From Deltaproteobacteria bacterium (GTDB lineage: Bacteria > Desulfobacterota > Binatia > Binatales > Binataceae): a stretch of 64,000 nucleotides of DNA. The notes beneath the pieces were generated by a model. The model ran no database searches, had not been told where the DNA came from, and saw only the letters and a program-made list of their open reading frames with translations. Below, piece by piece: positions 1 through 64,000 of this stretch. Every line of letters begins with the position of its first letter. The first letter of the stretch is position 1. The stretch lies in NCBI GenBank assembly GCA_003161515.1, contig PMOH01000316.1, positions 1,210 to 65,209 of the forward strand, written 5' to 3'. The position numbers were made by a program, and so were the translations under genes.

Positions 1-46
1 GATGTTGCCCATGACTCGATTCTCCTGTGATTTGGATTCGTCTCTC

Positions 47-90
47 TAATAAAAGAGCCCGCAGAGCCGATTAAAGAGACCCTGCGGGCT
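47..90 (-). terminator. Putative intrinsic terminator after minus-strand VWA gene
   Basis: 9-bp stem AGCCCGCAG/CTGCGGGCT (56-64 and 82-90). On the minus strand it is followed by a T-rich tract (the reverse complement of TAATAAAAG at 47-55). The loop is long at 17 nt. Confidence 0.3.
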
Positions 91-188
91 ATCCGCCGCA
101 CCACACATCCCCAGAAAGTTTAAGGCCGTTCGCCCCATTGCGAGACGGCCCGTTCCCGATTTCAGGGGAGTTAGAAACCGGTACGTCT

Positions 189-761
189 CTAGAGTCTAAT
201 CACGTTGCCCGATGGCGGCGGGAGCATCAGAGCGACCGCGCCCGCGAACCCGAGGGCTTTCTGACTCAGATCGAAAGTTGAGAAGCGCCCGTGTCCGATG
301 TGCGCCAGCTCGCGCATGAAGGCTTCCGCTTCGGGGTTCGCCTCGCCGATATAGAGCGTGTCGATAATGCCCGAGGTCTTGCGCGCGAGGCTCAAGGTGT
401 CCTCGGGATCGGCCACCGCGCCGTCTGACATGACGAGCGAATAGTCGGGCCTGCGAGTTACCAGAATGCGAAACGCGGTGCTCATGTGAGTGGTCCCGCC
501 GCTCCACAATTCGTCGGCTGATTTGAGTTCGCGAGCCGATGAATCGAATCCGATGATGCGGACCTTGCCGGAATATGGCGCGAGGGCCTGGCGCACGCAA
601 TCTTGACGGCGCATCCCACGTTCTGGCGTGGGTGATTCCATAGAGCCTGAGCAATCGGCGATTACCCAATCGCCACCGAGCGCGTCCGATAACACAAGCG
701 AATTGGCGTCACTGGATTGACGCGCGAGTCGTGAATTGTTCCTGAGAGTTAGGCTTGACAT
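189..761 (-). CDS. von Willebrand factor A (VWA) domain protein
   Basis: MIDAS-like DCSGSM, plus SGGTT and SDG motifs. A strong AGGAGA Shine-Dalgarno sits 9 nt upstream of the ATG at 761. The longer ORF runs to 878 but has no RBS. Confidence 0.5.
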   Translation of the reverse strand: MSSLTLRNNSRLARQSSDANSLVLSDALGGDWVIADCSGSMESPTPERGMRRQDCVRQALAPYSGKVRIIGFDSSARELKSADELWSGGTTHMSTAFRILVTRRPDYSLVMSDGAVADPEDTLSLARKTSGIIDTLYIGEANPEAEAFMRELAHIGHGRFSTFDLSQKALGFAGAVALMLPPPSGNVIRL

Positions 762-895
762 TGTGATTTCGATTCTCCTGATTCGGTTTGGGCGTTTTGT
801 CGTGACACAGAGTCTATATTGGAAAAAGCGTACCAAGCAGATTGTGCCGGCGCCGCATGGCATCCAAGATGCATACATACGGCGCCGGTTGCCCT

Positions 896-1279
896 TCAGG
901 AGTCTAGGAATCTTTGGGGCTTGTAGACTAGGTGACGTTGCGCGAGGGCAGCGACCAGAGACCGGAAAGCTAGGTCGGTGCGAAACCAGACTTGCGCGCC
1001 AGCAATCGGGCCAGCCGCGCGCAACGTGATTAGCGGTTCCTCGCGATGCTGACCTTTTGCGAAGCCTGAAAATTCAACGCGCGCAATCGAATCTCCTAAG
1101 TTGAGAGATAGTCCTGTGTAGGCGTCAAGTTGAGCCGACCATTCCGCATTGCACGGTGCTACTTGAAAGAGAACACCATGCGCGATCACTTTCAGCGCTA
1201 ATTCACTGGCAGTCATTTGAGTATGAAGACTCGCGCGAGCATCAGGACAGTTACAATCAAGGCAGACATCAGGAGGCAA
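896..1279 (-). CDS. hypothetical protein
   Basis: ORF of 127 aa in the same orientation as its neighbours. No recognisable motif. Confidence 0.3.
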   Translation of the reverse strand: MPPDVCLDCNCPDARASLHTQMTASELALKVIAHGVLFQVAPCNAEWSAQLDAYTGLSLNLGDSIARVEFSGFAKGQHREEPLITLRAAGPIAGAQVWFRTDLAFRSLVAALAQRHLVYKPQRFLDS

Positions 1280-1467
1280 AAGATTGTTGCGGCCTGTCCG
1301 TTCAATCCCATAGTCTCTTGATGGTCCAGAATCGCGCGATCGCTTGCGCTTAATTCACCGCGCAAGTCGTGCGAATGATAGCAAGGCCAGCATGTGAGCA
1401 AACCCTTGCCCTTGCGTCCGTTGCAGAACGGGCAGACTAGTGAATTTCGAATGAGCGGATAATCCAT
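1213..1467 (-). CDS. hypothetical small Cys/His-rich protein
   Basis: 84-aa ORF with a CPFCNGRKGKGLLTCWPCYHSH cluster, which could bind zinc. It overlaps the downstream ORF. Confidence 0.25.
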   Translation of the reverse strand: MDYPLIRNSLVCPFCNGRKGKGLLTCWPCYHSHDLRGELSASDRAILDHQETMGLNGQAATIFCLLMSALIVTVLMLARVFILK

Positions 1468-1589
1468 GATTCAATTCTCCCTGAATGAAAGTTTCGGGCA
1501 GACACATCAATAGAGAACGCGCGAGCTATTCCCGCGCGTCTCTATCGATAGTGTTTCGTCTCATTTCAGAGACTCATCAGTGCTTTTCG

Positions 1590-2264
1590 TTATGCGACTT
1601 TGTGTCCGTAAGCGTATCCGTTCCCATTCGCGCGCATGGTGTTCCAAGCGCGTTTGGCAGCATGCGAGCGACACGCGCACGTTACCGCGTCACCATTGCA
1701 AGATGACTGAGAGGCAGACTTGCGCGCGCTACTCTTAGATGACGCACGGTCAGACATTCCAGAATCCTTCCGCGCATTCTGATATTCCGCGCGGGCCCAC
1801 TGTGATGCGCGTTCTGACTGTTCCATCTTCTCGCGCAAGGCATCGAGTTTCGCGCTAGCGGCCTCGCGCGCGGCCTTCTCAGTAGCTTTCCGCAGTGCAT
1901 CCTGTTTTGCAGCGTCGGCGGCCTCTTGGGCTCGCTTTGCACGTTCTGCACGGACCTTTTCTTGCGCGGCCTTCTCCGCGGCCTTCACATCCGGAGCAAA
2001 TGCACGGTCGATTAGTTCAGCATCGACTAGCAGATACTTATCTGCGAGCGATTGCGCGAGTTTGACCGCGGACACCATTTCATCCTGAGTACATCCGTTC
2101 TCTATGGTCTTACGGCGCAAGTAAATGACCTTTTCGATTTTCGAGCATCGAGGACAGTTACGGTCAAACTTCCCTAGTTGAAACATGGTCGCGCAACCGG
2201 CTTTGTGATCCAGCGTGCTCCCTGCATTCGTTCCCGTGTCTGATTGATTCGTTGAAGTATCCAT
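1590..2264 (-). CDS. hypothetical coiled-coil protein (Ala/Lys/Glu-rich)
   Basis: 224-aa ORF. It has an N-terminal CxxC pair and a long AEKAAQEKVRAERAKRAQE-type coiled-coil segment. Confidence 0.4.
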   Translation of the reverse strand: MDTSTNQSDTGTNAGSTLDHKAGCATMFQLGKFDRNCPRCSKIEKVIYLRRKTIENGCTQDEMVSAVKLAQSLADKYLLVDAELIDRAFAPDVKAAEKAAQEKVRAERAKRAQEAADAAKQDALRKATEKAAREAASAKLDALREKMEQSERASQWARAEYQNARKDSGMSDRASSKSSARKSASQSSCNGDAVTCACRSHAAKRAWNTMRANGNGYAYGHKVA

Positions 2265-3057
2265 TTGATTCGTTCTCCTGTAGGCAATTTAGGCAGACAC
2301 TATCGATTGAGTTTTCAATCGTCGCTCGCATCTCACTGCAAGTGTTCCGTCTCGCCGGAGAATCAAGTCTTAGTTGATTTACTCTCTGTCCGAGCAAACA
2401 TGGTTATCGGTAATGTTCAAACTACAGACTAGTGCGTAATTTGTCAAGCGACAATCTGCATTTATTTCGTTCTCTGTATGATTATCGAACGTATATAAGG
2501 CATATTTCTTTTTAATCAGTGCGTAGCATGTACATAGGGACTAGTCCGCAGTGCGCTACAGGCGCGATGTGAGCCCCTTCCCTTACTCTCTTACTATGAT
2601 CTCTCTTGTATCATCACAGATGCTTCATATGGGTATGATGCTATGAGATAGAGTTTCTATGCTCTTTCCTGTACGCACTAGTCGCCACGATAGAACGGAT
2701 TCGCATCCCTCGATACATAGAGCACATCTTGCGTTATTTTGTCGCTTCAAGGCCTAATTCAGTACTATCATGCCCGTAGCATTGTATTGAGAATACAACG
2801 TCACGCTTTCGGGATTGTCCTTTGTTTCATTGATGTTTATGCCGATTACTCCATTGCCGGGTGGGTGCCCTCGGCCAATGGCGTTTCCGTGCGGGCAGCG
2901 GCGTCCCCGCGTAACTGGGGTAAAATTTAGGGAAATTGGGAAGGAATTGCGAAAACCGGGAGGAGAAATTACAGAAAAATAATTACAGAATTTTGGAGAA
3001 CGTGGAATCCGGGGCTTGTTCTAAGGGTGGACGGGGGAGTAATTAGTTTTTCGTACC
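2265..3057. promoter_or_regulatory. AT-rich divergent intergenic control region
   Basis: About 800 bp without a credible ORF and with visibly lower GC than the rest of the window. It lies between the minus-strand block (ends 2264) and the plus-strand block (starts 3058). It contains direct repeats AATTACAGAA x2 and GGAAATTGGGAAGGAATTG-type GGAA/ATT iterations near 2929-2990. Confidence 0.4.
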
Positions 3058-4185
3058 GTGGGTGATGAACAGATGAACAGATTGAAGCCAGAGAGAAGAG
3101 CGGAAGTGGAGCGGCGGCTGCGAGCTGGGGAAGGGGTTCGACAGATTGGGGCAGAGACGGGGGTGTCGAAAGAGACGGTGAGTCGGATCGCGGCAGAGAT
3201 GGGGATTAAGTTCGGGGGACCAGGGAGCAGACCTCGAGCAGGGGGCCGTGGGGTAGCGGTTCCCGGGCCGCGCGAGCCCCGAATTGAATTAGGGCTGACG
3301 CCAATTCAAACTGGAGACCCGATTGGGGAGACGATCGAAGCTTTCGAGAAGCGCGTGGGGGAGATAGACACAGAGTTGGCAAGCTTGGGGCCGCGGGTCG
3401 AGGTGCTGCAGGCCGAGGCAGCTCAGTTGAGGAAGGCGACGGAAGCGCTGTACGAGGTGTTTCACACGAAACCATCGTCGGGAGCTTCGGGGACGATACA
3501 CCCAGCGGAAAGAAAAGGTCATTGGGGAGACGGCGAGGTCTATCACCCGACGTACGGAGGCGGCGCAGCGAAGCGGACGACGACTACGTGGTGGATCCGG
3601 TATTACGCGGATGGAAAGCGAATTGCGGAAAACGCGCATACGCGCGACGAGGGAGTGGCGCGCGCGTTGGTGCAGTCGAGGGGATTGACCCGCAGCATCG
3701 GGCCGAACTTGCGACAGCGGATCGCGGAGAGGAACAGTTCCGGAAGGGTGGCCGAGCGGATTAAGGCTCCGGTCCTGAAAACCGATGAGGGGAAACCCTC
3801 CGCGGGTTCGAATCCCGCCCCTTCCGCCAAAATATCTGGGAATGGCGGGGCGCCACCGCCGGAAAAACGTGCAAGCACGGCCGGCGGCGTCGAAGCCGGC
3901 GCATCAAGCTCCGTCACCCTGTCGGCGTCGATCGCGCGCGAGATCTCGAGCAGCATGACGGCGCGCGTCAAACCGCCGATACAGCCTGCACGGCCGCGGC
4001 CCAAGCCAGCAGCGCCTCAACTGAGCGCCAGCTTACCGGAGGGTTCGCGGCTGAAATGGTCGGACAAGCAGAACAAGATGGTGATGACGGCGCCGGATGG
4101 GACCGAATTTGCGCCTGACCCCGGCCACGGCCCGAAAGAGGCGAACAATTGGAAGCCGCACTTCGATGGACTCCGGAATGCGTAG
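3058..4185 (+). CDS. HTH DNA-binding protein with Pro/Gly/Ala-rich low-complexity C-terminus
   Basis: N-terminal resolvase/transposase-type HTH (VRQIGAETGVSKETVSRIAAEMGI) followed by a coiled coil. There is no DDE or serine-recombinase catalytic motif. Start is GTG at 3058 or ATG at 3073. Confidence 0.4.
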   Translation: MGDEQMNRLKPERRAEVERRLRAGEGVRQIGAETGVSKETVSRIAAEMGIKFGGPGSRPRAGGRGVAVPGPREPRIELGLTPIQTGDPIGETIEAFEKRVGEIDTELASLGPRVEVLQAEAAQLRKATEALYEVFHTKPSSGASGTIHPAERKGHWGDGEVYHPTYGGGAAKRTTTTWWIRYYADGKRIAENAHTRDEGVARALVQSRGLTRSIGPNLRQRIAERNSSGRVAERIKAPVLKTDEGKPSAGSNPAPSAKISGNGGAPPPEKRASTAGGVEAGASSSVTLSASIAREISSSMTARVKPPIQPARPRPKPAAPQLSASLPEGSRLKWSDKQNKMVMTAPDGTEFAPDPGHGPKEANNWKPHFDGLRNA

Positions 4186-4485
4186 CGAGATTCGTGTGGA
4201 TTGCGGTATTGAGGGTTGCGGGCGTCCATTCTATGCTTTGGATTTATGCAACAAACATTGGGCGCGCCCACGCGGTCAGCCTCATGTCCCTGCTCAGTAT
4301 TTTCTTCGCATCATGTGGTATTTGGGCCGGTGCGCCCGACATCTCAGTGTGCGTCGGCGGGCAGCATCAGGGCCGTAATTCATGGCAGCCGCTCGTATAT
4401 GTCTGTTCGAATTGGGATTCCAAACCGTAGTGCTCGCATTCGGGGAGCGCTTGGTGTATGACTCTCGAAACGGAGGACGGGTTTT

Positions 4486-5163
4486 ATGGACGGATTGACG
4501 GAAGGGCGCATTGTTCACCTCGCACGGCCGAACGAAGTCAAAGACCACTGCCTGGCGGCGATCGTTACTCGAGTGTTCGAACCGGGATTTGGACGTCCGG
4601 TGGGCTTCGACTCGCTGGGACGCGCGATCGATGCGCAGGGACGCCTGGTGCAGTTCGACTCAGCCGGCGTACCGCTGGCGCCTGGCTCGGCGGTGCCGGT
4701 TCTTCATCCCGCGCGCCAAGTCATGCCGAACGCGCCAGCCGCGGTCACGGATGACGACGCAGACTCGATTCGATTGCGTGTGCGTGATGGAGCCCCCGTC
4801 GACGAGCGCGTGATGGTTAATCTGCATGTGTTCAAAGACGGCGCGCAGCAATTCGTGACCGGCGGCGGTATCCAGCAGACGCTTCATGTGCGCGGCGTTT
4901 TCGAGGCTCCCGAAGGCGAGCTCCTGGAAAATACCTTCCACGATCCGCGCAACTGCCCGCGCCTGCACCCCGAGGTGATCGCCGAAAAAGCGGCCGCCAA
5001 AGAGCGCGACCGGCTCGCCAGGGAAAATCAGACCGACGACGAAGCGCGGCGGATTCGTGAGCTTCACGAGAGCGGCGAAGTCCAAGCCGGGCAGGCCGAA
5101 CAGGTCAAACTCGTCGGACAGGCCGACAATTCCGAGCGGAGCACCTTCGGGGAGCAGCATTAA
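4486..5163 (+). CDS. hypothetical protein
   Basis: 225-aa ORF with a coherent codon pattern. No recognisable motifs. Confidence 0.35.
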   Translation: MDGLTEGRIVHLARPNEVKDHCLAAIVTRVFEPGFGRPVGFDSLGRAIDAQGRLVQFDSAGVPLAPGSAVPVLHPARQVMPNAPAAVTDDDADSIRLRVRDGAPVDERVMVNLHVFKDGAQQFVTGGGIQQTLHVRGVFEAPEGELLENTFHDPRNCPRLHPEVIAEKAAAKERDRLARENQTDDEARRIRELHESGEVQAGQAEQVKLVGQADNSERSTFGEQH

Positions 5164-5168
5164 GCCAT

Positions 5169-5465
5169 ATGGGAAAGAAGAGCACGCTTGAGCATCCGGC
5201 CGTCGGCAGGCATCGCACGGGCAACGGCTATGCGGCCATCGCTTCATCTGCTGTTAAGGAGACGCGCGAGCGCTGCCAGCGCTACTTCGCCCACTGCGAA
5301 AAATGCGCGCGCTGTAAGAAGGCGGGGCCGGGTAAGCATTTCTGGAACAAGCGTTCTTGGATGTGCCCGGTCGGCTGGCTCCTCTTCATCGCCTGGTACG
5401 GCGAGCGCGAGTACGAGGCCGCGACTGCGATGGCCCGGCGGAAAATAGTATCTGCCAGTGATTGA
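5169..5465 (+). CDS. hypothetical Cys-rich small protein
   Basis: 98 aa, with CQRYFAHCEKCARCKK and a later CPVGW. A possible zinc-binding protein. Confidence 0.3.
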   Translation: MGKKSTLEHPAVGRHRTGNGYAAIASSAVKETRERCQRYFAHCEKCARCKKAGPGKHFWNKRSWMCPVGWLLFIAWYGEREYEAATAMARRKIVSASD

Positions 5466-5501
5466 CACTATGACCGACAGCGAGTAATAACTGTCGGTCA
5501 T

Positions 5502-5822
5502 ATGAGCCAACTAACTCACTGTCCTAGCTGCGGCGACAAGATCATGCCGGACCCGGCTGACTTCAAGGAAACCCGCACCGCCGCCGGATTGACTCAGCGC
5601 GATATGGCCAAGCTGCTCGGCGTCAAGGCCAGCCACGTTGCTTATCTCGAGAGTGGCCTGCGCCATCCGAGCGGAGAACTGATCCTGAAGTTCAACGCTG
5701 TCCGCGACAAGCTCGCCGCGCGCACCGAGCGCAAGGCCGTGCGCACGCTGAAGCAAGTGCATAAACGAATGCAGCAACAGAATAAGCGGCGGCCGAAGTC
5801 TAAAGTCAAAAAGGCGGCTTAA
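5502..5822 (+). CDS. XRE-family HTH transcriptional regulator with N-terminal zinc ribbon
   Basis: CPSCGDK ribbon, then a classic XRE HTH (LTQRDMAKLLGVKASHVAYLESGLRHPS) and a basic tail. Confidence 0.5.
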   Translation: MSQLTHCPSCGDKIMPDPADFKETRTAAGLTQRDMAKLLGVKASHVAYLESGLRHPSGELILKFNAVRDKLAARTERKAVRTLKQVHKRMQQQNKRRPKSKVKKAA

Positions 5823-5825
5823 CTG

Positions 5826-6290
5826 ATGCCGACCGTGAACATCCCGCCTTGGCTGCGAAAACTCAAACAGAGCTGGTGGTTTCAACTGATCGTCCAGCCT
5901 TTCGTAGTCGCGGCGATGCCGGTCTTATATCTGTCGTCGAACGGGTTTGCTGACATCACATCTAACTCCATCAAGGCCGCCGCGATCGCCGGTGGATCGT
6001 CACTCTACTCCGCATACCAGAAGGGCTTTAACGACCCATCGTACAATCCATCGGGGACGGACAATCAGCAAATCGCCGAAGTCGTGAAAGCCGACGCCGC
6101 CAACTCGCCGGTTGCCGTCGTTCCAGTCTCATCGCCGCAAGTGCGCGAGCGGATTCGTGATGTGGTAGACTCGGGCGCTCCCGTGGCCGTGGTGACGCAA
6201 CCGACTCTCGCGCTGAGTGACGCGATGCAAAAAGCGAACGCGGATAGCAGCGTGCCGACAACCGCATCGATAGCGAATAAGCCATCGTGA
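5826..6290 (+). CDS. membrane protein
   Basis: N-terminal transmembrane segment (WWFQLIVQPFVVAAMPVLYL). Function unknown. Confidence 0.4.
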   Translation: MPTVNIPPWLRKLKQSWWFQLIVQPFVVAAMPVLYLSSNGFADITSNSIKAAAIAGGSSLYSAYQKGFNDPSYNPSGTDNQQIAEVVKADAANSPVAVVPVSSPQVRERIRDVVDSGAPVAVVTQPTLALSDAMQKANADSSVPTTASIANKPS

Positions 6291-6465
6291 GGCGAGTCGC
6301 GCTTATCGCGTTCTGGTTCCTCTACACAGTCGGCGGCGTCCCCGATAAGGCCGGTCCCTTCGCTTCTCCGATCCGCTGCCAGCATTTTATGGAAGCATTT
6401 CTCGCCAACGACCCAACTTACCAGATACTTGTTACCAAACTTCGTTTCTCGGACGGAGAGACAAA

Positions 6466-6936
6466 ATGACCCCGGAACAGCAGGAGAGGACGATGCAGAC
6501 ACCGCCGTACGAAGAGCGTTTCGATAACGAATACTGGCGCATCAAGTCGATCACGATAATATGGGCGTCCTTCTGGGTGATGGTATTCCTCCTGGGACTG
6601 CTAGTGATCGTATTCTTCAGCGGTTGCGCCACGATCGAGTTGGACTGCCCGACGACTGGGGGCGAGACCATCGCGGTTGGCGGTAGCACCGTCGGCAATC
6701 AGATCGTGGCGCTAGGTATCCTGGCGGCCCAAGGCGCGATGAAGTCGGGTGGCCTGGCGGCGCGTGAAGGAGCGACAGCGGCCGCCCCACCGCCGGTGAT
6801 GCACGTACACTATTCGTACGTTCCGATATTCGGATCCGACTATGTGTCATGCCAGGCGACGGGAGGCGGAGCGCCAGCGCCGATTCCCGTGGCGGTTATG
6901 AGCATGCCTGCGAACACGACGACGACGACTCACTGA
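6466..6936 (+). CDS. membrane protein
   Basis: Transmembrane segment IIWASFWVMVFLLGLLVIVFF followed by a Gly/Ala-rich region and a Thr-rich C-terminus. Confidence 0.4.
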   Translation: MTPEQQERTMQTPPYEERFDNEYWRIKSITIIWASFWVMVFLLGLLVIVFFSGCATIELDCPTTGGETIAVGGSTVGNQIVALGILAAQGAMKSGGLAAREGATAAAPPPVMHVHYSYVPIFGSDYVSCQATGGGAPAPIPVAVMSMPANTTTTTH

Positions 6937-7113
6937 TAGTCGGGTGAAAAAGAAACCGAAGGCGCCGAAGAAGCTCACGGTTGCGCAACGGCTCGCTGCC
7001 CTTGAACGAGTAGCGCACGACCCGAAGGACGTAACAGACAGGTTCCTTAAAATAGAGAAGCGGATTGCTGCCCTCGATAACGGCTATCGCAACTCAGGTC
7101 TAGGATTAGGTCG

Positions 7114-7623
7114 ATGATCATTGACATCGGCGACGCCATCGTGGTGCTCGGAGATTCCGCGCTAAGTTGGGCCATCAGCAAAATTACCGGGCCAGTTTCT
7201 CATATTGGCTTAGTAACGAAGGTTGTGCCGGTCGTCGAGGTCACGCAGGCGCTCGGCGACGGCATCAAGACTCTCACGCTGCCCGAGACGATGGCGACCG
7301 CGCGCTACGGCTACTGTCTGCACGACAACCTCTTCCCGCTGGCCGATCGCCAAAAAATGGTCGCTTGGGGCTTGAAGCAACTCGGAACTCCGTACGCATT
7401 TGCGGATCTGGCGCTCGAGGCCATCGACGCGCTCACCGGAAGCGAGAAGGCCAGCATTTTCTTCGATCAAGACGGCGCCGATATTTGCAGCCAGTATTTT
7501 TCGCTCGCGGCGATCCAAGTCGGGCGGTCTTGCGGTATCACGCCGCGCAAGGCGACTCCCTCGGACTGGCTTCATTATTCTCTGGCACAGACGAGCTGGT
7601 CGACGCAGCCGATCGCGAAGTAA
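7114..7623 (+). CDS. possible permuted papain-fold (YiiX/NlpC-P60-like) hydrolase
   Basis: 169 aa. The layout resembles the YiiX/DUF830 family (SHIGLV ... C..H). This is weak, by-eye similarity only. Confidence 0.3.
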   Translation: MIIDIGDAIVVLGDSALSWAISKITGPVSHIGLVTKVVPVVEVTQALGDGIKTLTLPETMATARYGYCLHDNLFPLADRQKMVAWGLKQLGTPYAFADLALEAIDALTGSEKASIFFDQDGADICSQYFSLAAIQVGRSCGITPRKATPSDWLHYSLAQTSWSTQPIAK

Positions 7624-7633
7624 GGGAAAGCGG

Positions 7634-8920
7634 ATGAAGATCGTGTTCGTGACGACCTGTAAGAATCGTGCCGCCCATCTGGCCAGAACGCTGCCGAAGA
7701 ACTTGGAGGACAATCCTCGATCGACGTTCCTGGTTCTGGACTATGGCAGCCAAGATGATTTGACATCTGTGCTGATGCCTTACCGGGACTTCAAGTACGG
7801 ACGGCTAGTTGTCTATCATTATCCGACCGACGGACCGTTCCGCATGGCCCACGCGAAAAACATGGCGCACCGGCTCGGAATCTTGGAAGGCGCCGACGTC
7901 TTGGTAAACCTCGACGCGGATAACTACCTCGGCGCCGGGTTCGAAGACTTTGTCGCGGAGAGATTTGAGAGCGACACGTTTCTCTGGTCCGGGCTGGTGC
8001 AGGGTCTCGGCCGCAAAATGCGGGGGGTCAGCGGCCGGATCGCGGTGACGCCGCAGGCGTTTCTCAAAGCCGGCGGTTACGATGAGAAGAAGTACGACAC
8101 TTGGGGGCCTGACGATAAGGATTTCAATGCCCGACTCTGTCACTTGGGCTACCGGCCCGTCCAGATCGATCGAAACTATCTGGCGGCGATCCCGCATGGC
8201 GATGGCGTGCGTTTTAAGGAGTACCCCGAGGCGCGTGAGAACGCGTTAGGAGAAGAGGCGGAACTGCCGCCGCCGGAGACCGCGGTCGCCAACTTTGGAA
8301 AGTTTGGCATGGGCGAGGTTCTCGGGCCCGGTGGCGCCCTGCAACTCGGCCCGATACCGACGCGCATCTTCGGAATCGGGTTGCACAAGACCGCGACCAG
8401 CTCGCTGCACGCCGCTCTTCAAATCCTGGGTTACGAGAGCGCTCACTGGGAGTCGGGGGCTTGGGCCAAAAGCGTCTGGGATGAAGTGCGCGCGGGAGGG
8501 ATTGCTCCGACCTTGGAGAAGTTTTATGCGGCGTCGGACCTGCCGATTAGCATTCTCTACAAAGAGCTGGATCGCGCGTATCCGGGATCGAAGTTCATCC
8601 TGACGATTCGGAATGAAGCCGAATGGCTGCGCAGCGTGCGCGATCACTTTTCGTACAAGAATCCGTTTCGGTGGGAATGGGACGTCTACCCGTTCAGCAA
8701 CGTGATCCATCAGGCGATTTACGGGCGCAAGACCTTCGACTACCACACCTTCCGGGCGCGCTATCGTTGGCACAACGCGGAAGTGATCGAGCATTTCAAG
8801 AATCGGCCCGATGATTTACTGGTGATGCGCACGCCGGCGTGGACAGATCTCTGCCGGTTTCTCGGAAACCCGGTTCCGAGCGTCGACTACCCGAGAAAAT
8901 TCGTAACTAACGGAGGATAA
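7634..8920 (+). CDS. bifunctional GT-A glycosyltransferase / sulfotransferase fusion protein
   Basis: ATG at 7634 with a GGGAAAG RBS. The N-terminal half has a beta4GalT/GT2-like GT-A fold with LVLDYGSQDD and a DAD metal motif. The C-terminal half has the sulfotransferase 5'-PSB P-loop GLHKTATSS and 3'-PB-like RNEAEWLRS. Confidence 0.5.
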   Translation: MKIVFVTTCKNRAAHLARTLPKNLEDNPRSTFLVLDYGSQDDLTSVLMPYRDFKYGRLVVYHYPTDGPFRMAHAKNMAHRLGILEGADVLVNLDADNYLGAGFEDFVAERFESDTFLWSGLVQGLGRKMRGVSGRIAVTPQAFLKAGGYDEKKYDTWGPDDKDFNARLCHLGYRPVQIDRNYLAAIPHGDGVRFKEYPEARENALGEEAELPPPETAVANFGKFGMGEVLGPGGALQLGPIPTRIFGIGLHKTATSSLHAALQILGYESAHWESGAWAKSVWDEVRAGGIAPTLEKFYAASDLPISILYKELDRAYPGSKFILTIRNEAEWLRSVRDHFSYKNPFRWEWDVYPFSNVIHQAIYGRKTFDYHTFRARYRWHNAEVIEHFKNRPDDLLVMRTPAWTDLCRFLGNPVPSVDYPRKFVTNGG

Positions 8921-8923
8921 CCA

Positions 8924-9808
8924 ATGACGCGTTTTAAGCTGGGGCAATTGCCGCCCGAACCAGATCCTAAAGCCAAGCTGCTCAAGAACTATCTCGATCG
9001 CAAGGCGATCACACCCCCGGCGACCGAACCGATCGACATGAGCAAGTACGCGGCGAAGTACGACTATGTGATGACTGCCATGATGGCTAACGGGCCTGAC
9101 CCGGTCGCGCCGCTAAAAATCGCGCCGTTCGGAGTTGGCGACTGCGTATTCGCAGCAGCGGTACGCTTCGCTGCCCTTGAAGGGCTGAGCCGGGGGCGTG
9201 TCCTGTTCAAGAACGCGGCTGATATGTGTACCGCCGCGCTCGATGGATACGCGAGCACCGGTTGGGACATCAACCAGACCGACTCGCAGGGCAACAACCC
9301 GACTGACCAAGGCACGATCCCGAACCGCGCTTTCAAGTGGCTCCAGACCAAGGGCTTGCTGTGCTCGAATGGTTCGCGCCACAAGTTCGGCCCGATGCTG
9401 CAGGTCAATCCCCTCGACTTCGCGGAAGTCATCATCGCGATGAATATCGCCCAAGGTATCATGATCGGGGTCAACTTCCCGGCTGCCTGGGACAACTCGC
9501 CGATATGGGACGTGACCAACACGCCACTCGAAGGTGGACACGAGATCCCCGGCTACTCGGACCTGAAGCTGACGACCAGCGGTATCCAGATCGACACTTG
9601 GGGCAACGCGGCGCCGGGGCCGCGCATCATTACGCCGGGTGGTCTCGCGCAGCAATGCAACCAACTCACGGTCATTATCGATCCGCTGGAGTTCGGATTC
9701 GGGCGCCACGGCAAGAAGGCCAACGGAAAGCGCCGGCGCGGGCGGAACATCGAGGGCTTCAACCATGCTCAGTGGCTCGCGGATGTTGCGGCTGACGGCG
9801 GATTTTAG
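8924..9808 (+). CDS. hypothetical protein, possible papain-like peptidase
   Basis: 294 aa. It has a GDCVFAAA Cys-containing motif and a downstream GGHEIPGY, which could be a Cys/His dyad. Speculative. Confidence 0.3.
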   Translation: MTRFKLGQLPPEPDPKAKLLKNYLDRKAITPPATEPIDMSKYAAKYDYVMTAMMANGPDPVAPLKIAPFGVGDCVFAAAVRFAALEGLSRGRVLFKNAADMCTAALDGYASTGWDINQTDSQGNNPTDQGTIPNRAFKWLQTKGLLCSNGSRHKFGPMLQVNPLDFAEVIIAMNIAQGIMIGVNFPAAWDNSPIWDVTNTPLEGGHEIPGYSDLKLTTSGIQIDTWGNAAPGPRIITPGGLAQQCNQLTVIIDPLEFGFGRHGKKANGKRRRGRNIEGFNHAQWLADVAADGGF

Positions 9809-9925
9809 AAAAGCTCCGAGCGCGGGCGTCCGGGCCTAACCGGAGCCTCCGGACTTTGCCAGCCGGTATCTGGCGGCTCGCGCTCGGTTCTTTGATCGTG
9901 CTAAGGGGAGAGGAGGGATACCTAC

Positions 9926-10408
9926 ATGGCACGCGACAAAAAAGGTCGGTTCATCTCGGAGCGCACGCGGATTCGATTGGCGGCAGCGGCGGCTAAGAGA
10001 GCGGCGGCGCTTCTCGCCGTGCCGCACGAGGAAGTAGCCAAAGAGTTGCTGTCCGGAGACACCTACAGTCTCGGAGACGCACCGAATTCGCCGGGCAAAG
10101 AAGCAGAAGCGCCGCTCGACACTCTCGACCTCGAGGCGACGCATCACTCTCCGGAATCCGAAAGCAAGGCATGGAAAGCCATCCTCATCGCTCTGTCGGT
10201 GATCGGGTTGCTATGCGCCGCTGGCTGGTACGCGCTAAATCGCTCGCAGTTGGAGTCGCCCCCGGAGCCGACCGAACTTGTTTCCCCGGCCGCGTCGAGC
10301 GCGAGCGCATCGCCAAGTGATACGCCGACGCCGATGGTGACTCCTTCGCCGAGCGCGTCCGCCACGCCGGTCGATTTTCGCAAATACAGCGAACCGGATA
10401 ACGACTGA
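9926..10408 (+). CDS. membrane-anchored Pro/Ser-rich protein
   Basis: Single transmembrane segment (ILIALSVIGLLCAAGWYAL), then an SPSAS low-complexity extracytoplasmic tail. Confidence 0.35.
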   Translation: MARDKKGRFISERTRIRLAAAAAKRAAALLAVPHEEVAKELLSGDTYSLGDAPNSPGKEAEAPLDTLDLEATHHSPESESKAWKAILIALSVIGLLCAAGWYALNRSQLESPPEPTELVSPAASSASASPSDTPTPMVTPSPSASATPVDFRKYSEPDND

Positions 10409-10418
10409 AGTTGTAAGA

Positions 10419-11060
10419 ATGGCGGCTGCGGTTCCAGAACGACGAGTCCCCAAGGACCTCACTCCCGACGCGTTGCTCAAAGCGCGCGACGAAGCCGAGC
10501 GTCGTAAAAAGGCGTTTAATCTTCGAATCCTGAACGCTAGCTACGAGGACATCGCCAAACAAACTGGCATCCATGTAAAGAGAGTCGGCCGCGAAATCCG
10601 CAAGGCACTCGGCGAGCTCGACGAGATCGATCTGCTCGATCGCCGCAAGCTCGCGGCCGAGCGGCTCGACGCGCTCGAGCGGCCGTTCTGGGCGCGCGCT
10701 CTCGGGGGCGACGTCAAGGCCGGGAATTTCATCCTGCGCTGCGAGACCCAGCGCGCCGAACTGTTCGGGTATGCCGCCGGCAAACCGGATTCACCCGATG
10801 GGCCCCGGCTCGGGGAGATAGCGCGCGGCCTTCCCCCTGGAGCGCGGGCGACGGTCGAACTCTCGAGCGTGTGGCAGAGCCCCGATGTCATCGCCGCGGT
10901 GCAGAAAGCTCGCCGGGAGAAGATGATCAGCGGGCCCAAGGAATCCGCGATCGATGCGAGTTTTATGCGCGGGTCCGATGAGAACGCCGTTGACCCTGAC
11001 GAGCAACTCTACGACGAGGTTCTCGCCGAGGGAGTTGCGCAAGCGAGTGAGTCAGCATAA
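10419..11060 (+). CDS. putative terminase small subunit / sigma-70 region-4-like HTH protein
   Basis: HTH (ASYEDIAKQTGIHVKRVGREIRKAL). Its position a few genes upstream of the large terminase fits a small terminase, but the call is tentative. Confidence 0.3.
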   Translation: MAAAVPERRVPKDLTPDALLKARDEAERRKKAFNLRILNASYEDIAKQTGIHVKRVGREIRKALGELDEIDLLDRRKLAAERLDALERPFWARALGGDVKAGNFILRCETQRAELFGYAAGKPDSPDGPRLGEIARGLPPGARATVELSSVWQSPDVIAAVQKARREKMISGPKESAIDASFMRGSDENAVDPDEQLYDEVLAEGVAQASESA

Positions 11061-11105
11061 AGAGTAAGCGACCAATCTTGGCGACAATGTCGGGAGGATG
11101 CGGGA

Positions 11106-11654
11106 ATGAAAGTGCGGAAAAATGTAGCGCGACTGATAGGGCTAGCTGCAATTATTGCTTTGTTCGGCACGCTCAGCCTCAAACCGGATCCGCTCCGGGT
11201 CTTCCAGACGATCGCCGCCGCCGTAACCGCGACCGTAACCGCGACCGCAACCGCGACCGCAACCGCGACTACGACCGCTACGGCCACGCCGGTTGTCGCA
11301 GTATTTCCCACGCCGACTGTCGTCGCCGCGCCCGCCGGCTGCGCATCTATCGCAGGCCTCGGGCCCTATACCATCGGCGTGAGCTGGTGTCAGGATCAGA
11401 GCCAATCGCCCTACGTGCTCATGGTCTGGAACGGAGTTTCGTTCGTCCGGCCCGCTGCGCTCACGAAAGGCGTCACGCCGCCATCGACCGCACCTGATAC
11501 CGCGCTGTGGCTGAACACCAACGATTATCCGCCGGTGCTCGAACAGTGCAGCGCCTCGACCTGCTCGCCGGCACGGTGCCTAGTCGGAGTTTGCGGCATT
11601 TGGAATCCCCTGATGATTCCAAACTACGGGCCGCTGGCGTCGCCCGTGCCCTAA
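11106..11654 (+). CDS. secreted protein or lipoprotein with (Thr-Ala)n repeat
   Basis: Signal peptide MKVRKNVARLIGLAAIIALFGTLSL. The TATVTATATATATATTTATATP tract is encoded by a 12-bp tandem DNA repeat. Confidence 0.4.
   Translation: MKVRKNVARLIGLAAIIALFGTLSLKPDPLRVFQTIAAAVTATVTATATATATATTTATATPVVAVFPTPTVVAAPAGCASIAGLGPYTIGVSWCQDQSQSPYVLMVWNGVSFVRPAALTKGVTPPSTAPDTALWLNTNDYPPVLEQCSASTCSPARCLVGVCGIWNPLMIPNYGPLASPVP
11224..11285 (+). repeat. 12-bp tandem repeat (GTAACCGCGACC / GCAACCGCGACC) x about 5
   Basis: Tandem iterations are directly visible in the sequence. They lie inside CDS 11106-11654. Confidence 0.7.
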
Positions 11655-12064
11655 AGAAAAACACCCCAAAAAAGGGCGGGGAGTCGATTATTGGTTTACC
11701 TCTAGCGACTTCCCGCCTTGACTTCAGAGCGTTGGCGAATGTGGATTTTCGACTCGGTAGCTCACAGTTATTCTGGGACGGACAATTAGAACTTCCGTGT
11801 CCTCTCTGCCAAGCGCTTAATCTCAAAACTTCAGATCACTCGACCGAGACCTGTCGTAGCTGTAGGCGCTGGTTTAACTGGCGCTGGATCGCTTATCGCA
11901 TGTTCCACGAGTACGTCGATGGCCCGAGCGAGAAACCATCTGACCCCAATGAGCCGATAAGGGCTTGGACCCCGAGCGACGAACTCAAAAGTATGCGACC
12001 GCGCGCGCGGGGGCTTGATGGAAAATATGTCAAAGGCCCCGGAGGCGCAGGCGATGGCGCGTGA
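11507..12064 (+). CDS. hypothetical protein (start uncertain)
   Basis: 185-aa ORF. Its first 148 nt overlap the upstream CDS. No better candidate covers 11655-12014. Confidence 0.2.
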   Translation: MAEHQRLSAGARTVQRLDLLAGTVPSRSLRHLESPDDSKLRAAGVARALKKNTPKKGGESIIGLPLATSRLDFRALANVDFRLGSSQLFWDGQLELPCPLCQALNLKTSDHSTETCRSCRRWFNWRWIAYRMFHEYVDGPSEKPSDPNEPIRAWTPSDELKSMRPRARGLDGKYVKGPGGAGDGA

Positions 12065-12302
12065 CGATTCCTATACCGGCAAGGCCGCATCGATCGTTCA
12101 AGAGGTCGAAGACATCGCAATTTTATTTGGCTGGTCGTTCGAGCGCCTCTACAACGGATTCTGGCAAAGCCCCCGCGGGCTCGCGGCGGTGCTTCTCGAC
12201 GACGATCAGATCGACTCAATCGACGAAAACTACGCCATCATTCGCCCCAAGCAGGCCGGCGGGAAGACCCTCAAATTCTGGCGTGTGACCAATGGCTACT
12301 GA
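12015..12302 (+). CDS. hypothetical protein
   Basis: 95-aa ORF directly upstream of the terminase and overlapping its start. Confidence 0.3.
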   Translation: MMENMSKAPEAQAMARDDSYTGKAASIVQEVEDIAILFGWSFERLYNGFWQSPRGLAAVLLDDDQIDSIDENYAIIRPKQAGGKTLKFWRVTNGY

Positions 12303-13902
12303 GAGTTTCGAATCACTATCTTCCGCCGAGCAGGAGGTTATTCTGACCCGCGCCTGTCCTGACTATTGGCTCGAAAAGACGACTGGCGAAAAGGCTTGGG
12401 CTAGGCAGGTCGAGGTCATGCAGGCGGTTGCGATGCACCCGCGGGTGGCGGTCGCGTCCGGGAATGGAATTGGGAAAACGTGGCTCGCTGCTCGGTTGGC
12501 GGCCTGGTTCCTAAGCGTCTTCTCCCCTGCGACCGTGGTGACTACCGCGCCGAACATGCGTCAAGTGAAAGACCTCCTCTGGAAAGAAATTCAGGTCGTC
12601 GCTGGCAAGGCCAAAGAGAATGGGCATGATCTTGGCGGCGAACTGTTCACCGCGAGTTGGGAATTTCCCGCGCTCAAGAGAAGGGGCATTAGGCACTACG
12701 GCGTCGGCTTCGCCTCGAAAGAATACGACGTCAACCAATTTCAGGGCTATCACAACTCACACATTTTGGTGATAGAGGATGAGGCCGCCGGCATCAGTGA
12801 GCCGGTCGACGAAGGGATCAACTCGATACTCAAAGGCGCCTTCACCCGCTGGCTGAAAATCGGCAACCCGACCACACTCAAAGGGCCGTTCTTCGGAGCC
12901 TTCAAGAGTAAAGACTGGGTCTGTTATCACATTTCGCAATTCGATACCCCGAACGTAAATGCCGTCCCTCCACCGCGAATATTTGAACAGGATCTCGGCA
13001 CGCGCAAAGAAATCATGGAGCGGTTCCTCGATAGCCTCCTCACGATGCCGATCAGTATCGATGGCGTTGTAACCCCGGCAAATATCAAGAGCGACTTCTA
13101 CAAATGGGGCGAAGATCATCCGCTCTGGCAGGCGCGTGTGCTCGGGCAGTTTCCGGATCGGACGGAGGACACCTTCATCGCGATCTCGTGGGTCGAGCGC
13201 GCCGCGGCGGCGACTCGCAATCTGGAAGGCGCGACTATCGACGTCGGTGTCGACGTCGCGCGCTATGGCAGCGCGAACACGGTCTTTGTCGCGCGCATCG
13301 GCGATCGGCCTGCACAGGGAAACGCATTCGCTTGGGAGAAGTACGGTCAGCAGGGCTTGATGGTTACGTGCGGCCGCATTATCCAGTTTATTTCAAAGAT
13401 CCGTGCCTTTTGGAAGGAAGTGGCCCCCGCGAATCTGCCCTGCCCGCTGATTCGAGTCAAAATCGACGCAGTTGGCCTCGGTGCGGGCGCCTACGATCGC
13501 TGCAAGGAGATCTTCGACGGTGAAGAATGGCGCGTGGATGGCCGACGTACCGTCACGGTCCACGAAATGATCGAGCATCGCACCGCGCGCAATCCCATCC
13601 AATACACCAACGCTACTACCGAATGGTGGGCGCTGACAGCACGAGGCTTCGAAGCCGGGGACATCTCCGGCGAGGTCTTCGCTGACAAAGACCTGATGGA
13701 CGAATTGGTCTCGCGCAAATACGAATACGGGTCCGATGGGAGAATGCGAGCAGAGAGCAAGGAGGCCATGAAGACACGCGGCGAGGCTTCACCGGACTTC
13801 GGCGACGCCGTGGTGATCGCTTACGCAGACATACCAATGAGTTTATTCGATGATGAGGAGCCGTCATCCGGCCTACACGCAGGTCTTGTCTACGGCAGGT
13901 AG
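12292..13902 (+). CDS. terL: terminase large subunit
   Basis: Walker A (GNGIGKTW) and Walker B (ILVIEDEAAG) motifs. The C-terminal half is RNase-H-like nuclease (IDAVGLGAGAYD ... DFGDAVVIA). It lies directly upstream of the portal. Confidence 0.8.
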   Translation: MATESFESLSSAEQEVILTRACPDYWLEKTTGEKAWARQVEVMQAVAMHPRVAVASGNGIGKTWLAARLAAWFLSVFSPATVVTTAPNMRQVKDLLWKEIQVVAGKAKENGHDLGGELFTASWEFPALKRRGIRHYGVGFASKEYDVNQFQGYHNSHILVIEDEAAGISEPVDEGINSILKGAFTRWLKIGNPTTLKGPFFGAFKSKDWVCYHISQFDTPNVNAVPPPRIFEQDLGTRKEIMERFLDSLLTMPISIDGVVTPANIKSDFYKWGEDHPLWQARVLGQFPDRTEDTFIAISWVERAAAATRNLEGATIDVGVDVARYGSANTVFVARIGDRPAQGNAFAWEKYGQQGLMVTCGRIIQFISKIRAFWKEVAPANLPCPLIRVKIDAVGLGAGAYDRCKEIFDGEEWRVDGRRTVTVHEMIEHRTARNPIQYTNATTEWWALTARGFEAGDISGEVFADKDLMDELVSRKYEYGSDGRMRAESKEAMKTRGEASPDFGDAVVIAYADIPMSLFDDEEPSSGLHAGLVYGR

Positions 13903-13983
13903 AATCGATGGAGCAGTCCCATCTTTAAGACAATCGGCAATAAGATCACTTTCGCGAGCTGGGCGACCGCGCGCTACAAAAAG

Positions 13984-15672
13984 TTGGATCTATACGACCG
14001 CCTGTTAGACGGAACCTTCTACGATCATTTGCCCAATTCGTTTTATGAAGAGACGGGACAACGAAACCACTACATCCCGCTGCATGAGCGCCGGCCGTCG
14101 GTCCAGTACAATCTCTGTGCGTTCGTGGCCAGGAAGATCGCGCGCAAGCTCTTCGCGGGACGCCACGCGCCTCGCTTCGCGCACGAAAACGACGACCTCA
14201 AGGAAGCGGCTACCGCACTCGCGCGCGAGGGCTTCCTCGAGCAGAAGCTCCTTCGTGCAGCGGTCTGGGGCTCCGTCGGCGCCGTTTGCGTCACTTTCAA
14301 AATCGAGCCCGATGGCGCCGAACAGCAGCGCATCGTATTCGAGGTCTGGCGCGCGAAATGGTGCGAGCCGGAATTCGACAAGCTCGGCGAGCTGAACTCG
14401 CTGCGCATCGCCTACCTGACTTATGGCTACCAGTTCAAGGCGATCTACGGGGTCGAAAAGGACGATGAGGGCAAGCCGATCGATGATGGCGCCCTCTATT
14501 GGCATGTCTCGGACATCGACACGCAGCAATGGATTGTCTACCAACCGAGAGCCAAGGACTCATGGCCCCCTGGCGATGAAAAGCCACTCTTGGCGATGGA
14601 CGAGTTGAAGCAACCTACGCCGCACAACTTCGGGTTCGTGCCGGCGCATTGGTTCGTGAATCTGTCGAGCGGGGATGACATCGACGGCCAATGCCTGTTC
14701 AAAGATGCGATCAACACGGCGATCGATATCGACTACACCATCAGCTCGCTCGGCCGCGGCGTCCGCTACAATGCCTCGCCCGAGGTAGTGCTAATCGGCA
14801 AACGCAAGAATGCCGACCTGGACGAACGCACCGGGACGATGGTGATCCGCGGGCCGACTCACGTCATCGAGATGGAAGGCACCCGGCGCGATTCCGCCGG
14901 CAACCAGATCGGCGGCGGTGACGCGAAGCTCCTCGAAATGAGCGGCCAGGGGATTGCCGTCGGCCTGCAGCTCGTGGAGACGCTCCGGAAGTTTGCGCTG
15001 GAATCGATAGCCGCCTCCAGGAAGGACCCCGACAAGATAGGCGGTCCCCAAAGCGGCCGTGCGATGGAGATGCTCGACGACGATCCGCTCGATCTCTATG
15101 ACGAGATGCGCCAGACGTACGGCGAGAACGGATCCCTGCCTCTGATGCGCAAGGCGATGCGCGCGGCGGCGAAGGTAAAGCACGCCTTGCTTGAAGGCGT
15201 TAGTCTCACCGACATTGATGCGCTCGCTTACTACTGGCCGAAGCCGTACCAGCCGGGCGCGCAGGAGATATTCCAGCTTGGGCAAGGACTTGTTGCGCTC
15301 ACCACGCCGATTCCGGACGAGCACGAAACTGCTCCTGGGCCTGCTGTACCCGGCGCCGACGGGAAACCGGGGAAGCCCGGCGCGGCGCAGCAGACTGGCA
15401 CGGTCGCGATGCGGCCGATTATGACGATCGAGAAGGCGTCCCGCTTGGTCGACACTATGCTCGACGTTCCGCCGGACGTTGCGACTATGCCCGCGCAACA
15501 GGAGCCCGCGCCCACCGGAGACGATGGCGGGCATCCTTCTCCGGAGCCGGTCGAGACGCCGGAGCACGACAAAGAAGACGAAGGAGACGCCCTCGCGCGC
15601 GCGTCGAAGCTCTCGCAGCCTAAACCGAAACGTCCGAGCGGGCGAGCGCCACGCAAGAAGGTAAGTAAGTGA
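13984..15672 (+). CDS. portal protein
   Basis: 562 aa, immediately after terL, with an acidic/Pro-rich C-terminal tail. The call rests on position and size. Confidence 0.6.
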   Translation: MDLYDRLLDGTFYDHLPNSFYEETGQRNHYIPLHERRPSVQYNLCAFVARKIARKLFAGRHAPRFAHENDDLKEAATALAREGFLEQKLLRAAVWGSVGAVCVTFKIEPDGAEQQRIVFEVWRAKWCEPEFDKLGELNSLRIAYLTYGYQFKAIYGVEKDDEGKPIDDGALYWHVSDIDTQQWIVYQPRAKDSWPPGDEKPLLAMDELKQPTPHNFGFVPAHWFVNLSSGDDIDGQCLFKDAINTAIDIDYTISSLGRGVRYNASPEVVLIGKRKNADLDERTGTMVIRGPTHVIEMEGTRRDSAGNQIGGGDAKLLEMSGQGIAVGLQLVETLRKFALESIAASRKDPDKIGGPQSGRAMEMLDDDPLDLYDEMRQTYGENGSLPLMRKAMRAAAKVKHALLEGVSLTDIDALAYYWPKPYQPGAQEIFQLGQGLVALTTPIPDEHETAPGPAVPGADGKPGKPGAAQQTGTVAMRPIMTIEKASRLVDTMLDVPPDVATMPAQQEPAPTGDDGGHPSPEPVETPEHDKEDEGDALARASKLSQPKPKRPSGRAPRKKVSK

Positions 15673-16199
15673 ACCCTCAACTAATCCAGGTACGCGAGCC
15701 CGAGATCGGGTCCAAGGGCTTTCTCATCGAGAAAGATGGGCTCTTCGTCTTATCGACCGGACCGGGATTGTTGCGCGGTATCGCGTGCACCCACGCGGGA
15801 TCCGGAATGCTCGTGGTGCACGACGGGGTGCCTACTTCGAATGGCTTCTTCGAGAATCGCGGACACCGGCAGATGGCGGCCGGCAGCAGCGACGAGATCT
15901 GGCGGTGCGCGCGGTGCGATGGCGCTCAATGCCCGATGTGTTTTGGTGCCGGGGAGATTGCTCATGCGATCGAACGCGTCCCTTGCCCGGTAGGACCTCG
16001 GCATTGTTCAGCCTGCAGGGGCACCGGAATAGAGGGAGACTACTGGTCACGAAACGGCCGCGTGATGATGCGGCTGAATCAAATGGGGATGTGGATGTTC
16101 GATGCGGGGTTTCACCACGGCCTCTCGATCGCAGTTGCCGGCGGAACCCCATCGGTGCACATCATCGCGACGATCACTTGGCTGACGCATGGCGACTAA
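15669..16199 (+). CDS. DnaJ-type zinc-finger (CxxCxGxG) protein
   Basis: CARC, CPMCFGAG and CSACRGTG repeats typical of the DnaJ cysteine-rich domain. The start overlaps the portal stop. Confidence 0.45.
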   Translation: MNPQLIQVREPEIGSKGFLIEKDGLFVLSTGPGLLRGIACTHAGSGMLVVHDGVPTSNGFFENRGHRQMAAGSSDEIWRCARCDGAQCPMCFGAGEIAHAIERVPCPVGPRHCSACRGTGIEGDYWSRNGRVMMRLNQMGMWMFDAGFHHGLSIAVAGGTPSVHIIATITWLTHGD

Positions 16200-16458
16200 A
16201 CAAAAAGCACATCGAAAGCCGGGCAAGGTTGTGAAGTTGCACGCGATCGACGGGCAGCATGGGGTCCACGCGACGCTGGCCAGGCTCTATCGGAATTTAG
16301 AGAAGGATTTTCCGGGCGCCAAGCAAGTCTTGGTCGTGATTCAGAGTTACCCCGACAAGAACCACGAATGCGAATGGGCGACGGTTACTAACAATCTGAC
16401 GCGGGCTGAAAAGCTCTATTTGTTGGAGATGGGGAAACGGGTGATGTTCGGTGACTGA
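16189..16458 (+). CDS. hypothetical protein
   Basis: 89 aa. Chained to its neighbours by overlaps. Confidence 0.35.
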   Translation: MATKQKAHRKPGKVVKLHAIDGQHGVHATLARLYRNLEKDFPGAKQVLVVIQSYPDKNHECEWATVTNNLTRAEKLYLLEMGKRVMFGD

Positions 16459-16753
16459 GTTGTTCACACCGGCCGGGCCCGGAAGCCTCATGCGATCGGT
16501 AACGATCGATGATGTCGGCGTCTTCCACGTAGCCCGTCGGACCTGCGAGCTGTACTCGGTCGAGATTATGAGCGGTTGGGGCAGACTCAGGGCGAGCAAT
16601 GGACGCGGTCGGAGCCTCTGGTATCAGCCGTCCATTTTCACAGGATCGTTTGTGATTGGGTGCGAGGCCGAAGAAGGATTGATCGTGGAGATCCAAGGTG
16701 GACCGCCGACGGTGAACGTCAACTTTAGAGAGAAAACGCGCGACCTAGTGTGA
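16451..16753 (+). CDS. hypothetical protein
   Basis: 100 aa. Overlapping-coupled to its neighbours. Confidence 0.35.
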   Translation: MTELFTPAGPGSLMRSVTIDDVGVFHVARRTCELYSVEIMSGWGRLRASNGRGRSLWYQPSIFTGSFVIGCEAEEGLIVEIQGGPPTVNVNFREKTRDLV

Positions 16754-16986
16754 TTCAAATCAAGTCCCCAATGACAGGTTCGATACAGCTCTTTTTGCGC
16801 GAGAACGGGGCGACGGTCGCGGCTGGGGACAAGATCATCGGCATCGAGAGTATGAAGATGATGAACGAGGTAAAGACGCCGGCTGCGGGTCGGCTGAGTT
16901 TTAAGGTACGTCTTGGACAAGTAGTGAATCGCGGACAAGTTCTGGCGGAGGTGGATGATGGCGCTACCAATCAAACTAACAGCTAG
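16750..16986 (+). CDS. biotinyl/lipoyl-domain (BCCP-like) protein
   Basis: 78 aa with IESMKMMNEV. This matches the (E/S)(A/S)MKM biotin-attachment hairpin flanked by a hybrid-barrel pattern (GDKIIGIE ... GQVVNRGQVLAEV). Confidence 0.5.
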   Translation: MIQIKSPMTGSIQLFLRENGATVAAGDKIIGIESMKMMNEVKTPAAGRLSFKVRLGQVVNRGQVLAEVDDGATNQTNS

Positions 16987-17266
16987 CGGGGCGGGGATCG
17001 CGGCGAGTGCACAGCTCCAAAGTTCGGGGTTAGTGGTCGCCATTAAAGGCGTGGCTGGCGTCGCGGCTCTCGATGCTGCGGTCTGGGTCGCCCCGCAGAA
17101 CAACGCTACTACGAACGGCGACGAGATCGCGCATATGAAAGCGTCGGCCGCAGGGACAGACACACTGGCGGTGCCAAACGGCATAGCTGTCGAGTCGGGT
17201 CAGTACCTGCTGGTGAACTTTGTCGACACTGACGCCAATCACGAAGTCTGGATATATTTCGACTGA
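16955..17266 (+). CDS. hypothetical head-module protein
   Basis: 103-aa ORF. Its start overlaps the upstream CDS. Confidence 0.35.
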   Translation: MMALPIKLTASGAGIAASAQLQSSGLVVAIKGVAGVAALDAAVWVAPQNNATTNGDEIAHMKASAAGTDTLAVPNGIAVESGQYLLVNFVDTDANHEVWIYFD

Positions 17267-17288
17267 TAGTCGAATAAGGGAGAGAAGG

Positions 17289-18041
17289 ATGTTCATACAA
17301 GGCTTCTTCGGTAGAGAGTTGGACCGACGGATGTTGCTGCTTGAGGGCGAAGGCGAAGGTGGTGGGGGAGGAGGAGCTGGCGGCGATCCTCCTGCCGGCG
17401 GTGGCGCACCCGCAGGCGGAGGCGGAGCGCCGCCAGCCGCTGAGAGCGGCGAGGTGGATATCGCCAAGTTGCCGAAAGCAGCTCAGGAATACATCCAGAA
17501 AATCCGCGGTGAGTCCGCGAGTGAACGCACTAAGCGAATCGCTGTCGAAGCCGAGCGCGATCGCCTGTCGAAAGAGAAAAAAGACAGCGACGACAAAGCT
17601 TCCGTCGAAAAAGGCGAGTTCAAAACCCTCTACGAGAATACCAAAAAAGAACTCGATACCGAACGCACCGCGCGCCGAGCACAGACCATCGACGGTGCGA
17701 TCCGCGAGGCTGCCGCCGCCGCTGGTATCTTAGATCCCGACCTCGTCACTCTCATCAAGCGCGAGACCGTCCAAGTAACCGATTCCGGTCAGGTCGCCGG
17801 TGCCCGCGAGGCTGTTGAGGCGTTCAAAGCCGAGAAGCCCAATCTCTTCAAGGCTGCTGCGCCTGCTGGCGGTGGCGGGGGAGGCGGCGGTGGTCCTACC
17901 CCTCGGGGGACCGGGCCCCGCAGTCCCGCCCCGGCTGGTGATGGCGGCGGCGGCGCACCGAAGGATGTCGGCACTTTGGAGCAGAAAGAGTATAACGCCC
18001 ACAAAGCTCAGACGCTTCGCAGTCTGCGAAACGTACGGTAG
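17289..18041 (+). CDS. scaffolding-like protein
   Basis: ATG at 17289 with an AAGGGAGAGAAGG RBS. It has a Gly-rich N-terminus, a charged coiled-coil core (AERDRLSKEKKDSDDKASVEKGEFKTLYENTKKELDTER) and a Gly-rich C-terminus. Both composition and position fit a scaffold. Confidence 0.45.
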   Translation: MFIQGFFGRELDRRMLLLEGEGEGGGGGGAGGDPPAGGGAPAGGGGAPPAAESGEVDIAKLPKAAQEYIQKIRGESASERTKRIAVEAERDRLSKEKKDSDDKASVEKGEFKTLYENTKKELDTERTARRAQTIDGAIREAAAAAGILDPDLVTLIKRETVQVTDSGQVAGAREAVEAFKAEKPNLFKAAAPAGGGGGGGGGPTPRGTGPRSPAPAGDGGGGAPKDVGTLEQKEYNAHKAQTLRSLRNVR

Positions 18042-18051
18042 GAGGGCCGCC

Positions 18052-18705
18052 ATGAAAAGCATACCTAGTTGGCTATTGGCACTTTTAATCTTGCTGACAC
18101 CGGTGACGGCTATGCCGCAAAGCGGCTCCTTCACCGCGCGCGGCTACACATCCAGTGATCGGAGTGTAGGCGCCGTACGAAGCGGCAGAATCAGCACGCA
18201 CATCGGTACTCACGCCCATCTAGTTTGTCGCGACCGCAGCGGAAAGGTGGTTTGGACCCGCGACGCCGATAACATGCTGACCACGGTGGGCGCGAATCTA
18301 TATCTGACTGATACGATCGTGAGCGGCGTCTCGTCGCCAACTTGGTACGTCGGACTGCTTTATGGGACGAGCGTCGCGACGTTCGCGACTGCGGATACCA
18401 TGTCGTCGAACGGCTGGGCTACCGGCACCGGCGGTGGGGAAGTTACCGGCACGCAGGTCACCAACTCGACGCGGCCGGCGTTTACCCCAGGCAGCGTTTC
18501 GGCCGGAAGCGTCAGCAATACCGGATCGCCGGCGGTCTTCACCGGCAACGCCACGGTTACCCTTCAGGGCTTTATCTTCGTGAATAATTCGACGCTCGCA
18601 GGCACGACCGGAACTTTGATGGGCGAGGGGACTTTTACTGCCGCGCCGATCGCGGCGGGCTACACCATCACCGTAACGGTGACCGATAACGTAACCCCTG
18701 GTTGA
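18052..18705 (+). CDS. signal-peptide protein (Thr/Gly-rich beta-type)
   Basis: Signal peptide MKSIPSWLLALLILLTPVTA. Start is ATG at 18052 after the scaffold stop. Confidence 0.45.
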   Translation: MKSIPSWLLALLILLTPVTAMPQSGSFTARGYTSSDRSVGAVRSGRISTHIGTHAHLVCRDRSGKVVWTRDADNMLTTVGANLYLTDTIVSGVSSPTWYVGLLYGTSVATFATADTMSSNGWATGTGGGEVTGTQVTNSTRPAFTPGSVSAGSVSNTGSPAVFTGNATVTLQGFIFVNNSTLAGTTGTLMGEGTFTAAPIAAGYTITVTVTDNVTPG

Positions 18706-20696
18706 GAGCTAGCCCGATGCGGCGTTGGGGAATAATCGGCGTTCTGCTTGCGCTGCTCCTGTTTTGGATCGGCAATGCCAGCGCCGGCGTCAAGTTCTTC
18801 AGTGGCTTTGAGACGGGCGATTTTAGCGAATGGTCATCAACCACGGGTTCACCTGGCGTAGTTACATCACCCGTAACACTTGGTGGCTATTCGGAACAAA
18901 CTACTTGGGGCTCGGTAAACTATGCGGTAAGCGGTAGCGTTCTGAGTGGCACAACAGGGGTTTTGCGGTTTTCGTTTAATACCAATGCAGCCTCACCAAC
19001 TACTACCAATCAGATTGTTTTTACTCAGATTTTTAATACCTCCGCTCAGGTTCCTGCGGCAATCCGGCTGCAAACTGACTCGACTGGGAATCTCACTTTC
19101 GGGGTTAGAAGCCTTGCCGGCACTTTAGGAAACTTCACGCTCCAACCCAATACCTGGTACACGATAGAACTAAAGTGTCTGGTCGGAACTACGACGAGCA
19201 ACGGTACGGTCGAAGCACGGGTCAATGGGTCTGTAGTCTTTACAACTAGCTCCACCAATACCGGTACTGTCAATCTGGACCACATATGGCTAGGCCCGAT
19301 GACCAATCCGGGGGGATCGCTAACCGGCCACCTGTGGTTCGACGATGTTATGGTCCGCGACGATCAATATCCCGGCCGCGGTTATTGCATCGCGCGACAA
19401 GGCGTCACTGGTACTCCTACCTATACAGGTTGGACCGCGAATGGCTTGAGTACCGCAGCTTTGAATTGGTCGGAGACGCCCTACAACGCGACCGATAATG
19501 AAAGCACGACTACGGCGTCGACGCCGGAACAGAGCATGCTGATGGGCTCGTTCAACTCCGCGGGATCGGCCTCGGAAGGCAGCGGCGTCCTGACCAGCGC
19601 GGCTACGATCAACGCCGCCAAGACGGCGATGGTCGCTCAGTCCTCTTTCACCACCTCCAAGGCATTACAGATTCTCGATCGCCTCAGCGGCTCAGACACT
19701 CTCACCACCGTCACCGCGACCTCGAGCGACGCCTACTACGACGGCGGAATCTATACTCCTACCTATGCCAACCTGACTTCATCCAGCACCGAGATCGGCG
19801 TCAAGAACACCGGCACTGGAACCGGGACCGCGCGGGTTGAGGATATGTGGGAGATGGTCGATTTCGCATCGACGGTCCCGGTATCGAGCTCGTTCGGCAA
19901 TGGCGGTTCTGTCACGGCTTCGAGAGCGGCGACCGTATCGAAGTCGAGTCCCTTCGGCAACGGCGCGCCTATCACCGGATCGCGTGTCGCAAGCCTCGCG
20001 CGTTCTGCGCCATTTGGCAACGGGGGGATCATCAGTGGAGCGCGCGCGCCCAGCACGCGACCCTCGGGTTCGTTTGGAAATGGAGGCTTGGTCTCAGGCG
20101 CGCGGGCGGCGGCCGTCGCCAAGACCCCCAACTTCGGTAACGGCGGATCGGTCCTAGGATCGAGCGCCGAACAGCTAGCGAGGTCGGGCACCTTGGGCAA
20201 CGGGGGCATTGTCGCGGGTTCTAGATCGGCGTCACTCACGAGGTCCGCCGCATTTGGGAATGGCGGGACGATCTCTGGCCTCATCCATAAATTAGTTGTG
20301 CTATTCGGTTCTTTCGGAAATGGGGGCGGTATGGCAGCAACACGCACGGCCAAAGTTACAAAGTCGGGTTCGTTCGGTCATGGTGGCGTACTTCTGAGTT
20401 CGCGGGCCGTCTCGGTCGCACGGGGAGGCAACTTCGGGAATGGCGGCCTGATCTCAGGGTTGCGCAATCTGTTGGCGCGAATCGTTGCATTCTTCGGCGG
20501 GGGCGGTTCGGTGATTGGGAATGCTACCGCGACCAAGACCCCGACCCCGGTGGCGACCCCGACCCCGGTGGCGCCGATCGTTAATCTGACAATGCCGATC
20601 TATCCGACGGTTTACGAAGACCCCGCGATGTGGCCGACCGTGCCTTTGACAGCGCCGCTTTATCCGAGGATCTATCTTGAAGCGAGGATGCCCTGA
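18702..20696 (+). CDS. signal-peptide protein with about 12 tandem FGNGG repeats
   Basis: Signal peptide ...LLFWIGNASA. The N-terminal roughly 200 aa may be a lectin/LamG-like beta domain. These are followed by about 12 repeats of roughly 17 aa (xS.FGNGGxxxGxRAxSxx) and a TPTPVATPTPVAP tail. Confidence 0.5.
   Translation: MRASPMRRWGIIGVLLALLLFWIGNASAGVKFFSGFETGDFSEWSSTTGSPGVVTSPVTLGGYSEQTTWGSVNYAVSGSVLSGTTGVLRFSFNTNAASPTTTNQIVFTQIFNTSAQVPAAIRLQTDSTGNLTFGVRSLAGTLGNFTLQPNTWYTIELKCLVGTTTSNGTVEARVNGSVVFTTSSTNTGTVNLDHIWLGPMTNPGGSLTGHLWFDDVMVRDDQYPGRGYCIARQGVTGTPTYTGWTANGLSTAALNWSETPYNATDNESTTTASTPEQSMLMGSFNSAGSASEGSGVLTSAATINAAKTAMVAQSSFTTSKALQILDRLSGSDTLTTVTATSSDAYYDGGIYTPTYANLTSSSTEIGVKNTGTGTGTARVEDMWEMVDFASTVPVSSSFGNGGSVTASRAATVSKSSPFGNGAPITGSRVASLARSAPFGNGGIISGARAPSTRPSGSFGNGGLVSGARAAAVAKTPNFGNGGSVLGSSAEQLARSGTLGNGGIVAGSRSASLTRSAAFGNGGTISGLIHKLVVLFGSFGNGGGMAATRTAKVTKSGSFGHGGVLLSSRAVSVARGGNFGNGGLISGLRNLLARIVAFFGGGGSVIGNATATKTPTPVATPTPVAPIVNLTMPIYPTVYEDPAMWPTVPLTAPLYPRIYLEARMP
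19880..20470 (+). repeat. tandem roughly 51-bp coding repeats (FGNGG units)
   Basis: The FGNGG pentapeptide recurs about 12 times at roughly 17-aa spacing in the translation. The DNA periodicity is visible (ttcggcaa(c/t)gg(c/g)g...). Confidence 0.65.
20538..20573 (+). repeat. perfect 18-bp tandem duplication ACCCCGACCCCGGTGGCG x2
   Basis: Seen directly in the sequence. It encodes TPTPVA x2. Confidence 0.8.
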
Positions 20697-21073
20697 TGAA
20701 AACTCTCAAAAGACTTGGCTTCTCAATTCCGCTCGCCCTGCTCCTCGCTTTTCCGACGTTCGCGGCCCAGCAGCAACAGGTCTATGTCGCCGGGGCGAAG
20801 GGCGTCGTCCTCAACATCACCCCGAACACCGCGACCCAGCCGCCGGTAAATTTAACTGGGGCGACGGTCACCCTCGTAATCATCTCGCCAATCAGTGTGC
20901 GCCATGTGGTCACAGCGACGGTCGCCAACGGTGGGACGAGTGCAACCTACACTACTCTCGCAACGGATTTCCCTACCGCCGGCGCCTACCAACTGCAACT
21001 CGTTGCGCAGTGGGGATCGGGGGTGCTCATATCGAGTGCGGCCTTCAATCTCACGGTGAGCCCCGCTCTCTGA
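20696..21073 (+). CDS. signal-peptide small protein
   Basis: Signal peptide MKTLKRLGFSIPLALLLAFPTFAA and a beta-rich body. The start overlaps the upstream stop (ATGA). Confidence 0.45.
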   Translation: MKTLKRLGFSIPLALLLAFPTFAAQQQQVYVAGAKGVVLNITPNTATQPPVNLTGATVTLVIISPISVRHVVTATVANGGTSATYTTLATDFPTAGAYQLQLVAQWGSGVLISSAAFNLTVSPAL

Positions 21074-21337
21074 GGTTTGACAAGCGTTCGGTAAAGGCAT
21101 AGTTGCACCAAGCAGAGAGCCTGAGATAGCGGCGGAGCGGCTGGCGGCAGATCCAAAGGCGACTCCCAAACTATTTCGCCGGATGAAGAGCTGGCAGATC
21201 CAAGCGCAGACCGGCAAGAACCTGGGGCGGGTAGGGAACGGCGCGAAGCGGTCCCCCCGGAAAAAGCGGAAGATCCGATGACCGTGGAAAGTTGGTAAGA
21301 ACGTCACAACTTTTTACGGAGACGGAGTTCTCGCAAA

Positions 21338-22708
21338 ATGTCGAGCCCAGGCACTTTCGTAAATTTCCCGCCGCAACTCCTTGGGATGTTGCAGCAAAAT
21401 TTCCTCGATCGCGAACTCGAGGAAGGTCTCGATTCCTATCTGGCCTACCGGCGCGAAGCGGTCCAGGAGACTATCCCAGCGCGGATCGGCGCGACCCTCA
21501 CTATGACCAGAAAGGGGCGTAAGACCCCGATCACGCAACCGCTCGATCCGACCCAGGTCGGCACCAACCTCGACAATGGGATGACGCCCTCGACGTTCTC
21601 CATCGAGCAGTACAGCTTCTCGATGAAGGAATGGGCGGATACCGTCGATACCGATTTGATGGGCGAATTGGCGGGCATAGCCAATCAGCTTATCGCCAAC
21701 TCGCGGAACAACGGCGTCCAAGCCGCGCAGTCGATGGAGCGCATCGCGCGTAATGATTTGTTCGCCGCATACATGAGCGGCAACTCGCGCGTCCTCGCCG
21801 TCAACTCGCAGACGTCGATCCAGGTCGACGATATCCGCGGCTTCGGCACGGTCCTCGTAAACGGCACACCGCAGGGTGTGAGCTCGGCGACTCCGTTGGC
21901 GATCACCGAATACAACGATTCCGGAACTTTGGCGACGGCCACGCAGGCGCTCAACGTCACGGGCGTCGCCCCGGACGCGACGAACGTGAGCTCCACCAGC
22001 ATCACCGGTGGGCTGTCGGGAGTGCTGACCTTGGCGGCCGGCGCGGCCAATACGATCCAGGTGGGCGACTCGGTCATCTCGAACAATGCCCCCAAGGTGT
22101 TCCGGCCGTTCGGCAAACGCCTGACGAGTTTGCTAAATGGCGCCGACGTTCTCACCATGTCGATCGTCGATGATGTCCGGGCCTATCTGCTGGATAACGG
22201 CGTTCCGCCGATGCCCGATGGCACCTATCACATGATTTTGGATAACACCTCGATGCGTCAGTTGAGGGCCGATCAGGACTTCAAAGTCCTGTTCGCAGGG
22301 CGCGAGGAGACTCCGGAGTTTCGCGGCGGCGATATCGTGCGCCTGCTTGGCATAACTTTCATCCCCACCACGGAAACCTTTGTCCAAAATCCCGGCTCCG
22401 GCGTTGGGGTGCGAGTACGCCGGCCGATCATCATGGGGGCCGAGAGCTTGATGCAGGGTAACTTCGAAGGGCTGGACATCTGGCTCAATCGAGAGGGCGT
22501 CAATCCGATCGGCGAGATCATGCTGATCGATAACGTCGCTCAGATTGTGAGGCCACCGCTCGATCGCCTGCAGCGCAACATCGCGCAGACCTGGACTTGG
22601 ATCGGAGACTTCGCGGTCCCGACCGACGTCACCGCCACCACAGACACTATCCCCACCGCTAGTAACTCCTTGTTCAAACGCGCAGCGGTGATTGAGATAG
22701 CTGGCTGA
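21338..22708 (+). CDS. major capsid protein candidate
   Basis: 456 aa, the largest head-module ORF, downstream of the scaffold. No signal peptide. The call rests on size and position only. Confidence 0.45.
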   Translation: MSSPGTFVNFPPQLLGMLQQNFLDRELEEGLDSYLAYRREAVQETIPARIGATLTMTRKGRKTPITQPLDPTQVGTNLDNGMTPSTFSIEQYSFSMKEWADTVDTDLMGELAGIANQLIANSRNNGVQAAQSMERIARNDLFAAYMSGNSRVLAVNSQTSIQVDDIRGFGTVLVNGTPQGVSSATPLAITEYNDSGTLATATQALNVTGVAPDATNVSSTSITGGLSGVLTLAAGAANTIQVGDSVISNNAPKVFRPFGKRLTSLLNGADVLTMSIVDDVRAYLLDNGVPPMPDGTYHMILDNTSMRQLRADQDFKVLFAGREETPEFRGGDIVRLLGITFIPTTETFVQNPGSGVGVRVRRPIIMGAESLMQGNFEGLDIWLNREGVNPIGEIMLIDNVAQIVRPPLDRLQRNIAQTWTWIGDFAVPTDVTATTDTIPTASNSLFKRAAVIEIAG

Positions 22709-22892
22709 TCGTTATATCGTAATCCGATGACTAAGAGTTGCCCGAGAAAGGGAATATCATTCCGGCCTGTTTGCCGTGTAATGCGTCGAAGCAGGAACGG
22801 CCGTTCGAGGAATTCTGTCGAGAGCGAGGAGTCGATCCCGACCAGATTCTCAACGGCCTGCCCAACTAAAGCAGGGAGAGAGGAGAACTCAG

Positions 22893-23138
22893 ATGGCCGA
22901 AGTAACGCGAGTAGATAAAGAGTTTCCACGGGTTCCCGCCGACGCGGCACCCACCAAGAGAGGATTGCGCAGCGGCGGGCCCTCGATGAATGTTCCGGGC
23001 GACGGCGGCGTGCGCAAGGCCAAAGGTACGCTACCGGGAAATCGCGCAGGTCGTTCGGCGGTGGACTATGCCGATGCGATGTCATCGGTGGGCGGGCCCG
23101 CTGACTCGGGCGACGGAAAGCGCGTCGATAACAAGTGA
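22893..23138 (+). CDS. hypothetical protein
   Basis: 81-aa ORF. Confidence 0.3.
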   Translation: MAEVTRVDKEFPRVPADAAPTKRGLRSGGPSMNVPGDGGVRKAKGTLPGNRAGRSAVDYADAMSSVGGPADSGDGKRVDNK

Positions 23139-23153
23139 CCGGCGGTTAGCCCA

Positions 23154-23486
23154 ATGCCCACGGTGAGAAAAATCGTTACGGCGAAGCGACCAAGCAAGCA
23201 GGTCAAACATCCGGTGCAACCCGGCACCTATTGGCCCGGCCAAGAGATTCGGGAGCAAAAGCAGACCGATACGGTCAAGGCGCTTTATTCCCGAACCGGC
23301 GCTACCGTCGAGCGCGAAACGATTCCCGGAATCGGTGTCGTGCGCGAGGTAGACGCCGACGATCGCTATGTTCCGGGATGGGACAGGCTGCCCGGCGCCT
23401 CGGCCGCCGCAGAACGGGTTGCGGAGCGCCGCGAGGACGGCCAGAGAAAGACACCGATCGGCGGGCCAGGCTTGATCAGGAGATAA
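23154..23486 (+). CDS. hypothetical virion-module protein
   Basis: 110-aa ORF in the structural operon. Confidence 0.35.
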   Translation: MPTVRKIVTAKRPSKQVKHPVQPGTYWPGQEIREQKQTDTVKALYSRTGATVERETIPGIGVVREVDADDRYVPGWDRLPGASAAAERVAERREDGQRKTPIGGPGLIRR

Positions 23487-23492
23487 ATTTAG

Positions 23493-23813
23493 ATGCCGAC
23501 AGCACCGACGCCCCTGCAGGGCAATCCCAATGTGTTCGATGGGCGTCAACCGACGCTGATCCCGAACTTCGATCCTGTCTTCTACGAAAACGGCGCTTTG
23601 CAGTCCGAGAGCCCGCGCCAGATGAAAACCCTGCATCCGACGTCCGGTGCGACGACGTGCATGGTGCCGACCAACAATTTTACCTACGTCAGCCACCCCG
23701 GCGGCGCCGCTGCGGCGGGCATCATTGTCTCGTATTATTACGGCAGAACCTACGAGATCTCGACCTCGCTCTATAACGAGATGGTGACTGCGGGAATGCC
23801 GGTATCGGCATAG
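23493..23813 (+). CDS. hypothetical virion-module protein
   Basis: 106-aa ORF. Confidence 0.35.
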   Translation: MPTAPTPLQGNPNVFDGRQPTLIPNFDPVFYENGALQSESPRQMKTLHPTSGATTCMVPTNNFTYVSHPGGAAAAGIIVSYYYGRTYEISTSLYNEMVTAGMPVSA

Positions 23814-23853
23814 TAGAAGAGAAGATCGCGTTCGACAGGGAGAGAGAAACCAG

Positions 23854-24282
23854 ATGGCGGAATTACCTGAACTAGCGGATGCGTCGCCGCCTTACCGGGC
23901 GGTGAAGCCGGGAGTTGCAAAGGCAGGGGCGGGAGCGATGGCCAACCCGGCCGAGGAAAAACTCTCCCTGCGGCGGGGTGAAACGGAGTCCGCCCCTGCC
24001 GGCGCACACTCTGAAGAAAAGCCGGAACAGCTCCCCGTTCATAAGGCGCTGTCGAGCTTCAACGTGATGATAGGCCCGCAGATGCGAAGTTTCGAGATGG
24101 GCGAGACCATCGTTGAGCAGGGCACCATCAGGACGCTCCTCGACCTCGGCTGCCCCATCGGACAGGCTCGCGACATGCTCCGGCATCGTTGCGGATCGTG
24201 TGGATCTATGGCTGCGATAAGCCCGACCAAGAGCGAATTGCGATCCGTCGCGGAAGCGATGGGTCTGGAGCTAATCGGATAG
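23854..24282 (+). CDS. hypothetical virion-module protein
   Basis: 142-aa ORF. Confidence 0.35.
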   Translation: MAELPELADASPPYRAVKPGVAKAGAGAMANPAEEKLSLRRGETESAPAGAHSEEKPEQLPVHKALSSFNVMIGPQMRSFEMGETIVEQGTIRTLLDLGCPIGQARDMLRHRCGSCGSMAAISPTKSELRSVAEAMGLELIG

Positions 24283-25098
24283 GTGCTGACCGGACAACAA
24301 AAGGTCACGATACGCCGGCAGCTTCGGTATCCGGCGATCGGCGTCTCGCGTACTTCGGTTGGCGGCCAATCGTTAGCCAGTGGTGGGCAGGGCTTCCGCT
24401 ACTTTCAGGCGTACGGCCGGCTCGAGTACATCCTGAACAATCTTCAGCCGTATGAAGAAGCGCAGATCATCGGATCTGCCGTAGGGTCGATCTCGATTCT
24501 CGGTCTGACAGCGGTCGGCGATACTGTCTCGGTCACTCTGTCGGGCGCAGGACTGGTGAGCCCAGTCACACTGACCGTAACCGCTGTCCTCGGCGATAAT
24601 CCGGTCAGCCTCTCGAATAAGTTGGCGGCCTTGGCTCTTCAGAATCCCGCGCTCATCAGTGCAGGCTTCATGGCGGTGACTCCATACGGAACGGGACCTT
24701 TCGCGCAGAACGCTGTCCCTCTGCCGGAAGTGGCGTTCTTCAATCCCAAGCCTTTCACCATCGCGGCGGCAGCCACGGGACAAACCGGGTCGGCTGTCAC
24801 CACAGATGGCAGCCCGGTTACGGATCCGATAGCGATAGTTGACGATTCGACGAGCCCCGTGACGACGCTAACCGGCTTCATTCCAATTCTGATCTACCTC
24901 GAGGGCGCGATCGCGGGCACGACGCAGAATCTCGATACTTCGAAAGCGGACGTGTGGACCGCGCGCACCGATGAGCCCGAGATGCGGATCAAGCTCTATA
25001 ATTACTGGCGTCGAGCGTTGGCGCGGCATCTCGAGGTTCCGCTCTGGGAAGACTTTAACGATTACGGCGGCGGCGTGCCGACGATGGCTACAATCTGA
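24283..25098 (+). CDS. hypothetical structural protein
   Basis: 271-aa ORF. Its start abuts the upstream stop. Confidence 0.4.
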   Translation: MLTGQQKVTIRRQLRYPAIGVSRTSVGGQSLASGGQGFRYFQAYGRLEYILNNLQPYEEAQIIGSAVGSISILGLTAVGDTVSVTLSGAGLVSPVTLTVTAVLGDNPVSLSNKLAALALQNPALISAGFMAVTPYGTGPFAQNAVPLPEVAFFNPKPFTIAAAATGQTGSAVTTDGSPVTDPIAIVDDSTSPVTTLTGFIPILIYLEGAIAGTTQNLDTSKADVWTARTDEPEMRIKLYNYWRRALARHLEVPLWEDFNDYGGGVPTMATI

Positions 25099-25919
25099 TG
25101 TCCCACTTCAACCACATCGAAAGGCAAATTGATCGTGGTAGAGGCAAGGCCGCGAAGCATCTCGGTCCGCCCTTCGACGTTTATCGCATCCAAGCCAATG
25201 CGGCGCTGAACTATCTCGACGCGGCGAACAAAATCAGAAGCAACTTTCCGGTCTTCCGCCGAGTGCTGAAGGGCCTCGAACACAAGGAAGGCCCGGATAT
25301 GGGATCGCTGTTTTTCGAAATGATCGCCGACATGAGCAACTTCGTGACCGGCGATGTTTTCGTTGAACGCGACCCGTTCTATGGAACCAGCGGGTATCCT
25401 ACCGCGGGTGACATCACTCCTTTCCCGACTCCGCAGTTCAACGGGATCTGCCTGGCGTTTCATGCGCCTATTCGAAAGAACATCGGCGCGCGCGTGAACC
25501 GACTCGGCATCGTATTCCGTCCGACGGGTGCTCCGGACGCGAATGGCTACTGGTCGCCGGATATCAACTCCGCGCAGCCTCTCCTGCTGTCGAATGGCAG
25601 TTGGGCTCTCGCGGCGCCGGGCGCGGCCAACGCGCTGATACCGATGGGCGTCTCAGCCAACGAGCGCTTCCATGGGGAACTCATCCATGGATTGCCGTCG
25701 TCGACGCCGCTCACCCGCTGGTTCATATTCGTACCGGCGCTGAAGGGGTTTCAGTTTCTTGAGGGGGACATCATCGCAAGTCTCGACGCGGACGCGCCGG
25801 TAGAGGACTATGCTGACATTCTCCAAAACGGCTCCCGGTACATCGTGATTCATCCGTTCGGTCAGGAGTCCGGGTTGGTCGGTAACCAGTTGGTATGTGA
25901 GCGCATAGGGCAGAACTGA
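25098..25919 (+). CDS. hypothetical structural protein
   Basis: 273-aa ORF with an ATGA overlap. Confidence 0.4.
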   Translation: MSHFNHIERQIDRGRGKAAKHLGPPFDVYRIQANAALNYLDAANKIRSNFPVFRRVLKGLEHKEGPDMGSLFFEMIADMSNFVTGDVFVERDPFYGTSGYPTAGDITPFPTPQFNGICLAFHAPIRKNIGARVNRLGIVFRPTGAPDANGYWSPDINSAQPLLLSNGSWALAAPGAANALIPMGVSANERFHGELIHGLPSSTPLTRWFIFVPALKGFQFLEGDIIASLDADAPVEDYADILQNGSRYIVIHPFGQESGLVGNQLVCERIGQN

Positions 25920-26209
25920 TGGCGAAGCTTAGAAAAGACGAAGTAGGCCAAGGGCGGGCGTTCTACGTTTTTTATTGCCCCGGCTGTGGGAACTGCCACT
26001 CGTTCGAAGTGCCGCGTTGGACCTTCAGCGGTTCGATGGACAAGCCGACCTTCACGCCGTCCCTGCTCTGCAATCAGAGCGATCCGGCAAGCCGATGTCA
26101 TCTTTTTGTGACAGACGGGAAAATTAAATATCAGCCTGATTGTCACCACAAGTTCGCTGGTCAAACAGTCGATATGGTCGAGTTGGAAGATTTGGCAGAT
26201 GGACGTTGA
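25919..26209 (+). CDS. zinc-ribbon small protein
   Basis: CPGCGNCHSF ... C..C pairs. Confidence 0.4.
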   Translation: MAKLRKDEVGQGRAFYVFYCPGCGNCHSFEVPRWTFSGSMDKPTFTPSLLCNQSDPASRCHLFVTDGKIKYQPDCHHKFAGQTVDMVELEDLADGR

Positions 26210-27077
26210 TGAGGTCATGACGCTGCTAACCACCGAATTGCAAAGAGCGATCGGTGCTCTGTCGCCTGCATTCACGGCGCCTATCGTGTTTGGCGAGGGC
26301 TATCCCACGGAGTCGTTCCTGCTACAGCAGGTCGCTTCCAAGGGTAGTGTCTCCATCACGATCTTTGATCGCAGGCCAGCGGCGAACGTGACGCGCTGGA
26401 TGCCGTTCGTCGCAGTCGAGAAGCCGCATTCCACGGGGGTCACGGTCGAACTCAGCGGCAGCCCGCTTGCCGTCGATGGCGAGCAAACCATCACGCTCAG
26501 CGGCGTCGTCAATCAGAACGATGCCGTCGCGTTGACCGCGTTCCTTCGCGGCGGCCCGTCTGTCAATGGCGGTGTGAGCGCGATCGCGGGACCGCAGGAT
26601 ACGCCGGCGACCCTTGCCGCGAAGCTCGCGGCGGCCATCAATGCAGACTCGTTCCTGCCGGAGTGGATGACGGCCAACGCCACCGGCGCGGTTGTCACGC
26701 TTGAAGGGACCGGCGCGCAGCCGATTCAGCTTGCGGTCGCGGTCGGAAACATCCGGTTCCAAAAAGTCGAGAACGCGCGGTTTCTGCGCGAGCTGCAGAT
26801 CATCGTCTACACGAACAGCAGTGCCGCTCGCATGATCCTCGGGAAAGCCATCATGGGCGACCTCGCCCAGCTCTATGCGAACTTCGGTTTGCAGGACGAT
26901 GACGGCGAGTGGGTGCGTGTCATTCCGTTCGGAGACGTGCTCAACGATCAGGACGCAGGACGCGCTCTCTATCGCCGCGACATCCTGCTCAACGCCGAAT
27001 ACGGAATCACCGCCGAGCAAATTGCGTACGACATTCTATCGCCGCGGCCAAATCTCACCGTGGAACAAGGAGCGTAA
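26199..27077 (+). CDS. hypothetical structural protein (neck or tail-completion position)
   Basis: 292 aa, immediately upstream of the sheath. Confidence 0.4.
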   Translation: MDVDEVMTLLTTELQRAIGALSPAFTAPIVFGEGYPTESFLLQQVASKGSVSITIFDRRPAANVTRWMPFVAVEKPHSTGVTVELSGSPLAVDGEQTITLSGVVNQNDAVALTAFLRGGPSVNGGVSAIAGPQDTPATLAAKLAAAINADSFLPEWMTANATGAVVTLEGTGAQPIQLAVAVGNIRFQKVENARFLRELQIIVYTNSSAARMILGKAIMGDLAQLYANFGLQDDDGEWVRVIPFGDVLNDQDAGRALYRRDILLNAEYGITAEQIAYDILSPRPNLTVEQGA

Positions 27078-27083
27078 GGCGCG

Positions 27084-29006
27084 ATGGGTCAGATCATTGT
27101 TAATGGTGGGAGCTTCAACGCGGCTGGTCTGCAGGCCGACGATCTCTACATTCAGATTATTCCGCCGCCTGCGTCGGTTGTGGGCGTGCCGGTCGACGTC
27201 GTCGGAGTAGTGGGAACCGCGTCGTGGGGACCGCTCAACGCGCCGACGTTACTCGGGACTCCGGGCGACGGTGCTCGAAACTTCGGACCCATCCCGGTCT
27301 GGGGCAGCGGAACGATCGACCTGCACGATTTGGCGACTGAAATCGTGATGCTCTTCCAGCAGGCGCCATCCCAGGCGCAGCTCCAAGTTTGGGCCTCGCG
27401 TATCAGCGATGGTACTGACGCCCCGGCATTCGGATCAGTCATGGACGGCGAGGGTACTCCGGTGGCCGGCGGCGTTGTCGAGGCGCTCTACAGCGGTATC
27501 GCAGGCGACCAACTCTCGTTGACGATCTCTCCGGGAGCCTTGGCCAATACCTTCAACGTCGTTATCGGCGGTTTCCCCGGCGTGCCGGCGGAGCTGTTCC
27601 CGAACATCCCGAACTCAGCGGGAAGCTTTTGGCAGAACCTCGCGAATGCGCTCGCGCTGGGCCAGTCCGGTATCCGGCCGCCTTCTCAATTCGCGCGCTT
27701 CATTCCAGGAACGCCGACGGAGGTTCCCACGGAGGCGCCCACCCTTTCGCCGGCGCCAGACGGAACGCATACGCAGTTCACCTTCACTCTCGCGAATGGT
27801 CCCGTGCAGCAGGGAACTCTCATTCTGACCGATAGTCACGGAGTGATCTTCGCTGACTCTGAGGGCAACGGCACGCTACAGGGCGTCGGCGGGACCGGAA
27901 CTGTCAACTATGTGACCAAGCAAGTCGCGCTGACCTACTCGGTCGCTCCGATAACCGCTACCACGATGGCGGCGGATTACGACTACATGGTGGCCAATAC
28001 CCACGCTCCGGTGGCCGGCTCGACGCCTCTCGCAAACGGCGCCGACGGGCGCGCCGGTGTGAACACGGCCGCTTTGCTCGGCAGCGACGCATCGCTTCCG
28101 AAAACTGGTCTGTATGCGTTGCGCAGCCTCAATCCCGCGCCAAGCATGGCTTACCTCGCCGGCATGACGGATGGGACGATCGTCTCGAATCTTCAGGGCT
28201 TCGCCGACAGCGAGGGCGTTGCGATGGCGTTCGCCTTCCCGACCGGAACCTCGAGCCAAGCGGCGGTCACCGCGAAGCAGGGCTACGGCATCCTCGACTT
28301 CGAGATGCTTTGGTTGAAGGACTGGATCTATTGGTACGACCCGGTGAACCAGCAGGTCCGGCTCGTGCCGCCCTATTCCACGATTCTCGGCCGCACCGCG
28401 ACTCTGCCGCCATACGTCTCGCCCGGAAACAAGCAAGTCTTCGGGATTATCGGGACCGAGCGGAACAGTCCGTACAGCGGGAACATTCCTTATTCGAACG
28501 CTGAGATTGGGCTCCTAGAGTCGGCCGGCATCCTGTTCGTAACGAACCCCATTCCGGCGGGACAACAGTGGGGCATCCGTCATGGGCAGAACGGAAATCC
28601 CGTGCCGCCGGCTGATGACGTTGCGTACACCCGGATGACGAATATGCTGGCGCAGTTGATGAACCGCATCCTTGGCCAGTTCGTCGATCAGCCGCAGAGT
28701 CAATCGCCGAAGGATCCTACCCGCGATGCGATGAAGACGATTTCGAATGCCGAGCTCCAGTCCCTCCAAGACCTCGGGATGATCGATACGCAGGATATGA
28801 ATGGAGGACCTGGCTACCTGGTCGTCTGCGATCTGACAAACAATACGCCGGCCCAGATCGCCGCGCGCTACTCTTCCATCGCCTGGAGAGTGGTTTACCT
28901 GAGTAACATCCGATTCCTGATCGGTTCGCTTCAGGGCGGTACGACGGTGGTCACGCAGGGTAACAGCCAGTCGCAAGCGCTGGCGGGACAGGGACTCTCG
29001 GTCTAG
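27084..29006 (+). CDS. contractile tail sheath protein
   Basis: 640 aa, directly upstream of a 163-aa tube-sized ORF. This is the canonical sheath-tube pair. Confidence 0.65.
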   Translation: MGQIIVNGGSFNAAGLQADDLYIQIIPPPASVVGVPVDVVGVVGTASWGPLNAPTLLGTPGDGARNFGPIPVWGSGTIDLHDLATEIVMLFQQAPSQAQLQVWASRISDGTDAPAFGSVMDGEGTPVAGGVVEALYSGIAGDQLSLTISPGALANTFNVVIGGFPGVPAELFPNIPNSAGSFWQNLANALALGQSGIRPPSQFARFIPGTPTEVPTEAPTLSPAPDGTHTQFTFTLANGPVQQGTLILTDSHGVIFADSEGNGTLQGVGGTGTVNYVTKQVALTYSVAPITATTMAADYDYMVANTHAPVAGSTPLANGADGRAGVNTAALLGSDASLPKTGLYALRSLNPAPSMAYLAGMTDGTIVSNLQGFADSEGVAMAFAFPTGTSSQAAVTAKQGYGILDFEMLWLKDWIYWYDPVNQQVRLVPPYSTILGRTATLPPYVSPGNKQVFGIIGTERNSPYSGNIPYSNAEIGLLESAGILFVTNPIPAGQQWGIRHGQNGNPVPPADDVAYTRMTNMLAQLMNRILGQFVDQPQSQSPKDPTRDAMKTISNAELQSLQDLGMIDTQDMNGGPGYLVVCDLTNNTPAQIAARYSSIAWRVVYLSNIRFLIGSLQGGTTVVTQGNSQSQALAGQGLSV

Positions 29007-29016
29007 GAGAACAAAC

Positions 29017-29508
29017 GTGGGATTCCAACTTAACGGTTACAACCTGGGCACGGACGTTTCGATGACGCTGCAGCACGTCGAGAGTGGCGTCGTGCTGCCG
29101 GCGGCGTTGCTGGGCCACCTGATGGAATTCCAGTTCGATCAGGAAGACCAAGTCATTCGCGTCGTGCCGATTACGAACGGCGGAAAGCCGCTGTACAACG
29201 TGGTCTACATGGGTTGGCGCGGGCACGCGATGTTCACCCGAGTCAACGGCGCCCTGACCGCGATCTTGGCGGCGACCGAGAAAGATTACTTCGACAACGG
29301 CCACCTCAATCACTTCAACATGCTGGCCACCGTGCTGAATCGCGACTCGACGGTGGATCAGTATATGTTCACCGCCGGTGTTCTGAGTCGGCATCAGGGC
29401 GGCAACTTCCGCGCGGACAAGGAAGTCGATCAGCGGATCGAGTTTAATTTCCAGCGGATGGTGCTGACGGCCGGGTACGCGGCGCTGCTTCCGATCGCGG
29501 CGGGATAA
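29017..29508 (+). CDS. tail tube protein
   Basis: 163 aa between the sheath and the chaperone/tape-measure genes. Confidence 0.55.
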   Translation: MGFQLNGYNLGTDVSMTLQHVESGVVLPAALLGHLMEFQFDQEDQVIRVVPITNGGKPLYNVVYMGWRGHAMFTRVNGALTAILAATEKDYFDNGHLNHFNMLATVLNRDSTVDQYMFTAGVLSRHQGGNFRADKEVDQRIEFNFQRMVLTAGYAALLPIAAG

Positions 29509-29562
29509 GAATGGCATAACTAAGCCTTAATTAAGGCATACTTACGACAGGGAGAGAGACAC

Positions 29563-30111
29563 ATGCCTGAAGAGACCAAACCGCCAGAGGAAGCATCTGG
29601 ACCCGGACCTATCCGGCGCCAAGTGCGCGAGGTAGATCCCGCGCGCGCGTCGAGGCAGCCGAACTTCCAGGACGCACAAGCCCAATCGGACGCTGTTGCC
29701 GATACGTTGCGCAAGGCAGCCGGAGGCGGGTTCGAACGCCCCGACTCACAGAACGGCGCGGCTTTCATTCCGAACGCAACAGGGGAGCGACCGTTTGTGC
29801 AGCTCCAACTTCCCGACGGTCGGACGTTGACCCTAGCCCAACCCGAGGTCGCCGTCGGCTTCATCCTCGGTCGAATTCTCGGACCCCAAGAGTCGAGCAA
29901 CCCACTCTCAGTTGGCTATGCGAAGGCCCTCATGTACGTCGCCGAGATCGATGGGCAGCCGGTCAGACGCCCGACCAATATGGCCGAGTTGCAGAATCTC
30001 TCGAACGTGATAGGTGATCGCAACCTAGATCTTGTATCGATGGAGTTCGCTCGATACTGGCCGCAGATGACCGAACTCACGGTCCTAAAAAAAAATGGGG
30101 TCGTCGGATGA
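29563..30111 (+). CDS. tail assembly chaperone
   Basis: Lies between the tube and tape-measure genes. A poly-A9 slippery run (30087-30095) sits in its last codons, with an overlapping extension ORF. Confidence 0.45.
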   Translation: MPEETKPPEEASGPGPIRRQVREVDPARASRQPNFQDAQAQSDAVADTLRKAAGGGFERPDSQNGAAFIPNATGERPFVQLQLPDGRTLTLAQPEVAVGFILGRILGPQESSNPLSVGYAKALMYVAEIDGQPVRRPTNMAELQNLSNVIGDRNLDLVSMEFARYWPQMTELTVLKKNGVVG

Positions 30112-30304
30112 CGTCCGCGAGATCGTGGCGGCGGTTAAGCACGGCCTCAGTTATTACGATGCCGTGAGGATGCATCCCAGTGAACGGCAGGCATTTCTTT
30201 ACGTGGCAGCGGAGATGGACGGGATGCGTGTCAACTGGGAAACCGGCGAAATCAGCGAGCCGCAGCAGCCGGGACGAGATCCGCGCGTGGCTGGGCGGGA
30301 GTAG
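30095..30304 (+). CDS. tail assembly chaperone extension ORF (frameshift or slippage product)
   Basis: 69-aa ORF in the +1 frame relative to the upstream gene. It starts within the A9 run. This is the classic two-ORF chaperone architecture. Confidence 0.35.
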   Translation: MGSSDDVREIVAAVKHGLSYYDAVRMHPSERQAFLYVAAEMDGMRVNWETGEISEPQQPGRDPRVAGRE

Positions 30305-30307
30305 GCG

Positions 30308-30922
30308 ATGCGCGACTTCGATAGTTTTGAAGCCTTCGGCGCGTTCTGGGAATTTGCGGTCATACCCGGCTACTTGCTCGCCATGCACGCGGCGCTCGAT
30401 GAATGCGGCGCCGCCGTCAAAGAACGCATCCAAGAGAAGATAGGCGTCTCCCAAGGTCCGAGCCACGGCTACCCCGGCTGGGCTCCGCTCGCCGATACGA
30501 CCCTGCATGGATGGGGACCGAACCCCGGAAAGATAGCTCTCGGTCAGACCGGGCGGCGCAGCGGCGAAGATCCGCTCATGGCAACCGGGAAATCGCGCGA
30601 CGAAATCGAGTATGTCGTTCATCGCAACGATCTCGCGGTCACGATCGGCAGTAACAGCGACGGCCTTTTCTACGCGGAGTTCGGGACCGTGAACGAACCG
30701 CCGCGACCAACCTTTCGGCCAGCAGCAGAAGAGATCGTCGAAGAGGTCATGCTCGCGCGCATCGGCGAATTCGCCGTCGCGGGCATCACCGGCATAGGAA
30801 TCAGAACGCTCTACACCTCGGCTCAACTGTCTAATTTCGGCACTGGTCGCGAATACGTGAATACTTCGCGCGCGAGCTTCCGCGGATTCGCGCGCGGGAT
30901 GGGCATGAGGAGTCGATTTTAG
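30308..30922 (+). CDS. hypothetical tail-module protein
   Basis: 204-aa ORF between the chaperone and the tape measure. Confidence 0.35.
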   Translation: MRDFDSFEAFGAFWEFAVIPGYLLAMHAALDECGAAVKERIQEKIGVSQGPSHGYPGWAPLADTTLHGWGPNPGKIALGQTGRRSGEDPLMATGKSRDEIEYVVHRNDLAVTIGSNSDGLFYAEFGTVNEPPRPTFRPAAEEIVEEVMLARIGEFAVAGITGIGIRTLYTSAQLSNFGTGREYVNTSRASFRGFARGMGMRSRF

Positions 30923-33025
30923 ATGGCTGGTTTCTCCGGATTTAAGGTCGGTATCTCGATTTTCCTGCTGGATCAGGCAAGTCGCGGGTTGATGGGAATC
31001 ACCCGCTCGATCGCGAGCGCAACCGGGGCGAGCAGAGCTTTGCGCGCCGAGCTCGCCGGCATTCAGACTTCGATGCGGATCGGGATGGGTATGACCATGA
31101 TCGGCGGCGCTGGACTTGGGCTGATCGGAAAGGCAGTCAAGGACGCTGCCGAATTCCAGATCAACATGGTGCGCGTCGCGAATATGTTCAAGCTCTCGAC
31201 CGATCAGGCGCGCCTATTCAAAAACGAGCTATTCGAGATCTCGCACCGCACGATGTTCTCCGCGGAAAACATCCAAGACGTAGCGCTCGGCATGAAGAAT
31301 GTCGGTATTAACTTCGAGAACATCAGCAAGTTGCTGCCGCAATTCAGCGCCGCTGCGGAAATCTTATTCAGAGTCAGCAAGGGCGGCGTGTCGCCGCAGC
31401 AAACCGGACAAGTCCTGGGCGAATTCGCGCATACCTTGGGGGTCTACGATCCGAAAGGGCTGGCGCGGCTGAGTAACGTGCTGGTCAACGCCGCGCAACT
31501 CATACCAGGAGGAGCGCAGGGACTCATCACACAGCTCGGCTATCTCCGTCCAGCGCAGCTTATGGGGATTCCTCCGGGTAATCTCACTCCGCAACAAACA
31601 GAGGAGTTCCAGGTCCGCGGCGGAATCAAAATGGTTGAACTGTCCGCGCTGGCGCAGCAGATCGTCGGCGGCAGAGGTTCGGGCGCCAGAGGTCCGGCTT
31701 CTGGCGCGGCGATGCTCAATTTCCTAATGGGTGCCGCTGGCGTAGGTACAACTCTGACGGGTTTTGGATTCATTCAGAATCAACTCGGTCGAGCAGCGCT
31801 CGGATTTCTCGATCCTGCGACCGGAAAATCCCCGGCGATGGCAAGCGGCGCCCTCGATATTTGGAAGGAGGTACAGACAGCACAGGCGGCATTCAATCAG
31901 GCCCGGACACTCCAAGGTCAGCAGCAGATGGTACGGCGAATGGTCCAGGAGATGAGTCATGCGCACATGACTCTCCGTCAGGTCACCACGATTATGAATG
32001 CGCCGATGATCAAGGGAGTGCTGGCAGGACAGGTGCAAAACCCCGGCGCGTTAGTAGATATGTTCGAGAAGTTCATCGGTGGGCAGACCGGGATGCGTTT
32101 TGCTGCGACAGTGTCCGCGCCCGGCACCGTCACTGCGATGCAGAATCTCGTCAAGTCCATCGAGGGCGGCGCCAGCATCGCCGAGCAGCAGCAGAAGTTT
32201 CTCGACACCCTGCCCGGTCGTTGGGCCCAGCTCACGACCGATATTCACAATGTATCGATCGAGATCGGGACAACGCTGCTACCCATCCTTACGCGGTGGG
32301 TGGTGAGCATCGACAGCGTCGTCGAAAAGTTTCGGATTTGGATCGAGGCGCATCCGGTTGCTACGAAGCGGCTAACAGAGTTGGCGGCCGCCATCTCCGG
32401 ACTTACACTCGCCGGCGGAGTAGCGATTTCCCTTTTGGCAGTTGGCCGTGCGCTCCGGATCATAGCGGGGATAGGAGGTTTCGGGTCGATCGCTGGCGCG
32501 ATCGTAACGGCGCTTACAGGACCAACGGCTCTCATAATCGGTGGCGCAATCGCGGCGGGGTTCATCGCCTGGATGATAACCAAGTGGACCGGTCTAGGAG
32601 GTCCCGACGATCCGCTTGCTAAGCTGCATCGTGACGCCGAGAAGGATCGTCCGAAGACGATGAGTGAATGGTGGCGCCGTATGGTTGGGCCATCGACGCC
32701 TATTCCCGGTGCCTTCAAAGACAGCCCTGAATACGAAGAGTGGCGGAAGCGAATTCATCCGTTTGGCACACCGGCGCCGGTGCCAGCGCATAAGAGTCCG
32801 TCGGCATATTTCGGTCGGCCGTTCGGTGGCGGCATCGAGCCCGCGATGGCAACAGGTGGCGTCACGATCGCACCTGGCGCGATCCATATCGAAGTTCACG
32901 GCGACATCGCCGGCGACTCGACGATCGAGAAGCTCCGGCGCGAGCTGCACGCGGCGCTGCTCTCGTTCGGCAGCGGCGGGGGCGTTACCGAATCTACATT
33001 CGCTCATGGAGCGGCGTCGATCTAA
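30923..33025 (+). CDS. tail tape measure protein
   Basis: 700 aa, predicted to be helical. It has a central hydrophobic/TM-like segment (AAAISGLTLAGGVAISLLAVG ... IIGGAIAAGFIAWMI) and sits downstream of the chaperone. Confidence 0.65.
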   Translation: MAGFSGFKVGISIFLLDQASRGLMGITRSIASATGASRALRAELAGIQTSMRIGMGMTMIGGAGLGLIGKAVKDAAEFQINMVRVANMFKLSTDQARLFKNELFEISHRTMFSAENIQDVALGMKNVGINFENISKLLPQFSAAAEILFRVSKGGVSPQQTGQVLGEFAHTLGVYDPKGLARLSNVLVNAAQLIPGGAQGLITQLGYLRPAQLMGIPPGNLTPQQTEEFQVRGGIKMVELSALAQQIVGGRGSGARGPASGAAMLNFLMGAAGVGTTLTGFGFIQNQLGRAALGFLDPATGKSPAMASGALDIWKEVQTAQAAFNQARTLQGQQQMVRRMVQEMSHAHMTLRQVTTIMNAPMIKGVLAGQVQNPGALVDMFEKFIGGQTGMRFAATVSAPGTVTAMQNLVKSIEGGASIAEQQQKFLDTLPGRWAQLTTDIHNVSIEIGTTLLPILTRWVVSIDSVVEKFRIWIEAHPVATKRLTELAAAISGLTLAGGVAISLLAVGRALRIIAGIGGFGSIAGAIVTALTGPTALIIGGAIAAGFIAWMITKWTGLGGPDDPLAKLHRDAEKDRPKTMSEWWRRMVGPSTPIPGAFKDSPEYEEWRKRIHPFGTPAPVPAHKSPSAYFGRPFGGGIEPAMATGGVTIAPGAIHIEVHGDIAGDSTIEKLRRELHAALLSFGSGGGVTESTFAHGAASI

Positions 33026-34006
33026 ATGGGCGCGATACCCATACTGACGAACTTAGGGACGGCCGTCATCGGAAATGCGGCGCGCCTTCTTTTCGGTGGA
33101 CCCCAACCGCTCGACTTCTTCATCGGGACGTCGACCGCCAACCCCGAGATCGTATTCGGCGACGGGAGCAATCTCCGCGGCAACGTCGGGATGGAGATCC
33201 CGGAAGAGTTCGATGGTTTGGGAGGCACCCAGATGTTCGCCGGCCACGACTTCCCCGGCGGTGTCAGGACACTCCAGCAGATGGGGGCCTTTCCCGAGAC
33301 GCTCAAGTGGAAGGGGACCCTGATAGGCGGTCAGGCTTTCGCGCGCGCGGCATCCATGGACCGTCTACGCATCAATGCCGCTGGAACTTTGCTCTTCCTC
33401 AACTATGGTCCGTGGCAGTGGCAGGGCTTACTGATTCGATTCAAAGGCCGGGTGCGCCATCAATGGTTGATCGAATACGAGGCCGAATTCGAACCGTTCA
33501 TCGACCTGACGAACACCAACCAAGTGATTGCCGCCCAGGGCTCTCAGAGCTTGCTCACCGAACTGATGAACAGTCTGAGCACGTTCGTCGGCAACACGAC
33601 CGGACTCTCGGCTGACGTACTCAGCGAGATCAGCTTAGTAATCGCGTCGATTGGTTCCGCTGGATTGGCAGCAGATCCATCGTTGGTATCGAATGCGATC
33701 GACGCTGTGACGGGATCTGATAGCGCCGTGTTCGCACAAGCGAAGAGTCCTAACCCGGCGGATGCCGCGCTGGTCGGAGACGTGCTTTCTAAACTTCTGC
33801 TCCTGGCGCAACTCTACCCGGTGGCCCCGCCGATCAAGACTCAAATCAATCGCATCAATCCGAATCTGCCGGCGTTGGCGGCCGAGCAGCTTGGGGATCA
33901 GAAGCAATGGCCAGCGATCGCAGCGGCGAACGGTCTCTTGGAGACGATGCCCAAGGGGGTGTTCGTACATCTCAACATTCCCCAAGCGGTGAGCGGGGGA
34001 GGATGA
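33026..34006 (+). CDS. tail/baseplate protein
   Basis: 326 aa, directly after the tape measure (ATGA overlap). Confidence 0.4.
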   Translation: MGAIPILTNLGTAVIGNAARLLFGGPQPLDFFIGTSTANPEIVFGDGSNLRGNVGMEIPEEFDGLGGTQMFAGHDFPGGVRTLQQMGAFPETLKWKGTLIGGQAFARAASMDRLRINAAGTLLFLNYGPWQWQGLLIRFKGRVRHQWLIEYEAEFEPFIDLTNTNQVIAAQGSQSLLTELMNSLSTFVGNTTGLSADVLSEISLVIASIGSAGLAADPSLVSNAIDAVTGSDSAVFAQAKSPNPADAALVGDVLSKLLLLAQLYPVAPPIKTQINRINPNLPALAAEQLGDQKQWPAIAAANGLLETMPKGVFVHLNIPQAVSGGG

Positions 34007-34013
34007 AAGGAGC

Positions 34014-34211
34014 ATGGCAATGCCGGAAGACACTAAATATACGGAATTGGCGAAGTGGCATCCTGAAGCCAAGGCAGTGATCGAATCGCGAATAAACGCT
34101 GCCGACTTCGGAAGTGAGAACATCGACAAGATAATCACAATCGCAGCGGATCTCCTTCTAGATAATGAAATTCTGGCCATAGCTTGTGGCCAAAAAAAAC
34201 AGAATGCCTAA
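34014..34211 (+). CDS. small tail-module protein
   Basis: 65 aa. It ends in a poly-A8 run (34192-34199) that overlaps the next gene. Confidence 0.25.
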   Translation: MAMPEDTKYTELAKWHPEAKAVIESRINAADFGSENIDKIITIAADLLLDNEILAIACGQKKQNA

Positions 34212-35430
34212 AATCGTTCCACAGGTTGTGATCGCGGGGAGGACGATCCCGGTATCCAGTTTTCGAACGCAGCGCGGAAGCTATGGGGCAATCGGGACCT
34301 GTGCGTTCACAACCGACGTGGAGCAATTGAAGACGAACAGTCTCAACATACTCAAAGCGAATCAGGCGGCGGTCGGAGGCCAACTCGGCGCCAGTCTCCC
34401 GATCGTAATATCGATCAGCACGGATGGGGGCAACAACTTCACCAAGCTCTGGACCGGCGATATGGACGATGCCGATTTCGACTTCCAAGGAGACACCGTC
34501 ACGATCCGTGGCCGAGATCAGGCGGCGCGGCTTTTCGACGATCGCGTCGTGCTCAAGGCGGACGAATATCAGAACAAGCGTCCGTACGAAATTGCGATCA
34601 AGTTGGCTGGCGACTACGGTCTCACTCCAAAAGTAACGGTCGATAGGACCCAGCCATTGGCGGGCGACCTCTATAAGATCGACGCGGTGAGCCTACCTCT
34701 GCCACGGCCAAAGTGGGACTTGTTGGTTTTCCTTGCCCGGTCAGTAGGATGGGAAGTCTTCGCCGGACTCGATAACGATCTGTTCTTCGGTCCTGCGGTC
34801 CCCGGCAAGCCGCACAAATTTACTTGGAAGATGAATGACCCTAGCGCGGGTATCCCCGTGATGAATCTTCACATGGAGTACCAGCCGCGGCGGAACATGA
34901 CCTTTCAGATCCTGGTGATGAGTCAGCACGCCGCGACCGAAGAAGTCTACTCAGAACGAATCATGGTAATTAATCAGGAGATCACCATTGACACTGTTCG
35001 CAAGGTGAAGGCCGGGGTCTACAAGGGATCTGCCGCACAGCGGTTGCGATCCGCGATCTCGAGCAAGCTCGACGGACGGCCACTCTACATTTTTTATCCA
35101 CAAGGCAAGACGCTCCAGCAGGTCCAGGGGCTTGCCGAACGCATCTATTACGACATTGCGCGCAAGCTGTTCGTCGCGTCGGGCGAGGTCGATGGCTTGG
35201 TGACTCTGAATCTTCAGGACTCGATTCAGCTTGTCGAGGCGAACGCCGGAGATCTCCAAGGCTTCGCGGGGCAGCAGCTTTCGCTGGTCAGCGTGGCGCA
35301 TCGCTTCCAGATGGCGCCGCGTGGTAAGAACGAGGCGGGATTCGTAACCGATTGGAAGGCGCATTTTCTTCCTGCGAGTCCGAGTTCGGGGACCGAGGAT
35401 CCGATCTTGGTAACGGGAGGTGAGGGTTAA
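34204..35430 (+). CDS. baseplate hub / tail protein
   Basis: 408 aa from the ATG at 34204. The longer ORF from GTG 34186 is also possible. Position fits gpD in P2-like layouts. Confidence 0.4.
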   Translation: MPKIVPQVVIAGRTIPVSSFRTQRGSYGAIGTCAFTTDVEQLKTNSLNILKANQAAVGGQLGASLPIVISISTDGGNNFTKLWTGDMDDADFDFQGDTVTIRGRDQAARLFDDRVVLKADEYQNKRPYEIAIKLAGDYGLTPKVTVDRTQPLAGDLYKIDAVSLPLPRPKWDLLVFLARSVGWEVFAGLDNDLFFGPAVPGKPHKFTWKMNDPSAGIPVMNLHMEYQPRRNMTFQILVMSQHAATEEVYSERIMVINQEITIDTVRKVKAGVYKGSAAQRLRSAISSKLDGRPLYIFYPQGKTLQQVQGLAERIYYDIARKLFVASGEVDGLVTLNLQDSIQLVEANAGDLQGFAGQQLSLVSVAHRFQMAPRGKNEAGFVTDWKAHFLPASPSSGTEDPILVTGGEG

Positions 35431-35432
35431 AG

Positions 35433-35942
35433 GTGATGATGCCAGTGGTCGCCCCATATCTGACTACCTCGAAGGTTCTGACCATTGCTGCGAGCGGAGC
35501 GGTCGGCAGTGCCGTCTCTGCGCTTGCCGCACCTGCCTTCGATTGGAACACCGCTATCGCTGCGGGAATCGGTGCGGTGGTCTCTTCCACAGTCTCAGGG
35601 TTGATCATCGTTACCTTCGGGGCTTATTTGAATCGGCGGCTAAATGCCATCACTACCCACGTAGATGGCAAGATGGAAGAGTTGATACGCGCCAAAGAAA
35701 GCGTGGCGCTACGAACAGGATGGGACGCGGGGACTCAACACGCGGATGATCGCGCACAAGACGCCGCCGAGAAGACCGCTGTTGCTGCGACCGCGCTAGG
35801 TGATGCTCGCGAGCGGGCGGCCACTGCAGAAGGCAGACATATAGGCGCAATCGAGGAACAGTCTCGCAAGGCAGACGAAGATGCGACAATTGCGGCAGCG
35901 GCTAAGTCTGGCGTACATCCGCCGGATAAACCAGAGAAATAG
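35433..35942 (+). CDS. hypothetical membrane-anchored protein
   Basis: Hydrophobic N-terminal segments, then an Ala-rich helical tail. Confidence 0.35.
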   Translation: MMMPVVAPYLTTSKVLTIAASGAVGSAVSALAAPAFDWNTAIAAGIGAVVSSTVSGLIIVTFGAYLNRRLNAITTHVDGKMEELIRAKESVALRTGWDAGTQHADDRAQDAAEKTAVAATALGDARERAATAEGRHIGAIEEQSRKADEDATIAAAAKSGVHPPDKPEK

Positions 35943-35947
35943 AATAA

Positions 35948-36874
35948 ATGTTTCAATCTTACGATGAAGTCCTGCATCTGCTTGTGCACGCCGCCGCGCG
36001 CCAGCAAGGTGACAGGCGGATGACCTTCTACGGTCACATCGTTGCTTATGACGCGAAGAACCATTGCGTCAAAGTCCAGATCCCGACGCTCGCGGTCGAC
36101 GAAAGCTCGCCGGGGGTCGTTACCGGATGGATACCCCTAGGGAGCCATATGGTCGGAAACGGATGGGGCGCGCAGTTTGCGCCCGAGGCCGACGCATCAG
36201 GAATCCAGACGACCACGCCGACCGGAACTCCGTGCGAAATCCAACTCAACGAGCAGGACGGCGCCGCGACGATCGTGGCGCTTCGCTACACCGATAAGCA
36301 TCGCGCGCCGTTCCCGAACATGGTTGCCGGCGAATTCGCCCTGAAGTCAAAGGCAGGCAGCTACATCTACTATTTCAAAGACGGTTCGGCGGCACGGACA
36401 TTTCAGAAAGACCCGATGGGCAACACCATCAAGGAGACACTCGACGCTCAAGGGAACCTGAGTTTCCTCTTGCCGGGAGGCGCTCAAGTTAGCGCGACGC
36501 CGACAGGCTATAGCGTTACGGGCCCTGGCGAGGGCGGTGGGGGCGGAGGAGCCTCGCCGGCATCGGTCCAACTGAGTAACGACGGAAGCTACTCGGTCCA
36601 GAACAGCAAATGCTTCGTCATAGGTACGAGCGATGGCGCGGTCGCGATCGAGAACACTTTCGGCAACGTAGAGATCAATGAAGAGGGTATTATAACTCTC
36701 ACGACTCTCGGTATGGTGATGACCTTCAATCACCTACTAGGTTGGACCATCATCACGCTATCGGGTGTCATCAACATTCCGCTGGTTGGCCCGATGGTGG
36801 TGAGTTCTACGATCGGAATTCAACTGGTCGCTCCTACGAACACGATTAAAGCAAACGGGAACGTGCTTGGCTGA
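35948..36874 (+). CDS. baseplate spike (gpV-like) protein
   Basis: 308 aa with an N-terminal OB-like region and a Gly-run (GEGGGGGGA), upstream of the W/J-like genes. Positional call. Confidence 0.4.
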   Translation: MFQSYDEVLHLLVHAAARQQGDRRMTFYGHIVAYDAKNHCVKVQIPTLAVDESSPGVVTGWIPLGSHMVGNGWGAQFAPEADASGIQTTTPTGTPCEIQLNEQDGAATIVALRYTDKHRAPFPNMVAGEFALKSKAGSYIYYFKDGSAARTFQKDPMGNTIKETLDAQGNLSFLLPGGAQVSATPTGYSVTGPGEGGGGGGASPASVQLSNDGSYSVQNSKCFVIGTSDGAVAIENTFGNVEINEEGIITLTTLGMVMTFNHLLGWTIITLSGVINIPLVGPMVVSSTIGIQLVAPTNTIKANGNVLG

Positions 36875-37275
36875 TGGATCTTTTTTTAGACTACGGAGCG
36901 GATCTAGTGCTCGACCAGAATGGCGGGATGCAAACTGCCGTGGGTTGGGATGAAACCAGGCAAAGGATTCTCCGCGACCTCTGTACTAACTCGCAGTCTA
37001 TTTTGCCTGACGGGTCTCCCGTTCAACCTGAATATATTTATGACACGAGTTACGGCCGCAATTTTCGGGTCTTAGTCGACCAGCCCATCGGCGCCGCATA
37101 TCGATCGCAACTGTTGCAGGCGGTTTTCGCAGCGGTGATGGTGGACGTGGCGGTGAATTCTAACGTCCCGCCGGGCATTCGGCTGATACGCCCCGACGTC
37201 CGAACCCTATTGGTCATAATCTCCGTGCCGCTGCAGAATCAGACCGTCGGTACGATCGCATTGCAGGTGACCTGA
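36874..37275 (+). CDS. baseplate wedge gpW/gp25-like protein
   Basis: 133 aa. Size and position immediately upstream of a J-sized gene fit the conserved V-W-J order. Confidence 0.4.
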   Translation: MDLFLDYGADLVLDQNGGMQTAVGWDETRQRILRDLCTNSQSILPDGSPVQPEYIYDTSYGRNFRVLVDQPIGAAYRSQLLQAVFAAVMVDVAVNSNVPPGIRLIRPDVRTLLVIISVPLQNQTVGTIALQVT

Positions 37276-38444
37276 TGGGCGCAGGACTTCCATCGACCGC
37301 AAATCTTCAATTCAAGAGCTTCGATCAACTCGTCGCCGATTTGAGCAATCGATGGGGCGGCGCTACGGGCACGACGCCGAATCTGAAGTCGGGGAGCGTG
37401 GCGAAGGCGCTATTCGAAACCTTCGCGACGCAGTTCGTTTACTTCGAGTTCTTGCTGCAGGCCATCCAAGCGATGGCACGCCTGTCGACCAGCGTGGGGT
37501 CGGACTGCGATAGCTTCGTCGGCGACTTCGGGATGCCTCGGTTGCCGGCGACCCTCGCGAGCGGATCCGTCACACTCGGCCTGTTGTCGCCGAGCATCGG
37601 CGTGACCCCGGTCGCGGTGGGGACGGTTGTTCAGAGCCAAGGCGGCGTATTCCAATATCAACTTGTGGCCGATCTAACGCAGCCTGCCTACAATGCCTCG
37701 CTCCAAGCGTATGTCTTTCAGCCCGGACAGACTTCGATAACAGCGACCGCTCAGGCGGTCCTTCCCGGATCTTCCCAGAACGTCCAAGCCTCAATCCTCA
37801 CGCAGCTCGCGCAGGCCGGAAGCGGCGTCGACACGGTCACTAATCCTTCGCCCATCCAGAACGGCAAGGACCAGGAGACCGACGCGCAACTCAAGGCCAG
37901 GTTCGTTCTCTTTATCGCGGCGTTTTCGGAGGCAACCGAGGCGGCCATTCTCTTCGCGATCGCGTCGACCCAGCAAGGACTCGATGTGGCCCTGCTCGAT
38001 AATACGAATACCACCGGCAATCCGGAGCCAGGCTTTTTTACGGCGGTGGTCGAGGACGGCAGCGGCACTTTGCCGCTCGCGCTGCAAACCGCGCTCTACA
38101 ACGCGATCGACGTGGTGCGCGCCTTTACTATTGAGTTTGCGGTCATCGGGCCGACGCTGATCAGCCCTACCGTGGCGCTGCCGATCCACGTCGCTGCAGG
38201 AGCCAACGTCGGCCTTGTTACGCAGGCAGTGGCAACCGCGATCTTGGACTATGTGAATTCGCTAACGATCGGCCAATCTCTCAATTTAAGTCGGCTGATA
38301 CTGGTAGCCGAGGATGCGGACCCGAACGTCGCGAACGTGAACAGCGAGGGCGTCCTAATCAATGGCCTCGATAGCGACTTGGTGGTGAATCAGGTATCGC
38401 TGATCAGGCTCACATCCGGGAATTTGACGGTGAGCACTTTCTAA
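37275..38444 (+). CDS. baseplate J-like protein
   Basis: 389 aa. Follows the conserved V-W-J synteny. Confidence 0.45.
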   Translation: MGAGLPSTANLQFKSFDQLVADLSNRWGGATGTTPNLKSGSVAKALFETFATQFVYFEFLLQAIQAMARLSTSVGSDCDSFVGDFGMPRLPATLASGSVTLGLLSPSIGVTPVAVGTVVQSQGGVFQYQLVADLTQPAYNASLQAYVFQPGQTSITATAQAVLPGSSQNVQASILTQLAQAGSGVDTVTNPSPIQNGKDQETDAQLKARFVLFIAAFSEATEAAILFAIASTQQGLDVALLDNTNTTGNPEPGFFTAVVEDGSGTLPLALQTALYNAIDVVRAFTIEFAVIGPTLISPTVALPIHVAAGANVGLVTQAVATAILDYVNSLTIGQSLNLSRLILVAEDADPNVANVNSEGVLINGLDSDLVVNQVSLIRLTSGNLTVSTF

Positions 38445-38449
38445 CAAAC

Positions 38450-39910
38450 ATGCCTGAGATCCCACAGTTAGCGCAGAGCGACCTGCTCAATCAGTTTCTC
38501 AGCCTCTTCCCTGAAGGTTGGGCGGGTGATGACGCGCGCGGCCCCGGCGGCAAGCTCTGGGCTCTATATCAGTCTCTCGCTGGGGGACTCGCGGACCAAC
38601 TTGGTGCCAATCCGAAAATTGCGGGCGCGCCGACAATTCAGTTCGCGCGGGACCTCACCAGGATATCCACGGCGACGGGAGTGGGACTCGATACCCTCGC
38701 GCAAGACTTCTTTGGTGCCACTTTTCCGCGGATGCCGACGGAGAACGATGTCTCGTACCGCGCGCGCATCCTTGCGGCTCTCTTGGTCCCGCGCGTTACC
38801 AGGCCGGCGATCTCAAACGCGATCGCAAAGCTGACCGGACAGATTCCCCGGATGACTGAGCCGTGGAACCCCGGCGATACTTCGGCCTACGACGAGCTAT
38901 CATTCTTCGATACCGACTACGCGAATGCCCCAGCGCGATATGGCGATGAGTTGCCCTATCAAGGAATGATCGAGCTGAACGTGCCCCTGTTTTCGATCAC
39001 TGGCGCGCAAGCGATATGGGGCTTCGACGACGGGGCGGCCTTCGACGTTCCGACCTCGGCGTACTTTGATTTCACTCAAGAACTGAGCCCGACATTCGAA
39101 GCCGAGGTGGCAGCCCTCATTGCCGCCTTCAAGGCCGAGGGAACGCTGGTTTGGCTGCGCAATTGGGCCGCTGTCCCCTCCGGGCTTCTTGGTAGCACTG
39201 CGCTGGGCGTCATAGCGTTTTTGCAAGGGGCCGTGCTCGCCGGGCAAGTAGGCACGGGCAGCACCTTCCTATTACGAAATCTGAACGGAAAGTTCACGAT
39301 CCTGCTTGAGACCCCATCCTGGATGACGTCGACGTGGATCGTGAGAGAGGGCGTGAACTTCACCGTTGCATTCTCGGATGTCGCTCCCGCTGCGGGGCAA
39401 TTGGGTTGGCTCGCTCTCGGATTCGATCGTAGCTTTGTTGTACCGGTCAACCAAGGCCAGACACGCGTCGAACTAATCATTCCGACAGGGCCGGGGTCGC
39501 CATGGCAGTCGGGTGTTGTGAGCAACCAGGTGCCCGCTTTGCTCCCGCTGATCACCGCTCTTTTCAATACTCGGTGTTGGATCGACACCTTGGCCGTATT
39601 GACCGGCTCGGTGACAGTAGGAATAAGTCTCTCGGCACCAGGTCCAGGCAATCTTTACGTCGTGCCGCTGCCCGCGGGCGGGCCAATTATAACCGGACGC
39701 ACCATCATTCCAGCGGAGGGCGTGACAGCCACAGTGCCGATCACCGGGATACCCGCTGGCGCTGCGTATGCGGTGATGACCATCCCGACTTGGAATACGG
39801 AAGTGGCGATTACCCAGAAAAACAACGGCAGTTTTGTGGTAGCGTTTAGCGATCCGGCGCCTTCGACCGGAGTGGGCACACTTTTTTGGGCAGTGGTGGA
39901 GGGAGTCTAG
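38450..39910 (+). CDS. baseplate/tail protein (gpI-like position)
   Basis: 486 aa, after the J-like gene. Confidence 0.4.
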   Translation: MPEIPQLAQSDLLNQFLSLFPEGWAGDDARGPGGKLWALYQSLAGGLADQLGANPKIAGAPTIQFARDLTRISTATGVGLDTLAQDFFGATFPRMPTENDVSYRARILAALLVPRVTRPAISNAIAKLTGQIPRMTEPWNPGDTSAYDELSFFDTDYANAPARYGDELPYQGMIELNVPLFSITGAQAIWGFDDGAAFDVPTSAYFDFTQELSPTFEAEVAALIAAFKAEGTLVWLRNWAAVPSGLLGSTALGVIAFLQGAVLAGQVGTGSTFLLRNLNGKFTILLETPSWMTSTWIVREGVNFTVAFSDVAPAAGQLGWLALGFDRSFVVPVNQGQTRVELIIPTGPGSPWQSGVVSNQVPALLPLITALFNTRCWIDTLAVLTGSVTVGISLSAPGPGNLYVVPLPAGGPIITGRTIIPAEGVTATVPITGIPAGAAYAVMTIPTWNTEVAITQKNNGSFVVAFSDPAPSTGVGTLFWAVVEGV

Positions 39911-41844
39911 TGAACCGACCCTTAATATATACCGGCGAGATCATACGAACTTTCGACATAGCCTCGGCGTGGCGCGACGCACTCGAAGCCCTCGCTCAAC
40001 TAACCGAGGACTTGCTCGGCGGTTCTACGTCCGTAGCCGCCGGACTCGCAGCGACGCAGCAATCGCCGGAAAGCCTGAGCATCAACATCGCGCCGGGGTC
40101 TTTGTATCTTCTCACAACCGTCGATCCGACCGCCGCGGGCGCGCTGCCCGCGTCGGCGGATATCGCGATGGTGCAGGGTATTCTCGCCGCACAGACGGCT
40201 TTGCTGCTGAGCACATCAGGTCTTGGCGCCGGGCAGAATCGCTACGCGCTAATCGAAGCGACTGTAGTTTTCAACGACGGCGTTCGCGTCGGGGATCCTT
40301 CGGGCGGCGTATTGCCCTTCTACAATTCTCAAAACCCGGCACAGCCCCTTCAGGGACAAGGCGGATCGGGCGGCGTGCTCAATACCGAGCGGTTCGCGAT
40401 AGTCCAATTTCAGATCAATTATGGGGCTCCCGCAGCGACCGGATCGGAAGCACCCCCGAATCCCGATACCAACTATGTGCCTCTATTCTTGATTGATCTG
40501 ACCTTCGGGCAAACCCAGATCAGTCAGGGTGAGATTTTGGTCGCGGGCCCGAGCGTCGGTACGGGTGTACCGAACAATTATCCACAGGCTCCGTTTTTGG
40601 CAGGCTTACTCAACTCTCATCATGGAGGTCTGGCCGGGCAGGCTCCGCAGGTGCGCCTCGCGGCTGCTGGCGGAAATCCTCAAGAAGTCCAAGGAATTCT
40701 TCCGCTGGCCAATCTGCCGGTGACGAACACAGTCGGTGGGGCCGTGATCCCCGTTATCAGAGTGGGAGCTGCGACACCTTCAGGGAATGTCGCGGGCAAC
40801 ACAAACGATCTCTATTGGTCGACGGGATCCGGCAGTCTTTACGTTTGCACCGCCAGCGGAACGGCGTCGACCGCAGTCTGGACAATCGCGGTGACGGTGG
40901 CTGGCGCCGCCCCTACGGGCGCGGCCGGCGGTGCCTTGAATGGCTCGTTTCCGAACCCTGGTATTATCAAAGTCCCCGATGGCGCTGGCGGCGGAGGCGT
41001 GACAGTTGATCCGGCGACGGCCGCAGCGGCAGGAAAGGTTATTCAGGCTTCTAGCTCGAGCGCGGCCGCATGGGCGACGCTTCCGACGCCAAACGCCTTG
41101 GCGGGCGCGCTGAACCTTCGCGGCGACCCCGATGGAAGCAATCCGACGACTACCTTTGATATCACCGCCGACCAGTTGATCTTGCGGGTTCCTGGAACGG
41201 GATTGGCGATCTTAATCACGGCCTTCGCCGCGAATGTCATAATCAATGGCTCGCAGTCCGGATCGCAGGCCAACGGCCGAGATCAAGCCGGGAATTTCAG
41301 CGCGAATACTTTCGTGCATCTGTACGCGATCGGCGGAAATGCGAACACCCCCGCGCTGCTCCTGAGCAACACGGCTCCGCCGACCGGTCCGACCTTGCCG
41401 GGAACTTACTCGGCATGGACGTTTCTCGGGACTTTCCGGCTCGGAGGGACCGGGTTCTTCACGGCGCAGCGATTGCGCGGTTCGAAGATCTACTATGATG
41501 CGCAACAGACGACACCTCTTGTAGCCGGGACGGCGACCACCGAAACCAGCGAGTCGATCAGCTCTCAGGTTCCAGCGATAGCGCTGAGAGCCACGCTGAA
41601 TCTGTTCGGCGCCGCCGCCCCCGGCTCCGGCATCGACGTTTGGGCTTCGATTCGAATCTCAAGCGGCAATGAGTTCTTCCGCTTCGCCTTCAGGGAGGTT
41701 GTTTCGGTGGTTTCGGAGCTAAGCGCGCAGATCGACATACCTAATGTGGGGCAAGCGTTTTTGTATCTGTGGAATACTGGAACCGGGAGTCCCGCCTTGA
41801 CTGCATGGGTGGGTGGCTACGAGGTGCCGAATGGATCGCACTAA
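39886..41844 (+). CDS. tail fibre protein
   Basis: 652 aa, Gly/Ala/Thr-rich beta-type composition, after the baseplate genes. Confidence 0.5.
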   Translation: MGSGGGSLVNRPLIYTGEIIRTFDIASAWRDALEALAQLTEDLLGGSTSVAAGLAATQQSPESLSINIAPGSLYLLTTVDPTAAGALPASADIAMVQGILAAQTALLLSTSGLGAGQNRYALIEATVVFNDGVRVGDPSGGVLPFYNSQNPAQPLQGQGGSGGVLNTERFAIVQFQINYGAPAATGSEAPPNPDTNYVPLFLIDLTFGQTQISQGEILVAGPSVGTGVPNNYPQAPFLAGLLNSHHGGLAGQAPQVRLAAAGGNPQEVQGILPLANLPVTNTVGGAVIPVIRVGAATPSGNVAGNTNDLYWSTGSGSLYVCTASGTASTAVWTIAVTVAGAAPTGAAGGALNGSFPNPGIIKVPDGAGGGGVTVDPATAAAAGKVIQASSSSAAAWATLPTPNALAGALNLRGDPDGSNPTTTFDITADQLILRVPGTGLAILITAFAANVIINGSQSGSQANGRDQAGNFSANTFVHLYAIGGNANTPALLLSNTAPPTGPTLPGTYSAWTFLGTFRLGGTGFFTAQRLRGSKIYYDAQQTTPLVAGTATTETSESISSQVPAIALRATLNLFGAAAPGSGIDVWASIRISSGNEFFRFAFREVVSVVSELSAQIDIPNVGQAFLYLWNTGTGSPALTAWVGGYEVPNGSH

Positions 41845-44800
41845 GCTGGGCACGAGGATACTCTTCGCGGTCGTGATGCTGCTGATGCTGGCCAGCAGCG
41901 CGCGCGCGGACGTGGGCATCTTCCGTCGGAACAACTGCCAGAGCGGTCCGGACGCAGTGACGGCTCCTGTCAACGATCAGACGTGGTGCTTCGACTCGGC
42001 GACCGACAGCCTGTTGCTCTACACTGGAAACGCGTGGGTCAAACAGACCGGGGCAAGTGCCCTCGGCAGTCTCGCAGGAGACACCACCGGGCCGGCAGGC
42101 GCGAACATCACCCATCAGTGGCACCGCACGACCGTCTTGGTGACGACGGCGATGTCCCCCTACACGCAGCTTAGCACCGACTCCTATATAGACTGCCTGC
42201 CAAACACGGGGGCCGTAACTATCAATCTGTTAGTGACCTCCGATGTCGGGAACCCCACCGGGAACGTCCTGACGGTCAAGAACCAACTTCCAGCGAGTGC
42301 GGCCTGCAACATCGTTCCTCACGCTGGAGATACCATCGATGGTGCGTCGGGCACTTATGCCGTCACCAGCCCGCAACCGCTAAATCTTCACAATGCGAAT
42401 ATCGCTGGAACAGGTTCGTGGGAACGATGGTCGGGAATTCTCCCCGGCACGACCTGCGTAAATCAGTTCGCGAGCGCGATCGACACCACGGGAACGTTGA
42501 CGTGCTCGAGCGTCAATTTGTCCAACTCGGTAACCGGAACCCTGCCGAACGCCAATGGTGGAAGCGGCACCGTCTATGGAGCGCCCGCGTATTTCTCCCA
42601 GATTTCCAATGCGGGCGGCGCGATCGGCACGACCGCCAACAAGCTCGCCAAAGTGACCGGTAATCCCTCGACGGCCCTTATTTCAACCGCGGGCGATACG
42701 TCTGGCGCGTTGGGCATCGTTACCGCCGGCGCTGGCATCGGTGGAACGGCCACGATTCAGATGTCGGGCCTCACCAATTGCGTATTCGATAATTCGACCT
42801 TGGCGGGCGACTATGTGGCTATCAGCCCGAGCGTCGCGGGGGATTGCCACGACGCCGGAGCTTCTTTCCCGACCAGCGGTCAAGTCCTGGGGCGCGTGCT
42901 ATCGACCAACGGCTCGGCGGGCACCTATCAGATGTTCCTGTTTGCGGCCGAGCAACAAGGATCGTCGGCGTCTAGCAGCGGGACTGTCACCAGCGTCGGC
43001 GTGTCGGTTGCGTCAGTGCCGGAGATCGCGGTGTCGGGCGGACCCATCACCGGCGCGGGGACATTCACCTTTACGAAGAACTCCGAGAGCGCGAATACGT
43101 TCGCCGGTGGCCCTGCCAGTGGTGGTGCGACGGCATGGGCTTTCCGCCTCCTGGTAGGTGCGGACCTTCCGAATCCTTCGAGTACCAGCTTGGGCGGTAT
43201 TCAAAGCATCGTCGCGCAGACTCACAAATGGATCAATTCGATCTCGACCTTGGGCGTGCCGAATCTCGTGCAGCCTGCGTGCGCTGACCTCTCGGATTCG
43301 AGTCCATCGTGTTCGACCGATACCACGAACGCGGCGAATATCAGCTCGGGAACTTTGGCGGCAGCGCGGCTTCCGAATCCCTCGGCCACGACGATCGGCG
43401 GAGTCGAGAGCGAAGTAAATTCAGCGCACTTCTTTCTGACTGGCATCACGACGCTCGGTGTTGTATCGAATGCCCAGCCTGACTTCAGCGATCTCACGGG
43501 CACAGCGACCGACGCTCAACTCGCGAATGGCTATTCCGGGACAGGCGCGTGCGCCGCGCATAAGTGGGCGAGCACGCTCAATCGCAACGCGATCCAGACC
43601 TGCACGCAGCCGGACGCGAGCGACATCACCAGCCTGGTCGCGTCCGCGACGACGGACACAACCAACGCATCCAACATATCGAGCGGGACTCTTGCGCAGG
43701 CGCGACTTTCCGCCGGCTATGCAGCGCCGACGGCACATTCGTTTATCATTGGGCAAGGAACAAGCGCCCCGACAGCGTTGAATTGCGCGAGCGGCACCTT
43801 CGCGTATGGGCAGGGAGCGAGCGTGGACCCGATATGCCATACGCTCGGTGCGGCTGACATCAGCGGGGCATTCGGAAGTCAGACGGCGAATACGTTTTAC
43901 TCGGCACCGAACGGAAGCTCGGGAACGCCAAACTTTCGCACGATCGCTGGTGCGGACCTTCCTAATCCCTCCGCGAGTTTGCTCGGTGGCACCGAGAGCA
44001 AGGCGAGCGCGGCGCATTTCTTTCTCACCGGCATTTCGACATCGGGCGTACCCTCTTCAGCGCAACCTGATTTCACAGATCTAACTGGTGGTGCTACCGC
44101 CGCACAAATCTTAACCGCGCTCGCATCTCCACCGCCTGAGGGCACCGGCACGCCGAACACAGGTATCTTCAGTCCGTTCAAAGGTTCTGGGAACGGCGCA
44201 ACTATAGATACTACGGTTGCGAATCCATTTATAGGCGGGATTAGCGGAGTGCGCGCCAATGAGAAGAGCGTGGATGCTTTTGGTGCACCGACTGGTACAA
44301 CCGGAACCTCACTTACTTTGAATGGCACAACGACCTTGACTATGGCGGGCGGAGTGCCTGCCACTTGGCTCCCTAATACTTATTTTGCAATTCCTAAGGG
44401 TGGCCCTGCGCCTATGGTAAACACTCCGAGTGTCACCACCAACGGCACCACAACCGCAATTCTGATGCAACTTACCGGCGATAATACCGGCGGAGGAACC
44501 AACGCTGCTCGCGTCAAGGCAGGTTGCGCCACGCCAATAGTTAAGGTGTATTGCCCAGGAGGCAGCACAACTTGCACAGTGACTAACCAGAGTGATTTTG
44601 AAGATCCGTCCATAGTGGGGGGTGCTAAATCTTGCATCGACATCGCAGGCCAGACCGTAGGTGGTTCAACTCACTGCGCAGGAGGGACGGGGACCACTTT
44701 CCAGGTTGTCGCTATAAGTGGTTCGGATTCGATTATTCTCGACGTTGCACCAACTTCAACAAGTGCTGCGGCAGTGACGTTCAATGCCCCAACCGCTTGC

Positions 44801-47005
44801 GGTACGACCAGACGAGCACAGACCTTTGCCTGCGACGAGTATCATGGCTGTTCGGGTCCGACTGCCGTTCAACAGATTACCAACGGAGCGGCAGCACTCA
44901 ATCACGGAAACTCGTTGCTGTGGCAGTCGCCTTCGTGGCCGACAGGAACTCCGATCACAGTTAGCGGAGTTTCGTGGGCAAGTGGGTTGGTTACGGCTAC
45001 TACTTCAAGTCCTCACGGTTGGGTTGGAAATCCTTTTCTTACGATAGCGTCCACTAACGGCAATTTGGTTTATACAGGTCCGGTGACTATCACTGGGGCC
45101 AGCACGTTTGCTTATCCTGTCGCCGCAACTCCAGGTGCTGTGGGTACTACAACCGCCGCCCTTGAGGCCAGCTTCGTAGGTTACTGCGGATGTACGGGAG
45201 CAGCCTGTACGCCAGTGCTTCGGCAATCAAAAACGCCGGAATATACTTCTAATAACGGGGAGGTAGAGCCGTTCAACAGTGATTTGTATGCATTCTTAGA
45301 TGCTCACACACCAGCCTTTCCGAAGAATCTAAGCATCTTCGATTTTGATAGACCGTGGGCCTACGATCCTCAAAACAGCGGGACTGTGTGCCCTGCTACG
45401 GCCTCGAACGGAACTCTCTACGGGAAAATCATCTCGACGACCTCAACCACGGTAGTTTTTACGAATCTCTATAACACTACGATTCAGACTGGAAGCTTTA
45501 CCGGATACTTGAATGCCGGACCCCATATCCAAGCTACGAGTGTTGCTTCTGGTGCTGGCAACGACGCTTCCGGTAAGACATATCTTCCAAGGGCGATATA
45601 TCCGATCTTTGGTAATCCAGGAAATATCAACAGCGTTGGTATTCAAACTCTTAACGTTCTAACGCCTGAATTTGAAAGCTCGGGCAATGATAGTGTCGAA
45701 TACACCGCAAATACTGGTGTTGGCGGAAGTGAATTGGTGCCGATGGAATTCGGCATGACGATGTTTGGGCTTTATCAAACATTGAGTCCACAACTGTCCG
45801 GTCTTACAATGATCAACGATGGTGGCGCTACCCCGTCGATCTATATTGATTTTGATGGCTTCGATGTAGGTAACGGGAACGGGGTTGGGCACACGCCAAG
45901 TCGGATGCAGTTAAGTCATATTCATACGAGTGCTGCTCACATCGGACTGCGTAAGGCCAACATCAATAATCAGAATGTTGAAAACGGCTTATTTACCGAT
46001 GTCGTTCTTGGACCAGGAGGGACAAGCCTGAATAGCGACATCTCGTGGTGGAATGGAAATGGCAACGCGCTTGAAGATACGTGGATCAATAGTAATTGGG
46101 ACGCGAGCATAGGAGTCGCAGACAACTTAGCCGGCTTCACTCGTATATCTACCTCATGCTCACAAGTCGGAGCGGTCTGTATTTGGGAACTGGGTGGCTA
46201 CGGCGGACCTATATCGATTACTGGCTACAATCGAGATGAGCATCTTGAGAGGGAGTACTTCGGTGCTGGTTTAGGCGCATTAGGCGCTGGTCAAAATGTT
46301 TCTATTTCTGGAGCGGAGTTTACGGACGCAACGGTTCCCCCCGATGGGATGTACTTCGCGATGACGGGAGCCGGAACAGTCAGGATTACGGACTCAGAGT
46401 TCGATCAAGTTCCGGCTGGCATACAGAGCGATTACTCTACAGTGTTATTTCCAAATGGAGTGCTCTGGCCTGGTCAGTCAAACGGGGCTACTGGGGGTTG
46501 GACTATTTCTGATGGCACCCAGTGGGGTCCGGGGTTCTGTACGGGAGCTGCCTTTAATCAAGTCAATGGTGGAGAAGAGCGCGCAGATAGGTGTCTTAAT
46601 TCGTCTGGCATAGTCCAACCCGTCTCTACCATGTACGAGAGAACTTCTGGCAAAGGATTTCAATTTGGACTACCAAGTGGGGGTGGGAAAGGTCAAGGCA
46701 CAATTAACGTACAGAATGGCTTATATCTCAACGGTAGTCTTAAGGGGATACCGTTCGCGTCGGCTACGATGTCAGTTACTGCCCCTACAGCAGTCGGTTG
46801 CGTAGATGGGACTGTTGCGGTAGCCGGTTCAACTATAGGCATGTCGGTGAATTGCACACCGCAAACAAATCCTACAGGGACAGGCGGACTAATTGCTCTC
46901 TATGGATTTCTCTCCGCTGCCGGGACAGCGGATTGCCACGTCTGTAATCTAGCGGTCGAAACATCTCCACCGGCAACCACTTATAACGTCACGGTCTCAA
47001 ATTGA
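41813..47005 (+). CDS. giant tail fibre / host-recognition protein
   Basis: 1730 aa, Thr/Ser/Gly/Asn-rich. It has an N-terminal signal/anchor-like hydrophobic segment, three internal repeats of about 110 aa, and a C-terminal beta-helix-like region. Confidence 0.5.
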   Translation: MATRCRMDRTKLGTRILFAVVMLLMLASSARADVGIFRRNNCQSGPDAVTAPVNDQTWCFDSATDSLLLYTGNAWVKQTGASALGSLAGDTTGPAGANITHQWHRTTVLVTTAMSPYTQLSTDSYIDCLPNTGAVTINLLVTSDVGNPTGNVLTVKNQLPASAACNIVPHAGDTIDGASGTYAVTSPQPLNLHNANIAGTGSWERWSGILPGTTCVNQFASAIDTTGTLTCSSVNLSNSVTGTLPNANGGSGTVYGAPAYFSQISNAGGAIGTTANKLAKVTGNPSTALISTAGDTSGALGIVTAGAGIGGTATIQMSGLTNCVFDNSTLAGDYVAISPSVAGDCHDAGASFPTSGQVLGRVLSTNGSAGTYQMFLFAAEQQGSSASSSGTVTSVGVSVASVPEIAVSGGPITGAGTFTFTKNSESANTFAGGPASGGATAWAFRLLVGADLPNPSSTSLGGIQSIVAQTHKWINSISTLGVPNLVQPACADLSDSSPSCSTDTTNAANISSGTLAAARLPNPSATTIGGVESEVNSAHFFLTGITTLGVVSNAQPDFSDLTGTATDAQLANGYSGTGACAAHKWASTLNRNAIQTCTQPDASDITSLVASATTDTTNASNISSGTLAQARLSAGYAAPTAHSFIIGQGTSAPTALNCASGTFAYGQGASVDPICHTLGAADISGAFGSQTANTFYSAPNGSSGTPNFRTIAGADLPNPSASLLGGTESKASAAHFFLTGISTSGVPSSAQPDFTDLTGGATAAQILTALASPPPEGTGTPNTGIFSPFKGSGNGATIDTTVANPFIGGISGVRANEKSVDAFGAPTGTTGTSLTLNGTTTLTMAGGVPATWLPNTYFAIPKGGPAPMVNTPSVTTNGTTTAILMQLTGDNTGGGTNAARVKAGCATPIVKVYCPGGSTTCTVTNQSDFEDPSIVGGAKSCIDIAGQTVGGSTHCAGGTGTTFQVVAISGSDSIILDVAPTSTSAAAVTFNAPTACGTTRRAQTFACDEYHGCSGPTAVQQITNGAAALNHGNSLLWQSPSWPTGTPITVSGVSWASGLVTATTSSPHGWVGNPFLTIASTNGNLVYTGPVTITGASTFAYPVAATPGAVGTTTAALEASFVGYCGCTGAACTPVLRQSKTPEYTSNNGEVEPFNSDLYAFLDAHTPAFPKNLSIFDFDRPWAYDPQNSGTVCPATASNGTLYGKIISTTSTTVVFTNLYNTTIQTGSFTGYLNAGPHIQATSVASGAGNDASGKTYLPRAIYPIFGNPGNINSVGIQTLNVLTPEFESSGNDSVEYTANTGVGGSELVPMEFGMTMFGLYQTLSPQLSGLTMINDGGATPSIYIDFDGFDVGNGNGVGHTPSRMQLSHIHTSAAHIGLRKANINNQNVENGLFTDVVLGPGGTSLNSDISWWNGNGNALEDTWINSNWDASIGVADNLAGFTRISTSCSQVGAVCIWELGGYGGPISITGYNRDEHLEREYFGAGLGALGAGQNVSISGAEFTDATVPPDGMYFAMTGAGTVRITDSEFDQVPAGIQSDYSTVLFPNGVLWPGQSNGATGGWTISDGTQWGPGFCTGAAFNQVNGGEERADRCLNSSGIVQPVSTMYERTSGKGFQFGLPSGGGKGQGTINVQNGLYLNGSLKGIPFASATMSVTAPTAVGCVDGTVAVAGSTIGMSVNCTPQTNPTGTGGLIALYGFLSAAGTADCHVCNLAVETSPPATTYNVTVSN
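43150..44110 (+). repeat. three tandem roughly 110-aa domain repeats inside the giant fibre gene
   Basis: The block ADLPNPS..LGG.ES...AHFFLTGI.T.GV.S.AQPDF.DLTG.AT.AQ recurs three times in the translation. Confidence 0.6.
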
Positions 47006-47093
47006 GAGGATAAGGATTCGGGCGGGCTGTGCGGCGGAACTTTGGAAAGGGTTACTGCCCGCCCGATGACTCAGAAAGATACTTATCCGAGGC
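47006..47093 (+). terminator. nested inverted repeat after the fibre gene
   Basis: TCGGGCGGGC ... GCCCGCCCGA is a 10-bp GC stem. It is nested inside GGATAAG ... CTTATCC. There is no clean U-tract. Confidence 0.3.
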
Positions 47094-47160
47094 ACCCTGA
47101 TCAAGTAACATGCGCGATGGACCGAATCACGTATGCGTCCGTCAATTCGGAGCAACCCTG

Positions 47161-47676
47161 ATGTCATTTGCCAAGGCACTCAACTTCACTCTCATGGACT
47201 TGGAAGGCGGCTACGTGCTTACCGACCGCCCCGGAGACGCGGGGGGCCCCACCTATGCGGGCATCACCGAACGTCTCGCGGTCGCGGCTGGCTATCAATG
47301 GCATCCGCCCTTTGACCCCGTCGAAGTAGCCAACATCTATCGCTCGCAGTTCTGGGATACTTGCCGCTGTAGTGAACTCCCCGAGCCTTCCGATGCCGTC
47401 CTGTTTCAATGCGCCGTGAACATCGGGCAGGGCGAGGCGCTTAAGATCGACCACGAAGAAGTAAAGATATTTCAACGCGCGATAGGCGTGACCCCTGATG
47501 GTGATTTTGGACCGAAGACACTGGCGGCGGCCCTGTCAGTGGCGCGCGACACGCTCCCCGACCTGATCCTAGAGGAGCAGGACGCGTACTATCGCATGAT
47601 AGGCGGGTCTAACGTGAAGGGCTGGCTCAACCGCACCGAGAAGGTCCGCAAGGCGATCGCTACCGGGGTGTTGTAG
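47161..47676 (+). CDS. endolysin (GH108 lysozyme-like domain + PG_binding_3)
   Basis: LEGGYVLTDRPGDAGGPTYAGIT is the GH108 catalytic-region signature. The C-terminus is IGVTPDGDFGPKTLAAA peptidoglycan-binding. The ORF could start at ATG 47110. Confidence 0.6.
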   Translation: MSFAKALNFTLMDLEGGYVLTDRPGDAGGPTYAGITERLAVAAGYQWHPPFDPVEVANIYRSQFWDTCRCSELPEPSDAVLFQCAVNIGQGEALKIDHEEVKIFQRAIGVTPDGDFGPKTLAAALSVARDTLPDLILEEQDAYYRMIGGSNVKGWLNRTEKVRKAIATGVL

Positions 47677-47953
47677 GAGGTGCCCCTGCCGCTGCTGCGG
47701 AATCTGCACGCTGCTGAGGCGATCCCGATTGCTTCTTTCTCACCCGCGAGAATGAAACGGCCAGATACTTCGACAGAGCTTTGTTCGCAGCCTCTTTCAC
47801 CCACGCGCTAATCGGGAATCTGAACGTAAACTTGCAGTGCGGGCAGGTGATCTCTCCGTTGCCCTGGTAGTCGGGATCGGGCTTGCCGGGCCGCTGTCGC
47901 TTGTTCTTGTAGAGCGCTCCGGAGTTGGGGTAGTAATTTCGCTGCGCCTGCAT
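47660..47953 (-). CDS. small CxxC protein
   Basis: 97 aa with CPHCKF and basic tails. Confidence 0.3.
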   Translation of the reverse strand: MQAQRNYYPNSGALYKNKRQRPGKPDPDYQGNGEITCPHCKFTFRFPISAWVKEAANKALSKYLAVSFSRVRKKQSGSPQQRADSAAAAGAPPTTPR

Positions 47954-47956
47954 TTC

Positions 47957-48064
47957 TCACCTCAGGATTAAAACAATGTAAGCGATTGCGACAAGCACAT
48001 ACACGAAGGCGATAATGACGCGTGTGCGCAGCGACAGATTGAATAAATGCAGCTTACCTATCAT
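47957..48064 (-). CDS. 35-aa hydrophobic membrane peptide
   Basis: Translates as MIGKLHLFNLSLRTRVIIAFVYVLVAIAYIVLILR. An ATGA overlap with the upstream exonuclease stop suggests translational coupling. Not in the ORF track because it is under 60 aa. Confidence 0.3.
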   Translation of the reverse strand: MIGKLHLFNLSLRTRVIIAFVYVLVAIAYIVLILR

Positions 48065-48819
48065 CGCGTTGCGAATTCCTTCATTGCCGCACCTTCAAGC
48101 TCAACGACCTGTTCCAACCCGAGATTACCACGTAGCATCTCATACCGAAGAAACAGGATATAGGTCCGGAGAACGTTGTCGCCACAGTAACCAGCGATGA
48201 GCTCGAGCTCCCCGGCGTCCCAGTATTCCTGCACCAACGAGCCGTCGATCCCGCTTTTGGCCGGCCCTCCCAAGAATTGCATGATGAGGTCGAGCCCGCC
48301 GCGGCGCATATCCATGCGCACGGCGTCCATCAGGTCGATGTGACGCGTCGCGCGGTAGCGATCGCGCCCCTTGGCCATGTGCAGCGGCGCAGAGAGGCCC
48401 AGCTTCATCGCGTGGAGATCCAGGAGCGGCAGATCGTACCCTCGGCCGTTGAAACTGACCAAGCGGCCGTCGAAAGCCTCGTAGCGGCGCCAGAAATCCA
48501 GAACCAGGTCGTTCTCGACGGCCTTCGTTTCGATGCCCAACAGATTGAAGTTCCCGTCCACCTGGCCGTATGCGATCGCGATCGGTATGTGGCAGGCGAG
48601 CGGAGCCATCGGCGCGCGGCCGTTGGGCAGCCGGAAGCGCCCGAGGAATTCCTGGTACGCTGCAGCGTCGCGCTCCTCTTCCGTCGCGTCGCGGGTTTCG
48701 CCCTTATCTTGGTCGAACGCGAACCGGGTGAAATCGATGCCTTCGGTGAGCTGCGGGAAGGCTTGGCGGAGCAGGGATTTATTTACCCGAGCCTCTACAT
48801 CGAAAATTACGTGATTCAA
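48061..48819 (-). CDS. RNase-H-fold 3'-5' exonuclease (DnaQ/PolB-exo-like)
   Basis: Starts IFDVE, with acidic motifs and a YCGDNV (Exo III-like YxxxD) motif. Confidence 0.5.
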   Translation of the reverse strand: MNHVIFDVEARVNKSLLRQAFPQLTEGIDFTRFAFDQDKGETRDATEEERDAAAYQEFLGRFRLPNGRAPMAPLACHIPIAIAYGQVDGNFNLLGIETKAVENDLVLDFWRRYEAFDGRLVSFNGRGYDLPLLDLHAMKLGLSAPLHMAKGRDRYRATRHIDLMDAVRMDMRRGGLDLIMQFLGGPAKSGIDGSLVQEYWDAGELELIAGYCGDNVLRTYILFLRYEMLRGNLGLEQVVELEGAAMKEFATR

Positions 48820-49010
48820 GATTTGTCCTCGATCAGCCGTTTTGGAGTAACATCGATCGAGGCGGGCTCCCTGATGCCGATGACGACGATAAATTTGGCC
48901 GACATAGGATCGGTCGCATCCACCTCGATCCGGTGCATCAGAGTGATCGGTAACTCGTCTTCTAAAAGTTGATGGATAGCCTCTCGTACATCAGCGATCG
49001 TGACAATCAT
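48816..49010 (-). CDS. hypothetical small protein
   Basis: 64 aa, overlap-coupled. Confidence 0.3.
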   Translation of the reverse strand: MIVTIADVREAIHQLLEDELPITLMHRIEVDATDPMSAKFIVVIGIREPASIDVTPKRLIEDKS

Positions 49011-49723
49011 CGCCGGTTCACCGGGGTCTTATCCTTGACGACGTTGATGCCGTCGATCTTGAGCTGACCCTGACTGAGTTGGAACGCGTCGTCGAGCGCC
49101 GATTGGTTGATGAGCAGCAGCGTCATTCGAAGCGCGGGGTTAGCCGCGATCGCGCGCACCGCCTTGTCGAAGTCCTCGACCTCACCCTTCCAGACCGTGC
49201 GATAGGAGATCCCTGGTGTCGACGTCACAGCCGGCGCCGAGACTTGGCGCATGGCCACGGGTGCTGGCTGGGCAGCGAGGTCCCGGGCGGCGGTTTCCTG
49301 TCCCGAGGCGCGTAGCTGAGTGACCTCCGCCTCGCGGGCGGCTTCCAAGGCGATCTGGACGTCCGGGTCGACCGCCGGCGCGGACGCGATCTCCTCGAGT
49401 TCGGTCCACCGCTTCATAATCTTGCGGCAGATTTCCCTGGTGTCGTCGATCGGGTTCAGGATCTTGTTTTCCTGAGCCACGGCCGCCTTCCATGCCGCGT
49501 GCGTGGTTTTCTTGACGTCGGCGCAGAATGCGACTGCCGCCGGGCGTAAGTCCTTGGCGAGCGTGTCGAGGTCGACCGCTTCGAGGTAGGTCTCGATATC
49601 GGGGTCCGCGGCGCGATCGCGGAGTGCTTCGGCCTGCCGGATCAGCTCGTTTGCCTGCAGGTCGACCTTGGGGGATTCGCCCGCGGCTGGAATCAGTTCA
49701 CGCTGCGACGCCGATGCGCTCAT
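49007..49723 (-). CDS. hypothetical protein
   Basis: 238-aa Ala/Glu-rich helical protein. Confidence 0.4.
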   Translation of the reverse strand: MSASASQRELIPAAGESPKVDLQANELIRQAEALRDRAADPDIETYLEAVDLDTLAKDLRPAAVAFCADVKKTTHAAWKAAVAQENKILNPIDDTREICRKIMKRWTELEEIASAPAVDPDVQIALEAAREAEVTQLRASGQETAARDLAAQPAPVAMRQVSAPAVTSTPGISYRTVWKGEVEDFDKAVRAIAANPALRMTLLLINQSALDDAFQLSQGQLKIDGINVVKDKTPVNRR

Positions 49724-49940
49724 ATCGATACCTATTCCTGACTTTGTAGTAAAAGAGCTGGCCCGGCTTTTTGAGCGTCATCAGTTCGCGGAACACCTGC
49801 TCAGGCACGTCGAAGTATTGATAGATCTCCGCCGGCTTGATGCCGTTCTTCGTTTCCTTGGCACGGAATTCTACTTCTAGCGTTCCTGCCTCCCACCCCA
49901 CGGATGCGAGGTCGCTACTTTCGACAGGTATGCGTTTCAT
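49698..49940 (-). CDS. KTSC-domain protein
   Basis: IESSDLASVGWEAGTLEVEF ... YQYFDVPEQVFRELMTLKKPGQ matches the KTSC domain pattern. Confidence 0.5.
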   Translation of the reverse strand: MKRIPVESSDLASVGWEAGTLEVEFRAKETKNGIKPAEIYQYFDVPEQVFRELMTLKKPGQLFYYKVRNRYRYERIGVAA

Positions 49941-49944
49941 TCTG

Positions 49945-50205
49945 TTAGTTACCCCCGATCAGGCGTTCAGGCTCATTTATACAATAGAGCGCTTCGGCGA
50001 GCATGGATTTCACTTGCTCGGGATCCGATTCATTTGGTACCCACAGATGGCTCACCTGCGTTTGCGCGTCCCATGCGAAAATTGCAAACACGCTTCCGTG
50101 CCCCAAACCTTTAACCAATACTTCGCCCGCTCGCTCAAGCGTCGCGTAGGTTTCTTGAATCCCTCGCTCGGTTGCGGCATCGTCCGGGATCTTAGTATCT
50201 GCCAT
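49945..50205 (-). CDS. hypothetical protein
   Basis: 86-aa ORF. Confidence 0.35.
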   Translation of the reverse strand: MADTKIPDDAATERGIQETYATLERAGEVLVKGLGHGSVFAIFAWDAQTQVSHLWVPNESDPEQVKSMLAEALYCINEPERLIGGN

Positions 50206-50863
50206 CGCCGTATAACTCCTTCCTCGCGTACGAGGACTTTACGACCGCGCGGGCCCACTCGTAGTCGCGCACATCGTCCATCCATTCCAAACGCCCCGGC
50301 GAGCCGTCTTCCTTGAGATGCAGCGTCGCGCGCCGGTGCGCCTCCCCCCGCCACGGATAGACTTCGACTGGGAGATAAAGCACACCACGTCGATACAACG
50401 CAGTCTGCAACCGATGCCAACGCTCCTTCTCCCCGGTCTTGAGGTCCAGGACAACCAACCAGTCTTCGATAACGCACAAAAGATCGATCGTGCCGCAATA
50501 GCCGTCTTCGGGATTGAAGAAAATCTGTTCGATGAGCAGCGGCGTGATGCCATTCCGATCGACCGCGAGCTGGCACGACAGGACGAATCCCGCCCAAGCC
50601 GGTGCGCTGTGGAGGGAATCCCAGCGCAACCGGCCCTGTAGGAGCAAAGCGCACGCAGCGTGCACCCAATGCCCTCGGTAAGACAGCTCCTCGCCGCGGT
50701 TCTCGAAGCGCGGATCGCGCGCCGGGCGGTAGGCGAGGAAACTGTAATCGGACCAACCTTCATCGCTCAGAATCTGCGTCACTGACGGATATACAACCCG
50801 ATTGACCTTGTAAGTATGCGTCTCGGCGTCGAAATCGATCTTCATGTGGGCGGGTGTCCCCAT
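50192..50863 (-). CDS. PD-(D/E)XK nuclease (Cas4/RecB-like fold)
   Basis: N-terminal THTYKV...PSVTQIL, the D...DLKTGEK (D-E/D-x-K) core and Y...RGVLY motifs. Confidence 0.5.
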   Translation of the reverse strand: MGTPAHMKIDFDAETHTYKVNRVVYPSVTQILSDEGWSDYSFLAYRPARDPRFENRGEELSYRGHWVHAACALLLQGRLRWDSLHSAPAWAGFVLSCQLAVDRNGITPLLIEQIFFNPEDGYCGTIDLLCVIEDWLVVLDLKTGEKERWHRLQTALYRRGVLYLPVEVYPWRGEAHRRATLHLKEDGSPGRLEWMDDVRDYEWARAVVKSSYARKELYGDGRY

Positions 50864-50943
50864 ACCTATTGCACGGCCTTGGCCTACCCATCAGTACAGG
50901 CAGAGGTTGTTCAGACGCTCCATTAACACCCGCCACTCTTATT

Positions 50944-52356
50944 CTATTTTCCTGCTGCCAGCCGCGTCATCAGCGGCTCGAAAAACTTGATTTTCACAGA
51001 CGCGCTGATGTCGACGCCCGCGACATCTTTGATGATTTTCTTGATCGCACCGATCGCGAGACCGGCCTGCTGGCCCACGGTGAACAGTTGCTTCTGCTGC
51101 TCCTTGGAGATCAGCTTTTCGCCGTCGGCATCCGAGGCGGGCGCAGTCGCTTCCTGCTTAGGAGCTTCCTGTTTCGGAGGTTCCTGCTGCTTGGGCGGCT
51201 CGGCTTTTTTCAGTTCTGCTTTCGGCGCCTCGGCCTTTTCTTTCTCAGGTTCCGGCTTCGCTTCCGACACGCCCTTGTGGCTCTCGAAGATCGCACCCGC
51301 ACGCTCGATGAATTTCGGGAGCTGCCCGCGAGTTAGCTCGAAGGTCTCACCGACCTTGAACTCTTCGAGGATGCCCGCCACTTCAGCCTCGGTGAATCCA
51401 CCGAGCGCCTTCTGTGCGAGCGCGTCCTGCTCGGGCGAGATCTTGGCGTTGGGGTTCGGGCGGTCTTCCGCCAACTTCTCGTCCTTCTTGACCTTCTCGC
51501 CGGTCGCCTCGGGCATCGCGGGCCCGCGCGCCTCGACGCCGGCTTGCGCGGCTGCTTCCTCGTCGCTCAGAGAGCCAGCAGGCAGCAGGTCCGAGAAGAT
51601 CGATTCCTTCGTACTGAAACCGTCCTTGATGGCGTTGTACGCGCCCGCGAGGCGACGCAGCTCGGGTTCCTTGCAGGCTTCGAGATTATGTCCGACGAAC
51701 TTCACGAGCGATTCCTTGGGCACACCGATCACACCGAAGCGTTCGATCGCCTTCGCGATGCGCTCGCTCAAAGGTCCGGCGTTCCTCTGGATCGTCTTTT
51801 TGCACTCGTTCACCGCTTCGTCGACGATATCGCCGGGTATCGCGCGCAGGATGCACGCGCGCAGCCGACGCGATCCCAAGTTGGCGACCATCTCATAGAC
51901 ATCGCGCCCATCGCGCAGCGGCTTGCGGCCGTTCTTGGTATCACGGAAATGCGGCACGACGAACTTTACCGACCAGCGATTGTTCGTCTGGAGATCCCAG
52001 CAGAACGCTTCGACGTCGGACATATTCCCGTGCTGGGCGAGCTCCTGGATGCCGCTGGACATATTGCCCCAGTGGCGCGCGAGGACCTCGGCCAAGCGAA
52101 TCGACGGGCCCTCGATCTCCTCGTCGCCGCGGGGGTATGCGTACAGCGCGTCTTCGGCGAGCCCGAGACGGCGGCACTCCTCGAGGATATTGTCGCGCGC
52201 GACGGCAATCTCGCGCGGGAATCGGCGGGCCATCAGAATCTGACCTTGGACTTCGGCGATTGCGCGCTGCTCATCGGCGCCGGCCATTGCCGAGCGCTCG
52301 CCGCCGCGGTCCGGGTGGATTAGAACTCGATCGTTGCTGTTATCGGACTCAGCCAT
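50944..52356 (-). CDS. putative recombination/ssDNA-annealing protein with Lys/Pro/Glu-rich linker
   Basis: 470 aa. An N-terminal roughly 300-aa globular domain is followed by a KPEPEKEKAEAPKAELKKAEPPKQQEPPKQEAPKQEA linker and a small C-terminal domain. The recombinase assignment is speculative. Confidence 0.3.
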   Translation of the reverse strand: MAESDNSNDRVLIHPDRGGERSAMAGADEQRAIAEVQGQILMARRFPREIAVARDNILEECRRLGLAEDALYAYPRGDEEIEGPSIRLAEVLARHWGNMSSGIQELAQHGNMSDVEAFCWDLQTNNRWSVKFVVPHFRDTKNGRKPLRDGRDVYEMVANLGSRRLRACILRAIPGDIVDEAVNECKKTIQRNAGPLSERIAKAIERFGVIGVPKESLVKFVGHNLEACKEPELRRLAGAYNAIKDGFSTKESIFSDLLPAGSLSDEEAAAQAGVEARGPAMPEATGEKVKKDEKLAEDRPNPNAKISPEQDALAQKALGGFTEAEVAGILEEFKVGETFELTRGQLPKFIERAGAIFESHKGVSEAKPEPEKEKAEAPKAELKKAEPPKQQEPPKQEAPKQEATAPASDADGEKLISKEQQKQLFTVGQQAGLAIGAIKKIIKDVAGVDISASVKIKFFEPLMTRLAAGK

Positions 52357-52368
52357 CTTCCTCTCTCC

Positions 52369-54021
52369 CTAAGCGGCGTGCCGCTTCACGATAATGCTGT
52401 CTTTCATGCCCTCGACGGCCTTGAAACCATTCTTGCCGTCTTTGTAGAGAAACCCTTTGCCGACCAACTCGTTCAGCGGCGGATAGATGTTCGGCGGTGC
52501 CGTCGAGATCCCTCGCGTCTTGAGCAGACTCAGGGTAGCTCCGCCAGTCTGGAAGCTGTCGAAGAATCCTTCATGGATGAGCAGAGCGCAAGCACCGAGC
52601 AGGGTATCCGAGCGCGCCTCGATGGTATGGCGCTGGACCTCGATATGGATTTCCGACTTCGAAGTGATCAGCTTGAGGATGCCGGGCGCTTCCTGTGTGA
52701 GCCGCGCCTTGACCATCTGATAGATGCGCTCGTCGGTCGGCAGGTTGACGTACTTGTCGGCCACGGTGTCGCCGACCTTGAGCGCTGGCGCGGGCGCGAC
52801 GCGCTGCAGGTCGGCGACGATCTCGCGCATCGCGTCGATCTTTTCTTCGAGCCGCTTATTCTCTTCGCGCAGCAGCGCGTTGCTCGTATCGAGGGCCTTC
52901 GCCTCTGCTTCTGTCACGGTCGATTCCTCCTCGTCCAATTGCTCGTCGATGTGGGCCATCGCCGCCACGCTATCTCGTAGTTCATGCTCCTCGTTAAGAA
53001 AGAACGTCTTGGCCTTAACCGGCGGCTCCGGCAACGGCAGCCCGCCGACGGCTACTTCCTGCGCATGATCTTCATCCAGCCATGCCGGTTGCACGTAGAC
53101 TTTGTGGACCTCGCGCCCGAAGCACGCGAAGAATTCGCCCTTGCCGAGTTGCATCACGTCTTCCGCCTTCGGCTTTCCGACGCCAGCGGGGATATGCGAC
53201 AGCGTGCGCTTGACCTCGTTCATCTCGCGTTGCACGCCGAGAATCCACACCTGGCACTGGCGCACGATGTCTTTCTGTATTCCAGCGAGGTCCTGGCTGT
53301 CCAAGTACAAATAGTTTTTCGATGCGCCGCCCTTGCGAATCAGGCTCTCCGCCGCGAGCATCACCGGGCTGCTGCGCTTCTGCGGCAGCATTTCCCATGC
53401 TTCCGGGATGATCGAGATGACCTCGTTCTCGTTCTCGTAGATCCATTCGAGCACGGAGCGAATCACCAACGCTTGAACCTCCGTCGAGTACGCCGCCAGG
53501 TCCATCACGTTGAGGCCGGTCTCCAGTTTGAGGGTTTTCGTATAAGGCAGTCGATCGATCTGGGGGATGACGATCTTCAGATACTCCGAGAGCTGGAGAT
53601 ACATATCGGCTTCGAAGCCGCGTGCCTGCTTCTTCCCGGTGAGGCGCCTTTCGACATTGTTCAGCACACCGGCGAGATTACGCGCGCCACGCGAAGCCTT
53701 GATGATTGAAGCGCGGATGATGCGGTTCTTCTCCCGCATGGTTGCTTCGATGATGGATTCAACGAAGCGCCAATCAGCGCGTTCTTTGAAGTACGGGGGT
53801 AGGCGATGCCCTTCGAGCAACGACCCTTCCGCGCGCTTTGTAACGAATGCGATCGCCCTTCGACCAGAGCGAGCAATCAAACCTTCGAGTGTGGTCGTCT
53901 TGCCTGAGAGTTGGGTGGCACCTGTAACGACGGTATGGCCGACGGGTATCGCGACAGCCGTCCCGGTGCCAATCTCAAACCCGAGATGTATCCCCCAGAT
54001 CGATCGACTGCTAGCGACCAA
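52369..54021 (-). CDS. P-loop ATPase with coiled-coil and C-terminal domain
   Basis: Walker A (GATQLSGKTTT) and a candidate Walker B (LYLDSQD). There is a central coiled coil. The ORF begins with a TTG at 54021, so the true start may be internal. Confidence 0.45.
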   Translation of the reverse strand: MVASSRSIWGIHLGFEIGTGTAVAIPVGHTVVTGATQLSGKTTTLEGLIARSGRRAIAFVTKRAEGSLLEGHRLPPYFKERADWRFVESIIEATMREKNRIIRASIIKASRGARNLAGVLNNVERRLTGKKQARGFEADMYLQLSEYLKIVIPQIDRLPYTKTLKLETGLNVMDLAAYSTEVQALVIRSVLEWIYENENEVISIIPEAWEMLPQKRSSPVMLAAESLIRKGGASKNYLYLDSQDLAGIQKDIVRQCQVWILGVQREMNEVKRTLSHIPAGVGKPKAEDVMQLGKGEFFACFGREVHKVYVQPAWLDEDHAQEVAVGGLPLPEPPVKAKTFFLNEEHELRDSVAAMAHIDEQLDEEESTVTEAEAKALDTSNALLREENKRLEEKIDAMREIVADLQRVAPAPALKVGDTVADKYVNLPTDERIYQMVKARLTQEAPGILKLITSKSEIHIEVQRHTIEARSDTLLGACALLIHEGFFDSFQTGGATLSLLKTRGISTAPPNIYPPLNELVGKGFLYKDGKNGFKAVEGMKDSIIVKRHAA

Positions 54022-54175
54022 GGCTCAATCCTTGTTCCAGGAGCATCTCGATCGTCATTTTGACCGTGCGGCGATTCTCCCTCGCCACCTCGCGGATTTT
54101 TTCCATGAGCGCGCTATCTATCTTGACGCTCTCAGGTGCCCTCTCTAGGGGTTCTTGGGGTTTTACTTTAGCCAT
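54011..54175 (-). CDS. ribbon-helix-helix (Arc/MetJ/CopG-like) DNA-binding protein, repressor candidate
   Basis: 54 aa: MAKVKPQEPLERAPESVKIDSALMEKIREVARENRRTVKMTIEMLLEQGLSLGR. This fits the RHH beta-alpha-alpha pattern. It sits at the strand-switch point and is too short to appear in the ORF track. Confidence 0.4.
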   Translation of the reverse strand: MAKVKPQEPLERAPESVKIDSALMEKIREVARENRRTVKMTIEMLLEQGLSLGR

Positions 54176-54237
54176 TGCGAGTAGAAAATCTATATCGGTG
54201 GTAGACAGAAGTCAAGAGGTGAGTTATATATCCACCA
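54176..54237. promoter_or_regulatory. divergent promoter/operator region
   Basis: AT-rich (GTAGAAAATCTATATCGGTGGTAGACAGAAGTCAAGAGGTGAGTTATATATCC) with TATAT-type -10 candidates on both strands, between the minus and plus blocks. Confidence 0.35.
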
Positions 54238-54455
54238 TGACGCGCGACGAAGGACTCATCCATCAGCTCGCAGAGAGCATCATGTTCCGGCTGGTCCGAC
54301 ACCCGGAGAAGCTGCCGAAGGTGCTCATGTTCGAGACCGACAAGGCCGCCAAGATGTTCATGGATGAGATCCGTAGGATGGTGAGCGAGGCGGGGTTGCC
54401 TAAGGGAACCGTCGACGTCGTGGGAAAACTCGTCAGGAGGAGACCCGGGCATTGA
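54238..54455 (+). CDS. hypothetical small protein
   Basis: 72 aa from the ATG at 54238 (MTRDEGLIHQLAESIMF...). This is the first gene of the plus-strand block. Confidence 0.3.
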
Positions 54456-55183
54456 CGACACCCGAACTTGTAATGGCAGCAAGTGGCATTCTCTTCGGGG
54501 GCGGGGTGCTATTCGCGGAATTTCGACGACGTATAGTCGACGAGAAACAAGAATCTGCGGATAAGCTCGCGCACGTGAAGGAACTCAACGACGCAAAGTT
54601 AGAAGCGGCGAAAAATCATGCGAATCTGTCGGGCAAACTGGATATGGCGGCTCTCCTACAGAGTGTGCAGTTCCAGCACCTTCAAGGTGTCACCAAAACA
54701 GCCGCCGAATCGCCAGCAACCACCATCGAAGTAGCCAACAACACGATTCAATCCCTAAGCAACCAAGTCAAGGAATTGACGGAATACACTCGCCACGTCA
54801 CACATGATCAATTCCGTCGCTTTGGAGAAGCCGTCCCTAACATTTTGGCCCTAGAACGTGGCGACGGCCATGCATACTGGCGGGACTACGCTGGCGTTCG
54901 GATACTCTATTGCCACTACATCGAGTCGATTAACTATGCCCAAGAGCTGATGGGTTTATTCGGGGCCTCAGCGATCACGGTCACTAGTTGGGAAGACAAT
55001 AGCTACGAAGCACTTAATATTGCTGGCCTCAAATTGCTGATCGCCGATCCGGGCAACCCAACAGACAACAATGTCAAGACAATGGCGCTTCTTCGAGCAG
55101 CGGATATTCAATTTGAAGTCGAAAAGCGGGAGACGGACGCCCCCCTTATCTCAACGTTACGCGTCGGTCGGTGCGCGGGATGA
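54452..55183 (+). CDS. membrane-anchored coiled-coil protein
   Basis: Transmembrane segment (VMAASGILFGGGVLFA) followed by a coiled coil. Local GC is lower, so it could be a moron. Confidence 0.4.
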   Translation: MTTPELVMAASGILFGGGVLFAEFRRRIVDEKQESADKLAHVKELNDAKLEAAKNHANLSGKLDMAALLQSVQFQHLQGVTKTAAESPATTIEVANNTIQSLSNQVKELTEYTRHVTHDQFRRFGEAVPNILALERGDGHAYWRDYAGVRILYCHYIESINYAQELMGLFGASAITVTSWEDNSYEALNIAGLKLLIADPGNPTDNNVKTMALLRAADIQFEVEKRETDAPLISTLRVGRCAG

Positions 55184-56028
55184 ACTATCAGCACCTTCGC
55201 GCACTCGTAGTCAACGACTACGCGATCAACAATCAGCGCTCGGATGTATTGAATGCCCGCCTGAAGCACCTCGACGACGCCTTCGCCTTGTCAACAGGCT
55301 CTATCTCGGCTGTGGATATCCAGTCATATACCGCCGGTAGATTAGCTCAAGGTACAGCCCCCGGAACCGTCAACCAAGAGTTAGCTGCGCTGCGCCGGAT
55401 GTTCAGTCTTGCGGTCAAACTCCGTCTGATCACTCTCGATCAAAAGCCTTGGATTCAACTTCTTCGCTTGCGCAACGCGCGCAAAGGCTTCTTCGAGAAA
55501 GACCAGTACGAGAGTGTCAAACGTGCTCTGCCAGAGCCGTATCGCCCGATCGTCACCACGATGTTCATCACGGGTTGGAGATGCCAAGAAGTTTTGTCCC
55601 GGCAGAAAAAGCATCTCGACCTAGCTAATGGATGGTTGCGGCTCGACCCAGGTGAGACCAAAAATGGCGAGGGCCGCGAGTTTCCGCTGACCCGCGATCT
55701 CCGCGCGTGTCTTACTCCGCAGCTCGCGGAAGTCAAGGCTTTTGAGCATCGCACGGGCAGGATCGTGCCGTGGCTTTTCCACAGGGACGGCGAGCGGATC
55801 TGTGGATTCAGGCGCGCTTGGGAGAACGCTTGCAAGCAGGCCGGCGTGCCGGGGCGGATGCTTCACGACTTCCGGAGAACAGCCGTTCGTAACATGGAGC
55901 GGAAAGGTGTCCCGCGCTCGGCCGCGATGAAGATGGTTGGAATGCTGACTGAGTCGATCTATCGTCGCTACGCGATCGTTGATGAGACTGTGCTGAAGGA
56001 GGCCGGCGCTAAGCTGGATGCATTATGA
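55171..56028 (+). CDS. int: tyrosine recombinase (phage integrase family)
   Basis: Catalytic-domain motifs are present (R in ...TGWRCQEV, LHDFRRT with His/Arg, and a terminal ESIYRRYA with the nucleophilic Tyr). At 285 aa it is short, with a core-binding but no arm-binding domain. Confidence 0.7.
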   Translation: MRGMNYQHLRALVVNDYAINNQRSDVLNARLKHLDDAFALSTGSISAVDIQSYTAGRLAQGTAPGTVNQELAALRRMFSLAVKLRLITLDQKPWIQLLRLRNARKGFFEKDQYESVKRALPEPYRPIVTTMFITGWRCQEVLSRQKKHLDLANGWLRLDPGETKNGEGREFPLTRDLRACLTPQLAEVKAFEHRTGRIVPWLFHRDGERICGFRRAWENACKQAGVPGRMLHDFRRTAVRNMERKGVPRSAAMKMVGMLTESIYRRYAIVDETVLKEAGAKLDAL

Positions 56029-56420
56029 TGGCCGAGGCTGACCACAGACTGCTGGCGACGCTGGCCTACCCTGAGTACAAGCCGGGGCAGATGTGCGAAG
56101 ATGTTATGGCTGCCCATCGGCACGAGCCTGTCATCTGCATGAAGCACAATAAGTCTTATCCCCACGAAATCCCGCCGCCTCCCGTAGACACCTATGAGGC
56201 GATGGGGCGGATCATCGCGGCGCTGTTCAAGCGGGGCCTCTACCTAAGCCCTAGTCGTCGTCATTTCCCGGTCTGGACCGGTGTCTGTCTCATGCAAATG
56301 GATAATGACTACCCAGAAGAGCCTGTATTGATCGTGCAGAAATCAATCACCAATTCCACTGACTTCATCGCCGCCGTCTGCGAGGCCGCGTTGCAGGTAC
56401 GGCGCAAGGAGCAGGTATGA
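56025..56420 (+). CDS. hypothetical protein
   Basis: 131 aa, ATGA-coupled. Confidence 0.35.
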   Translation: MMAEADHRLLATLAYPEYKPGQMCEDVMAAHRHEPVICMKHNKSYPHEIPPPPVDTYEAMGRIIAALFKRGLYLSPSRRHFPVWTGVCLMQMDNDYPEEPVLIVQKSITNSTDFIAAVCEAALQVRRKEQV

Positions 56421-56638
56421 ATAGTCATCACCCAAAAGGTTTACGATATACGATGACGATCCTACGGAGCGACGGCACCTACTGGGTCAAGGAGCATGTC
56501 AAACACGTTATCATCAAGCCGGGGTTCGTCGTGGTCTACGAGGGCGAGCATGGCGTGGATCGTGTGCAATCGTGGATACCGAACGAGAGGATCGATCACT
56601 TTACTCTCGAAGAGGAACGCAAGGAACAAAGTAAATGA
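56417..56638 (+). CDS. hypothetical protein
   Basis: 73 aa. Confidence 0.35.
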   Translation: MNSHHPKGLRYTMTILRSDGTYWVKEHVKHVIIKPGFVVVYEGEHGVDRVQSWIPNERIDHFTLEEERKEQSK

Positions 56639-57138
56639 GCGATTACACGAAAGACTTGATTGTAGAAGCTCGTGCTACCTGTGTCCGTGAGCATTCTAAG
56701 GAACCTCACCCCTGTCTGGAGCGGGCGTTGGCACTAGCCCTCGAAGCTGAGTCCGCGAAGGTGAAACGAGTGGAAGCGCTGCAAAAGCAAATGCACGATT
56801 GGAATGCCACCTCTGTAGGCGTCGTTTGGGTACGCGGTTTAGTAGATGTTTGCCTCGCCCCACCGAACAGCGGCGAGCAGGCAATGAGGTGTGAAGTCCT
56901 ACGCGGTTGTGTCGGAGATACAGGTCATTTCGGCGAGCACACGTTCGGGCCATCCACCCCTCCCGCACCCACTGAGGCCGCGACGCGGGAGCACCTAATC
57001 AAGAAAATCAATGCTATTGTCGATCCGTTCTTGTATCTACGGAATATCGACAATACGCGACCTATGGGCACCGGCTCTTGGGAACAGGTGGTCGTAGACT
57101 TAGCCGACGCCATCATCGCAGTAGCGAGGGCCAAATGA
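56635..57138 (+). CDS. hypothetical protein
   Basis: 167 aa. Confidence 0.35.
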   Translation: MSDYTKDLIVEARATCVREHSKEPHPCLERALALALEAESAKVKRVEALQKQMHDWNATSVGVVWVRGLVDVCLAPPNSGEQAMRCEVLRGCVGDTGHFGEHTFGPSTPPAPTEAATREHLIKKINAIVDPFLYLRNIDNTRPMGTGSWEQVVVDLADAIIAVARAK

Positions 57139-57410
57139 GCCAGCTCCGCCGCGAAAGTCGAGAGGACGGTTTCAAGCCTTTCGAGCCTAAGCCCCTTCCC
57201 TCGTCGGCAGTTTTAGCCGCCGTCCGCATAGCTGGTGGCCCCGACAAAGTCGCTGAACTCCTAGGAGTACATCGAAGTCAGGTTTACCGATGGATAAGGG
57301 CGCGGACTATGGCGCGGGCGCGTTATCAGTACGTTGAGACGCTGGCGGATTTGTCCGGCGTCGATATGCGCCTACTAGGCGTGAAAGGCTTGACATCCGC
57401 GCGCGACTGA
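57135..57410 (+). CDS. Cro/YdaS-like HTH DNA-binding protein
   Basis: AGGPDKVAELLGVHRSQVYRWI matches the YdaS/Cro HTH pattern. The ATGA overlap at 57135 couples it to the upstream gene. Confidence 0.45.
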   Translation: MSQLRRESREDGFKPFEPKPLPSSAVLAAVRIAGGPDKVAELLGVHRSQVYRWIRARTMARARYQYVETLADLSGVDMRLLGVKGLTSARD

Positions 57411-57611
57411 GTATCATCGCGGGCAGACTGGCTGATCCCCGGTCATAGGTTCGCGGCGCGCGGCCCGGCTCTGGTTTGTCTCAACCCCAAATCACCCGGC
57501 CGCGATGCCATAGGGTTGAAATGCGGAACGATTCAGACATAGACCCATCACGCGTCGAAAAATCATGGGGTAGTTGCGCCCGCGTGATCCGATCGTGGCG
57601 GAGAGGAGGCG

Positions 57612-58457
57612 GTGATGAGCGGATTGGTGATGGGGCTCGCCCTGCGGGTATCACAAGCCGAAGGTTATGATCGTCTCGTGCTCGTAGCGATCGGTGATTG
57701 CTGCGAAGACGACGGAACCGGCGCATGGCCGAGTATTCCCACCCTCGCAAAGCGCGCGCGTATCAGCGAGCGCACCGTCCAACGAAGTATTCAGGAATTG
57801 CAGGCCCTCGATGAGCTTGATGTAGAGAAGGGGGCCGGGCCTAAAGGAACCAACCTCTATTCGATCAACGTCGGGCTGCTTCTGGATCGGCTTCAAGCCG
57901 AGCGGAGAGGTGACTCTGTTGTCACCGGTGCCACAGCGTCACCCCCGTCAACGGCGACACCGGGGGGTGACACAGCTATGGCACCCGATCCGTCCACAGA
58001 TCCGTCAATAGAGAAAGAACATCACAGATCTAGGTTTCCTTCTTCTCCTAAGAGACAGAAGAAAGTAACTAACCCTTTGGACCCCGGCACCGATACATTC
58101 GAATTTCTATTTTGGCCGATTTACCCTCGGCCAGAGAAAAAACAAACCGCCTTGCATGAGTGGGCGTTGATGACCGACGACGAGCGCCAGCTAGCGATCG
58201 ACGACGTGCCGCAGCGCATCGCTAAAAATTGGCACGGGACGGAAACCGGCATGATCCCTCACCCGAGTTCATACCTGCATCAGAAGCGATGGACCGAGCC
58301 GCTACTCGACCTCAAGGGCAACGGCCATCACCAACGCGAAAATGCGTCCACGCGCTTCAAACAATGGGTCGACAAGGAAAGAGCCAATGGAAGCCAACCA
58401 AGCCTTAGCATTAACGGCAATGTTGACAGCAGCCTATCCCTCATGGGCAAGCGGTGA
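57612..58457 (+). CDS. replication initiator/organiser protein (N-terminal winged HTH plus phage conserved C-terminal domain)
   Basis: N-terminal HTH_36-like segment (DRLVLVAIGDCCEDDGTGAWPSIPTLAKRARISERTVQRSIQEL). The C-terminus (FWPIYPRPEKKQTALHEWALMTDDERQLA) resembles the Phg_2220_C domain. Confidence 0.5.
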   Translation: MMSGLVMGLALRVSQAEGYDRLVLVAIGDCCEDDGTGAWPSIPTLAKRARISERTVQRSIQELQALDELDVEKGAGPKGTNLYSINVGLLLDRLQAERRGDSVVTGATASPPSTATPGGDTAMAPDPSTDPSIEKEHHRSRFPSSPKRQKKVTNPLDPGTDTFEFLFWPIYPRPEKKQTALHEWALMTDDERQLAIDDVPQRIAKNWHGTETGMIPHPSSYLHQKRWTEPLLDLKGNGHHQRENASTRFKQWVDKERANGSQPSLSINGNVDSSLSLMGKR

Positions 58458-58920
58458 AGAGACCTTCAGGCTCTACCAGATCTTTTTGCAGGAGCTCGAT
58501 GCGCGCGACGGTCGCGCTGCCGTGATGGAGATTATCCGATCACCGCGCGAATTCGCGCCTCCGGTCGGAATACTCCTCGACCTCGGCAAACAGTTCGAGA
58601 GGAGACGGCTCGAACATGAATTTTGGCGCGAACGCTGGTACGAGCCCGGCAGCATAGCTTACACACCCGACGGCCAACGATGCGCGGCTGATGCCGATGG
58701 CCATATGCAGCCCGCCCCTGAGCCCGAACCTCCCGCTATAAGCGATCAGCGGCGCGACGAGATAGCTCAACTCGTCGGTCAACTAGCCGAGCAGGCTGAG
58801 CAACCACGAATTCGAGCACGAATTGACGGCGCGGCACGTAACGATGCGCTCCGCCGCGGATTGCGCATTGGCGATATTCTGAGAATCGATCACAAATCCA
58901 AAGGAGAATCGAATCAATGA
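58387..58920 (+). CDS. hypothetical replication-module protein
   Basis: ORF overlapping the end of the initiator gene. Start is ambiguous (58342, 58387 or 58420). Confidence 0.3.
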   Translation: MEANQALALTAMLTAAYPSWASGEETFRLYQIFLQELDARDGRAAVMEIIRSPREFAPPVGILLDLGKQFERRRLEHEFWRERWYEPGSIAYTPDGQRCAADADGHMQPAPEPEPPAISDQRRDEIAQLVGQLAEQAEQPRIRARIDGAARNDALRRGLRIGDILRIDHKSKGESNQ

Positions 58921-59315
58921 GTTGTTCACACGCAGGCTGTACGAACTGCCGAGAGTTGGAAGCGCAAGAAGCGCAAGTTCAGTGGAACGAGACGCTCTGG
59001 GCGCTACGCGCATCGGAGATACTGACGCTGGTGACCCGAGCGTACCACCTTGAACACTTCGACCTGACCGGCCCGCTGCGCACAGCGCATATTGCGAGTG
59101 CGAGACAAATCGCGTGCTATCTTTTGCGACGGCTCACGGGATATAGCTACCCCATGATCGGCGAGATACTGCACCGCGACCACTCGACGATAATTCACGC
59201 GTACAACGTGGTGGCTAAACAGATGGCCATGATGCCGGATCGAAAGCGTGTCATCGACGCGATGGCTTACGCGATCGAGCATCCGGCGGAACAGCAAAGG
59301 CAGGTGGCGGTATGA
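58917..59315 (+). CDS. DnaA domain IV (DnaA C-terminal DNA-binding) homologue, standalone
   Basis: ARQIACYLLRRLTGYSYPMIGEILHRDHSTIIHAYNVVAKQMA reproduces the DnaA-box-binding HTH signature (R.IAMYL.R.LT..S...IG..FGRDHSTV.HA). It has no AAA+ domain. Confidence 0.55.
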   Translation: MSCSHAGCTNCRELEAQEAQVQWNETLWALRASEILTLVTRAYHLEHFDLTGPLRTAHIASARQIACYLLRRLTGYSYPMIGEILHRDHSTIIHAYNVVAKQMAMMPDRKRVIDAMAYAIEHPAEQQRQVAV

Positions 59316-59341
59316 TTCCGAAGGGAGCCCGAGTTTCGAAA

Positions 59342-59364
59342 GGGAATTATTGATTTGAGTCCCT
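59342..59364 (+). repeat. TIR (left, cassette A)
   Basis: GGGAATTATTGATTTGAGTCCCT. Confidence 0.85.
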
Positions 59365-59371
59365 TATTACG

Positions 59372-60025
59372 ATGAAGCCGTATTTTGAAGAGGCGGGGAT
59401 TACGATTTTTCACGGTGACTGCCGCGAAGTGCTCGGAATGTATTCGGGCTTTATCGTTACCGACCCGCCTTACGGTATCGACCATCCGACCGACTATAGG
59501 GCGCGGGGGCGGGGTGCGTTGGCTGAGTGTGCTGATTATCCGCGCGTGGCTGGCGATGCCGAGCCTTTTGAGCCGTCTTTCTTGCTTGACCGACCCTGCG
59601 TGCTATTCGGAGCCAATTACTTCGCTGACAGGCTGCCGCCGTCGTCGGGCTGGCTAGTCTGGGACAAGATGCGCCCACATGGCCTCGACCAAGCGACTGC
59701 GGAACTGGCGTGGTCGAATTTCGTCAAGGGTGTTCGGGTGTTTCGCTATCTCTGGAACGGCATGATCAGGGATGGCAACGAGGCATTAGAGCACCCGACA
59801 CAGAAGCCGGTCGCGCTAATGAAATGGATTCTGGCGCTGAAATGGACGCCTGCGGGGCGGGTAATTGACCCCTTTATGGGCGCAGGCTCGACCCTAATCG
59901 CGGCGAAAGACATGGGGCGCGAGGCTGTCGGCATCGAACTCGAAGAACGGTATTGCGAAATTGCGGCACGGCGATTGAGCCAGTCAGCGATGCAATTCGG
60001 GACGCAAAATGAATCAAGGGACTAA
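59372..60025 (+). CDS. beta-class amino-DNA methyltransferase (N6-adenine or N4-cytosine)
   Basis: Motif IV TDPPYG near the N-terminus and motif I (FMGAGSTLIAAKDMGR) near the C-terminus. This circular permutation defines beta-class N6A/N4C MTases. Confidence 0.7.
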   Translation: MKPYFEEAGITIFHGDCREVLGMYSGFIVTDPPYGIDHPTDYRARGRGALAECADYPRVAGDAEPFEPSFLLDRPCVLFGANYFADRLPPSSGWLVWDKMRPHGLDQATAELAWSNFVKGVRVFRYLWNGMIRDGNEALEHPTQKPVALMKWILALKWTPAGRVIDPFMGAGSTLIAAKDMGREAVGIELEERYCEIAARRLSQSAMQFGTQNESRD

Positions 60026-60218
60026 ACTATATAATTCCCTTTCGAAAGCGGTTGGGGAGTACGACCGCCTGGTCACCGAGATGGTGGGCGTTTCCAATGT
60101 CTTAGTGCGACGCGGCGGCACCTCACGCAAGAATCTGTGGCGGGAAGAATCCCCCGAAGAGGCGATGAAGCGGTTCGGGCAGCCAGCGCCGACGAATCCG
60201 CTGCATGTGAACCGATGA
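60009..60218 (+). CDS. hypothetical small protein (N-terminus encoded by TIR; start doubtful)
   Basis: 69-aa ORF. Its first roughly 13 codons lie in the right TIR and TSD of cassette A. Confidence 0.25.
   Translation: MNQGTKLYNSLSKAVGEYDRLVTEMVGVSNVLVRRGGTSRKNLWREESPEEAMKRFGQPAPTNPLHVNR
60017..60039 (-). repeat. TIR (right, cassette A, degenerate)
   Basis: The reverse complement reads GGGAATTATATAGTTTAGTCCCT. Ends are conserved and the centre has diverged. Confidence 0.6.
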
Positions 60219-60448
60219 CTCTACCTGTCGACCCGAGAGTCCGGCGCTTGGAACCGGAAGTGGTTTCGCCGGAGACCGAACGCGAAGCGCTCCACGTTCG
60301 TTTCCAATTCGACACAATCTACGAACATGGCTGCGGCCTAGCTCTCGGCATCGGTCACATCGAGAGCAGCGACCACAGCTATGCCGTAACGATGCGGCGA
60401 CTAGCCGACGGACGTGTCGAGGTTCTGCACGTCCGGGAGATGCGGTAA
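60215..60448 (+). CDS. hypothetical small protein
   Basis: 77 aa from the ATG at 60215. ATGA overlap upstream and TAATG overlap downstream. Confidence 0.3.
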   Translation: MTLPVDPRVRRLEPEVVSPETEREALHVRFQFDTIYEHGCGLALGIGHIESSDHSYAVTMRRLADGRVEVLHVREMR

Positions 60449-60777
60449 TGGCAATTCGAATCCAGCGGAAGCGCACGCGTGGTTGGAAAGCTCCTGAAGG
60501 CGCTGTCTACGTCGGGCGTCCGACCGAATGGGGGAATCCTTGGACGGTTGGGCTCGTGGCCTGCGGCTGTCGCTCAGCAGGCGAATGCGATCACAATTGC
60601 TTTCGCGTCGAAACCGCCGAAGAGGCCGTCGATATGTACCGTCGGTGGGCGTCCGGTTGGAGCGATGAGAAAAAGCAGCGTTGTCGAGATCAATTGAGTG
60701 GAAAAGATCAGATGGACTGGTGTTCACTCGACAAGCCCTGCCACGCGGACGTGACGTTGGAGATCGCGAACGCATGA
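60448..60777 (+). CDS. DUF4326-family protein
   Basis: RKRTRGWKAPEGAVYVGRPTEWGNPW is the characteristic DUF4326 N-terminal signature. Confidence 0.5.
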   Translation: MAIRIQRKRTRGWKAPEGAVYVGRPTEWGNPWTVGLVACGCRSAGECDHNCFRVETAEEAVDMYRRWASGWSDEKKQRCRDQLSGKDQMDWCSLDKPCHADVTLEIANA

Positions 60778-61355
60778 GAGTCCTGCTAACCCAGAGCGAG
60801 CGCCTGAACTTCTTCGTCGCCAAGCTGACGTATTGGGACCTCACGTTCGAGCCTCGAGGCCTCGCCAGCGTCGAACTCTGTCTCTGCGAAGAGACCGAGA
60901 AAAGAGACCACCGCCTCCGCCGGTCGGCCGGCATGAAACACCTGGCCGAGTGCCCCGCCACGGATAGCGAAATGGAATTCATCGAGCCGCTTTGGGCCCG
61001 ATGCTGCGCGATCGCCATCGTCGGCCGCATCGGATTCATCAAGCACGCGCCGAAGCCTTGGCGAGTCTATTTCCGCGACCTGCTCGATCAGCGCGAGCCG
61101 CGCGCGGCCGCCCTCGAGGACGGCAGGATGCGGATGCTCGCCGTGGGCGCCCGGCTGCAGGGAATCAACGCGAAGTACAACGAGAAAGAGGCGCTGGTGT
61201 TCATGCTCAAGATCGTCGCGACGATCGCGCGCGCCGGCGGCCGCGAAGAGATTCGGGAATTCCTCAACGGGAATCCGGTTCCCGCGTCGATCCGATCGCT
61301 GGGCTACAGAACCATTGTCGACGATCTCTTGCGCGCAATGGAGTTGCCGTCGTGA
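60774..61355 (+). CDS. hypothetical protein
   Basis: 193 aa from the ATG at 60774 (ATGA-coupled). The ORF extends upstream to 60681. Confidence 0.35.
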   Translation: MRVLLTQSERLNFFVAKLTYWDLTFEPRGLASVELCLCEETEKRDHRLRRSAGMKHLAECPATDSEMEFIEPLWARCCAIAIVGRIGFIKHAPKPWRVYFRDLLDQREPRAAALEDGRMRMLAVGARLQGINAKYNEKEALVFMLKIVATIARAGGREEIREFLNGNPVPASIRSLGYRTIVDDLLRAMELPS

Positions 61356-61362
61356 AAGTAAG

Positions 61363-61385
61363 GGGAATTATTGATTTGAGTCCCT
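61363..61385 (+). repeat. TIR (left, cassette B)
   Basis: GGGAATTATTGATTTGAGTCCCT. Confidence 0.85.
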
Positions 61386-61394
61386 CGCCGCACA

Positions 61395-61862
61395 ATGCAA
61401 ATCCGTAGAGCACAACCATGCGAAACGCGAAAACTAAAAGACTGGATCGCAGCGAATCACTACCTGCAATCCGCTCCTCCGGGATTTGTGCATCTCTACG
61501 AGTTCATCGAGGGCAAGGAATTGATCGGCGGGATGATTTTGGGCCGCCCATCCGCGAAGCAATACAACCCCGACAAAATCCTCCAACTTCACCGCGTCTT
61601 TTTCATCGACGATACCGCCCCGAATGTCGAGAGTCAGGGACTTTCCATGATGCGCCGCATGGTTCGGGTTTGGATACCGCAGATTCGCGGTCTCTTGTCC
61701 TATTCCGATCCAAGCATCGGCCACGAAGGGACGATTTACGAGGCCGATATGTGGTGTCCGCTCGGCCTGACCGACGAACACTGGGGCTACGGGTGGAAAA
61801 GCCGCGAAGGACGGCGCGATCAACGGGTCAGTCGCAAGATGCGATGGTTTAGAACGCCATGA
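61395..61862 (+). CDS. hypothetical protein (cargo of cassette B)
   Basis: 155 aa with a hydrophobic-core-like pattern (IAANHYLQSAPPGFVHLYEF ... GGMILGRP). No motif I can assign. The stop overlaps the next start (ATGA). Confidence 0.4.
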   Translation: MQIRRAQPCETRKLKDWIAANHYLQSAPPGFVHLYEFIEGKELIGGMILGRPSAKQYNPDKILQLHRVFFIDDTAPNVESQGLSMMRRMVRVWIPQIRGLLSYSDPSIGHEGTIYEADMWCPLGLTDEHWGYGWKSREGRRDQRVSRKMRWFRTP

Positions 61863-62215
61863 AGGGACTCAAATCAATAATTCCCAAAGTAAGTCTCGGC
61901 GGCGAGAGCGGCAACAAGTACGGCGCGCGCAAGACAAGCTGCGGGAAGCACATCCATGATTCCAATCGCGAAGCTCAACGATGTGCAGAACTGCGGCTCA
62001 TGGAGAAGGGCCGCTTGATCGCTGATTTGATATTCCAGCCAGCGTTTCCCATGTGGTACGGCGACAACCTGATCTGCACTTACGTCGCTGATTTTATGTA
62101 CCACGAGGAAGATGAACTCGTTGTCGAAGACGTGAAGGGTAAAGCCACAGATAGTTACATTATCAAGCGCAAAATGCTCAAGGCATTTTATGGAATCACG
62201 GTGAGGGAGACTTGA
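61859..62215 (+). CDS. DUF1064-family protein (restriction-endonuclease-like fold)
   Basis: NKYGARKTSCGKHIHDSNREAQR ... YVADFMY ... VEDVKGKATDSYIIKRKMLKAFYG matches the DUF1064 pattern. The first 9 codons (MKGLKSIIP) are encoded by the right TIR of cassette B. Confidence 0.5.
   Translation: MKGLKSIIPKVSLGGESGNKYGARKTSCGKHIHDSNREAQRCAELRLMEKGRLIADLIFQPAFPMWYGDNLICTYVADFMYHEEDELVVEDVKGKATDSYIIKRKMLKAFYGITVRET
61863..61885 (-). repeat. TIR (right, cassette B)
   Basis: AGGGACTCAAATCAATAATTCCC, a perfect inverted copy. Confidence 0.85.
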
Positions 62216-62856
62216 ACGTCAGAGATCGCATAATCGGCTTTAGTCGGGTCAGGGCTTCTGAACTTAAGGCCAATCCTTCCAATCCGAGGCAGCACGATGA
62301 GCGCGAGCGCGAGGTCTTTGGCGACCTACTCTCACGGATCGGGTTTGCCGGAGCACTTCTCGCATATCGCAACGCCGACGGCGAACTCGAGCTGGTAGAT
62401 GGCGCGCTACGCAAGGATCTGATGGAGGACCAAGAAGTCCCCGTGCTCGAGACTGACCTGACTCCCGACGAAGCGCGCGAGCTTCTGCTGTTCTTCGATC
62501 GCGTCGCCGGGATGGCGACCTACAATCCGGAGATCACGCTCGAGCTGGTCGAGCGTCTCAACCTGAACGGCGACGCGGCCGCGCTCGCGCACCTCGCCGA
62601 TGAGATGGAGGCGGAGGCGCAGATCGAGAGCATGTCCTCGGAAGCCAATCCGGAGACCGCGGGCGGTACGTCGCAACCAGGTGGTCGGAAGAAGCGCGGC
62701 GAGGATACGGGACCCACGCCGATCAAGGCTGTGATTTCAGTTTTCGAGCTCCAGATAGTGGAACGTGCGCTCAGTGCGACCCAAGAAAAAAATCGCGGGA
62801 CCGCACTCAGCATCATCTGCCAAGCATTTCTCAATTCGATAGGAGAGACGAATTGA
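62212..62856 (+). CDS. ParB-like nuclease domain protein
   Basis: ParB N-terminal domain box (LKANPSNPRQH ... ELVDGALR), then an acidic helical C-terminus. Confidence 0.55.
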   Translation: MNVRDRIIGFSRVRASELKANPSNPRQHDEREREVFGDLLSRIGFAGALLAYRNADGELELVDGALRKDLMEDQEVPVLETDLTPDEARELLLFFDRVAGMATYNPEITLELVERLNLNGDAAALAHLADEMEAEAQIESMSSEANPETAGGTSQPGGRKKRGEDTGPTPIKAVISVFELQIVERALSATQEKNRGTALSIICQAFLNSIGETN

Positions 62857-63053
62857 AAACTCTACGTCCAAAGAAAAAACCAATCTGGGGGATGCTTATC
62901 TATCGCACTACCAGCAAAGGCGTAGACCACATGCCGGAGATCCTGAATCAGATGACCGCCCAAGAGGCTCGGCAAGCGAAGGTCTGCATGGCGGGCGGCA
63001 ACACGATGGTCGTGTTCTACCCGATGCTCAAGAAAGGGGAATTATTGATTTGA
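62853..63053 (+). CDS. hypothetical small protein
   Basis: 66 aa. Its last codons run into the left TIR of cassette C. Confidence 0.3.
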   Translation: MKTLRPKKKPIWGMLIYRTTSKGVDHMPEILNQMTAQEARQAKVCMAGGNTMVVFYPMLKKGELLI

Positions 63054-63059
63054 GTCCCT
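63037..63059 (+). repeat. TIR (left, cassette C)
   Basis: GGGAATTATTGATTTGAGTCCCT. Confidence 0.85.
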
Positions 63060-63076
63060 CAATCAAAAACTCTCTC

Positions 63077-63757
63077 GTTTGGTTAGACCTTTGCTCCGGC
63101 CTAGGTGGCGCGAGTCAGCCGGCGTTGGATCGCGGTTGGAGGGTTATCAGAATCGACCTTGACTCTCGCTTCAGGCCCGACATCGTGGCCGACGTTCGCG
63201 CGCTGCCGCTCAAGGGCTATTGGGAATCTAGGGCGCTCCGCATCGATGTGCTGTGGGCGAGTCCGCCTTGCCAGGATTTTAGCAAACACGGACTGCGTTG
63301 CTTCTATCCGAATCCGCCGGAGCCGGATTTATCAATCGCTAACGCCGTCGGGGCGTTGATCAACCGACTTCAACCGCGTTTCTGGGTGATTGAGAACGTG
63401 TGGGCGGCTCGTCCGTGGTTCACGAAGCTGTTCGGTCAGGTACGCGCCAAGCCGCCAGGCCACGCGCTGTGGTCCAACCTCGCATTCCTGCTTCCGAACA
63501 TCGAGCCGCACAAGAGTTCCAGCGTCCAACTTAAGTCGAGAGGCATCGGAGCGATTCCAGGAAAACCAGGCGATTGGCGCAAGACCTATCGAGGCCTTAG
63601 AGAGAGGCATGCCACCGGAATAAGACCCGTCAAAGCTACGCCGGGGCGCTGGATGGGCAGTCACCACGATATGACGCCAGCGGAAGCAGCCGTAATTCCC
63701 TATCCGATCGGTGAGGCCATCTGCGCAGCGGTGGAGCGAAGGGACTCAAATCAATAA
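63077..63757 (+). CDS. DNA cytosine-5 methyltransferase-like protein (short)
   Basis: Motif I (DLCSGLGG), motif IV (SPPCQDFS, the catalytic Pro-Cys) and motif VI (ENV). It is only about 227-235 aa with no clear motifs IX/X or target-recognition domain. Start is ambiguous (TTG at 63050 inside the TIR, or TTG at 63077). The stop TAA lies inside the right TIR. Confidence 0.5.
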   Translation, partial: VWLDLCSGLGGASQPALDRGWRVIRIDLDSRFRPDIVADVRALPLKGYWESRALRIDVLWASPPCQDFSKHGLRCFYPNPPEPDLSIANAVGALINRLQPRFWVIENVWAARPWFTKLFGQVRAKPPGHALWSNLAFLLPNIEPHKSSSVQLKSRGIGAIPGKPGDWRKTYRGLRERHATGIRPVKATPGRWMGSHHDMTPAEAAVIPYPIGEAICAAVERRDSNQ

Positions 63758-63762
63758 TTCCC
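63740..63762 (-). repeat. TIR (right, cassette C)
   Basis: AGGGACTCAAATCAATAATTCCC. Confidence 0.85.
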
Positions 63763-63795
63763 CAAGAAAGGGGTCAGGTACGAGGGGAGAGAAAA

Positions 63796-64000
63796 TTGAA
63801 AGCACTAACTTTAACGCAGCCGTGGGCTAGCCTTGTGGCCTTGGGGTTAAAACACATCGAGACTAGGAGTTGGAGCACGGGATATCGGGGACCGCTGGCT
63901 ATCCATGCCGCGAAAGGTTTTCCGAACGACTGCAAAGAACTATGTATCGAGGAGCCGTTTCGTTCCGTACTCTTGGTTGCAGGCATCGGCGGGGCAAGCG
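63796..64000 (+). CDS. ASCH-domain protein (partial, runs off the window end)
   Basis: LTLTQPWASLVALGLKHIETRSWSTGYRGPLAIHAA matches the ASCH/PUA-like N-terminal signature. TTG start with a GGGGAGAG RBS. Confidence 0.45.
   Translation, partial: MKALTLTQPWASLVALGLKHIETRSWSTGYRGPLAIHAAKGFPNDCKELCIEEPFRSVLLVAGIGGAS

Follow-up and report, generated by a model that had tools for sequence, protein, structure and literature searches.

Why would a temperate tailed phage carry one gene that joins a glycosyltransferase to a sulfotransferase, and what might the product of such a gene modify? The question is raised by a locus in the window, by which we mean the whole stretch of 64,000 nucleotides that was analyzed; all coordinates given here are positions in it (Table 1). 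A sequence-only reading had claimed that a single protein of 428 amino acids combines a GT-A fold glycosyltransferase (GT) with a C-terminal sulfotransferase (ST), and that its gene occupies an accessory position in a phage. Both claims hold, the first by profile, sequence and predicted fold. The component domains are already known; the phage-specific bifunctional module is uncharacterized. Our main reading, to which we give a probability of about 0.7, is that the fusion is a phage accessory enzyme, probably expressed late, that would build a sulfated sugar on a conserved acceptor.

Table 1. Features of the fusion gene and its neighbors in the window.
Feature	Positions	Strand	Basis or remark
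Upstream gene, 169 aa	7114..7623	+	ends 10 nt before the fusion
GT-ST fusion gene, 428 aa	7634..8920	+	ATG start, stop TAA 8918-8920
GT-A glycosyltransferase domain, aa 1-195, GT2/GT7-like, inverting type	7634..8218	+	PF02709, PF10111, Foldseek
DxD motif D94-A95-D96, inside NLDADN	7913..7921	+	invariant in 40 homologues
GGYDE...WGPDDKDF segment, aa 147-164, beta4GalT/GT2-type acidic region	8072..8125	+	conservation, PF02709/K4CP/B4GalT1 alignment
Inter-domain segment, aa 196-242, beta-hairpin VNFGxFGxGxV	8219..8359	+	conservation, AF2 model
S. mansoni-type sulfotransferase domain, aa 243-428	8360..8917	+	PF17784, PDB profile matches, Foldseek
5'-phosphosulfate-binding loop G247-I-G-L-H-K-T-A-T-S-S257	8372..8404	+	structure alignment, conservation
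D302 in sDLP, invariant	8537..8539	+	aligned with tDLP Asp of schistosome SULTs
3'-phosphate-binding segment T324-I-R-N-E-A-E-W-L-R-S334	8603..8635	+	structure alignment, conservation
Papain-fold (C1-like) Cys/His protein, 294 aa	8924..9808	+	AF2, Foldseek, invariant residues
Single-pass membrane protein, 160 aa, Ser/Thr/Pro-rich C-terminal tail	9926..10408	+	TM aa 80-105

The ATG of the fusion gene is preceded by a ribosome-binding site (AAGGGAAAG). A longer ORF with a TTG start (7400-8920) was dropped because in each of 40 aligned homologues the N-terminus corresponds to the ATG. Read from the TTG, the ORF would overlap the gene upstream of the fusion. Residue conservation was scored in 40 homologues of 54-73% identity. 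The protein has no transmembrane segment, and its maximum 19-residue Kyte-Doolittle hydropathy is 0.81, which indicates that it is soluble. Its AF2 model has a pLDDT of 91.2 and a pTM of 0.90, and no NCBIfam model matches it.

The N-terminal half just reaches the cutoff of PF02709, Glyco_transf_7C (aa 133-174, E 4e-5, 23.6 bits against 23), and its match to the GT2-like family PF10111 is below threshold (aa 28-99, 17.6 bits against 27.3); the GT halves of homologues score higher, up to 38 bits with PF02709 and 41 bits with PF10111. Foldseek matches this half to K4CP (2z86), PmHS2 (8viw), SpsA (1qg8), 6p61 and B4GalT1 at E-values of 3e-8 to 1e-6, and a profile of its alignment finds chondroitin synthase in the PDB at E 0.007. 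The beta4GalT-like GT-A fold with DAD as its DxD motif, as first proposed from the letters, is upheld by PF02709, by Foldseek and by the motif itself, with N92, D94, A95, D96 and N97 of NLDADN invariant in the 40 homologues. In the acidic segment G147, G148, Y149, E151, D161 and F164 are invariant and D160 and D163 of WGPDDKDF are at least 90% conserved; this segment should hold the putative catalytic base. B4GalT1, K4 chondroitin polymerase (2Z86), PmHS2 and SpsA have the GT-A fold, the DxD and the Glyco_transf_7C acidic segment in common with the fusion, whereas the GT half of the latter is pared down to about 195 aa and its sequence matches lie at or near threshold. Among the cellular relatives of the GT half are proteins in which several GT domains occur together, as in polymerases. 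The genomic context of cellular GT-only relatives (Chitinophaga, Gemmatimonadales) offered nothing informative.

The C-terminal half matches PF17784 (Sulfotransfer_4) over aa 244-422 and profile positions 1-209 of 215, with an E-value of 1.5e-32 and 113.6 bits against a cutoff of 22.8. Its PDB profile matches are 5tiz, 9kf1 and 4mua (E 3e-15 to 4e-14), Foldseek returns 8y9p (TM 0.74), 9kf2 (TM 0.69) and 8e5q (E 1.1e-8), and it aligns end to end with PAP-bound sulfotransferase structures. In the loop containing GLHKTATSS, G247, G249, H251, K252, T253 and S257 are invariant in the 40 homologues, and the stretch G247-S257 corresponds in alignments to GAGLPRTGTxS in the SmSULT and Cpz8 structures and to the sequences GAGLPRTGTLS and GAGFGRTGTLS. 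In the segment containing RNEAEWLRS, T324 and W331 are invariant and R326 and S334 at least 90% conserved; T324-S334 aligns with LTIRDxxxWLxSxR of solved sulfotransferases. Hence the motifs picked out in the sequence-only reading, namely DAD, GLHKTATSS, RNEAEWLRS and LVLDY (of which Y37 is invariant), are all present, the first three in columns that are invariant or nearly so, and motif conservation, as judged from the alignment, is far above chance. Asp91 of SmSULT hydrogen-bonds the acceptor hydroxyl (PMC4618941), and we infer, together with the equivalence in numbering, that D302 would be its counterpart. That the C-terminal half is instead a P-loop kinase or ATPase, as the sequence-only reading had allowed, is extremely improbable, for it has a generic P-loop-like GxxxxKT motif alone in its favor, whereas the PF17784 match (E 1.5e-32), the alignment to PAP-bound structures, Foldseek and all of the significant C-terminal matches point to sulfotransferases, and a true P-loop kinase (APS kinase), where present, is a separate adjoining gene.

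SmSULT-OR (4MUA/4MUB), Cpz8 of Streptomyces (9KF1/9KF2) and SgdX2 (8Y9P) have the PF17784 family and fold in common with the fusion, and also the 5'-PSB loop, the Arg/Ser segment of the 3'-PB and the Asp of xDLP. However, they are single-domain proteins of about 200-260 aa that act on small-molecule substrates in eukaryotes or actinomycete pathways, whereas the ST domain of the fusion, which is about 23-26% identical to them, is joined to a GT and carried by a phage.

The segment between the two domains is also constrained: N220, G222, G225 and G227 of its hairpin are invariant in the 40 homologues, and the AF2 model places strands at 227-231 and 234-238. The pTM of 0.90 suggests that the GT and ST domains are packed in a fixed manner. 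We picture the fusion as a soluble, cytoplasmic, bifunctional enzyme that would be cargo of a temperate tailed phage. Its GT half would be a minimal inverting GT-A enzyme, in which D94-x-D96 binds the nucleotide-sugar and a divalent metal and a sugar is moved onto an acceptor hydroxyl with an acidic base from the WGPDDKDF segment. The ST half would hold PAPS with the GxGxHKTxTxS loop and the R326/S334 segment and would sulfate a hydroxyl placed by the invariant D302. Because the packing is rigid in the model, the hairpin is invariant and the fusion is intact in essentially all relatives, the two steps presumably act on one substrate; in the simplest version the ST half would sulfate the sugar freshly added by the GT half. 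Since the nearest characterized sulfotransferases act on small molecules rather than on glycans, a sugar as the acceptor of the ST half is put forward as a proposal only, and the order of the reactions, the donor sugar and the acceptor are parts of the model that we infer.

The fusion lies inside the phage, between the regulators and the terminase and just upstream of the packaging genes. Its GC and GC3 are those of the phage, and the gaps to its neighbors are 10 nt upstream and 3 nt downstream. An integrase at 55171-56028, 46 kb from the fusion, indicates that the phage is temperate. An autonomous moron cassette was considered and rejected; promoter and terminator signals on either side do not exceed what chance would give, and the composition is the same as that of the phage. 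PADLOC gave no defense-system match on the island, and no APS kinase or other gene for PAPS, no second GT and no sugar-nucleotide gene was found in the window.

Both flanking genes had been read as papain-like and, together with the membrane protein, as possible members of one accessory island. The first idea stands for the downstream gene. Its ribosome-binding site, GGAGGA, is inside the 3' end of the fusion, and GDC (C74), GGH (H206) and WG (W226, G227) are invariant in 16 sequences of its product; C74 and H206 would be the catalytic Cys and His. The AF2 model (pLDDT 83.8) is matched by Foldseek to xylellain (3ois, E 1.4e-9, TM 0.54/0.59) and also to procathepsins K, B, L and H. The protein has no sequence match in Pfam, NCBIfam or the PDB and falls outside Peptidase_C1 or similar profiles; judging from the model, it would behave as a papain-fold enzyme that fits no curated family. 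The papain-like label finds no such backing for the upstream gene, which has no match in Pfam, NCBIfam, the PDB or deposited phages. Its sole weak match is PHROG 1128, annotated as enoyl-CoA hydratase-like, and it has an H...C motif that may recall permuted NlpC/P60 enzymes. Similarly, the shared island is borne out by the papain-fold gene, which recurs with the fusion (at 14 of 64 loci, always within four genes of it), but not by the upstream gene and the membrane protein, which occur only in copies of this phage. Family matches of the membrane protein are sub-threshold only.

The fusion itself belongs to a large family. It matches 1,504 clusters at 90% identity, the best 120 of which are all near-full-length fusions, and among 50%-identity representatives 7,107 proteins match at E<=1e-3 and 92 at E<=1e-30. 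Locus GC ranges from 36 to 67% across the carriers, and the identity of the fusion is still at least about 45%. Full-length copies number 63 in IMG/VR viral contigs and zero in 50,697 deposited phage records; in 185,579 species genomes, one of the best 80 matches is full-length and the other 79 cover one half only. The earlier remark that phage-borne sulfotransferases are rare is thus correct only for the deposited phages; viral contigs from metagenomes commonly carry the fusion. Some of its carriers are contigs of about 200-265 kb, and one of these, with baseplate genes like those of T4, is likely to be a virulent jumbo phage. The family is highly conserved, near virus-only and under strong purifying conservation.

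Some homologues bear bacterial MAG names, and one full-length copy (L003) has genes for OmpA, fasciclin and a large helicase around it, so that its surroundings look cellular. Both observations would fit the view that the gene does not belong to the phage and either is cellular DNA beside a prophage or was fused recently by chance, which we regard as very improbable. The gene, however, lies between phage regulators and terminase with phage-like GC and GC3, viral contigs carry it 63 times, and the architecture is the same in the best 120 of the 1,504 matches.

The surroundings of the fusion differ from phage to phage. When 17 window proteins were compared with 152 loci by tblastn, the fusion alone was widely shared beyond copies of this phage (L001 and L083); homologues of the papain-fold protein were in few loci, and the protein at 5826-6290 had one extra match (L093). 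With the window's integrase, TerL, portal, TerS-like protein and endolysin as queries, jackhmmer returned one GH108 neighbor only. The recurrent kinds of neighbor are the papain-fold protein, APS kinase and sugar-O-methyltransferase-like genes. For example, an APS kinase (PF01583, E 3e-56) is at position +1 or +2 of the fusion in five loci, and at two loci (L117 and L132) the kinase gene overlaps or directly adjoins the genes beside it at its start and stop codons. This proximity lends indirect support to the predicted PAPS-dependent activity of the ST half. TylF/Methyltransf_24 genes adjoin the fusion in three distinct contexts (L107-110, L140 and L115). In some phages the module is thus extended by a papain-fold protein, by an enzyme resembling sugar O-methyltransferases and by an APS kinase of the phage's own, which would supply PAPS. 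In other phages, lysis, tail or terminase genes adjoin the fusion. Because of these neighbors, and because the gene in this phage is co-directional and tightly packed upstream of the packaging genes, the fusion is probably expressed with the late genes, gene order being the sole basis for this statement.

A sulfotransferase accompanied by a PAPS-supply gene has cellular precedents. In rhizobial Nod-factor sulfation, the sulfotransferase NodH occurs with the ATP sulfurylase/APS kinase NodPQ, and RaxST/RaxPQ/RaxB of Xanthomonas combines a sulfotransferase, PAPS supply and a papain-fold (C39) peptidase. The fusion loci that have an APS kinase or a papain-fold protein resemble these systems. However, NodH and Rax are cellular, belong to other sulfotransferase families and have no fused GT, whereas the fusion is viral; unlike the C39 protein of Rax, its papain-fold partner is C1-like and does not belong to a transporter.

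Which acceptor receives the sugar is more difficult to say. Because PF17784-type sulfotransferases are repeatedly fused to different GT families, a glycan acceptor is favored. A virion or other protein is one tentative candidate and a conserved envelope precursor another, each at well under even odds. A small molecule ranks next, and a strain-specific O-antigen is the least likely, because the fusion stays conserved in phages whose GC content differs widely.

One possible reading, held tentatively, is that a capsid, tail or host protein is O-glycosylated and sulfated late in infection. This would be consistent with a fusion that is almost virus-only and kept across hosts, that is found at late-operon boundaries beside tail, lysis or terminase genes and that has methyltransferase partners, which are typical of glycan decoration. 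In addition, a PF17784-type sulfotransferase is independently fused to a protein-directed, OGT-like GT41 (P0191), and giant-virus proteins in which the sulfotransferase family occurs alongside GTs are fold neighbors of the fusion. Phage GTs have also been proposed to glycosylate capsids (PMC11256854). Against this reading, the analysis turned up neither an acceptor protein nor a sequon, the phages that carry the fusion have unrelated structural proteins, and the nearest characterized sulfotransferases use small molecules.

Viruses that decorate glycans include chlorovirus PBCV-1, with A064R (GT-GT-methyltransferase), giant viruses, with fibril glycosylation, and mycobacteriophages, with virion glycosylation. 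The fusion is like these in its multi-domain GT-A enzyme joined to glycan tailoring, in its methyltransferase partners and in its giant-virus fold neighbors. To our knowledge, however, none of the chlorovirus, giant-virus or mycobacteriophage enzymes sulfates, and for the fusion a virion acceptor is putative.

A wider version, which is somewhat more doubtful, is that the fusion defines a 'sulfo-glycosylation' system specific to phages, which an APS kinase, a methyltransferase and a papain-fold protein may or may not join. Its target would be a universal one, such as virion proteins, a conserved protein or envelope precursor of the host or even nucleic acid.

Lysogenic conversion, one of the roles that the sequence-only reading had put forward, is rather unlikely. 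Here the fusion would place a sulfated sugar branch on the repeat unit of a host O-antigen, capsule or EPS at the cytoplasmic face, which would change the serotype and block superinfection. The phage is indeed temperate, the GT half is like the polysaccharide synthases K4CP, PmHS2 and SpsA and has multi-GT-domain proteins among its cellular relatives, as in polymerases, and at one jumbo-phage locus an LPS-type GT9 gene accompanies the fusion. The fusion, however, keeps its identity of at least about 45% across loci of 36-67% GC that otherwise have hardly any genes in common, scarcely occurs in polysaccharide loci of cells and is also present in the 200-265 kb contigs, including the likely virulent jumbo phage. 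Phage seroconversion modules (GtrABC, O-acetylases) are also accessory glycan-modifying cargo of temperate phages. In a Gtr-type module, the flippase GtrA, the bactoprenol GT GtrB and the membrane protein GtrC lie by the integrase or attP, whereas among the window's proteins neither a flippase nor a GT of the bactoprenol or membrane kind was found, and the fusion is away from the integrase/attachment region; unlike such modules, it is conserved across very different phages.

About equally unlikely is a small-molecule enzyme that makes a soluble sulfated glycoside (a metabolite, signal or nucleotide derivative), with the sulfate perhaps serving as an activating or leaving group. The best ST matches would suggest this, as they are SmSULT (prodrug activation), Cpz8 (caprazamycin pathway) and SgdX2 (an 'activating sulfotransferase'), and strong cross-host conservation fits a universal small acceptor. 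However, no PKS, NRPS or sugar-nucleotide synthesis genes accompany the fusion at the examined loci, and the repeated fusion of the sulfotransferase family to different GT families also speaks against it.

No role for sulfation has been established in phages. In viromic papers sulfotransferases are listed among putative auxiliary genes, and their function is called unclear (PMC10580990, PMC8290583); the phrase 'phage-encoded sulfotransferase' was not found in the literature. The fusion described here is well defined, abundant, strongly constrained and near viral-only, and it sometimes comes with its own PAPS supply, which makes it a tractable entry point. Should its product be a stable sulfated glycan, a strongly anionic modification would join the known interactions at phage and host surfaces; otherwise the enzyme would still be a compact GT-ST pair that might be useful in glycoengineering. 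In conclusion, if the 'sulfo-glycosylation' reading is true, phages would have a new route by which to alter their particles or to take over or evade the host, and sulfation would for the first time have a functional role in phages.

The sequence-only reading had claimed a single protein made of an N-terminal GT-A glycosyltransferase (GT) and a C-terminal PAPS sulfotransferase (ST), and this fusion (GT-ST) is confirmed by its open reading frame and by Pfam matches to both halves; PDB profile searches, Foldseek and conserved motifs also support the two-domain reading. Both domains are known families. The ST half matches PF17784 (Sulfotransfer_4; aa 244-422, E 1.5e-32) and, in sequence searches, resembles the schistosome oxamniquine-activating sulfotransferases and Streptomyces Cpz8 and SgdX2, matches that reach E 3e-15 with end-to-end alignment when a profile of 40 homologues is used. 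Three of its segments align with these enzymes: the 5'-PSB loop (GIGLHKTATSS aligned with GAGLPRTGTLS), the xDLP aspartate (D302 of sDLP aligned with the Asp of tDLP) and the 3'-PB segment (LTIRNEAEWLRS aligned with LTIRDxxxWLxSxR). Asp91 of SmSULT hydrogen bonds to the accepting hydroxyl (PMC4618941); we take the tDLP aspartate to be this residue, and D302 would then be its counterpart. Foldseek searches of the PDB also lead from the C-terminal half to sulfotransferases (8y9p, TM 0.74; 9kf2, TM 0.69; 8e5q, E 1e-8). A kinase or ATPase P-loop, the case that would have overturned the original proposal, is rejected on these matches in sequence, profile and predicted structure.

The GT half matches PF02709 (Glyco_transf_7C; aa 133-174) at E 4e-5, barely over the cutoff of that family, and aa 28-99 give a sub-threshold GT2-like match. 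Foldseek places this half among GT-A enzymes of the PDB, namely K4 chondroitin polymerase, heparosan synthase 2, SpsA and beta4GalT1. Across the 40 homologues, which are 54-73% identical to the window protein, the invariant residues include NLDADN (which holds the DxD motif), H73-A-K-N76, G147-G-Y149 and E151 of GGYDE (D150 is at least 90% conserved), D161 and F164 of WGPDDKDF, the hairpin residues N220, G222, G225 and G227, and, in the ST half, G247, G249, H251, K252, T253 and S257 of the 5'-PSB loop, D302, and T324 and W331 of the 3'-PB segment (R326 and S334 of which are at least 90% conserved). The AlphaFold2 model built from this alignment has a mean pLDDT of 91.2 and a pTM of 0.90, and the latter value suggests that the two domains are held in a fixed arrangement.

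The window belongs to a tailed phage of temperate type. Besides the terminase, endolysin and integrase listed below, it encodes a scaffold protein, a baseplate J protein, DNA methylases, a Mom-like protein and a PolB-type exonuclease. A 75.5-kb metagenomic contig has an identical fusion protein and unchanged gene order. The fusion start codon is preceded by a ribosome-binding site, AAGGGAAAG, and lies 10 nt from the upstream stop; 3 nt separate the fusion stop from the start of the following gene, the GGAGGA site of which is within the fusion 3' end. A longer TTG-initiated frame, with its start at 7400, would run over part of the upstream gene and is contradicted by the N-termini aligned across the 40 homologues. 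Since GC (0.585) and GC3 (0.727) are those of the phage and no flanking promoter or terminator was found above chance, the gene reads as an integrated member of a rightward operon, between early HTH regulators and the packaging genes. As no hydrophobic segment is present, the protein should be cytoplasmic.

Several other genes of the window display features of their own. The Mom-family gene and its two flanking DNA methyltransferase genes form an anti-restriction DNA-modification cluster. The 182-aa protein at 11106-11654 has a hydrophobic N-terminal segment and a Thr/Ala-rich tract, TATVTATATATATATTTATAT, coded by a 12-nt tandem repeat (11215-11278, 4.1 copies, 97% match). The island is bordered by three small proteins with one TM segment each (5826-6290, 6466-6936 and 9926-10408, the last with a C-terminal tail rich in Ser/Thr/Pro); none is conserved beside the fusion in other phages.

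A tblastn search with 17 window proteins found only the fusion to be widely shared outside copies of this phage; homologues of the 8924-9808 protein turned up in a few loci, and of the other proteins one gave one additional match. Clustering of 1,513 ORFs from 65 loci gave the same picture. Of the accessory island that had been proposed, the 8924-9808 family recurs in 14 of 64 loci, each time within four genes of the fusion; the 169-aa gene before the fusion and the membrane protein after it are not conserved partners. No curated sequence family was found to recognize the 8924-9808 protein; its invariant GDC, GGH and WG motifs and an AlphaFold2 model (pLDDT 83.8) that matches xylellain and procathepsins identify it as a predicted papain-fold Cys/His protein whose N-terminus resembles a pro-region.

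The other two kinds of recurrent partner are an APS kinase and a methyltransferase. The APS kinase (PF01583, E 3e-56) is at +1 or +2 of the fusion in five loci. In L117 and L132 the fusion is followed first by the APS kinase gene and then by the papain-fold gene, and their start and stop codons overlap or abut. PAPS is the product of APS kinase, and this linkage is the strongest independent support for the predicted role of the C-terminal half as a working PAPS sulfotransferase. TylF/Methyltransf_24 (sugar-O-methyltransferase-like) genes adjoin the fusion in L107-110, L140 and L115, three different contexts on unrelated phage contigs. Other frequent neighbors are endolysin, terminase or tail genes, which fits the edge of a late operon, a place in which phages carry cargo. 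A GH108 endolysin homologue is at +1 in L119; unlike the endolysins of L117, L115 and L119, that of the window is 38 kb from the fusion module.

Features of the window and of loci (L-numbers) around homologues of the fusion or of its GT half
Feature	Locus	Position	Strand	Details
GT-ST fusion	window	7634-8920	+	ATG start, 428 codons, TAA stop
Large terminase	window	12292-13902
GH108 endolysin	window	47110-47676
Tyrosine integrase	window	55171-56028
N6/N4-type DNA methyltransferase	window	59372-60025		flanks Mom-family gene
Mom-family protein	window	61395-61862		PF25680, E 8e-16
C5-type DNA methyltransferase	window	63050-63757		flanks Mom-family gene
Full-length fusion	L003	9956-11458		alphaproteobacterial MAG contig, 35 kb
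GT relative	L004	7694-11836		Gemmatimonadales MAG; 1,380 aa, four tandem GT domains, weak PF05679 (chondroitin-GalNAc-transferase) match
APS kinase	L092	11730-12323		PF01583
APS kinase	L095	11239-12105		PF01583 and cytidylyltransferase-like (nucleotidyltransferase) match
APS kinase	L115	11469-11990		PF01583
APS kinase	L117	11625-12146		PF01583
APS kinase	L132	11569-12081		PF01583
TylF/Methyltransf_24	L107	11341-11919
TylF/Methyltransf_24	L115	11990-12535
TylF/Methyltransf_24	L140	9988-10614
Lysozyme endolysin	L117	13032-13448		PF00959; directly after GT-ST/papain-fold module
Endolysin	L115	13822-14238		assigned by clustering with L117 lysozyme; directly after GT-ST/papain-fold module

At E<=1e-3, a word-indexed search with the fusion gave 1,504 proteins; each of the best 120 has at least 87% query coverage, 53-100% identity and 393-527 aa. 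An exhaustive search of 50%-identity representatives returned 7,107 proteins at E<=1e-3, of which 92 reach E<=1e-30. Both halves are present in about 20 representatives; the remainder are fragments or relatives in which a GT or an ST stands alone. IMG/VR has 63 full-length fusions on viral contigs of 4-265 kb, and the 50,697 deposited phage records have one weak match, to the GT half only. The viral loci range from 36 to 67% GC, and the fusion still keeps at least about 45% identity. One jumbo-sized contig (L155, IMGVR_UViG_3300032770_000002, 230 kb) also has T4 gp13-like and gp25-like genes, an LPS-type GT9 heptosyltransferase-family gene and a collagen-repeat protein. Among the best 80 matches in 185,579 species genomes (one genome each), one is a full-length fusion (L003) and the others match a single half, for example a 355-aa Chitinophaga protein. 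The neighbors of the L003 gene are in part of cellular type, with genes for OmpA and fasciclin to one side and, to the other, those for a 1,486-aa ResIII/DEAD helicase and a 1,410-aa TPR protein; this context may be a cellular island instead of a phage. Cellular relatives of the GT half occur as arrays of three or four GT domains, joined into one protein in L004, with L007, L011 and L028 arranged much like L004.

Judged from sequence and model, the fusion is one soluble protein with two intact predicted catalytic domains, a conserved linker and a predicted rigid packing; it is under strong purifying conservation, and it is linked to PAPS supply. We propose that the GT half would transfer the sugar of a nucleotide-sugar by an inverting mechanism, and that the ST half would then put sulfate on the sugar just transferred. 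The same sulfotransferase family has been fused independently to other GT families, which supports a glycan as the acceptor. These include P0191, a 1108-aa protein from the exhaustive search with TPR repeats, a GT41 (OGT-like) domain and two Sulfotransfer_4 domains, the sulfotransferase region of which is 36% identical to the window ST half, and giant-virus GT/ST proteins, which are fold neighbors.

As for the acceptor, a virion or other protein and a conserved envelope precursor are tentative candidates of equal rank. A small molecule ranks next and seems rather improbable; it is kept alive by the nearest characterized sulfotransferases, which use small molecules and yield labile or transferable sulfate esters. 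Conversion of a strain-specific O-antigen is argued against, and a conserved acceptor favored, because phages of very different composition keep the fusion, it is nearly absent from cellular glycan loci and no Gtr-type components were found in the window.

Some homologues already have the pipeline annotation 'Sulfotransferase domain/N-terminal domain of galactosyltransferase'. Our literature search found no functional work on a GT-ST fusion and no paper with the exact phrase 'phage-encoded sulfotransferase', and PADLOC and NCBIfam have no models for the fusion. One viromic paper calls the role of phage sulfotransferases unclear (PMC10580990) and another merely lists them as auxiliary genes (PMC8290583). 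We regard the fusion as a bifunctional GT-ST specific to phages, with an accessory module (APS kinase, methyltransferase and papain-fold protein) that varies. Its enzymology is unsurprising, but its distribution and conservation raise a neglected question, namely what use sulfation is to phages, and one that is directly testable.

Follow-up and report, generated by a model that had tools for sequence, protein, structure and literature searches.

We have found that the head-gene module of a tailed phage encodes a minimal yet complete biotinyl domain of the BCCP type, the product of a gene that we refer to as C; the gene lies in a window of 64,000 nucleotides (the whole stretch of DNA that was analysed, from contig PMOH01000316.1). 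C is not a lone gene: it is a member of a conserved cassette that includes two jelly-roll paralogues, referred to as A and B. The best explanation that we can offer, at slightly less than an even chance, is that the host ligase attaches biotin to C, and that the modified protein works together with A/B as an accessory of the head. To our knowledge, biotinyl domains are known almost solely as the swinging arms of carboxylases; a conserved, ligase-ready standalone domain in a head module, accompanied by two jelly-roll partners and lacking a carboxylase, suggests that biotinylation also serves a purpose outside carboxylation.

The biotinyl domain encoded by gene C

A sequence-only reading of the window had described a 78-residue open reading frame with a biotin/lipoyl hairpin, surrounded by a hybrid-barrel pattern. 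Both the frame and the hairpin peptide have been recovered on the forward strand (Table 1), and the pattern is borne out by profile and structure comparisons: the Pfam profile PF00364 (Biotin_lipoyl) matches C over positions 2-72 of its 73, far beyond chance, at 49.1 bits (E=5.1e-13) where the gathering cut-off is 22.1, and the AlphaFold2 model of C (pLDDT 93.4, pTM 0.80) is a flattened β-barrel, i.e. a barrel-sandwich hybrid. Structure prediction, which that reading had proposed as a check, thus returns a biotinyl domain rather than an unrelated fold: the first 48 of the 50 best Foldseek matches listed from the PDB are biotinyl domains, with TM scores of 0.8-0.93 when normalised to single-domain targets (e.g. 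2ejf_C, with TM 0.93 and rmsd 1.0 Å). The matches of a phmmer search against the PDB sequences are mainly the biotinyl domains of MCC, PCC, ACC and the 1.3S transcarboxylase subunit, the remainder being a small number of lipoyl domains and of engineered fusions with a biotin tag; these alignments are full length and pair K36 of C with the biotinyl-lysine of the matched proteins. Among the NCBIfam models, the biotinyl-type ones score higher than the lipoyl-type ones. That C is a genuine biotinyl domain is, in our view, practically certain. Weak matches of C to HlyD, M23, RND-adaptor and RNAP-hybrid domains have also been seen.

The full domain requires the GTG start, because strand β1 (residues 2-5) lies upstream of the internal ATG at M8, from which a truncated fold would result. 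In the AlphaFold2 model, K36 is located 35 residues after the N-terminus and about 33 residues before the end of the last strand, a spacing that agrees with the minimal biotin-accepting domains that Cronan in 1990, and Leon-Del-Rio and Gravel in 1994, reportedly defined by truncation.

In biotinyl domains, the target lysine is located at the tip of a hairpin with the pattern E-[AS]-M-K-M, while lipoyl domains carry D-K-A. The hairpin of C reads E33-S-M35-K36-M37, with strands 28-34 and 37-42 flanking M35-K36 in the model, so that the lysine occupies the tip, the position where the sequence-only reading would have it. Across 12 family members that have been verified by their gene context, and that are 29-64% identical to the window protein, E33, M35, K36, P44, G47, L55, G56 and A66 are invariant. 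The residue that follows the lysine is variable: it is methionine in 9 and threonine in 3 of these 12 proteins, the variants MKT, MKL and MKV occur in the family, MKT for example in the protein encoded at 6311-6532 of L043, and whereas long cellular proteins have MKM at 144 of 147 instances of the motif, short standalone proteins have it in only 20 of 34 cases; in one member (P0091), C-K-T replaces M-K-M, the sole cysteine at position -1 among the short representatives. The carboxylase-type M-K-M is thus present in C of the window, but it is not required across the phage family. Biotin ligases across kingdoms are said, from the work of Cronan in 1990 and of Chapman-Smith and Cronan in 1999, to modify essentially any folded biotinyl domain with a correctly placed turn lysine, and the methionine after the lysine reportedly matters for catalysis, not for biotinylation, according to mutagenesis of transcarboxylase. 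From its sequence and predicted fold, C is probably biotinylated in vivo.

C is a real gene under purifying selection: its dN/dS is 0.21 versus the relative L002 and 0.19 versus L001, similar to the values of the portal (0.12) and the capsid protein (0.13), with B at 0.13-0.17. A case could be made that the frame is spurious, or that it is a decaying fragment recently captured from a host BCCP gene, since C is a short gene with a GTG start, an obvious Shine-Dalgarno sequence is missing and a longer antisense frame (16624-17184, 186 aa) overlaps it. Against this, besides the dN/dS of about 0.2, the intact motif and the full-length domain are retained in 15 diverged contexts, a family-profile search sets the phage proteins (at least 84 bits) apart from cellular proteins (at most 62 bits), and a motif scan for a copy of C in 185,579 species genomes has returned chance matches and true carboxylases of Microbacterium only. 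The conservation data effectively refute this reading, to which we give next to no probability; the match of C to a known domain, the synteny kept among relatives and the purifying selection all support the forward-strand reading, as opposed to the antisense frame.

The cassette in the head module

The genes of the head module are listed in Table 1, with the terminase and the major capsid protein as its boundaries. The placement of C between the portal and the scaffold, also part of the sequence-only reading, agrees with this map, where the scaffold is identified by PF06810; the cassette around C had gone unremarked in that reading. The related contigs used for comparison are designated by L numbers.

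Table 1. Features of the head module, in window positions; identities refer to the related contig that is named.
Feature	Position	Strand	Basis and remarks
Terminase large subunit	12292..13902	+	phrog_2, E=2.4e-27; 66% identity in L001; upstream boundary of the head module
Portal protein	13984..15672	+	phrog_145 and phrog_64
Cassette protein A, 176 aa	15669..16199	+	jelly-roll-like paralogue of B, from family alignment
Variable 89-aa ORF between A and B	16189..16458	+	no family match
Cassette protein B, 100 aa	16451..16753	+	eight-stranded jelly-roll/β-sandwich
Cassette protein C, 78 aa	16750..16986	+	GTG start; standalone BCCP-type biotinyl domain
Hairpin motif I-E-S-M-K-M-M-N-E-V of C	16843..16872	+	residues 32-41
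Predicted biotinyl-lysine K36 of C	16855..16857	+	codon AAG; hairpin tip in the AlphaFold2 model
Cassette protein D, 103 aa	16955..17266	+	acidic, pI 4.4; BLASTP to L001, L004, L006 and L048
Head scaffolding protein	17289..18041	+	PF06810, E=3.9e-16; phrog_194
Major capsid protein	21338..22708	+	phrog_1357, E=2e-20; downstream boundary of the head module

The cassette is located within an apparently unbroken, same-strand, tightly packed run of head genes, inside which consensus scans have revealed neither a convincing promoter nor a convincing terminator. C occurs downstream of the jelly-roll protein B of about 100 residues, and between portal and scaffold, in each of the 15 distinct contigs that were examined, the latter placement being scored where the contig reaches those genes. 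B is immediately upstream of C in 12 of these contexts, with an overlap of 4 nt in eight and of 1 nt in two; in the window, the stop of B and the start of C overlap in GTGA. A is present in every contig that extends further upstream of B, and D usually follows C. An unbiased HMMER scan for orthologues of C leads to the same arrangement, portal-A-B-C-(D)-scaffold-capsid, for 9 of 9 short representatives, and among four contigs found by anchoring on B, all three that extend past B contain C. Unrelated genes lie between B and C in a few relatives, namely a DNA methyltransferase (L045) and small ORFs (L006, L040); B and C therefore need not be coupled, and morons are tolerated at this site. Among the best 150 representatives, none has C fused to another cassette protein. 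The cassette is retained at the same site even where the portals share as little as 40% and the capsid proteins as little as 56% identity, the portal of the window being 40-43% identical to those of all relatives whose contigs reach it. There is hardly any doubt that A-B-C is a conserved cassette.

The paralogy of A and B follows from a comparison of their profiles (hhalign probability 82.8%, E=9.4e-6, 82 columns), and the two proteins are fused in two contigs (L006, L048). A has no match in Pfam, PHROG or NCBIfam apart from a weak Zn-finger match, and its Cys-rich insertion, with four CxxC motifs, is confined to the window, L001 and L002; the ORF between A and B is likewise restricted, by BLASTP, to the closest relatives (L001, L002 and L004). 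B is the most conserved protein of the module, with 86% identity in L001 versus 80% for the capsid protein, and 29 columns are invariant in 10 sequences, including the polar residues R15, R29, R30, C32, E33, Y35, S36, R45, S61, S66, E80, N91, R93 and E94; no conserved histidine or metal-site pattern has been seen in the family alignments of A or B. The AlphaFold2 model of B (pLDDT 87.5, eight strands) is closest in the PDB, by Foldseek, to folds of the nucleoplasmin-core type with TM scores of 0.55-0.65, a predicted likeness that is only generically jelly-roll. The possibility of an avidin-like biotin binder has been rejected, as the 50 best Foldseek matches of B contain neither avidin nor streptavidin and its fold is a jelly-roll sandwich; when the sequence profiles of A and B were run against the PDB, the only matches were spurious (a PPR protein and a sortase).

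D starts within the 3' end of C and has a GGAGG Shine-Dalgarno sequence upstream. In L028, L043 and L045, an unrelated protein of 236-245 residues is located at the position of D; D is neither a short form of this protein nor a paralogue of B (hhalign probability below 1% in both cases). A C-D fusion by programmed frameshift has been rejected, because neither the length of the overlap nor the relative frame is constant: C and D overlap by 32 nt (+1 frame) in the window and by 1 nt in L004, and they do not overlap in L006. The scaffold frame opens at 17220, but translation probably begins with the ATG at 17289, which follows AGGGAGAGAAGG, in line with the 250-residue gene call of L002. The capsid protein of the window is 45% identical to that of Ralstonia phage Raharianne. 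Between the scaffold and the capsid genes, the window encodes three secreted-looking proteins, so non-structural cargo can reside in the module.

Possible roles of C

Biotin carboxylase, carboxyltransferase and BPL domains of Pfam are absent from the window proteins that were scanned, i.e. those of the cassette, six others from the structural region and about 30 non-structural ones, which, apart from the cassette, come chiefly from ORFs of about 120 aa or longer and in small part from the tail region; carboxylase and carboxyltransferase partners are also absent among the neighbouring genes examined in relatives, and A and B show no likeness to ATP-grasp biotin carboxylases, crotonase-fold carboxyltransferases or known biotin enzymes. 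C itself scores below the NCBIfam equivalog cut-offs for TIGR00531 BCCP (24.2 vs 115.2), NF047903 MmdC (25 vs 200), NF006079 (34.8 vs 95) and NF004547 (34.8 vs 75). From the lack of partner domains and the relaxed residue after the lysine, we infer that C is not the carrier of a carboxylase.

Three roles had been put forward in the sequence-only reading, namely a biotinylated capsid or assembly factor, a swinging-arm carrier and a structural domain that serves by its fold, and all three are weighed below. Host biotin protein ligases are known to accept foreign folded biotinyl domains. In the explanation that we prefer, C would be made late, alongside the head proteins and in amounts roughly equal to B, and the host ligase would biotinylate apo-C on K36; holo-C, together with A and B, would then serve as an accessory of the procapsid or capsid (a decoration, cement or internal core component), and not as a carboxylase carrier. 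The association of C with the head or the virion, which we regard as possible but less than an even bet, is favoured by the place of the cassette in the packed, same-strand run of head genes across diverged relatives. The conservation of B above the capsid protein, together with its many invariant polar residues, is more usual among enzymes and obligate assembly factors than among decoration proteins. Further points against the explanation are that the cassette proteins match no family of decoration, cement, core or ejection proteins in PHROG, Pfam or NCBIfam, that the fold of B is only generically jelly-roll, and that the module admits unrelated genes between B and C as well as secreted-looking proteins between scaffold and capsid. 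A more specific form, which is rather doubtful, has holo-C held by A/B on or inside the capsid: the particle would be the first natural virion with host-installed biotin, and the cassette would constitute a new class of capsid accessory proteins. In a stronger variant, A, B and C may be a novel biotin-dependent machine that is packaged with the genome. If C is located on the particle, it would provide a natural streptavidin handle, of the kind that is now engineered by BCCP-capsid fusion (PMC10533843).

The fully canonical domain of C, nearest to the biotinyl domains of carboxylases, also suits a non-structural factor of host takeover: an abundant late apo-domain could act as a sink for the ligase and biotinoyl-AMP, or as a competitor of AccB at the biotin carboxylase/carboxyltransferase, and in either case disturb the synthesis of fatty acids or the regulation of biotin at a late stage of infection, with A, B and D being unrelated neighbours or co-factors. 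As neither a ligase nor a carboxylase of its own has been found in the phage, any biochemical partner of C would have to come from the host; non-structural inserts are visibly tolerated in the head module, and the plant BADC proteins are BCCP-like proteins that regulate ACCase negatively. If C were such a decoy, it would open a new viral route of interference with the biotin and fatty-acid systems of the host. We consider this unlikely, since a decoy has no reason to stay beside B, between portal and scaffold, across portals of 40% identity, and since the relaxed residue after the lysine (MKT, MKL, MKV) argues against selection for docking to the carboxylase active site; furthermore, holo-ACC that already exists would presumably be unaffected within one infection cycle. 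It is also conceivable that C is used for its fold only, its barrel-sandwich and hairpin binding B, A or the scaffold and its lysine being kept for binding, unbiotinylated. Adaptor roles of barrel-sandwich hybrid domains are common, as the weak matches mentioned above illustrate, and both the relaxed methionine at +1 and the C-K-T of P0091 are compatible with such a use; yet the positions read by the ligase, E(-3), M(-1) and K, are kept despite 29-64% identity to C of the window, and the avoidance of modification would require a specific counter-selection of which we have seen no sign, making this reading quite improbable.

The conservation of B above the capsid protein and its invariant polar residues, the tight coupling of the B and C genes, the A-B fusions and the presence of one cupin enzyme, AzcA (TM 0.55), among the Foldseek matches of B would all fit a different proposal, namely that C is the swinging-arm carrier for a new enzyme activity of the A/B jelly-roll (cupin-like) pair, possibly in or on the capsid. 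We hold this to be very unlikely: A and B resemble neither ATP-grasp biotin carboxylases, crotonase-fold carboxyltransferases nor any known biotin enzyme, they lack a conserved histidine or metal-site pattern, and the methionine after the lysine, near-universal in catalytic biotin carriers, is relaxed in the family of C.

Comparison with known systems and phages

The fold of C is the same as that of the biotinyl domains of carboxylases and decarboxylases (e.g. Pyrococcus horikoshii BCCP deltaN79, 2ejf, 2d5d and 5gu8; the 1.3S subunit of P. shermanii transcarboxylase, 1dcz; and E. coli BCCP, 1bdo), with TM scores of 0.8-0.93 and rmsd of about 1 Å; the E-[AS]-M-K-M hairpin, the lysine at its tip, conserved Pro/Gly positions and a minimal size of about 70 residues are shared. 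Unlike these carriers, C is standalone, without an N-terminal linker, an oligomerisation region or a thumb of the E. coli type; moreover, it has no carboxylase or carboxyltransferase partner nearby, its family is relaxed at the residue after the lysine, and its gene belongs to a phage head module. Of the same size (70-76 aa) are the cellular carrier proteins of NF004547 and NF006079, from Saccharopolyspora, Novosphingobium and others, which also consist of a single domain of the same Pfam family, but score at most 62 bits in the profile of the C family and occur in cellular contexts, not between portal and scaffold. The plant BADC proteins, negative regulators of heteromeric ACCase, offer a model for a decoy that competes with the true carrier; they lack the biotinyl lysine, whereas the phage family keeps it invariantly.

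B, and A by hhalign, share with the HFTV1 turret (8qpg), cement proteins and the nucleoplasmin-core pentamer an eight-stranded jelly roll of about 100 residues; the likeness of B to these capsid accessories and to the nucleoplasmin core is generic, with TM scores of 0.42-0.65, identity below 20% and no sequence-family match. Among the predicted viral structures in BFVD, no phage biotinyl domain matches C, whose only significant matches there are two giant-virus lipoyl-domain proteins of the same superfamily, from Edafosvirus (A0A3G4ZUT5) and Hyperionvirus (A0A3G5A815); these differ from C in being lipoyl-type, 17-20% identical, from viruses of eukaryotes and encoded outside morphogenesis modules. 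In engineered phages, the host ligase biotinylates BCCP or biotin-acceptor peptides that have been joined to capsid proteins (PMC10533843, PMC3256129); the outcome, a phage with a biotin installed by the host ligase, would be that of C if C is on the particle, but those are laboratory fusions to known capsid proteins, while C is a separate natural gene whose product is at most putatively attached to the particle.

The search of 50,697 phage records by tblastn has yielded no match for B and three for C (MT835556, MT835614 and MT837082, each labelled 'UNVERIFIED Bacteriophage sp.'); MT835556 and MT835614 have been rejected as phage precedents, their matching proteins being carrier subunits of 134-136 residues in cellular operons of oxaloacetate/methylmalonyl-CoA decarboxylase. 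A 'BCCP' gene has been reported in Burkholderia phage PhiE067 (PMC7266877), and the search of the phage records with C at E<=1e-3 has not recovered it. In PHROG, the best match of C (E=0.026) falls short of significance and A, B and D likewise have no match, and no family of decoration, cement, core or ejection proteins in PHROG, Pfam or NCBIfam matches the cassette proteins. In the nearest cultured relatives, the order is portal-scaffold-capsid, without the cassette. The cassette is thus absent from the cultured and catalogued phages that have been searched, and its carriers form an uncultured clade of tailed phages related to Rahariannevirus; as the four-gene cassette is missing from the phages searched, its carriers may produce a head-associated protein that is naturally tagged with biotin. 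The window also encodes an integrase (55171-56028), and the related contigs come from samples that include SRR29078151, ERZ27248477 and IMG 3300014501. A GH108 endolysin, together with relatives of the capsid protein in Ralstonia and Komagataeibacter phages, hints at a host among the Proteobacteria.

The standalone biotinyl domain C: gene, fold and motif

The window covers most of a tailed-phage genome of ~64-75 kb, whose head-region genes are closely packed and located on the same strand throughout; consensus scans inside this region have revealed no convincing promoter or terminator. The open reading frame (ORF) of protein C, which the sequence-only reading had proposed as a biotinyl mini-protein, has been recovered unchanged: its GTG start overlaps the stop codon of the upstream gene B (GTGA), and its product is 78 aa long (MIQIKSPMTGSIQLFLRENGATVAAGDKIIGIESMKMMNEVKTPAAGRLSFKVRLGQVVNRGQVLAEVDDGATNQTNS). 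The Pfam profile PF00364 (Biotin_lipoyl) matches C along nearly its full length (49.1 bits against a cut-off of 22.1, E=5.1e-13). When C is compared by phmmer with all PDB sequences, most matches are biotinyl domains, namely those of the carboxylases of methylcrotonyl-, propionyl- and acetyl-CoA and of the 1.3S transcarboxylase subunit; a small remainder consists of lipoyl domains and engineered fusions with a biotin tag. The alignments run over the full length, and K36, the predicted biotinyl-lysine of C, is paired with the biotinyl-lysine of the PDB domains.

In the AlphaFold2 model of C (29-sequence input, pLDDT 93.4), residues M35-K36 form the two-residue turn that joins strands 28-34 and 37-42, and Foldseek ranks biotinyl domains highest among PDB structures (TM 0.8-0.93, rmsd ~1 Å); thus, the biotinyl-type fold and the location of the target lysine at the hairpin tip, both put forward by that reading, are borne out, with neither an unrelated fold nor an off-tip lysine being found. 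The GTG start is required for strand β1. The "thumb" of E. coli BCCP is missing from C, as it is from most biotinyl domains.

An antisense ORF that is longer than that of C offers an alternative reading of the locus, but known-domain homology, conserved synteny and purifying selection favour the forward strand. The pairwise dN/dS of C, 0.21 against the related contig L002 and 0.19 against L001, is comparable with the values for the portal (0.12), the capsid protein (0.13) and B (0.13-0.17). Homologues of C, near and remote, come from metagenomic contigs only; the representatives P0001 and P0002 are 94% and 64% identical to it. Gene C is real and under selection, and that it is an artefact is scarcely conceivable.

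Features of the window and of two related contigs (L002, L045)
Feature	Position	Strand	Remarks
ORF with internal tRNA	3058-4185		mechanically called
tRNA-Ser	3742-3829		anticodon TGA
506-aa protein	7400-8920		PF17784
Terminase large subunit	12292-13902	+	
Portal	13984-15672	+	
A	15669-16199	+	
Cys-rich segment of A	15906-16044		~aa 80-125
89-aa ORF	between A and B	+	
B	16451-16753	+	
Antisense ORF	16624-17184	antisense	
C	16750-16986	+	
D	16955-17266	+	
Scaffold	17289-18041	+	PF06810
Three secreted-looking proteins	between scaffold and major capsid genes (17800-21073)	+	
Major capsid protein	21338-22708	+	
Tyrosine integrase	55171-56028		
DNA-modification cluster	59372-60025, 61395-61862, 63050-63757		
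HNH endonuclease (L002)	17963-18808		281 aa
N6/N4 DNA methyltransferase (L045)	6466-7224		252 aa

The conserved cassette and its distribution

When 1.84 billion representatives were scanned exhaustively with HMMER, the matches to C fell into two classes: cellular carriers of the usual type, in many of which the biotinyl domain is repeated in tandem, and short standalone proteins of 68-80 aa. The contigs of nine short proteins (P0002, P0004, P0015, P0019, P0029, P0042, P0097, P0091 and P0033) have been looked up, and further family members have been added by scanning metagenomes for the motif (L027, L028) and by searching IMG/VR with B as the anchor (L043, L045). The order portal - A - B - C - (D) - scaffold - capsid, where A and B are jelly-roll-like proteins and D is a small acidic protein, is common to 15 of 15 distinct C sequences; the GC content of the cassette-bearing contigs is 45-62%. 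C directly follows B in 12 of the 15 contexts, with an overlap of 4 nt in eight and 1 nt in two, and elsewhere the two genes are separated by unrelated inserts, namely small ORFs (L006, L040) or a DNA methyltransferase (L045). The latter is located exactly at the B-C junction, which is thus able to accept a moron.

A 12-member verified profile of the C family, searched against 5.8 billion proteins, retrieves 14 clusters at 84 bits or above, followed by a gap, with cellular carriers at 62 bits or below; the family is distinct and rare. Many of the metagenomic cellular carriers among P0003-P0020 contain two to four tandem biotinyl domains with Ala/Pro-rich linkers, e.g. P0008 (407 aa) and P0014 (343 aa); since repeats inflate scores, tandem carriers outrank true orthologues in single-sequence searches.

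A and B are probably paralogues, as judged by the alignment of the two families (hhalign, 82.8% probability, E=9.4e-6), and are fused as a single protein in L006 and L048. B is modelled as an eight-stranded jelly roll (pLDDT 87.5), closest to the nucleoplasmin-core type fold, a generic likeness only (Foldseek PDB, TM ≤0.65). No other protein of the module is as conserved: its identity to the L001 counterpart is 86%, that of the capsid protein 80%, and an alignment of 10 sequences contains 29 columns without variation, often occupied by Arg, Glu, Ser or Cys. Conservation of this kind would be more usual for an enzyme or an obligate assembly factor than for a decoration protein. The Cys-rich segment inserted in A, which looks like a zinc ribbon grafted into a jelly-roll loop, has the CxxC motif four times, on three occasions as the DnaJ-like CxxCxGxG (CARCDGAQ, CPMCFGAG, CSACRGTG), and gives rise to a weak PHROG "antitermination Q-like" match; it is present in the window, L001 and L002 only, with a short variable loop in the other A homologues. 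Between the window and L002, otherwise near-identical phages, dS is 0 for the capsid, 0.008 for the portal, 0.054 for D, 0.109 for B and 0.163 for C; this local peak of divergence at B-C (16451-16986 against L002 9702-10237) suggests recombinational exchange or faster turnover.

Judged by its capsid protein, the phage is closest, among cultured phages, to Ralstonia phage Raharianne (45% identity), Komagataeibacter phage phiKX1 (39.5%) and Streptomyces phage Kromp (31%); the head modules of Raharianne and phiKX1 have been inspected and lack the cassette, having a plain terminase - portal - scaffold - capsid order. Across 50,697 phage records, B has zero tblastn matches and C has three matches only, all in unverified gut "Bacteriophage sp."; the two inspected matches are cellular decarboxylase operons, and these records have been rejected as precedents. 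Both (MT835556.1, L036, and MT835614.1, L037; "UNVERIFIED: Bacteriophage sp.", human faeces) contain complete oxaloacetate or methylmalonyl-CoA decarboxylase operons, with carboxyltransferase, biotin carrier and membrane beta subunit genes, and are likely bacterial or prophage-flank sequence within a phage collection. The cassette proteins have no significant PHROG, Pfam (C excepted) or NCBIfam matches, the C model matches only two giant-virus lipoyl domains in BFVD, and no copy of C has been found in 185,579 prokaryotic species, one genome each. No natural precedent for a phage biotinyl protein was found in the literature searched, which describes engineered phages displaying BCCP (PMC3256129, PMC10533843) and mentions in passing a BCCP gene of Burkholderia phage PhiE067 (PMC7266877).

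The biotinyl domain of C is a textbook domain; the novelty lies in a clade of standalone phage biotinyl domains, distinct and conserved, that belongs to a head-module cassette containing two uncharacterised jelly-roll proteins, probable paralogues, and that is missing from the cultured phages and the phage protein catalogues covered by the searches.

Probable biotinylation and possible role of C

Residues E33, M35, K36, P44, G47, L55, G56 and A66 are invariant in the 12 context-verified C members, which are 29-64% identical to C of the window, and comprise the canonical structural positions and the ligase-recognition hairpin. The residue that follows the lysine is Met in nine of these members and Thr in three; among the top 150 representatives, MKM occurs in 144 of 147 motif instances of long cellular proteins and in 20 of 34 short standalone proteins, the others having MKT, MKL, MKV, MKI, MKS or CKT. 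From 1.3S transcarboxylase mutagenesis, and from work of Reche and Perham and of Chapman-Smith and Cronan, both in 1999, the flanking methionines are reported to serve carboxyl-transfer catalysis and not biotinylation; the ligase reportedly reads the exact turn position of the lysine and accepts foreign folded domains across kingdoms.

The retention of the lysine, the Met at -1 and the Glu at -3, with a relaxed Met at +1, fits selection for biotinylation and not for CO2 shuttling, and we consider that C is probably biotinylated. C as an unmodified adaptor, of which only the fold matters, is quite unlikely; as a swinging arm that serves a new A/B enzyme, a role to which the enzyme-like aspect of B would lend itself, it is very unlikely. 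Pfam detects no biotin ligase, biotin carboxylase or carboxyltransferase domains in the window proteins scanned, so any modification of C must be made by the host ligase. C might instead be a cytoplasmic decoy or sink that acts on the host biotin and ACC system, which we regard as unlikely.

In the explanation that we prefer, C would be a substrate of the host ligase, produced late alongside the head proteins, would form complexes with B, and with A, and would act as an accessory on the procapsid or capsid. The T4 genes 67 and 68 are small prohead-core genes between the portal and scaffold genes; the cassette resembles them in gene position, as an analogy only. Three observations argue against a head accessory: the cassette site tolerates unrelated inserts, secreted-looking proteins are encoded in the same module, and the conservation of B looks less like that of a decoration protein. 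Fold, motif, selection, cassette make-up and phyletic distribution have been demonstrated; the biotinylation of C is probable, and its association with the head is proposed tentatively. A naturally biotinylated virion component, or a packaged biotin-dependent machine, seems rather doubtful.

Other genes of the window and its relatives

The three ORFs of the scaffold-to-capsid interval have signal-peptide-like N-termini, an odd presence within a head module, and no family matches have been found for them; the first (~220 aa) begins MKSIPSWLL, the second (664 aa) contains ~12 diverged ~18-aa "FGNGG" repeats, and the third (125 aa) has a weak Ig-like match. They differ in size between relatives, the middle one reaching 1217 aa in L002 as against 675 aa in L001; L006, L040, L043 and L049 are without them. 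The HNH endonuclease gene of L002 probably represents the insertion of a mobile homing endonuclease; it closely follows the capsid gene, and to judge from BLAST coordinates and gene calls the window appears to lack it.

In the 506-aa protein, regions that resemble glycosyltransferases are joined to a C-terminal sulfotransferase domain (E=2e-32), which is unusual in a phage; the protein may be an enzyme that modifies surfaces or DNA. The DNA-modification cluster encodes an N6/N4 methyltransferase and a member of the Mom family (PF25680, E=8e-16), and also contains a partial match to a C5 cytosine methyltransferase. The tyrosine integrase makes it probable that the phage is temperate. The tRNA-Ser, which makes part of the long ORF around it probably spurious, could be phage-borne or a marker of an attachment region.

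Follow-up and report, generated by a model that had tools for sequence, protein, structure and literature searches.

Within the window (the whole stretch of 64,000 nucleotides that was analysed), a temperate soil myovirus with an integrase gene at 55171-56028 carries three consecutive genes between its scaffolding protein and major capsid protein (MCP) genes, all on the + strand: ORF1 (18052-18705; 217 amino acids), ORF2 (18717-20696; 659 amino acids from ATG 18717, or 664 from TTG 18702) and ORF3 (20696-21073; 125 amino acids). This arrangement had been proposed in a sequence-only reading of the DNA, and both the coordinates and the two flanking genes proved correct. The upstream neighbour (17220-18041, + strand), whose start in the gene calls of relatives is equivalent to window position 17289, matches PF06810 (E = 3.9e-16) and phrog_194 (E = 3.7e-15) and is 99.6% identical in a sister phage, L010; the MCP gene (21338-22708, + strand) matches phrog_1357 (E = 2e-20), and its product is 100% identical in L010 and 44.6% identical to the MCP of Ralstonia phage Raharianne. 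Searches of the head module with Pfam and PHROGs found no prohead protease, and the PADLOC anti-phage defence models did not match the trio at E <= 0.01. Direct reading of the sequence places an AGGAGG Shine-Dalgarno motif (18040-18045, + strand) 6 nt 5' of the ORF1 ATG; only 10 nt separate the scaffold stop from the ORF1 start, the reading frames of ORF1 and ORF2 overlap by 4 nt and those of ORF2 and ORF3 by 1 nt, and translation of the trio is coupled to that of the scaffold gene. Homologous sets composed of an ORF1-like and an ORF2-like gene, with or without an ORF3-like gene, are herein referred to as the cassette.

Signal peptides of the trio

The N-termini of the three proteins (MKS-IPSWLLALLILL-TPVTA/M in ORF1, MRR-WGIIGVLLALLLFWIG-NASA/G in ORF2 and MKTLKR-LGFSIPLALLLAF-PTFAA/Q in ORF3, the slash marking the predicted cleavage site) each comprise a positive n-region, an h-region of 12-16 residues and a small-x-small c-region. 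The segments span residues 1-20 of ORF1 (18052-18111), 18717-18785 in ORF2 and 20696-20767 in ORF3, and their h-regions, with a mean Kyte-Doolittle hydrophobicity of 2.4-3.3 over 11 residues, are on par with those of bona fide signal peptides. A rule-based scan for Sec/signal peptidase I substrates (positive n-region, uncharged hydrophobic h-region of 7-16 residues, small residues at -3/-1), together with direct reading, identified this tripartite architecture in ORF1, ORF2, ORF3 and a 1724-aa protein encoded further downstream. Since the crude rule flags approximately 12% of the window ORFs, three flagged ORFs in a row are not decisive by themselves. The decisive point is the conservation of the features across diverged homologues: they recur in all 18 close ORF1 relatives, in 8/8 ORF2-like and in 6/6 ORF3-like cassette proteins, although the signal-peptide sequences themselves have drifted, and in most family members the cleavage region reads Ala-x-Ala followed by Gln. 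Hence, the predicted signal peptides of the trio are not a product of chance, and the canonical Sec-type peptides ending in VTA, ASA and FAA that had been noted on all three ORFs are supported both by the rule and by the homologues.

Other interpretations of these N-termini were considered and rejected. A Tat signal would require a weakly hydrophobic h-region and conservation of the twin-arginine motif (S/T-R-R-x-F-L-K); the RR pair of ORF2 is missing from its homologues (MRAVRY in L010, MRATRV in L006, MRKAF in P0029), and the h-regions are strongly hydrophobic. Lipoprotein signals are not indicated, as there is no Cys at +1. Neither ORF2 nor ORF3 can start past its signal peptide; in ORF2, no in-frame start codon exists between 18717 and the conserved VKFFSGFETGD motif, so that the hydrophobic segment must be translated. 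For ORF1, ATG 18112, preceded by a weak GGTGA, would allow such a start, but this codon lacks conservation, most homologues having Gln at the position.

Virion-type ancestry and proposed modular architecture

Behind its signal peptide, ORF1 consists of a disordered linker and a beta-sandwich core (residues ~48-217), for which an AF2 model gave a mean pLDDT of 78, with most of the core above 80. A profile of the ORF1 family (A3) matched PDB 26la_U, i.e., KPP25 gp08, with E = 2.5e-16 over 149 residues; ORF1 also matched phrog_8123 (E = 5e-10), and a Foldseek search of the model against BFVD returned tail-fibre proteins. ORF1 by itself had no match in Pfam, and two distant family members (P0023, P0024) reached PF23140 at 27.2-27.6 bits (cut-off 27). 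This profile similarity over a core of approximately 150 residues places ORF1, as judged from sequence, in the virion fibre family of KPP25 gp08 (PDB 26la/44nx, 'Structural protein') and the fibre I protein gp80 of the Ralstonia podophage GP4 (PF23140). KPP25 gp08 and GP4 gp80 belong to the tail or neck region of the virion and carry no signal peptide, whereas ORF1 and its 17 closest relatives have both a signal peptide and a linker, and their genes share a cassette with ORF2-like and ORF3-like ones.

The N-terminal part of ORF2 (18786-19889, + strand) is variable, is composed of all-beta domains and is 37-44% identical, over ~54% of the query, to P0001 and P0002, two proteins from podophage structural modules. 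These homologues have no signal peptide and start exactly at the predicted ORF2 cleavage site, i.e., at the VKFFSGFETGD motif. The variable domains, which presumably form the ligand-binding part, gave no sequence match in Pfam, NCBIfam or PDB; the AF2 model of ORF2 showed all-beta secondary structure at low confidence (mean pLDDT 40) and was left out of the fold search. They are followed by the FGNGG array (19890-20549, + strand; residues 392-611 from the ATG), presumed to be a stalk. Instead of about 12 repeats of roughly 17 residues, as initially read, the sequence gives 11 repeats with an exact period of 20 residues, no indels and the consensus xFGNGGxxxGxRxAxxxxSx. The units share a mean identity of only 48% in DNA and 40% in protein; therefore the repeats are old and have been maintained at the protein level. 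The array is a rare, uncharacterised repeat, matched by only 23 proteins at E <= 1e-3 among 1.84 billion representatives. On its 3' side lies a TPTPVA x2 linker (20537-20573, + strand), which was correctly attributed to a perfect 18-bp tandem duplication (TRF: period 18, 2.1 copies, 100% matches), and the protein ends in a Pro/Tyr-rich, non-hydrophobic tail of ~38 residues (...LTMPIYPTVYEDPAMWPTVPLTAPLYPRIYLEARMP; 20583-20696, + strand) that is common to the 1217-aa L010 and 675-aa L018 proteins despite their differing stalks.

Searches of Pfam, PHROGs, NCBIfam and PADLOC assigned ORF2 to no family, tblastn against cultured phages gave no match, and a word-indexed protein search saturated by low-complexity candidates returned only two homologues. 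Known surface architectures did not fit. Curlin repeats follow the pattern Ser-X5-Gln-X-Gly-X-Gly-Asn-X-Ala-X3-Gln and are recognisable by Pfam; ORF2 had no CsgA-like Pfam match at E <= 0.1, and its repeat consensus lacks the Gln ladder. Trimeric autotransporters were defined by a YadA-type C-terminal anchor, and sorting signals of the PEP-CTERM kind by a motif followed by a transmembrane helix and a basic cluster; neither Pfam nor NCBIfam detected a trimeric autotransporter anchor in ORF2 or in the L021 or L010 protein, and a PEP-CTERM-type anchor likewise had no match in these databases and is not compatible with the non-hydrophobic ORF2 tail.

ORF3 is predicted to consist of its signal peptide and a small beta domain, possibly Ig-like, although the score against Kre9_KNH (17 bits) was below the cut-off of 24.6. 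It is the constant member of the cassette. Identity to the L010 protein is 99.2%, and that to the L018 protein (61.5%) is close to the values for the scaffold (62%) and TerL (65%), so that ORF3 has evolved about as fast as the core head genes. Signal peptides are present on all homologues in L021, L012 and L006 (E = 2e-14 to 2e-3). An ORF3-like domain fused to the C-terminus of the L011 ORF2-like proteins was considered and found unsupported (best domain E = 0.007).

Comparison with the sister phage L010, which is ~99% identical, revealed a single divergent segment in the head region, encompassing ORF1 and most of ORF2 (18045-20582, + strand). In blastn, the identity is 99.3% over 8059-18044, ends at 18044 within the AGGAGG Shine-Dalgarno motif and resumes at 99.2% from 20583 on; at the protein level, ORF1 and ORF2 are 48% and 44% identical, whereas the neighbouring genes are 99-100% identical. 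The C-terminal 38 residues of ORF2 remain constant between the two phages, as does ORF3. With constant junctions defined at 18045 and 20582, ORF1/ORF2 would form a specificity module naturally suited to plug-in exchange.

Only one further locus differs between the sister phages, and it too is a signal-peptide gene. It encodes the 1724-aa protein (41831-47005, + strand; 35 Cys) and lies after the canonical tail-fibre gene (39910-41844) and before a GH108 endolysin. Its N-terminus reads MDRTKLGTR-ILFAVVMLLMLA-SSARA/D, with GAGGTG 4 nt upstream; a GTG start past the signal peptide was rejected, having no Shine-Dalgarno sequence. The gene retains 97% DNA identity to L010 up to 43290, beyond which identity is lost and the C-terminal two thirds are swapped, whereas the canonical tail fibre has no signal peptide and is 99.4% identical in the sister phage. 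The first reading had missed this protein, the ORF1/ORF2 swap island and the ancestry of all three trio proteins among virion fibre- or decoration-type proteins.

Distribution of the cassette

The cassette occupies at least five positions in late operons of unrelated phages: between scaffold and MCP genes (window, L010, L018), between portal-MuF and S78 protease genes (L004/L006), between TerL and Portal_Mu genes (L012, L023/24), which are adjacent in phage Mu, between portal and protease genes (L020), and beside a tail-fibre gene (L007/L011). In 4/5 phage contexts the head module houses it. A stand-alone copy is found in the chromosome of a Binataceae MAG (L021), free of phage head genes. Its neighbours are housekeeping genes: a DsbA/SurA-like gene flanks it at one end, and genes for a ROK kinase, a permease and an ABC exporter at the opposite end; this copy is located on the 5' side of a tRNA-Leu that carries an integrase element. 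In Raharianne, among the closest cultured relatives, the scaffold-like gp26 directly precedes the MCP and the trio is absent. The synteny check proposed in the sequence-only reading hence revealed a block that is missing from the closest cultured relatives and differently placed in unrelated phages. Many cassette members are Cys-rich (e.g., 8 Cys in 152 residues), as is the 1724-aa protein; such a composition is to be expected of proteins that fold oxidatively in an extracytoplasmic compartment. The census of further loci yielded 0 and then 2 in genome contigs, 1 in IMG/VR and 2 in metagenome contigs, and the ratio of phage to chromosomal copies rests on approximately 10 loci. Judged by these comparisons, the cassette is rare, portable, horizontally mobile and fast-changing.

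Proposed roles: exported cargo or part of the virion

Our preferred, though tentative, reading is that the trio is a self-contained mobile cassette of Sec-exported, fibre-like binding proteins, which travels as late-operon cargo and acts outside the cytoplasm rather than in capsid building. The cassette proteins would have derived from phage fibre proteins by gain of signal peptides and would be transcribed by read-through with the late head genes. Once translocated, their products would lose the signal peptide to signal peptidase I and fold in the periplasm, and would hence not be involved in assembling the capsid in the cytoplasm. A constant base may be formed by ORF3 and the 38 C-terminal residues of ORF2, with the FGNGG array as a stalk of variable length; the exchangeable specificity part could consist of the fibre-tip-like ORF1 and the beta domains at the N-terminus of ORF2. 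Most likely, the target would be an envelope or extracellular ligand, e.g., a surface polysaccharide or phage receptor, and binding could mask receptors or bring about exclusion or adhesion. This would happen in the course of lysis or, where the copy is chromosomal, in normal cells. The comparisons themselves show the conserved signal-peptide features, the mobility, the swap island, the fibre ancestry and the stand-alone chromosomal copy; export and cleavage, the assembly of the parts and the target are what we infer here. The cargo reading is favoured by all five positions in phages and the copy in the chromosome, by the absence of the block from Raharianne, by the Cys-rich members and by the signal-peptide features, conserved despite sequence drift. 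It is also favoured by the signal-peptide-free homologues P0001 and P0002, which begin at the cleavage site predicted for ORF2, and by the canonical tail fibre, which is present and invariant between the sister phages, while the two loci that diverge are both signal-peptide genes. Conversely, the prevalence of head-module contexts, the rate of ORF3 evolution, the lack of own expression signals and the native composition would also fit a true head accessory. Moreover, no secretion apparatus is encoded nearby, so that a periplasmic protein would have no obvious route to outer-surface ligands before lysis, and the copy in the chromosome may represent a remnant that was domesticated or orphaned.

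As the main alternative, although we consider it unlikely, the proteins could be virion fibres that mature in the periplasm, with ORF3 on the capsid, ORF2 joined to it via the constant C-terminal tail, and ORF1 and the ORF2 N-domains as distal adhesins. They would be exported, would fold in the periplasm, forming any disulfides there, and would meet the finished particles only at the holin breach or lysis, which amounts to two-compartment assembly. Such a model accommodates the head-module positions, with the cassette directly 5' of the MCP in the window, the coupled translation with the scaffold gene and the ORF3 rate; it also agrees with the virion-type family origin of all three proteins, with a constant tail and variable distal part that resemble modular fibre exchange, and with the 1724-aa protein, whose constant N-terminus and variable C-terminus are fibre-like. 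However, we found no precedent in the literature on tailed phages, the cassette occurs intact in a chromosome devoid of any capsid genes, where it lies with respect to the capsid gene varies from phage to phage, and the closest cultured relatives do without it. A slightly less probable form of the same idea is a two-compartment virion in which ORF1-3, and possibly the 1724-aa protein, are Sec-exported head fibres, folded or oxidised in the periplasm and docking at holin opening or lysis, the exchangeable ORF1/ORF2 parts setting what the particle sticks to.

More doubtful is lysogenic conversion, i.e., expression from an unrecognised promoter in the lysogen of a surface adhesin or phage-exclusion factor, as with lambda Lom and Bor, the late-operon site being incidental. 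The phage is temperate, the chromosomal copy must have its own expression, and the cassette has spread horizontally among unrelated phages and, as morons do, separates genes that adjoin each other elsewhere: scaffold and MCP in Raharianne and, for the Mu-like contigs, TerL and Portal_Mu in phage Mu. Lom, Bor and morons are likewise exported, located in or beside the late structural region, variably present among relatives and horizontally spread; morons are, however, defined as independently transcribed cargo (PMC3594210) and are often of deviant composition. In the trio, a consensus scan of the + strand found no sigma-70-like promoter or intrinsic terminator bracketing 18052-21073, which argues only weakly, as Binatota promoters may differ from the sigma-70 type. 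The 10-nt gap to the scaffold gene and the overlapping reading frames also argue against an independent unit, as do the G+C content (0.590 in the swap island versus 0.589 for 12292-47005) and GC3, both of which are those of the rest of the phage. Furthermore, Lom and Bor are outer-membrane barrels or lipoproteins, and the trio products are fibre-like. Hence, from the earlier proposal of moron genes for secreted or periplasmic proteins, we would retain exported cargo, consistent with the conserved signal peptides, mobility and chromosomal copy, and not the moron in its strict sense, given the missing signals, the coupling, the native G+C and the ORF3 rate. Finally, it is very unlikely that the N-termini serve cytoplasmic capsid decoration or head-fibre proteins as helices that oligomerise or are removed in maturation; head-module position and virion-type folds would suit this, but the full tripartite Sec architecture with Ala-x-Ala and Gln, the bona fide hydrophobicity of the h-regions, the lack of a detectable prohead protease and the existence of homologues that simply miss the segment speak against it.

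The products of structural operons in tailed phages are taken to be cytoplasmic. Ig-like capsid decoration proteins, such as T4 Hoc, which attaches via its C-terminal part, and T5 pb10, have no signal peptide. They resemble ORF3 in being small beta-domain proteins encoded beside the capsid gene, and C-terminal attachment is also proposed for the ORF2 tail; nevertheless, the signal peptides predicted on all three proteins set the trio apart from cytoplasmic decoration proteins of the Hoc, pb10 and gpD type, which lack an export signal. PblA and PblB of the Streptococcus mitis phage SM1 are phage fibre-type proteins that serve as bacterial surface adhesins outside the virion, reaching the surface without signal peptides via holin/lysin permeabilisation, whereas the predicted Sec signal peptides of the trio would give direct export. 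T5 Llp and T4 Spackle are phage-encoded signal-peptide proteins of the envelope that block receptors or incoming phage, but they are small, early-expressed and unrelated in sequence to the trio. A literature search found no description of signal peptides on fibres of tailed-phage structural modules, and we know of no described phage case of receptor interference or adhesion by exported fibre copies. Several unrelated phages of Binatota, a poorly known soil phylum, carry in their late operons a set of fibre-type proteins that is conserved, mobile and rapidly exchanged and that bears export signals. If these proteins act in the envelope, exported versions of phage fibre proteins would be interfering with receptors or mediating adhesion; if they are carried on the particles, the rule that tailed phages assemble their virions entirely in the cytoplasm would no longer hold.

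The trio in the late operon and its signal peptides

The window carries a temperate myovirus. Its head genes encode the large terminase (TerL; 12292-13902), portal (13984-15672), a PF06810 scaffold (17220/17289-18041) and the major capsid protein (MCP; 21338-22708), and its tail genes the sheath (27084-29006), tape measure (30923-33025), baseplate J (37275-38444) and a canonical tail fibre (39910-41844); a GH108 endolysin (47110-47676) and an integrase (55171-56028) follow. ORF1 (18052-18705), ORF2 (18702/18717-20696) and ORF3 (20696-21073), all on the plus strand, lie between the scaffold and capsid genes, exactly where the sequence-only reading had placed them. ORF1 starts 10 nt behind the scaffold stop and is preceded by AGGAGG, and the reading frames overlap both between ORF1 and ORF2 and between ORF2 and ORF3.

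The same reading had seen three consecutive signal peptides, and each N-terminus indeed has the tripartite Sec design, by inspection and in a rule-based test; since this rule also flags about 12% of the window's ORFs, the run of three is not compelling by itself. A search of 5.8 billion proteins yielded 21 homologues of ORF1, and all 17 of the closest (42-77% identical) have a hydrophobic N-terminus, mostly ending in Ala-x-Ala|Gln, these N-termini being mutually not alignable. Four distant homologues and the one from Acidovorax phage AP1 have no signal peptide. The homologues of ORF3 (61% to 28% identical) each carry a canonical but different signal peptide, followed by a conserved mature start. 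For ORF2, the only in-frame starts 5' of the conserved VKFFSGFETGD are ATG 18717 and TTG 18702. The only two ORF2 homologues from a word search, P0001 (among the structural genes of a podophage-like contig) and P0002, have no signal peptide, and their N-termini (MAVKFFSGFETGD and MALINTFTGFETGG) start at the predicted ORF2 cleavage site (ASA|GVKFF), which suggests that the signal peptide is an add-on to a domain that is cytoplasmic elsewhere. Given their conservation in homologues, we regard the predicted signal peptides of ORF1-3 as real features. An in-frame ATG (18112), with a weak GGTGA 5' of it, stands right behind the predicted ORF1 cleavage site (VTA|M); an ORF1 form starting there, without the signal peptide, would be conceivable for the window phage alone, since Gln occupies this position in most homologues.

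Several neighbouring genes are also unusual. Just 5' of the late genes, a 506-aa protein (7400-8920) fuses a glycosyltransferase (Glyco_transf_7C) to a sulfotransferase (Sulfotransfer_4, E=2e-32), whose target could be a surface glycan or a virion protein. A 182-aa ORF just before the terminase region (11106-11654), with a hydrophobic N-terminal segment (MKVRKNVARLIGLAAIIALFGTLS) and no match in a family search, could encode a membrane or lysis-related protein. Immediately 3' of the portal gene lies a 176-aa protein (15669-16199) with two CxxCxGxG motifs resembling a DnaJ-type zinc finger; it is 100% conserved in the sister phage, which is about 99% identical to the window phage, and its sole PHROG match is a weak one to an antiterminator Q-like family. 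Between portal and scaffold, a 78-aa protein (16750-16986) has a biotinyl/lipoyl domain (PF00364, E=5e-13) with the canonical BCCP biotinylation motif IESMKMMNEV and is conserved in the sister phage (L010, 94%) and in the more distant L018 (70%). It is puzzling that a phage head operon should encode a biotin-carrier-like protein.

A portable cassette

Judging from about ten loci, genes of the ORF1-3 type form a portable cassette, in which an ORF1-like gene precedes an ORF2-like one, usually with an ORF3-like gene behind them and sometimes with additional small Cys-rich signal-peptide proteins. In the ORF2-like proteins, the signal peptide is followed by variable N-terminal domains, a Gly-rich stalk of 20-aa repeats and a short Pro-rich tail. 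The cassette lies between scaffold and MCP in a single lineage (the window, L010 and L018), between portal-MuF and S78 protease in a Candidatus Binatus prophage whose capsid is of the HK97 type (L004/L006), between TerL and Portal_Mu in two Mu-like phages (L012 and L023/24), between portal and a Mu-like protease in L020, and, on a phage contig of 107 kb (L007/L011), next to a tail-fibre gene. L012 has five signal-peptide proteins in succession; the two extra ones that extend its cassette (8900-10416 of that locus) have 124 aa with 7 Cys and 381 aa with 13 Cys, the latter including a collagen-like GPTGPSGPPGPTGPTGP stretch. The distribution is narrow: close relatives of ORF1 occur in only 2 of 185,579 species-representative genomes, both Binataceae, and IMG/VR holds one cassette locus. 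Raharianne, the Ralstonia phage that is the closest cultured capsid relative, has no gene between the scaffold-like gp26 and MCP.

An intact, stand-alone chromosomal version with four genes was found on L021, a contig of a Binataceae MAG on which no phage head genes are present. It encodes a small Cys-rich signal-peptide protein and ORF1-like, ORF2-like (about 14 FGNGG units) and ORF3-like proteins, flanked on one side by a ROK kinase, a xanthine/uracil permease and an ABC exporter and on the other by a periplasmic DsbA/SurA-like oxidoreductase; the cassette is 5' of a tRNA-Leu, with an integrase element on the 3' side of that tRNA. Of all the observations, these predicted genes speak most strongly for a cassette able to function in the absence of a virion.

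Turnover of the stalk and the N-terminal domains

The ORF2 array (19890-20549) has 11 units in an exact 20-residue register (consensus xFGNGGxxxGxRxAxxxxSx), rather than the approximately 12 repeats of roughly 17 aa first counted, while the duplication encoding TPTPVA is, as described, a perfect 18-bp repeat. The repeat region is rare, with matches (E<=1e-3) in only 23 of 1.84 billion representative proteins. Since the units in the window share only about 48% DNA identity, selection appears to act on the protein. The FGNGG units of L021 (7190-7998 of that contig) are still 60-83% identical in DNA, with 60- and 120-nt periods, which indicates that the array expands and contracts; this likeness and the 120-nt super-period point to a recent expansion of the L021 stalk, the window units having diverged.

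Comparison with the sister phage (L009, L010 and L014, all one contig) revealed 99.3% identity over 8059-18044 and 99.2% from 20583 onward, whereas 18045-20582 is replaced. The sister ORF1 is 48% identical and has an insertion of about 100 aa, and the ORF2 counterpart (1217 aa) carries two additional domains at its N-terminus as well as over 20 'KGG'-type repeats. At 99-100% identity, TerL, portal, scaffold, ORF3 and MCP are almost unchanged. In L018, whose MCP is 80% identical to that of the window, a Ser/Asp-rich low-complexity region replaces the ORF2 stalk, and ORF3 (61.5%) is about as similar as scaffold (62%) and TerL (65%), in contrast to ORF1 (only 30%) and ORF2 (only 23%). The final 38 residues of ORF2 are retained in both relatives. 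Hence, a constant part (ORF3 and the ORF2 tail) can be distinguished from an exchangeable one (ORF1 and the ORF2 N-terminal domains and stalk).

Only one other locus diverges strongly between the sister phages. It encodes a protein of 1724 aa (41831-47005), between the canonical tail-fibre and endolysin genes, and the divergence affects the C-terminal two thirds. This protein has a good Shine-Dalgarno sequence, a canonical signal peptide (MDRTKLGTRILFAVVMLLMLASSARA|D), 35 Cys and no match in a family search; about 490 N-terminal aa are conserved, and the C-terminal ~1100 aa are replaced. As the divergent loci are signal-peptide genes and the canonical tail fibre, lacking such a peptide, retains 99.4% identity, fast turnover seems specific to the predicted exported proteins. 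The sister phage also has an HNH endonuclease gene inserted directly after the capsid gene (L010 16657-17502), absent from the window, where the junction is clean (22742/22743).

Fibre ancestry and possible role

The ORF1 core, as modelled with AF2 (mean pLDDT 78), resembles structures predicted for annotated tail-fibre proteins and for many uncharacterised phage and archaeal-virus proteins. The profile of the ORF1 family matches 26la_U (E=2.5e-16), a 'Structural protein' of solved structure that is gp08 of Pseudomonas phage KPP25 and is encoded among virion protein genes; remote members of the family match PF23140 (GP4 fibre I protein gp80). ORF2 N-domains without signal peptide are present on podophage-like contigs; ORF2 itself had no match in Pfam, NCBIfam, PADLOC or PDB sequences, and its AF2 model has a mean pLDDT of 40. 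The only domain match of ORF3 is Ig-like and sub-threshold. Overall, we tentatively favour the view that ORF1-3 are binding proteins descended from fibres, exported from the cytoplasm and carried in the late operon as mobile cargo.

The main rival sees the proteins as head fibres that mature in the periplasm and join the particle at lysis. It would fit the repeated location in head modules and an ORF3 that evolves like a core gene; we consider it rather unlikely, given the chromosomal copy and the lack of a precedent in the literature searched on tailed phages. The suggestion that the genes are morons holds insofar as they would be mobile cargo of the late operon. They are not morons in the strict, independently transcribed sense, because no promoter or terminator was found for the trio (in a scan with a sigma-70-type consensus, possibly not that of Binatota), their composition is native and they are translationally coupled. 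Expression in the lysogen from a promoter that this consensus does not recognise is improbable, and non-secretory N-termini are very improbable given the signal peptides of the homologues.

For exported binding proteins, the chromosomal copy, the accessory distribution and a turnover uncoupled from the phage's own tail fibre would favour a putative ligand in the envelope or outside the cell. Possibly, binding to such a ligand could serve receptor masking, exclusion or adhesion.
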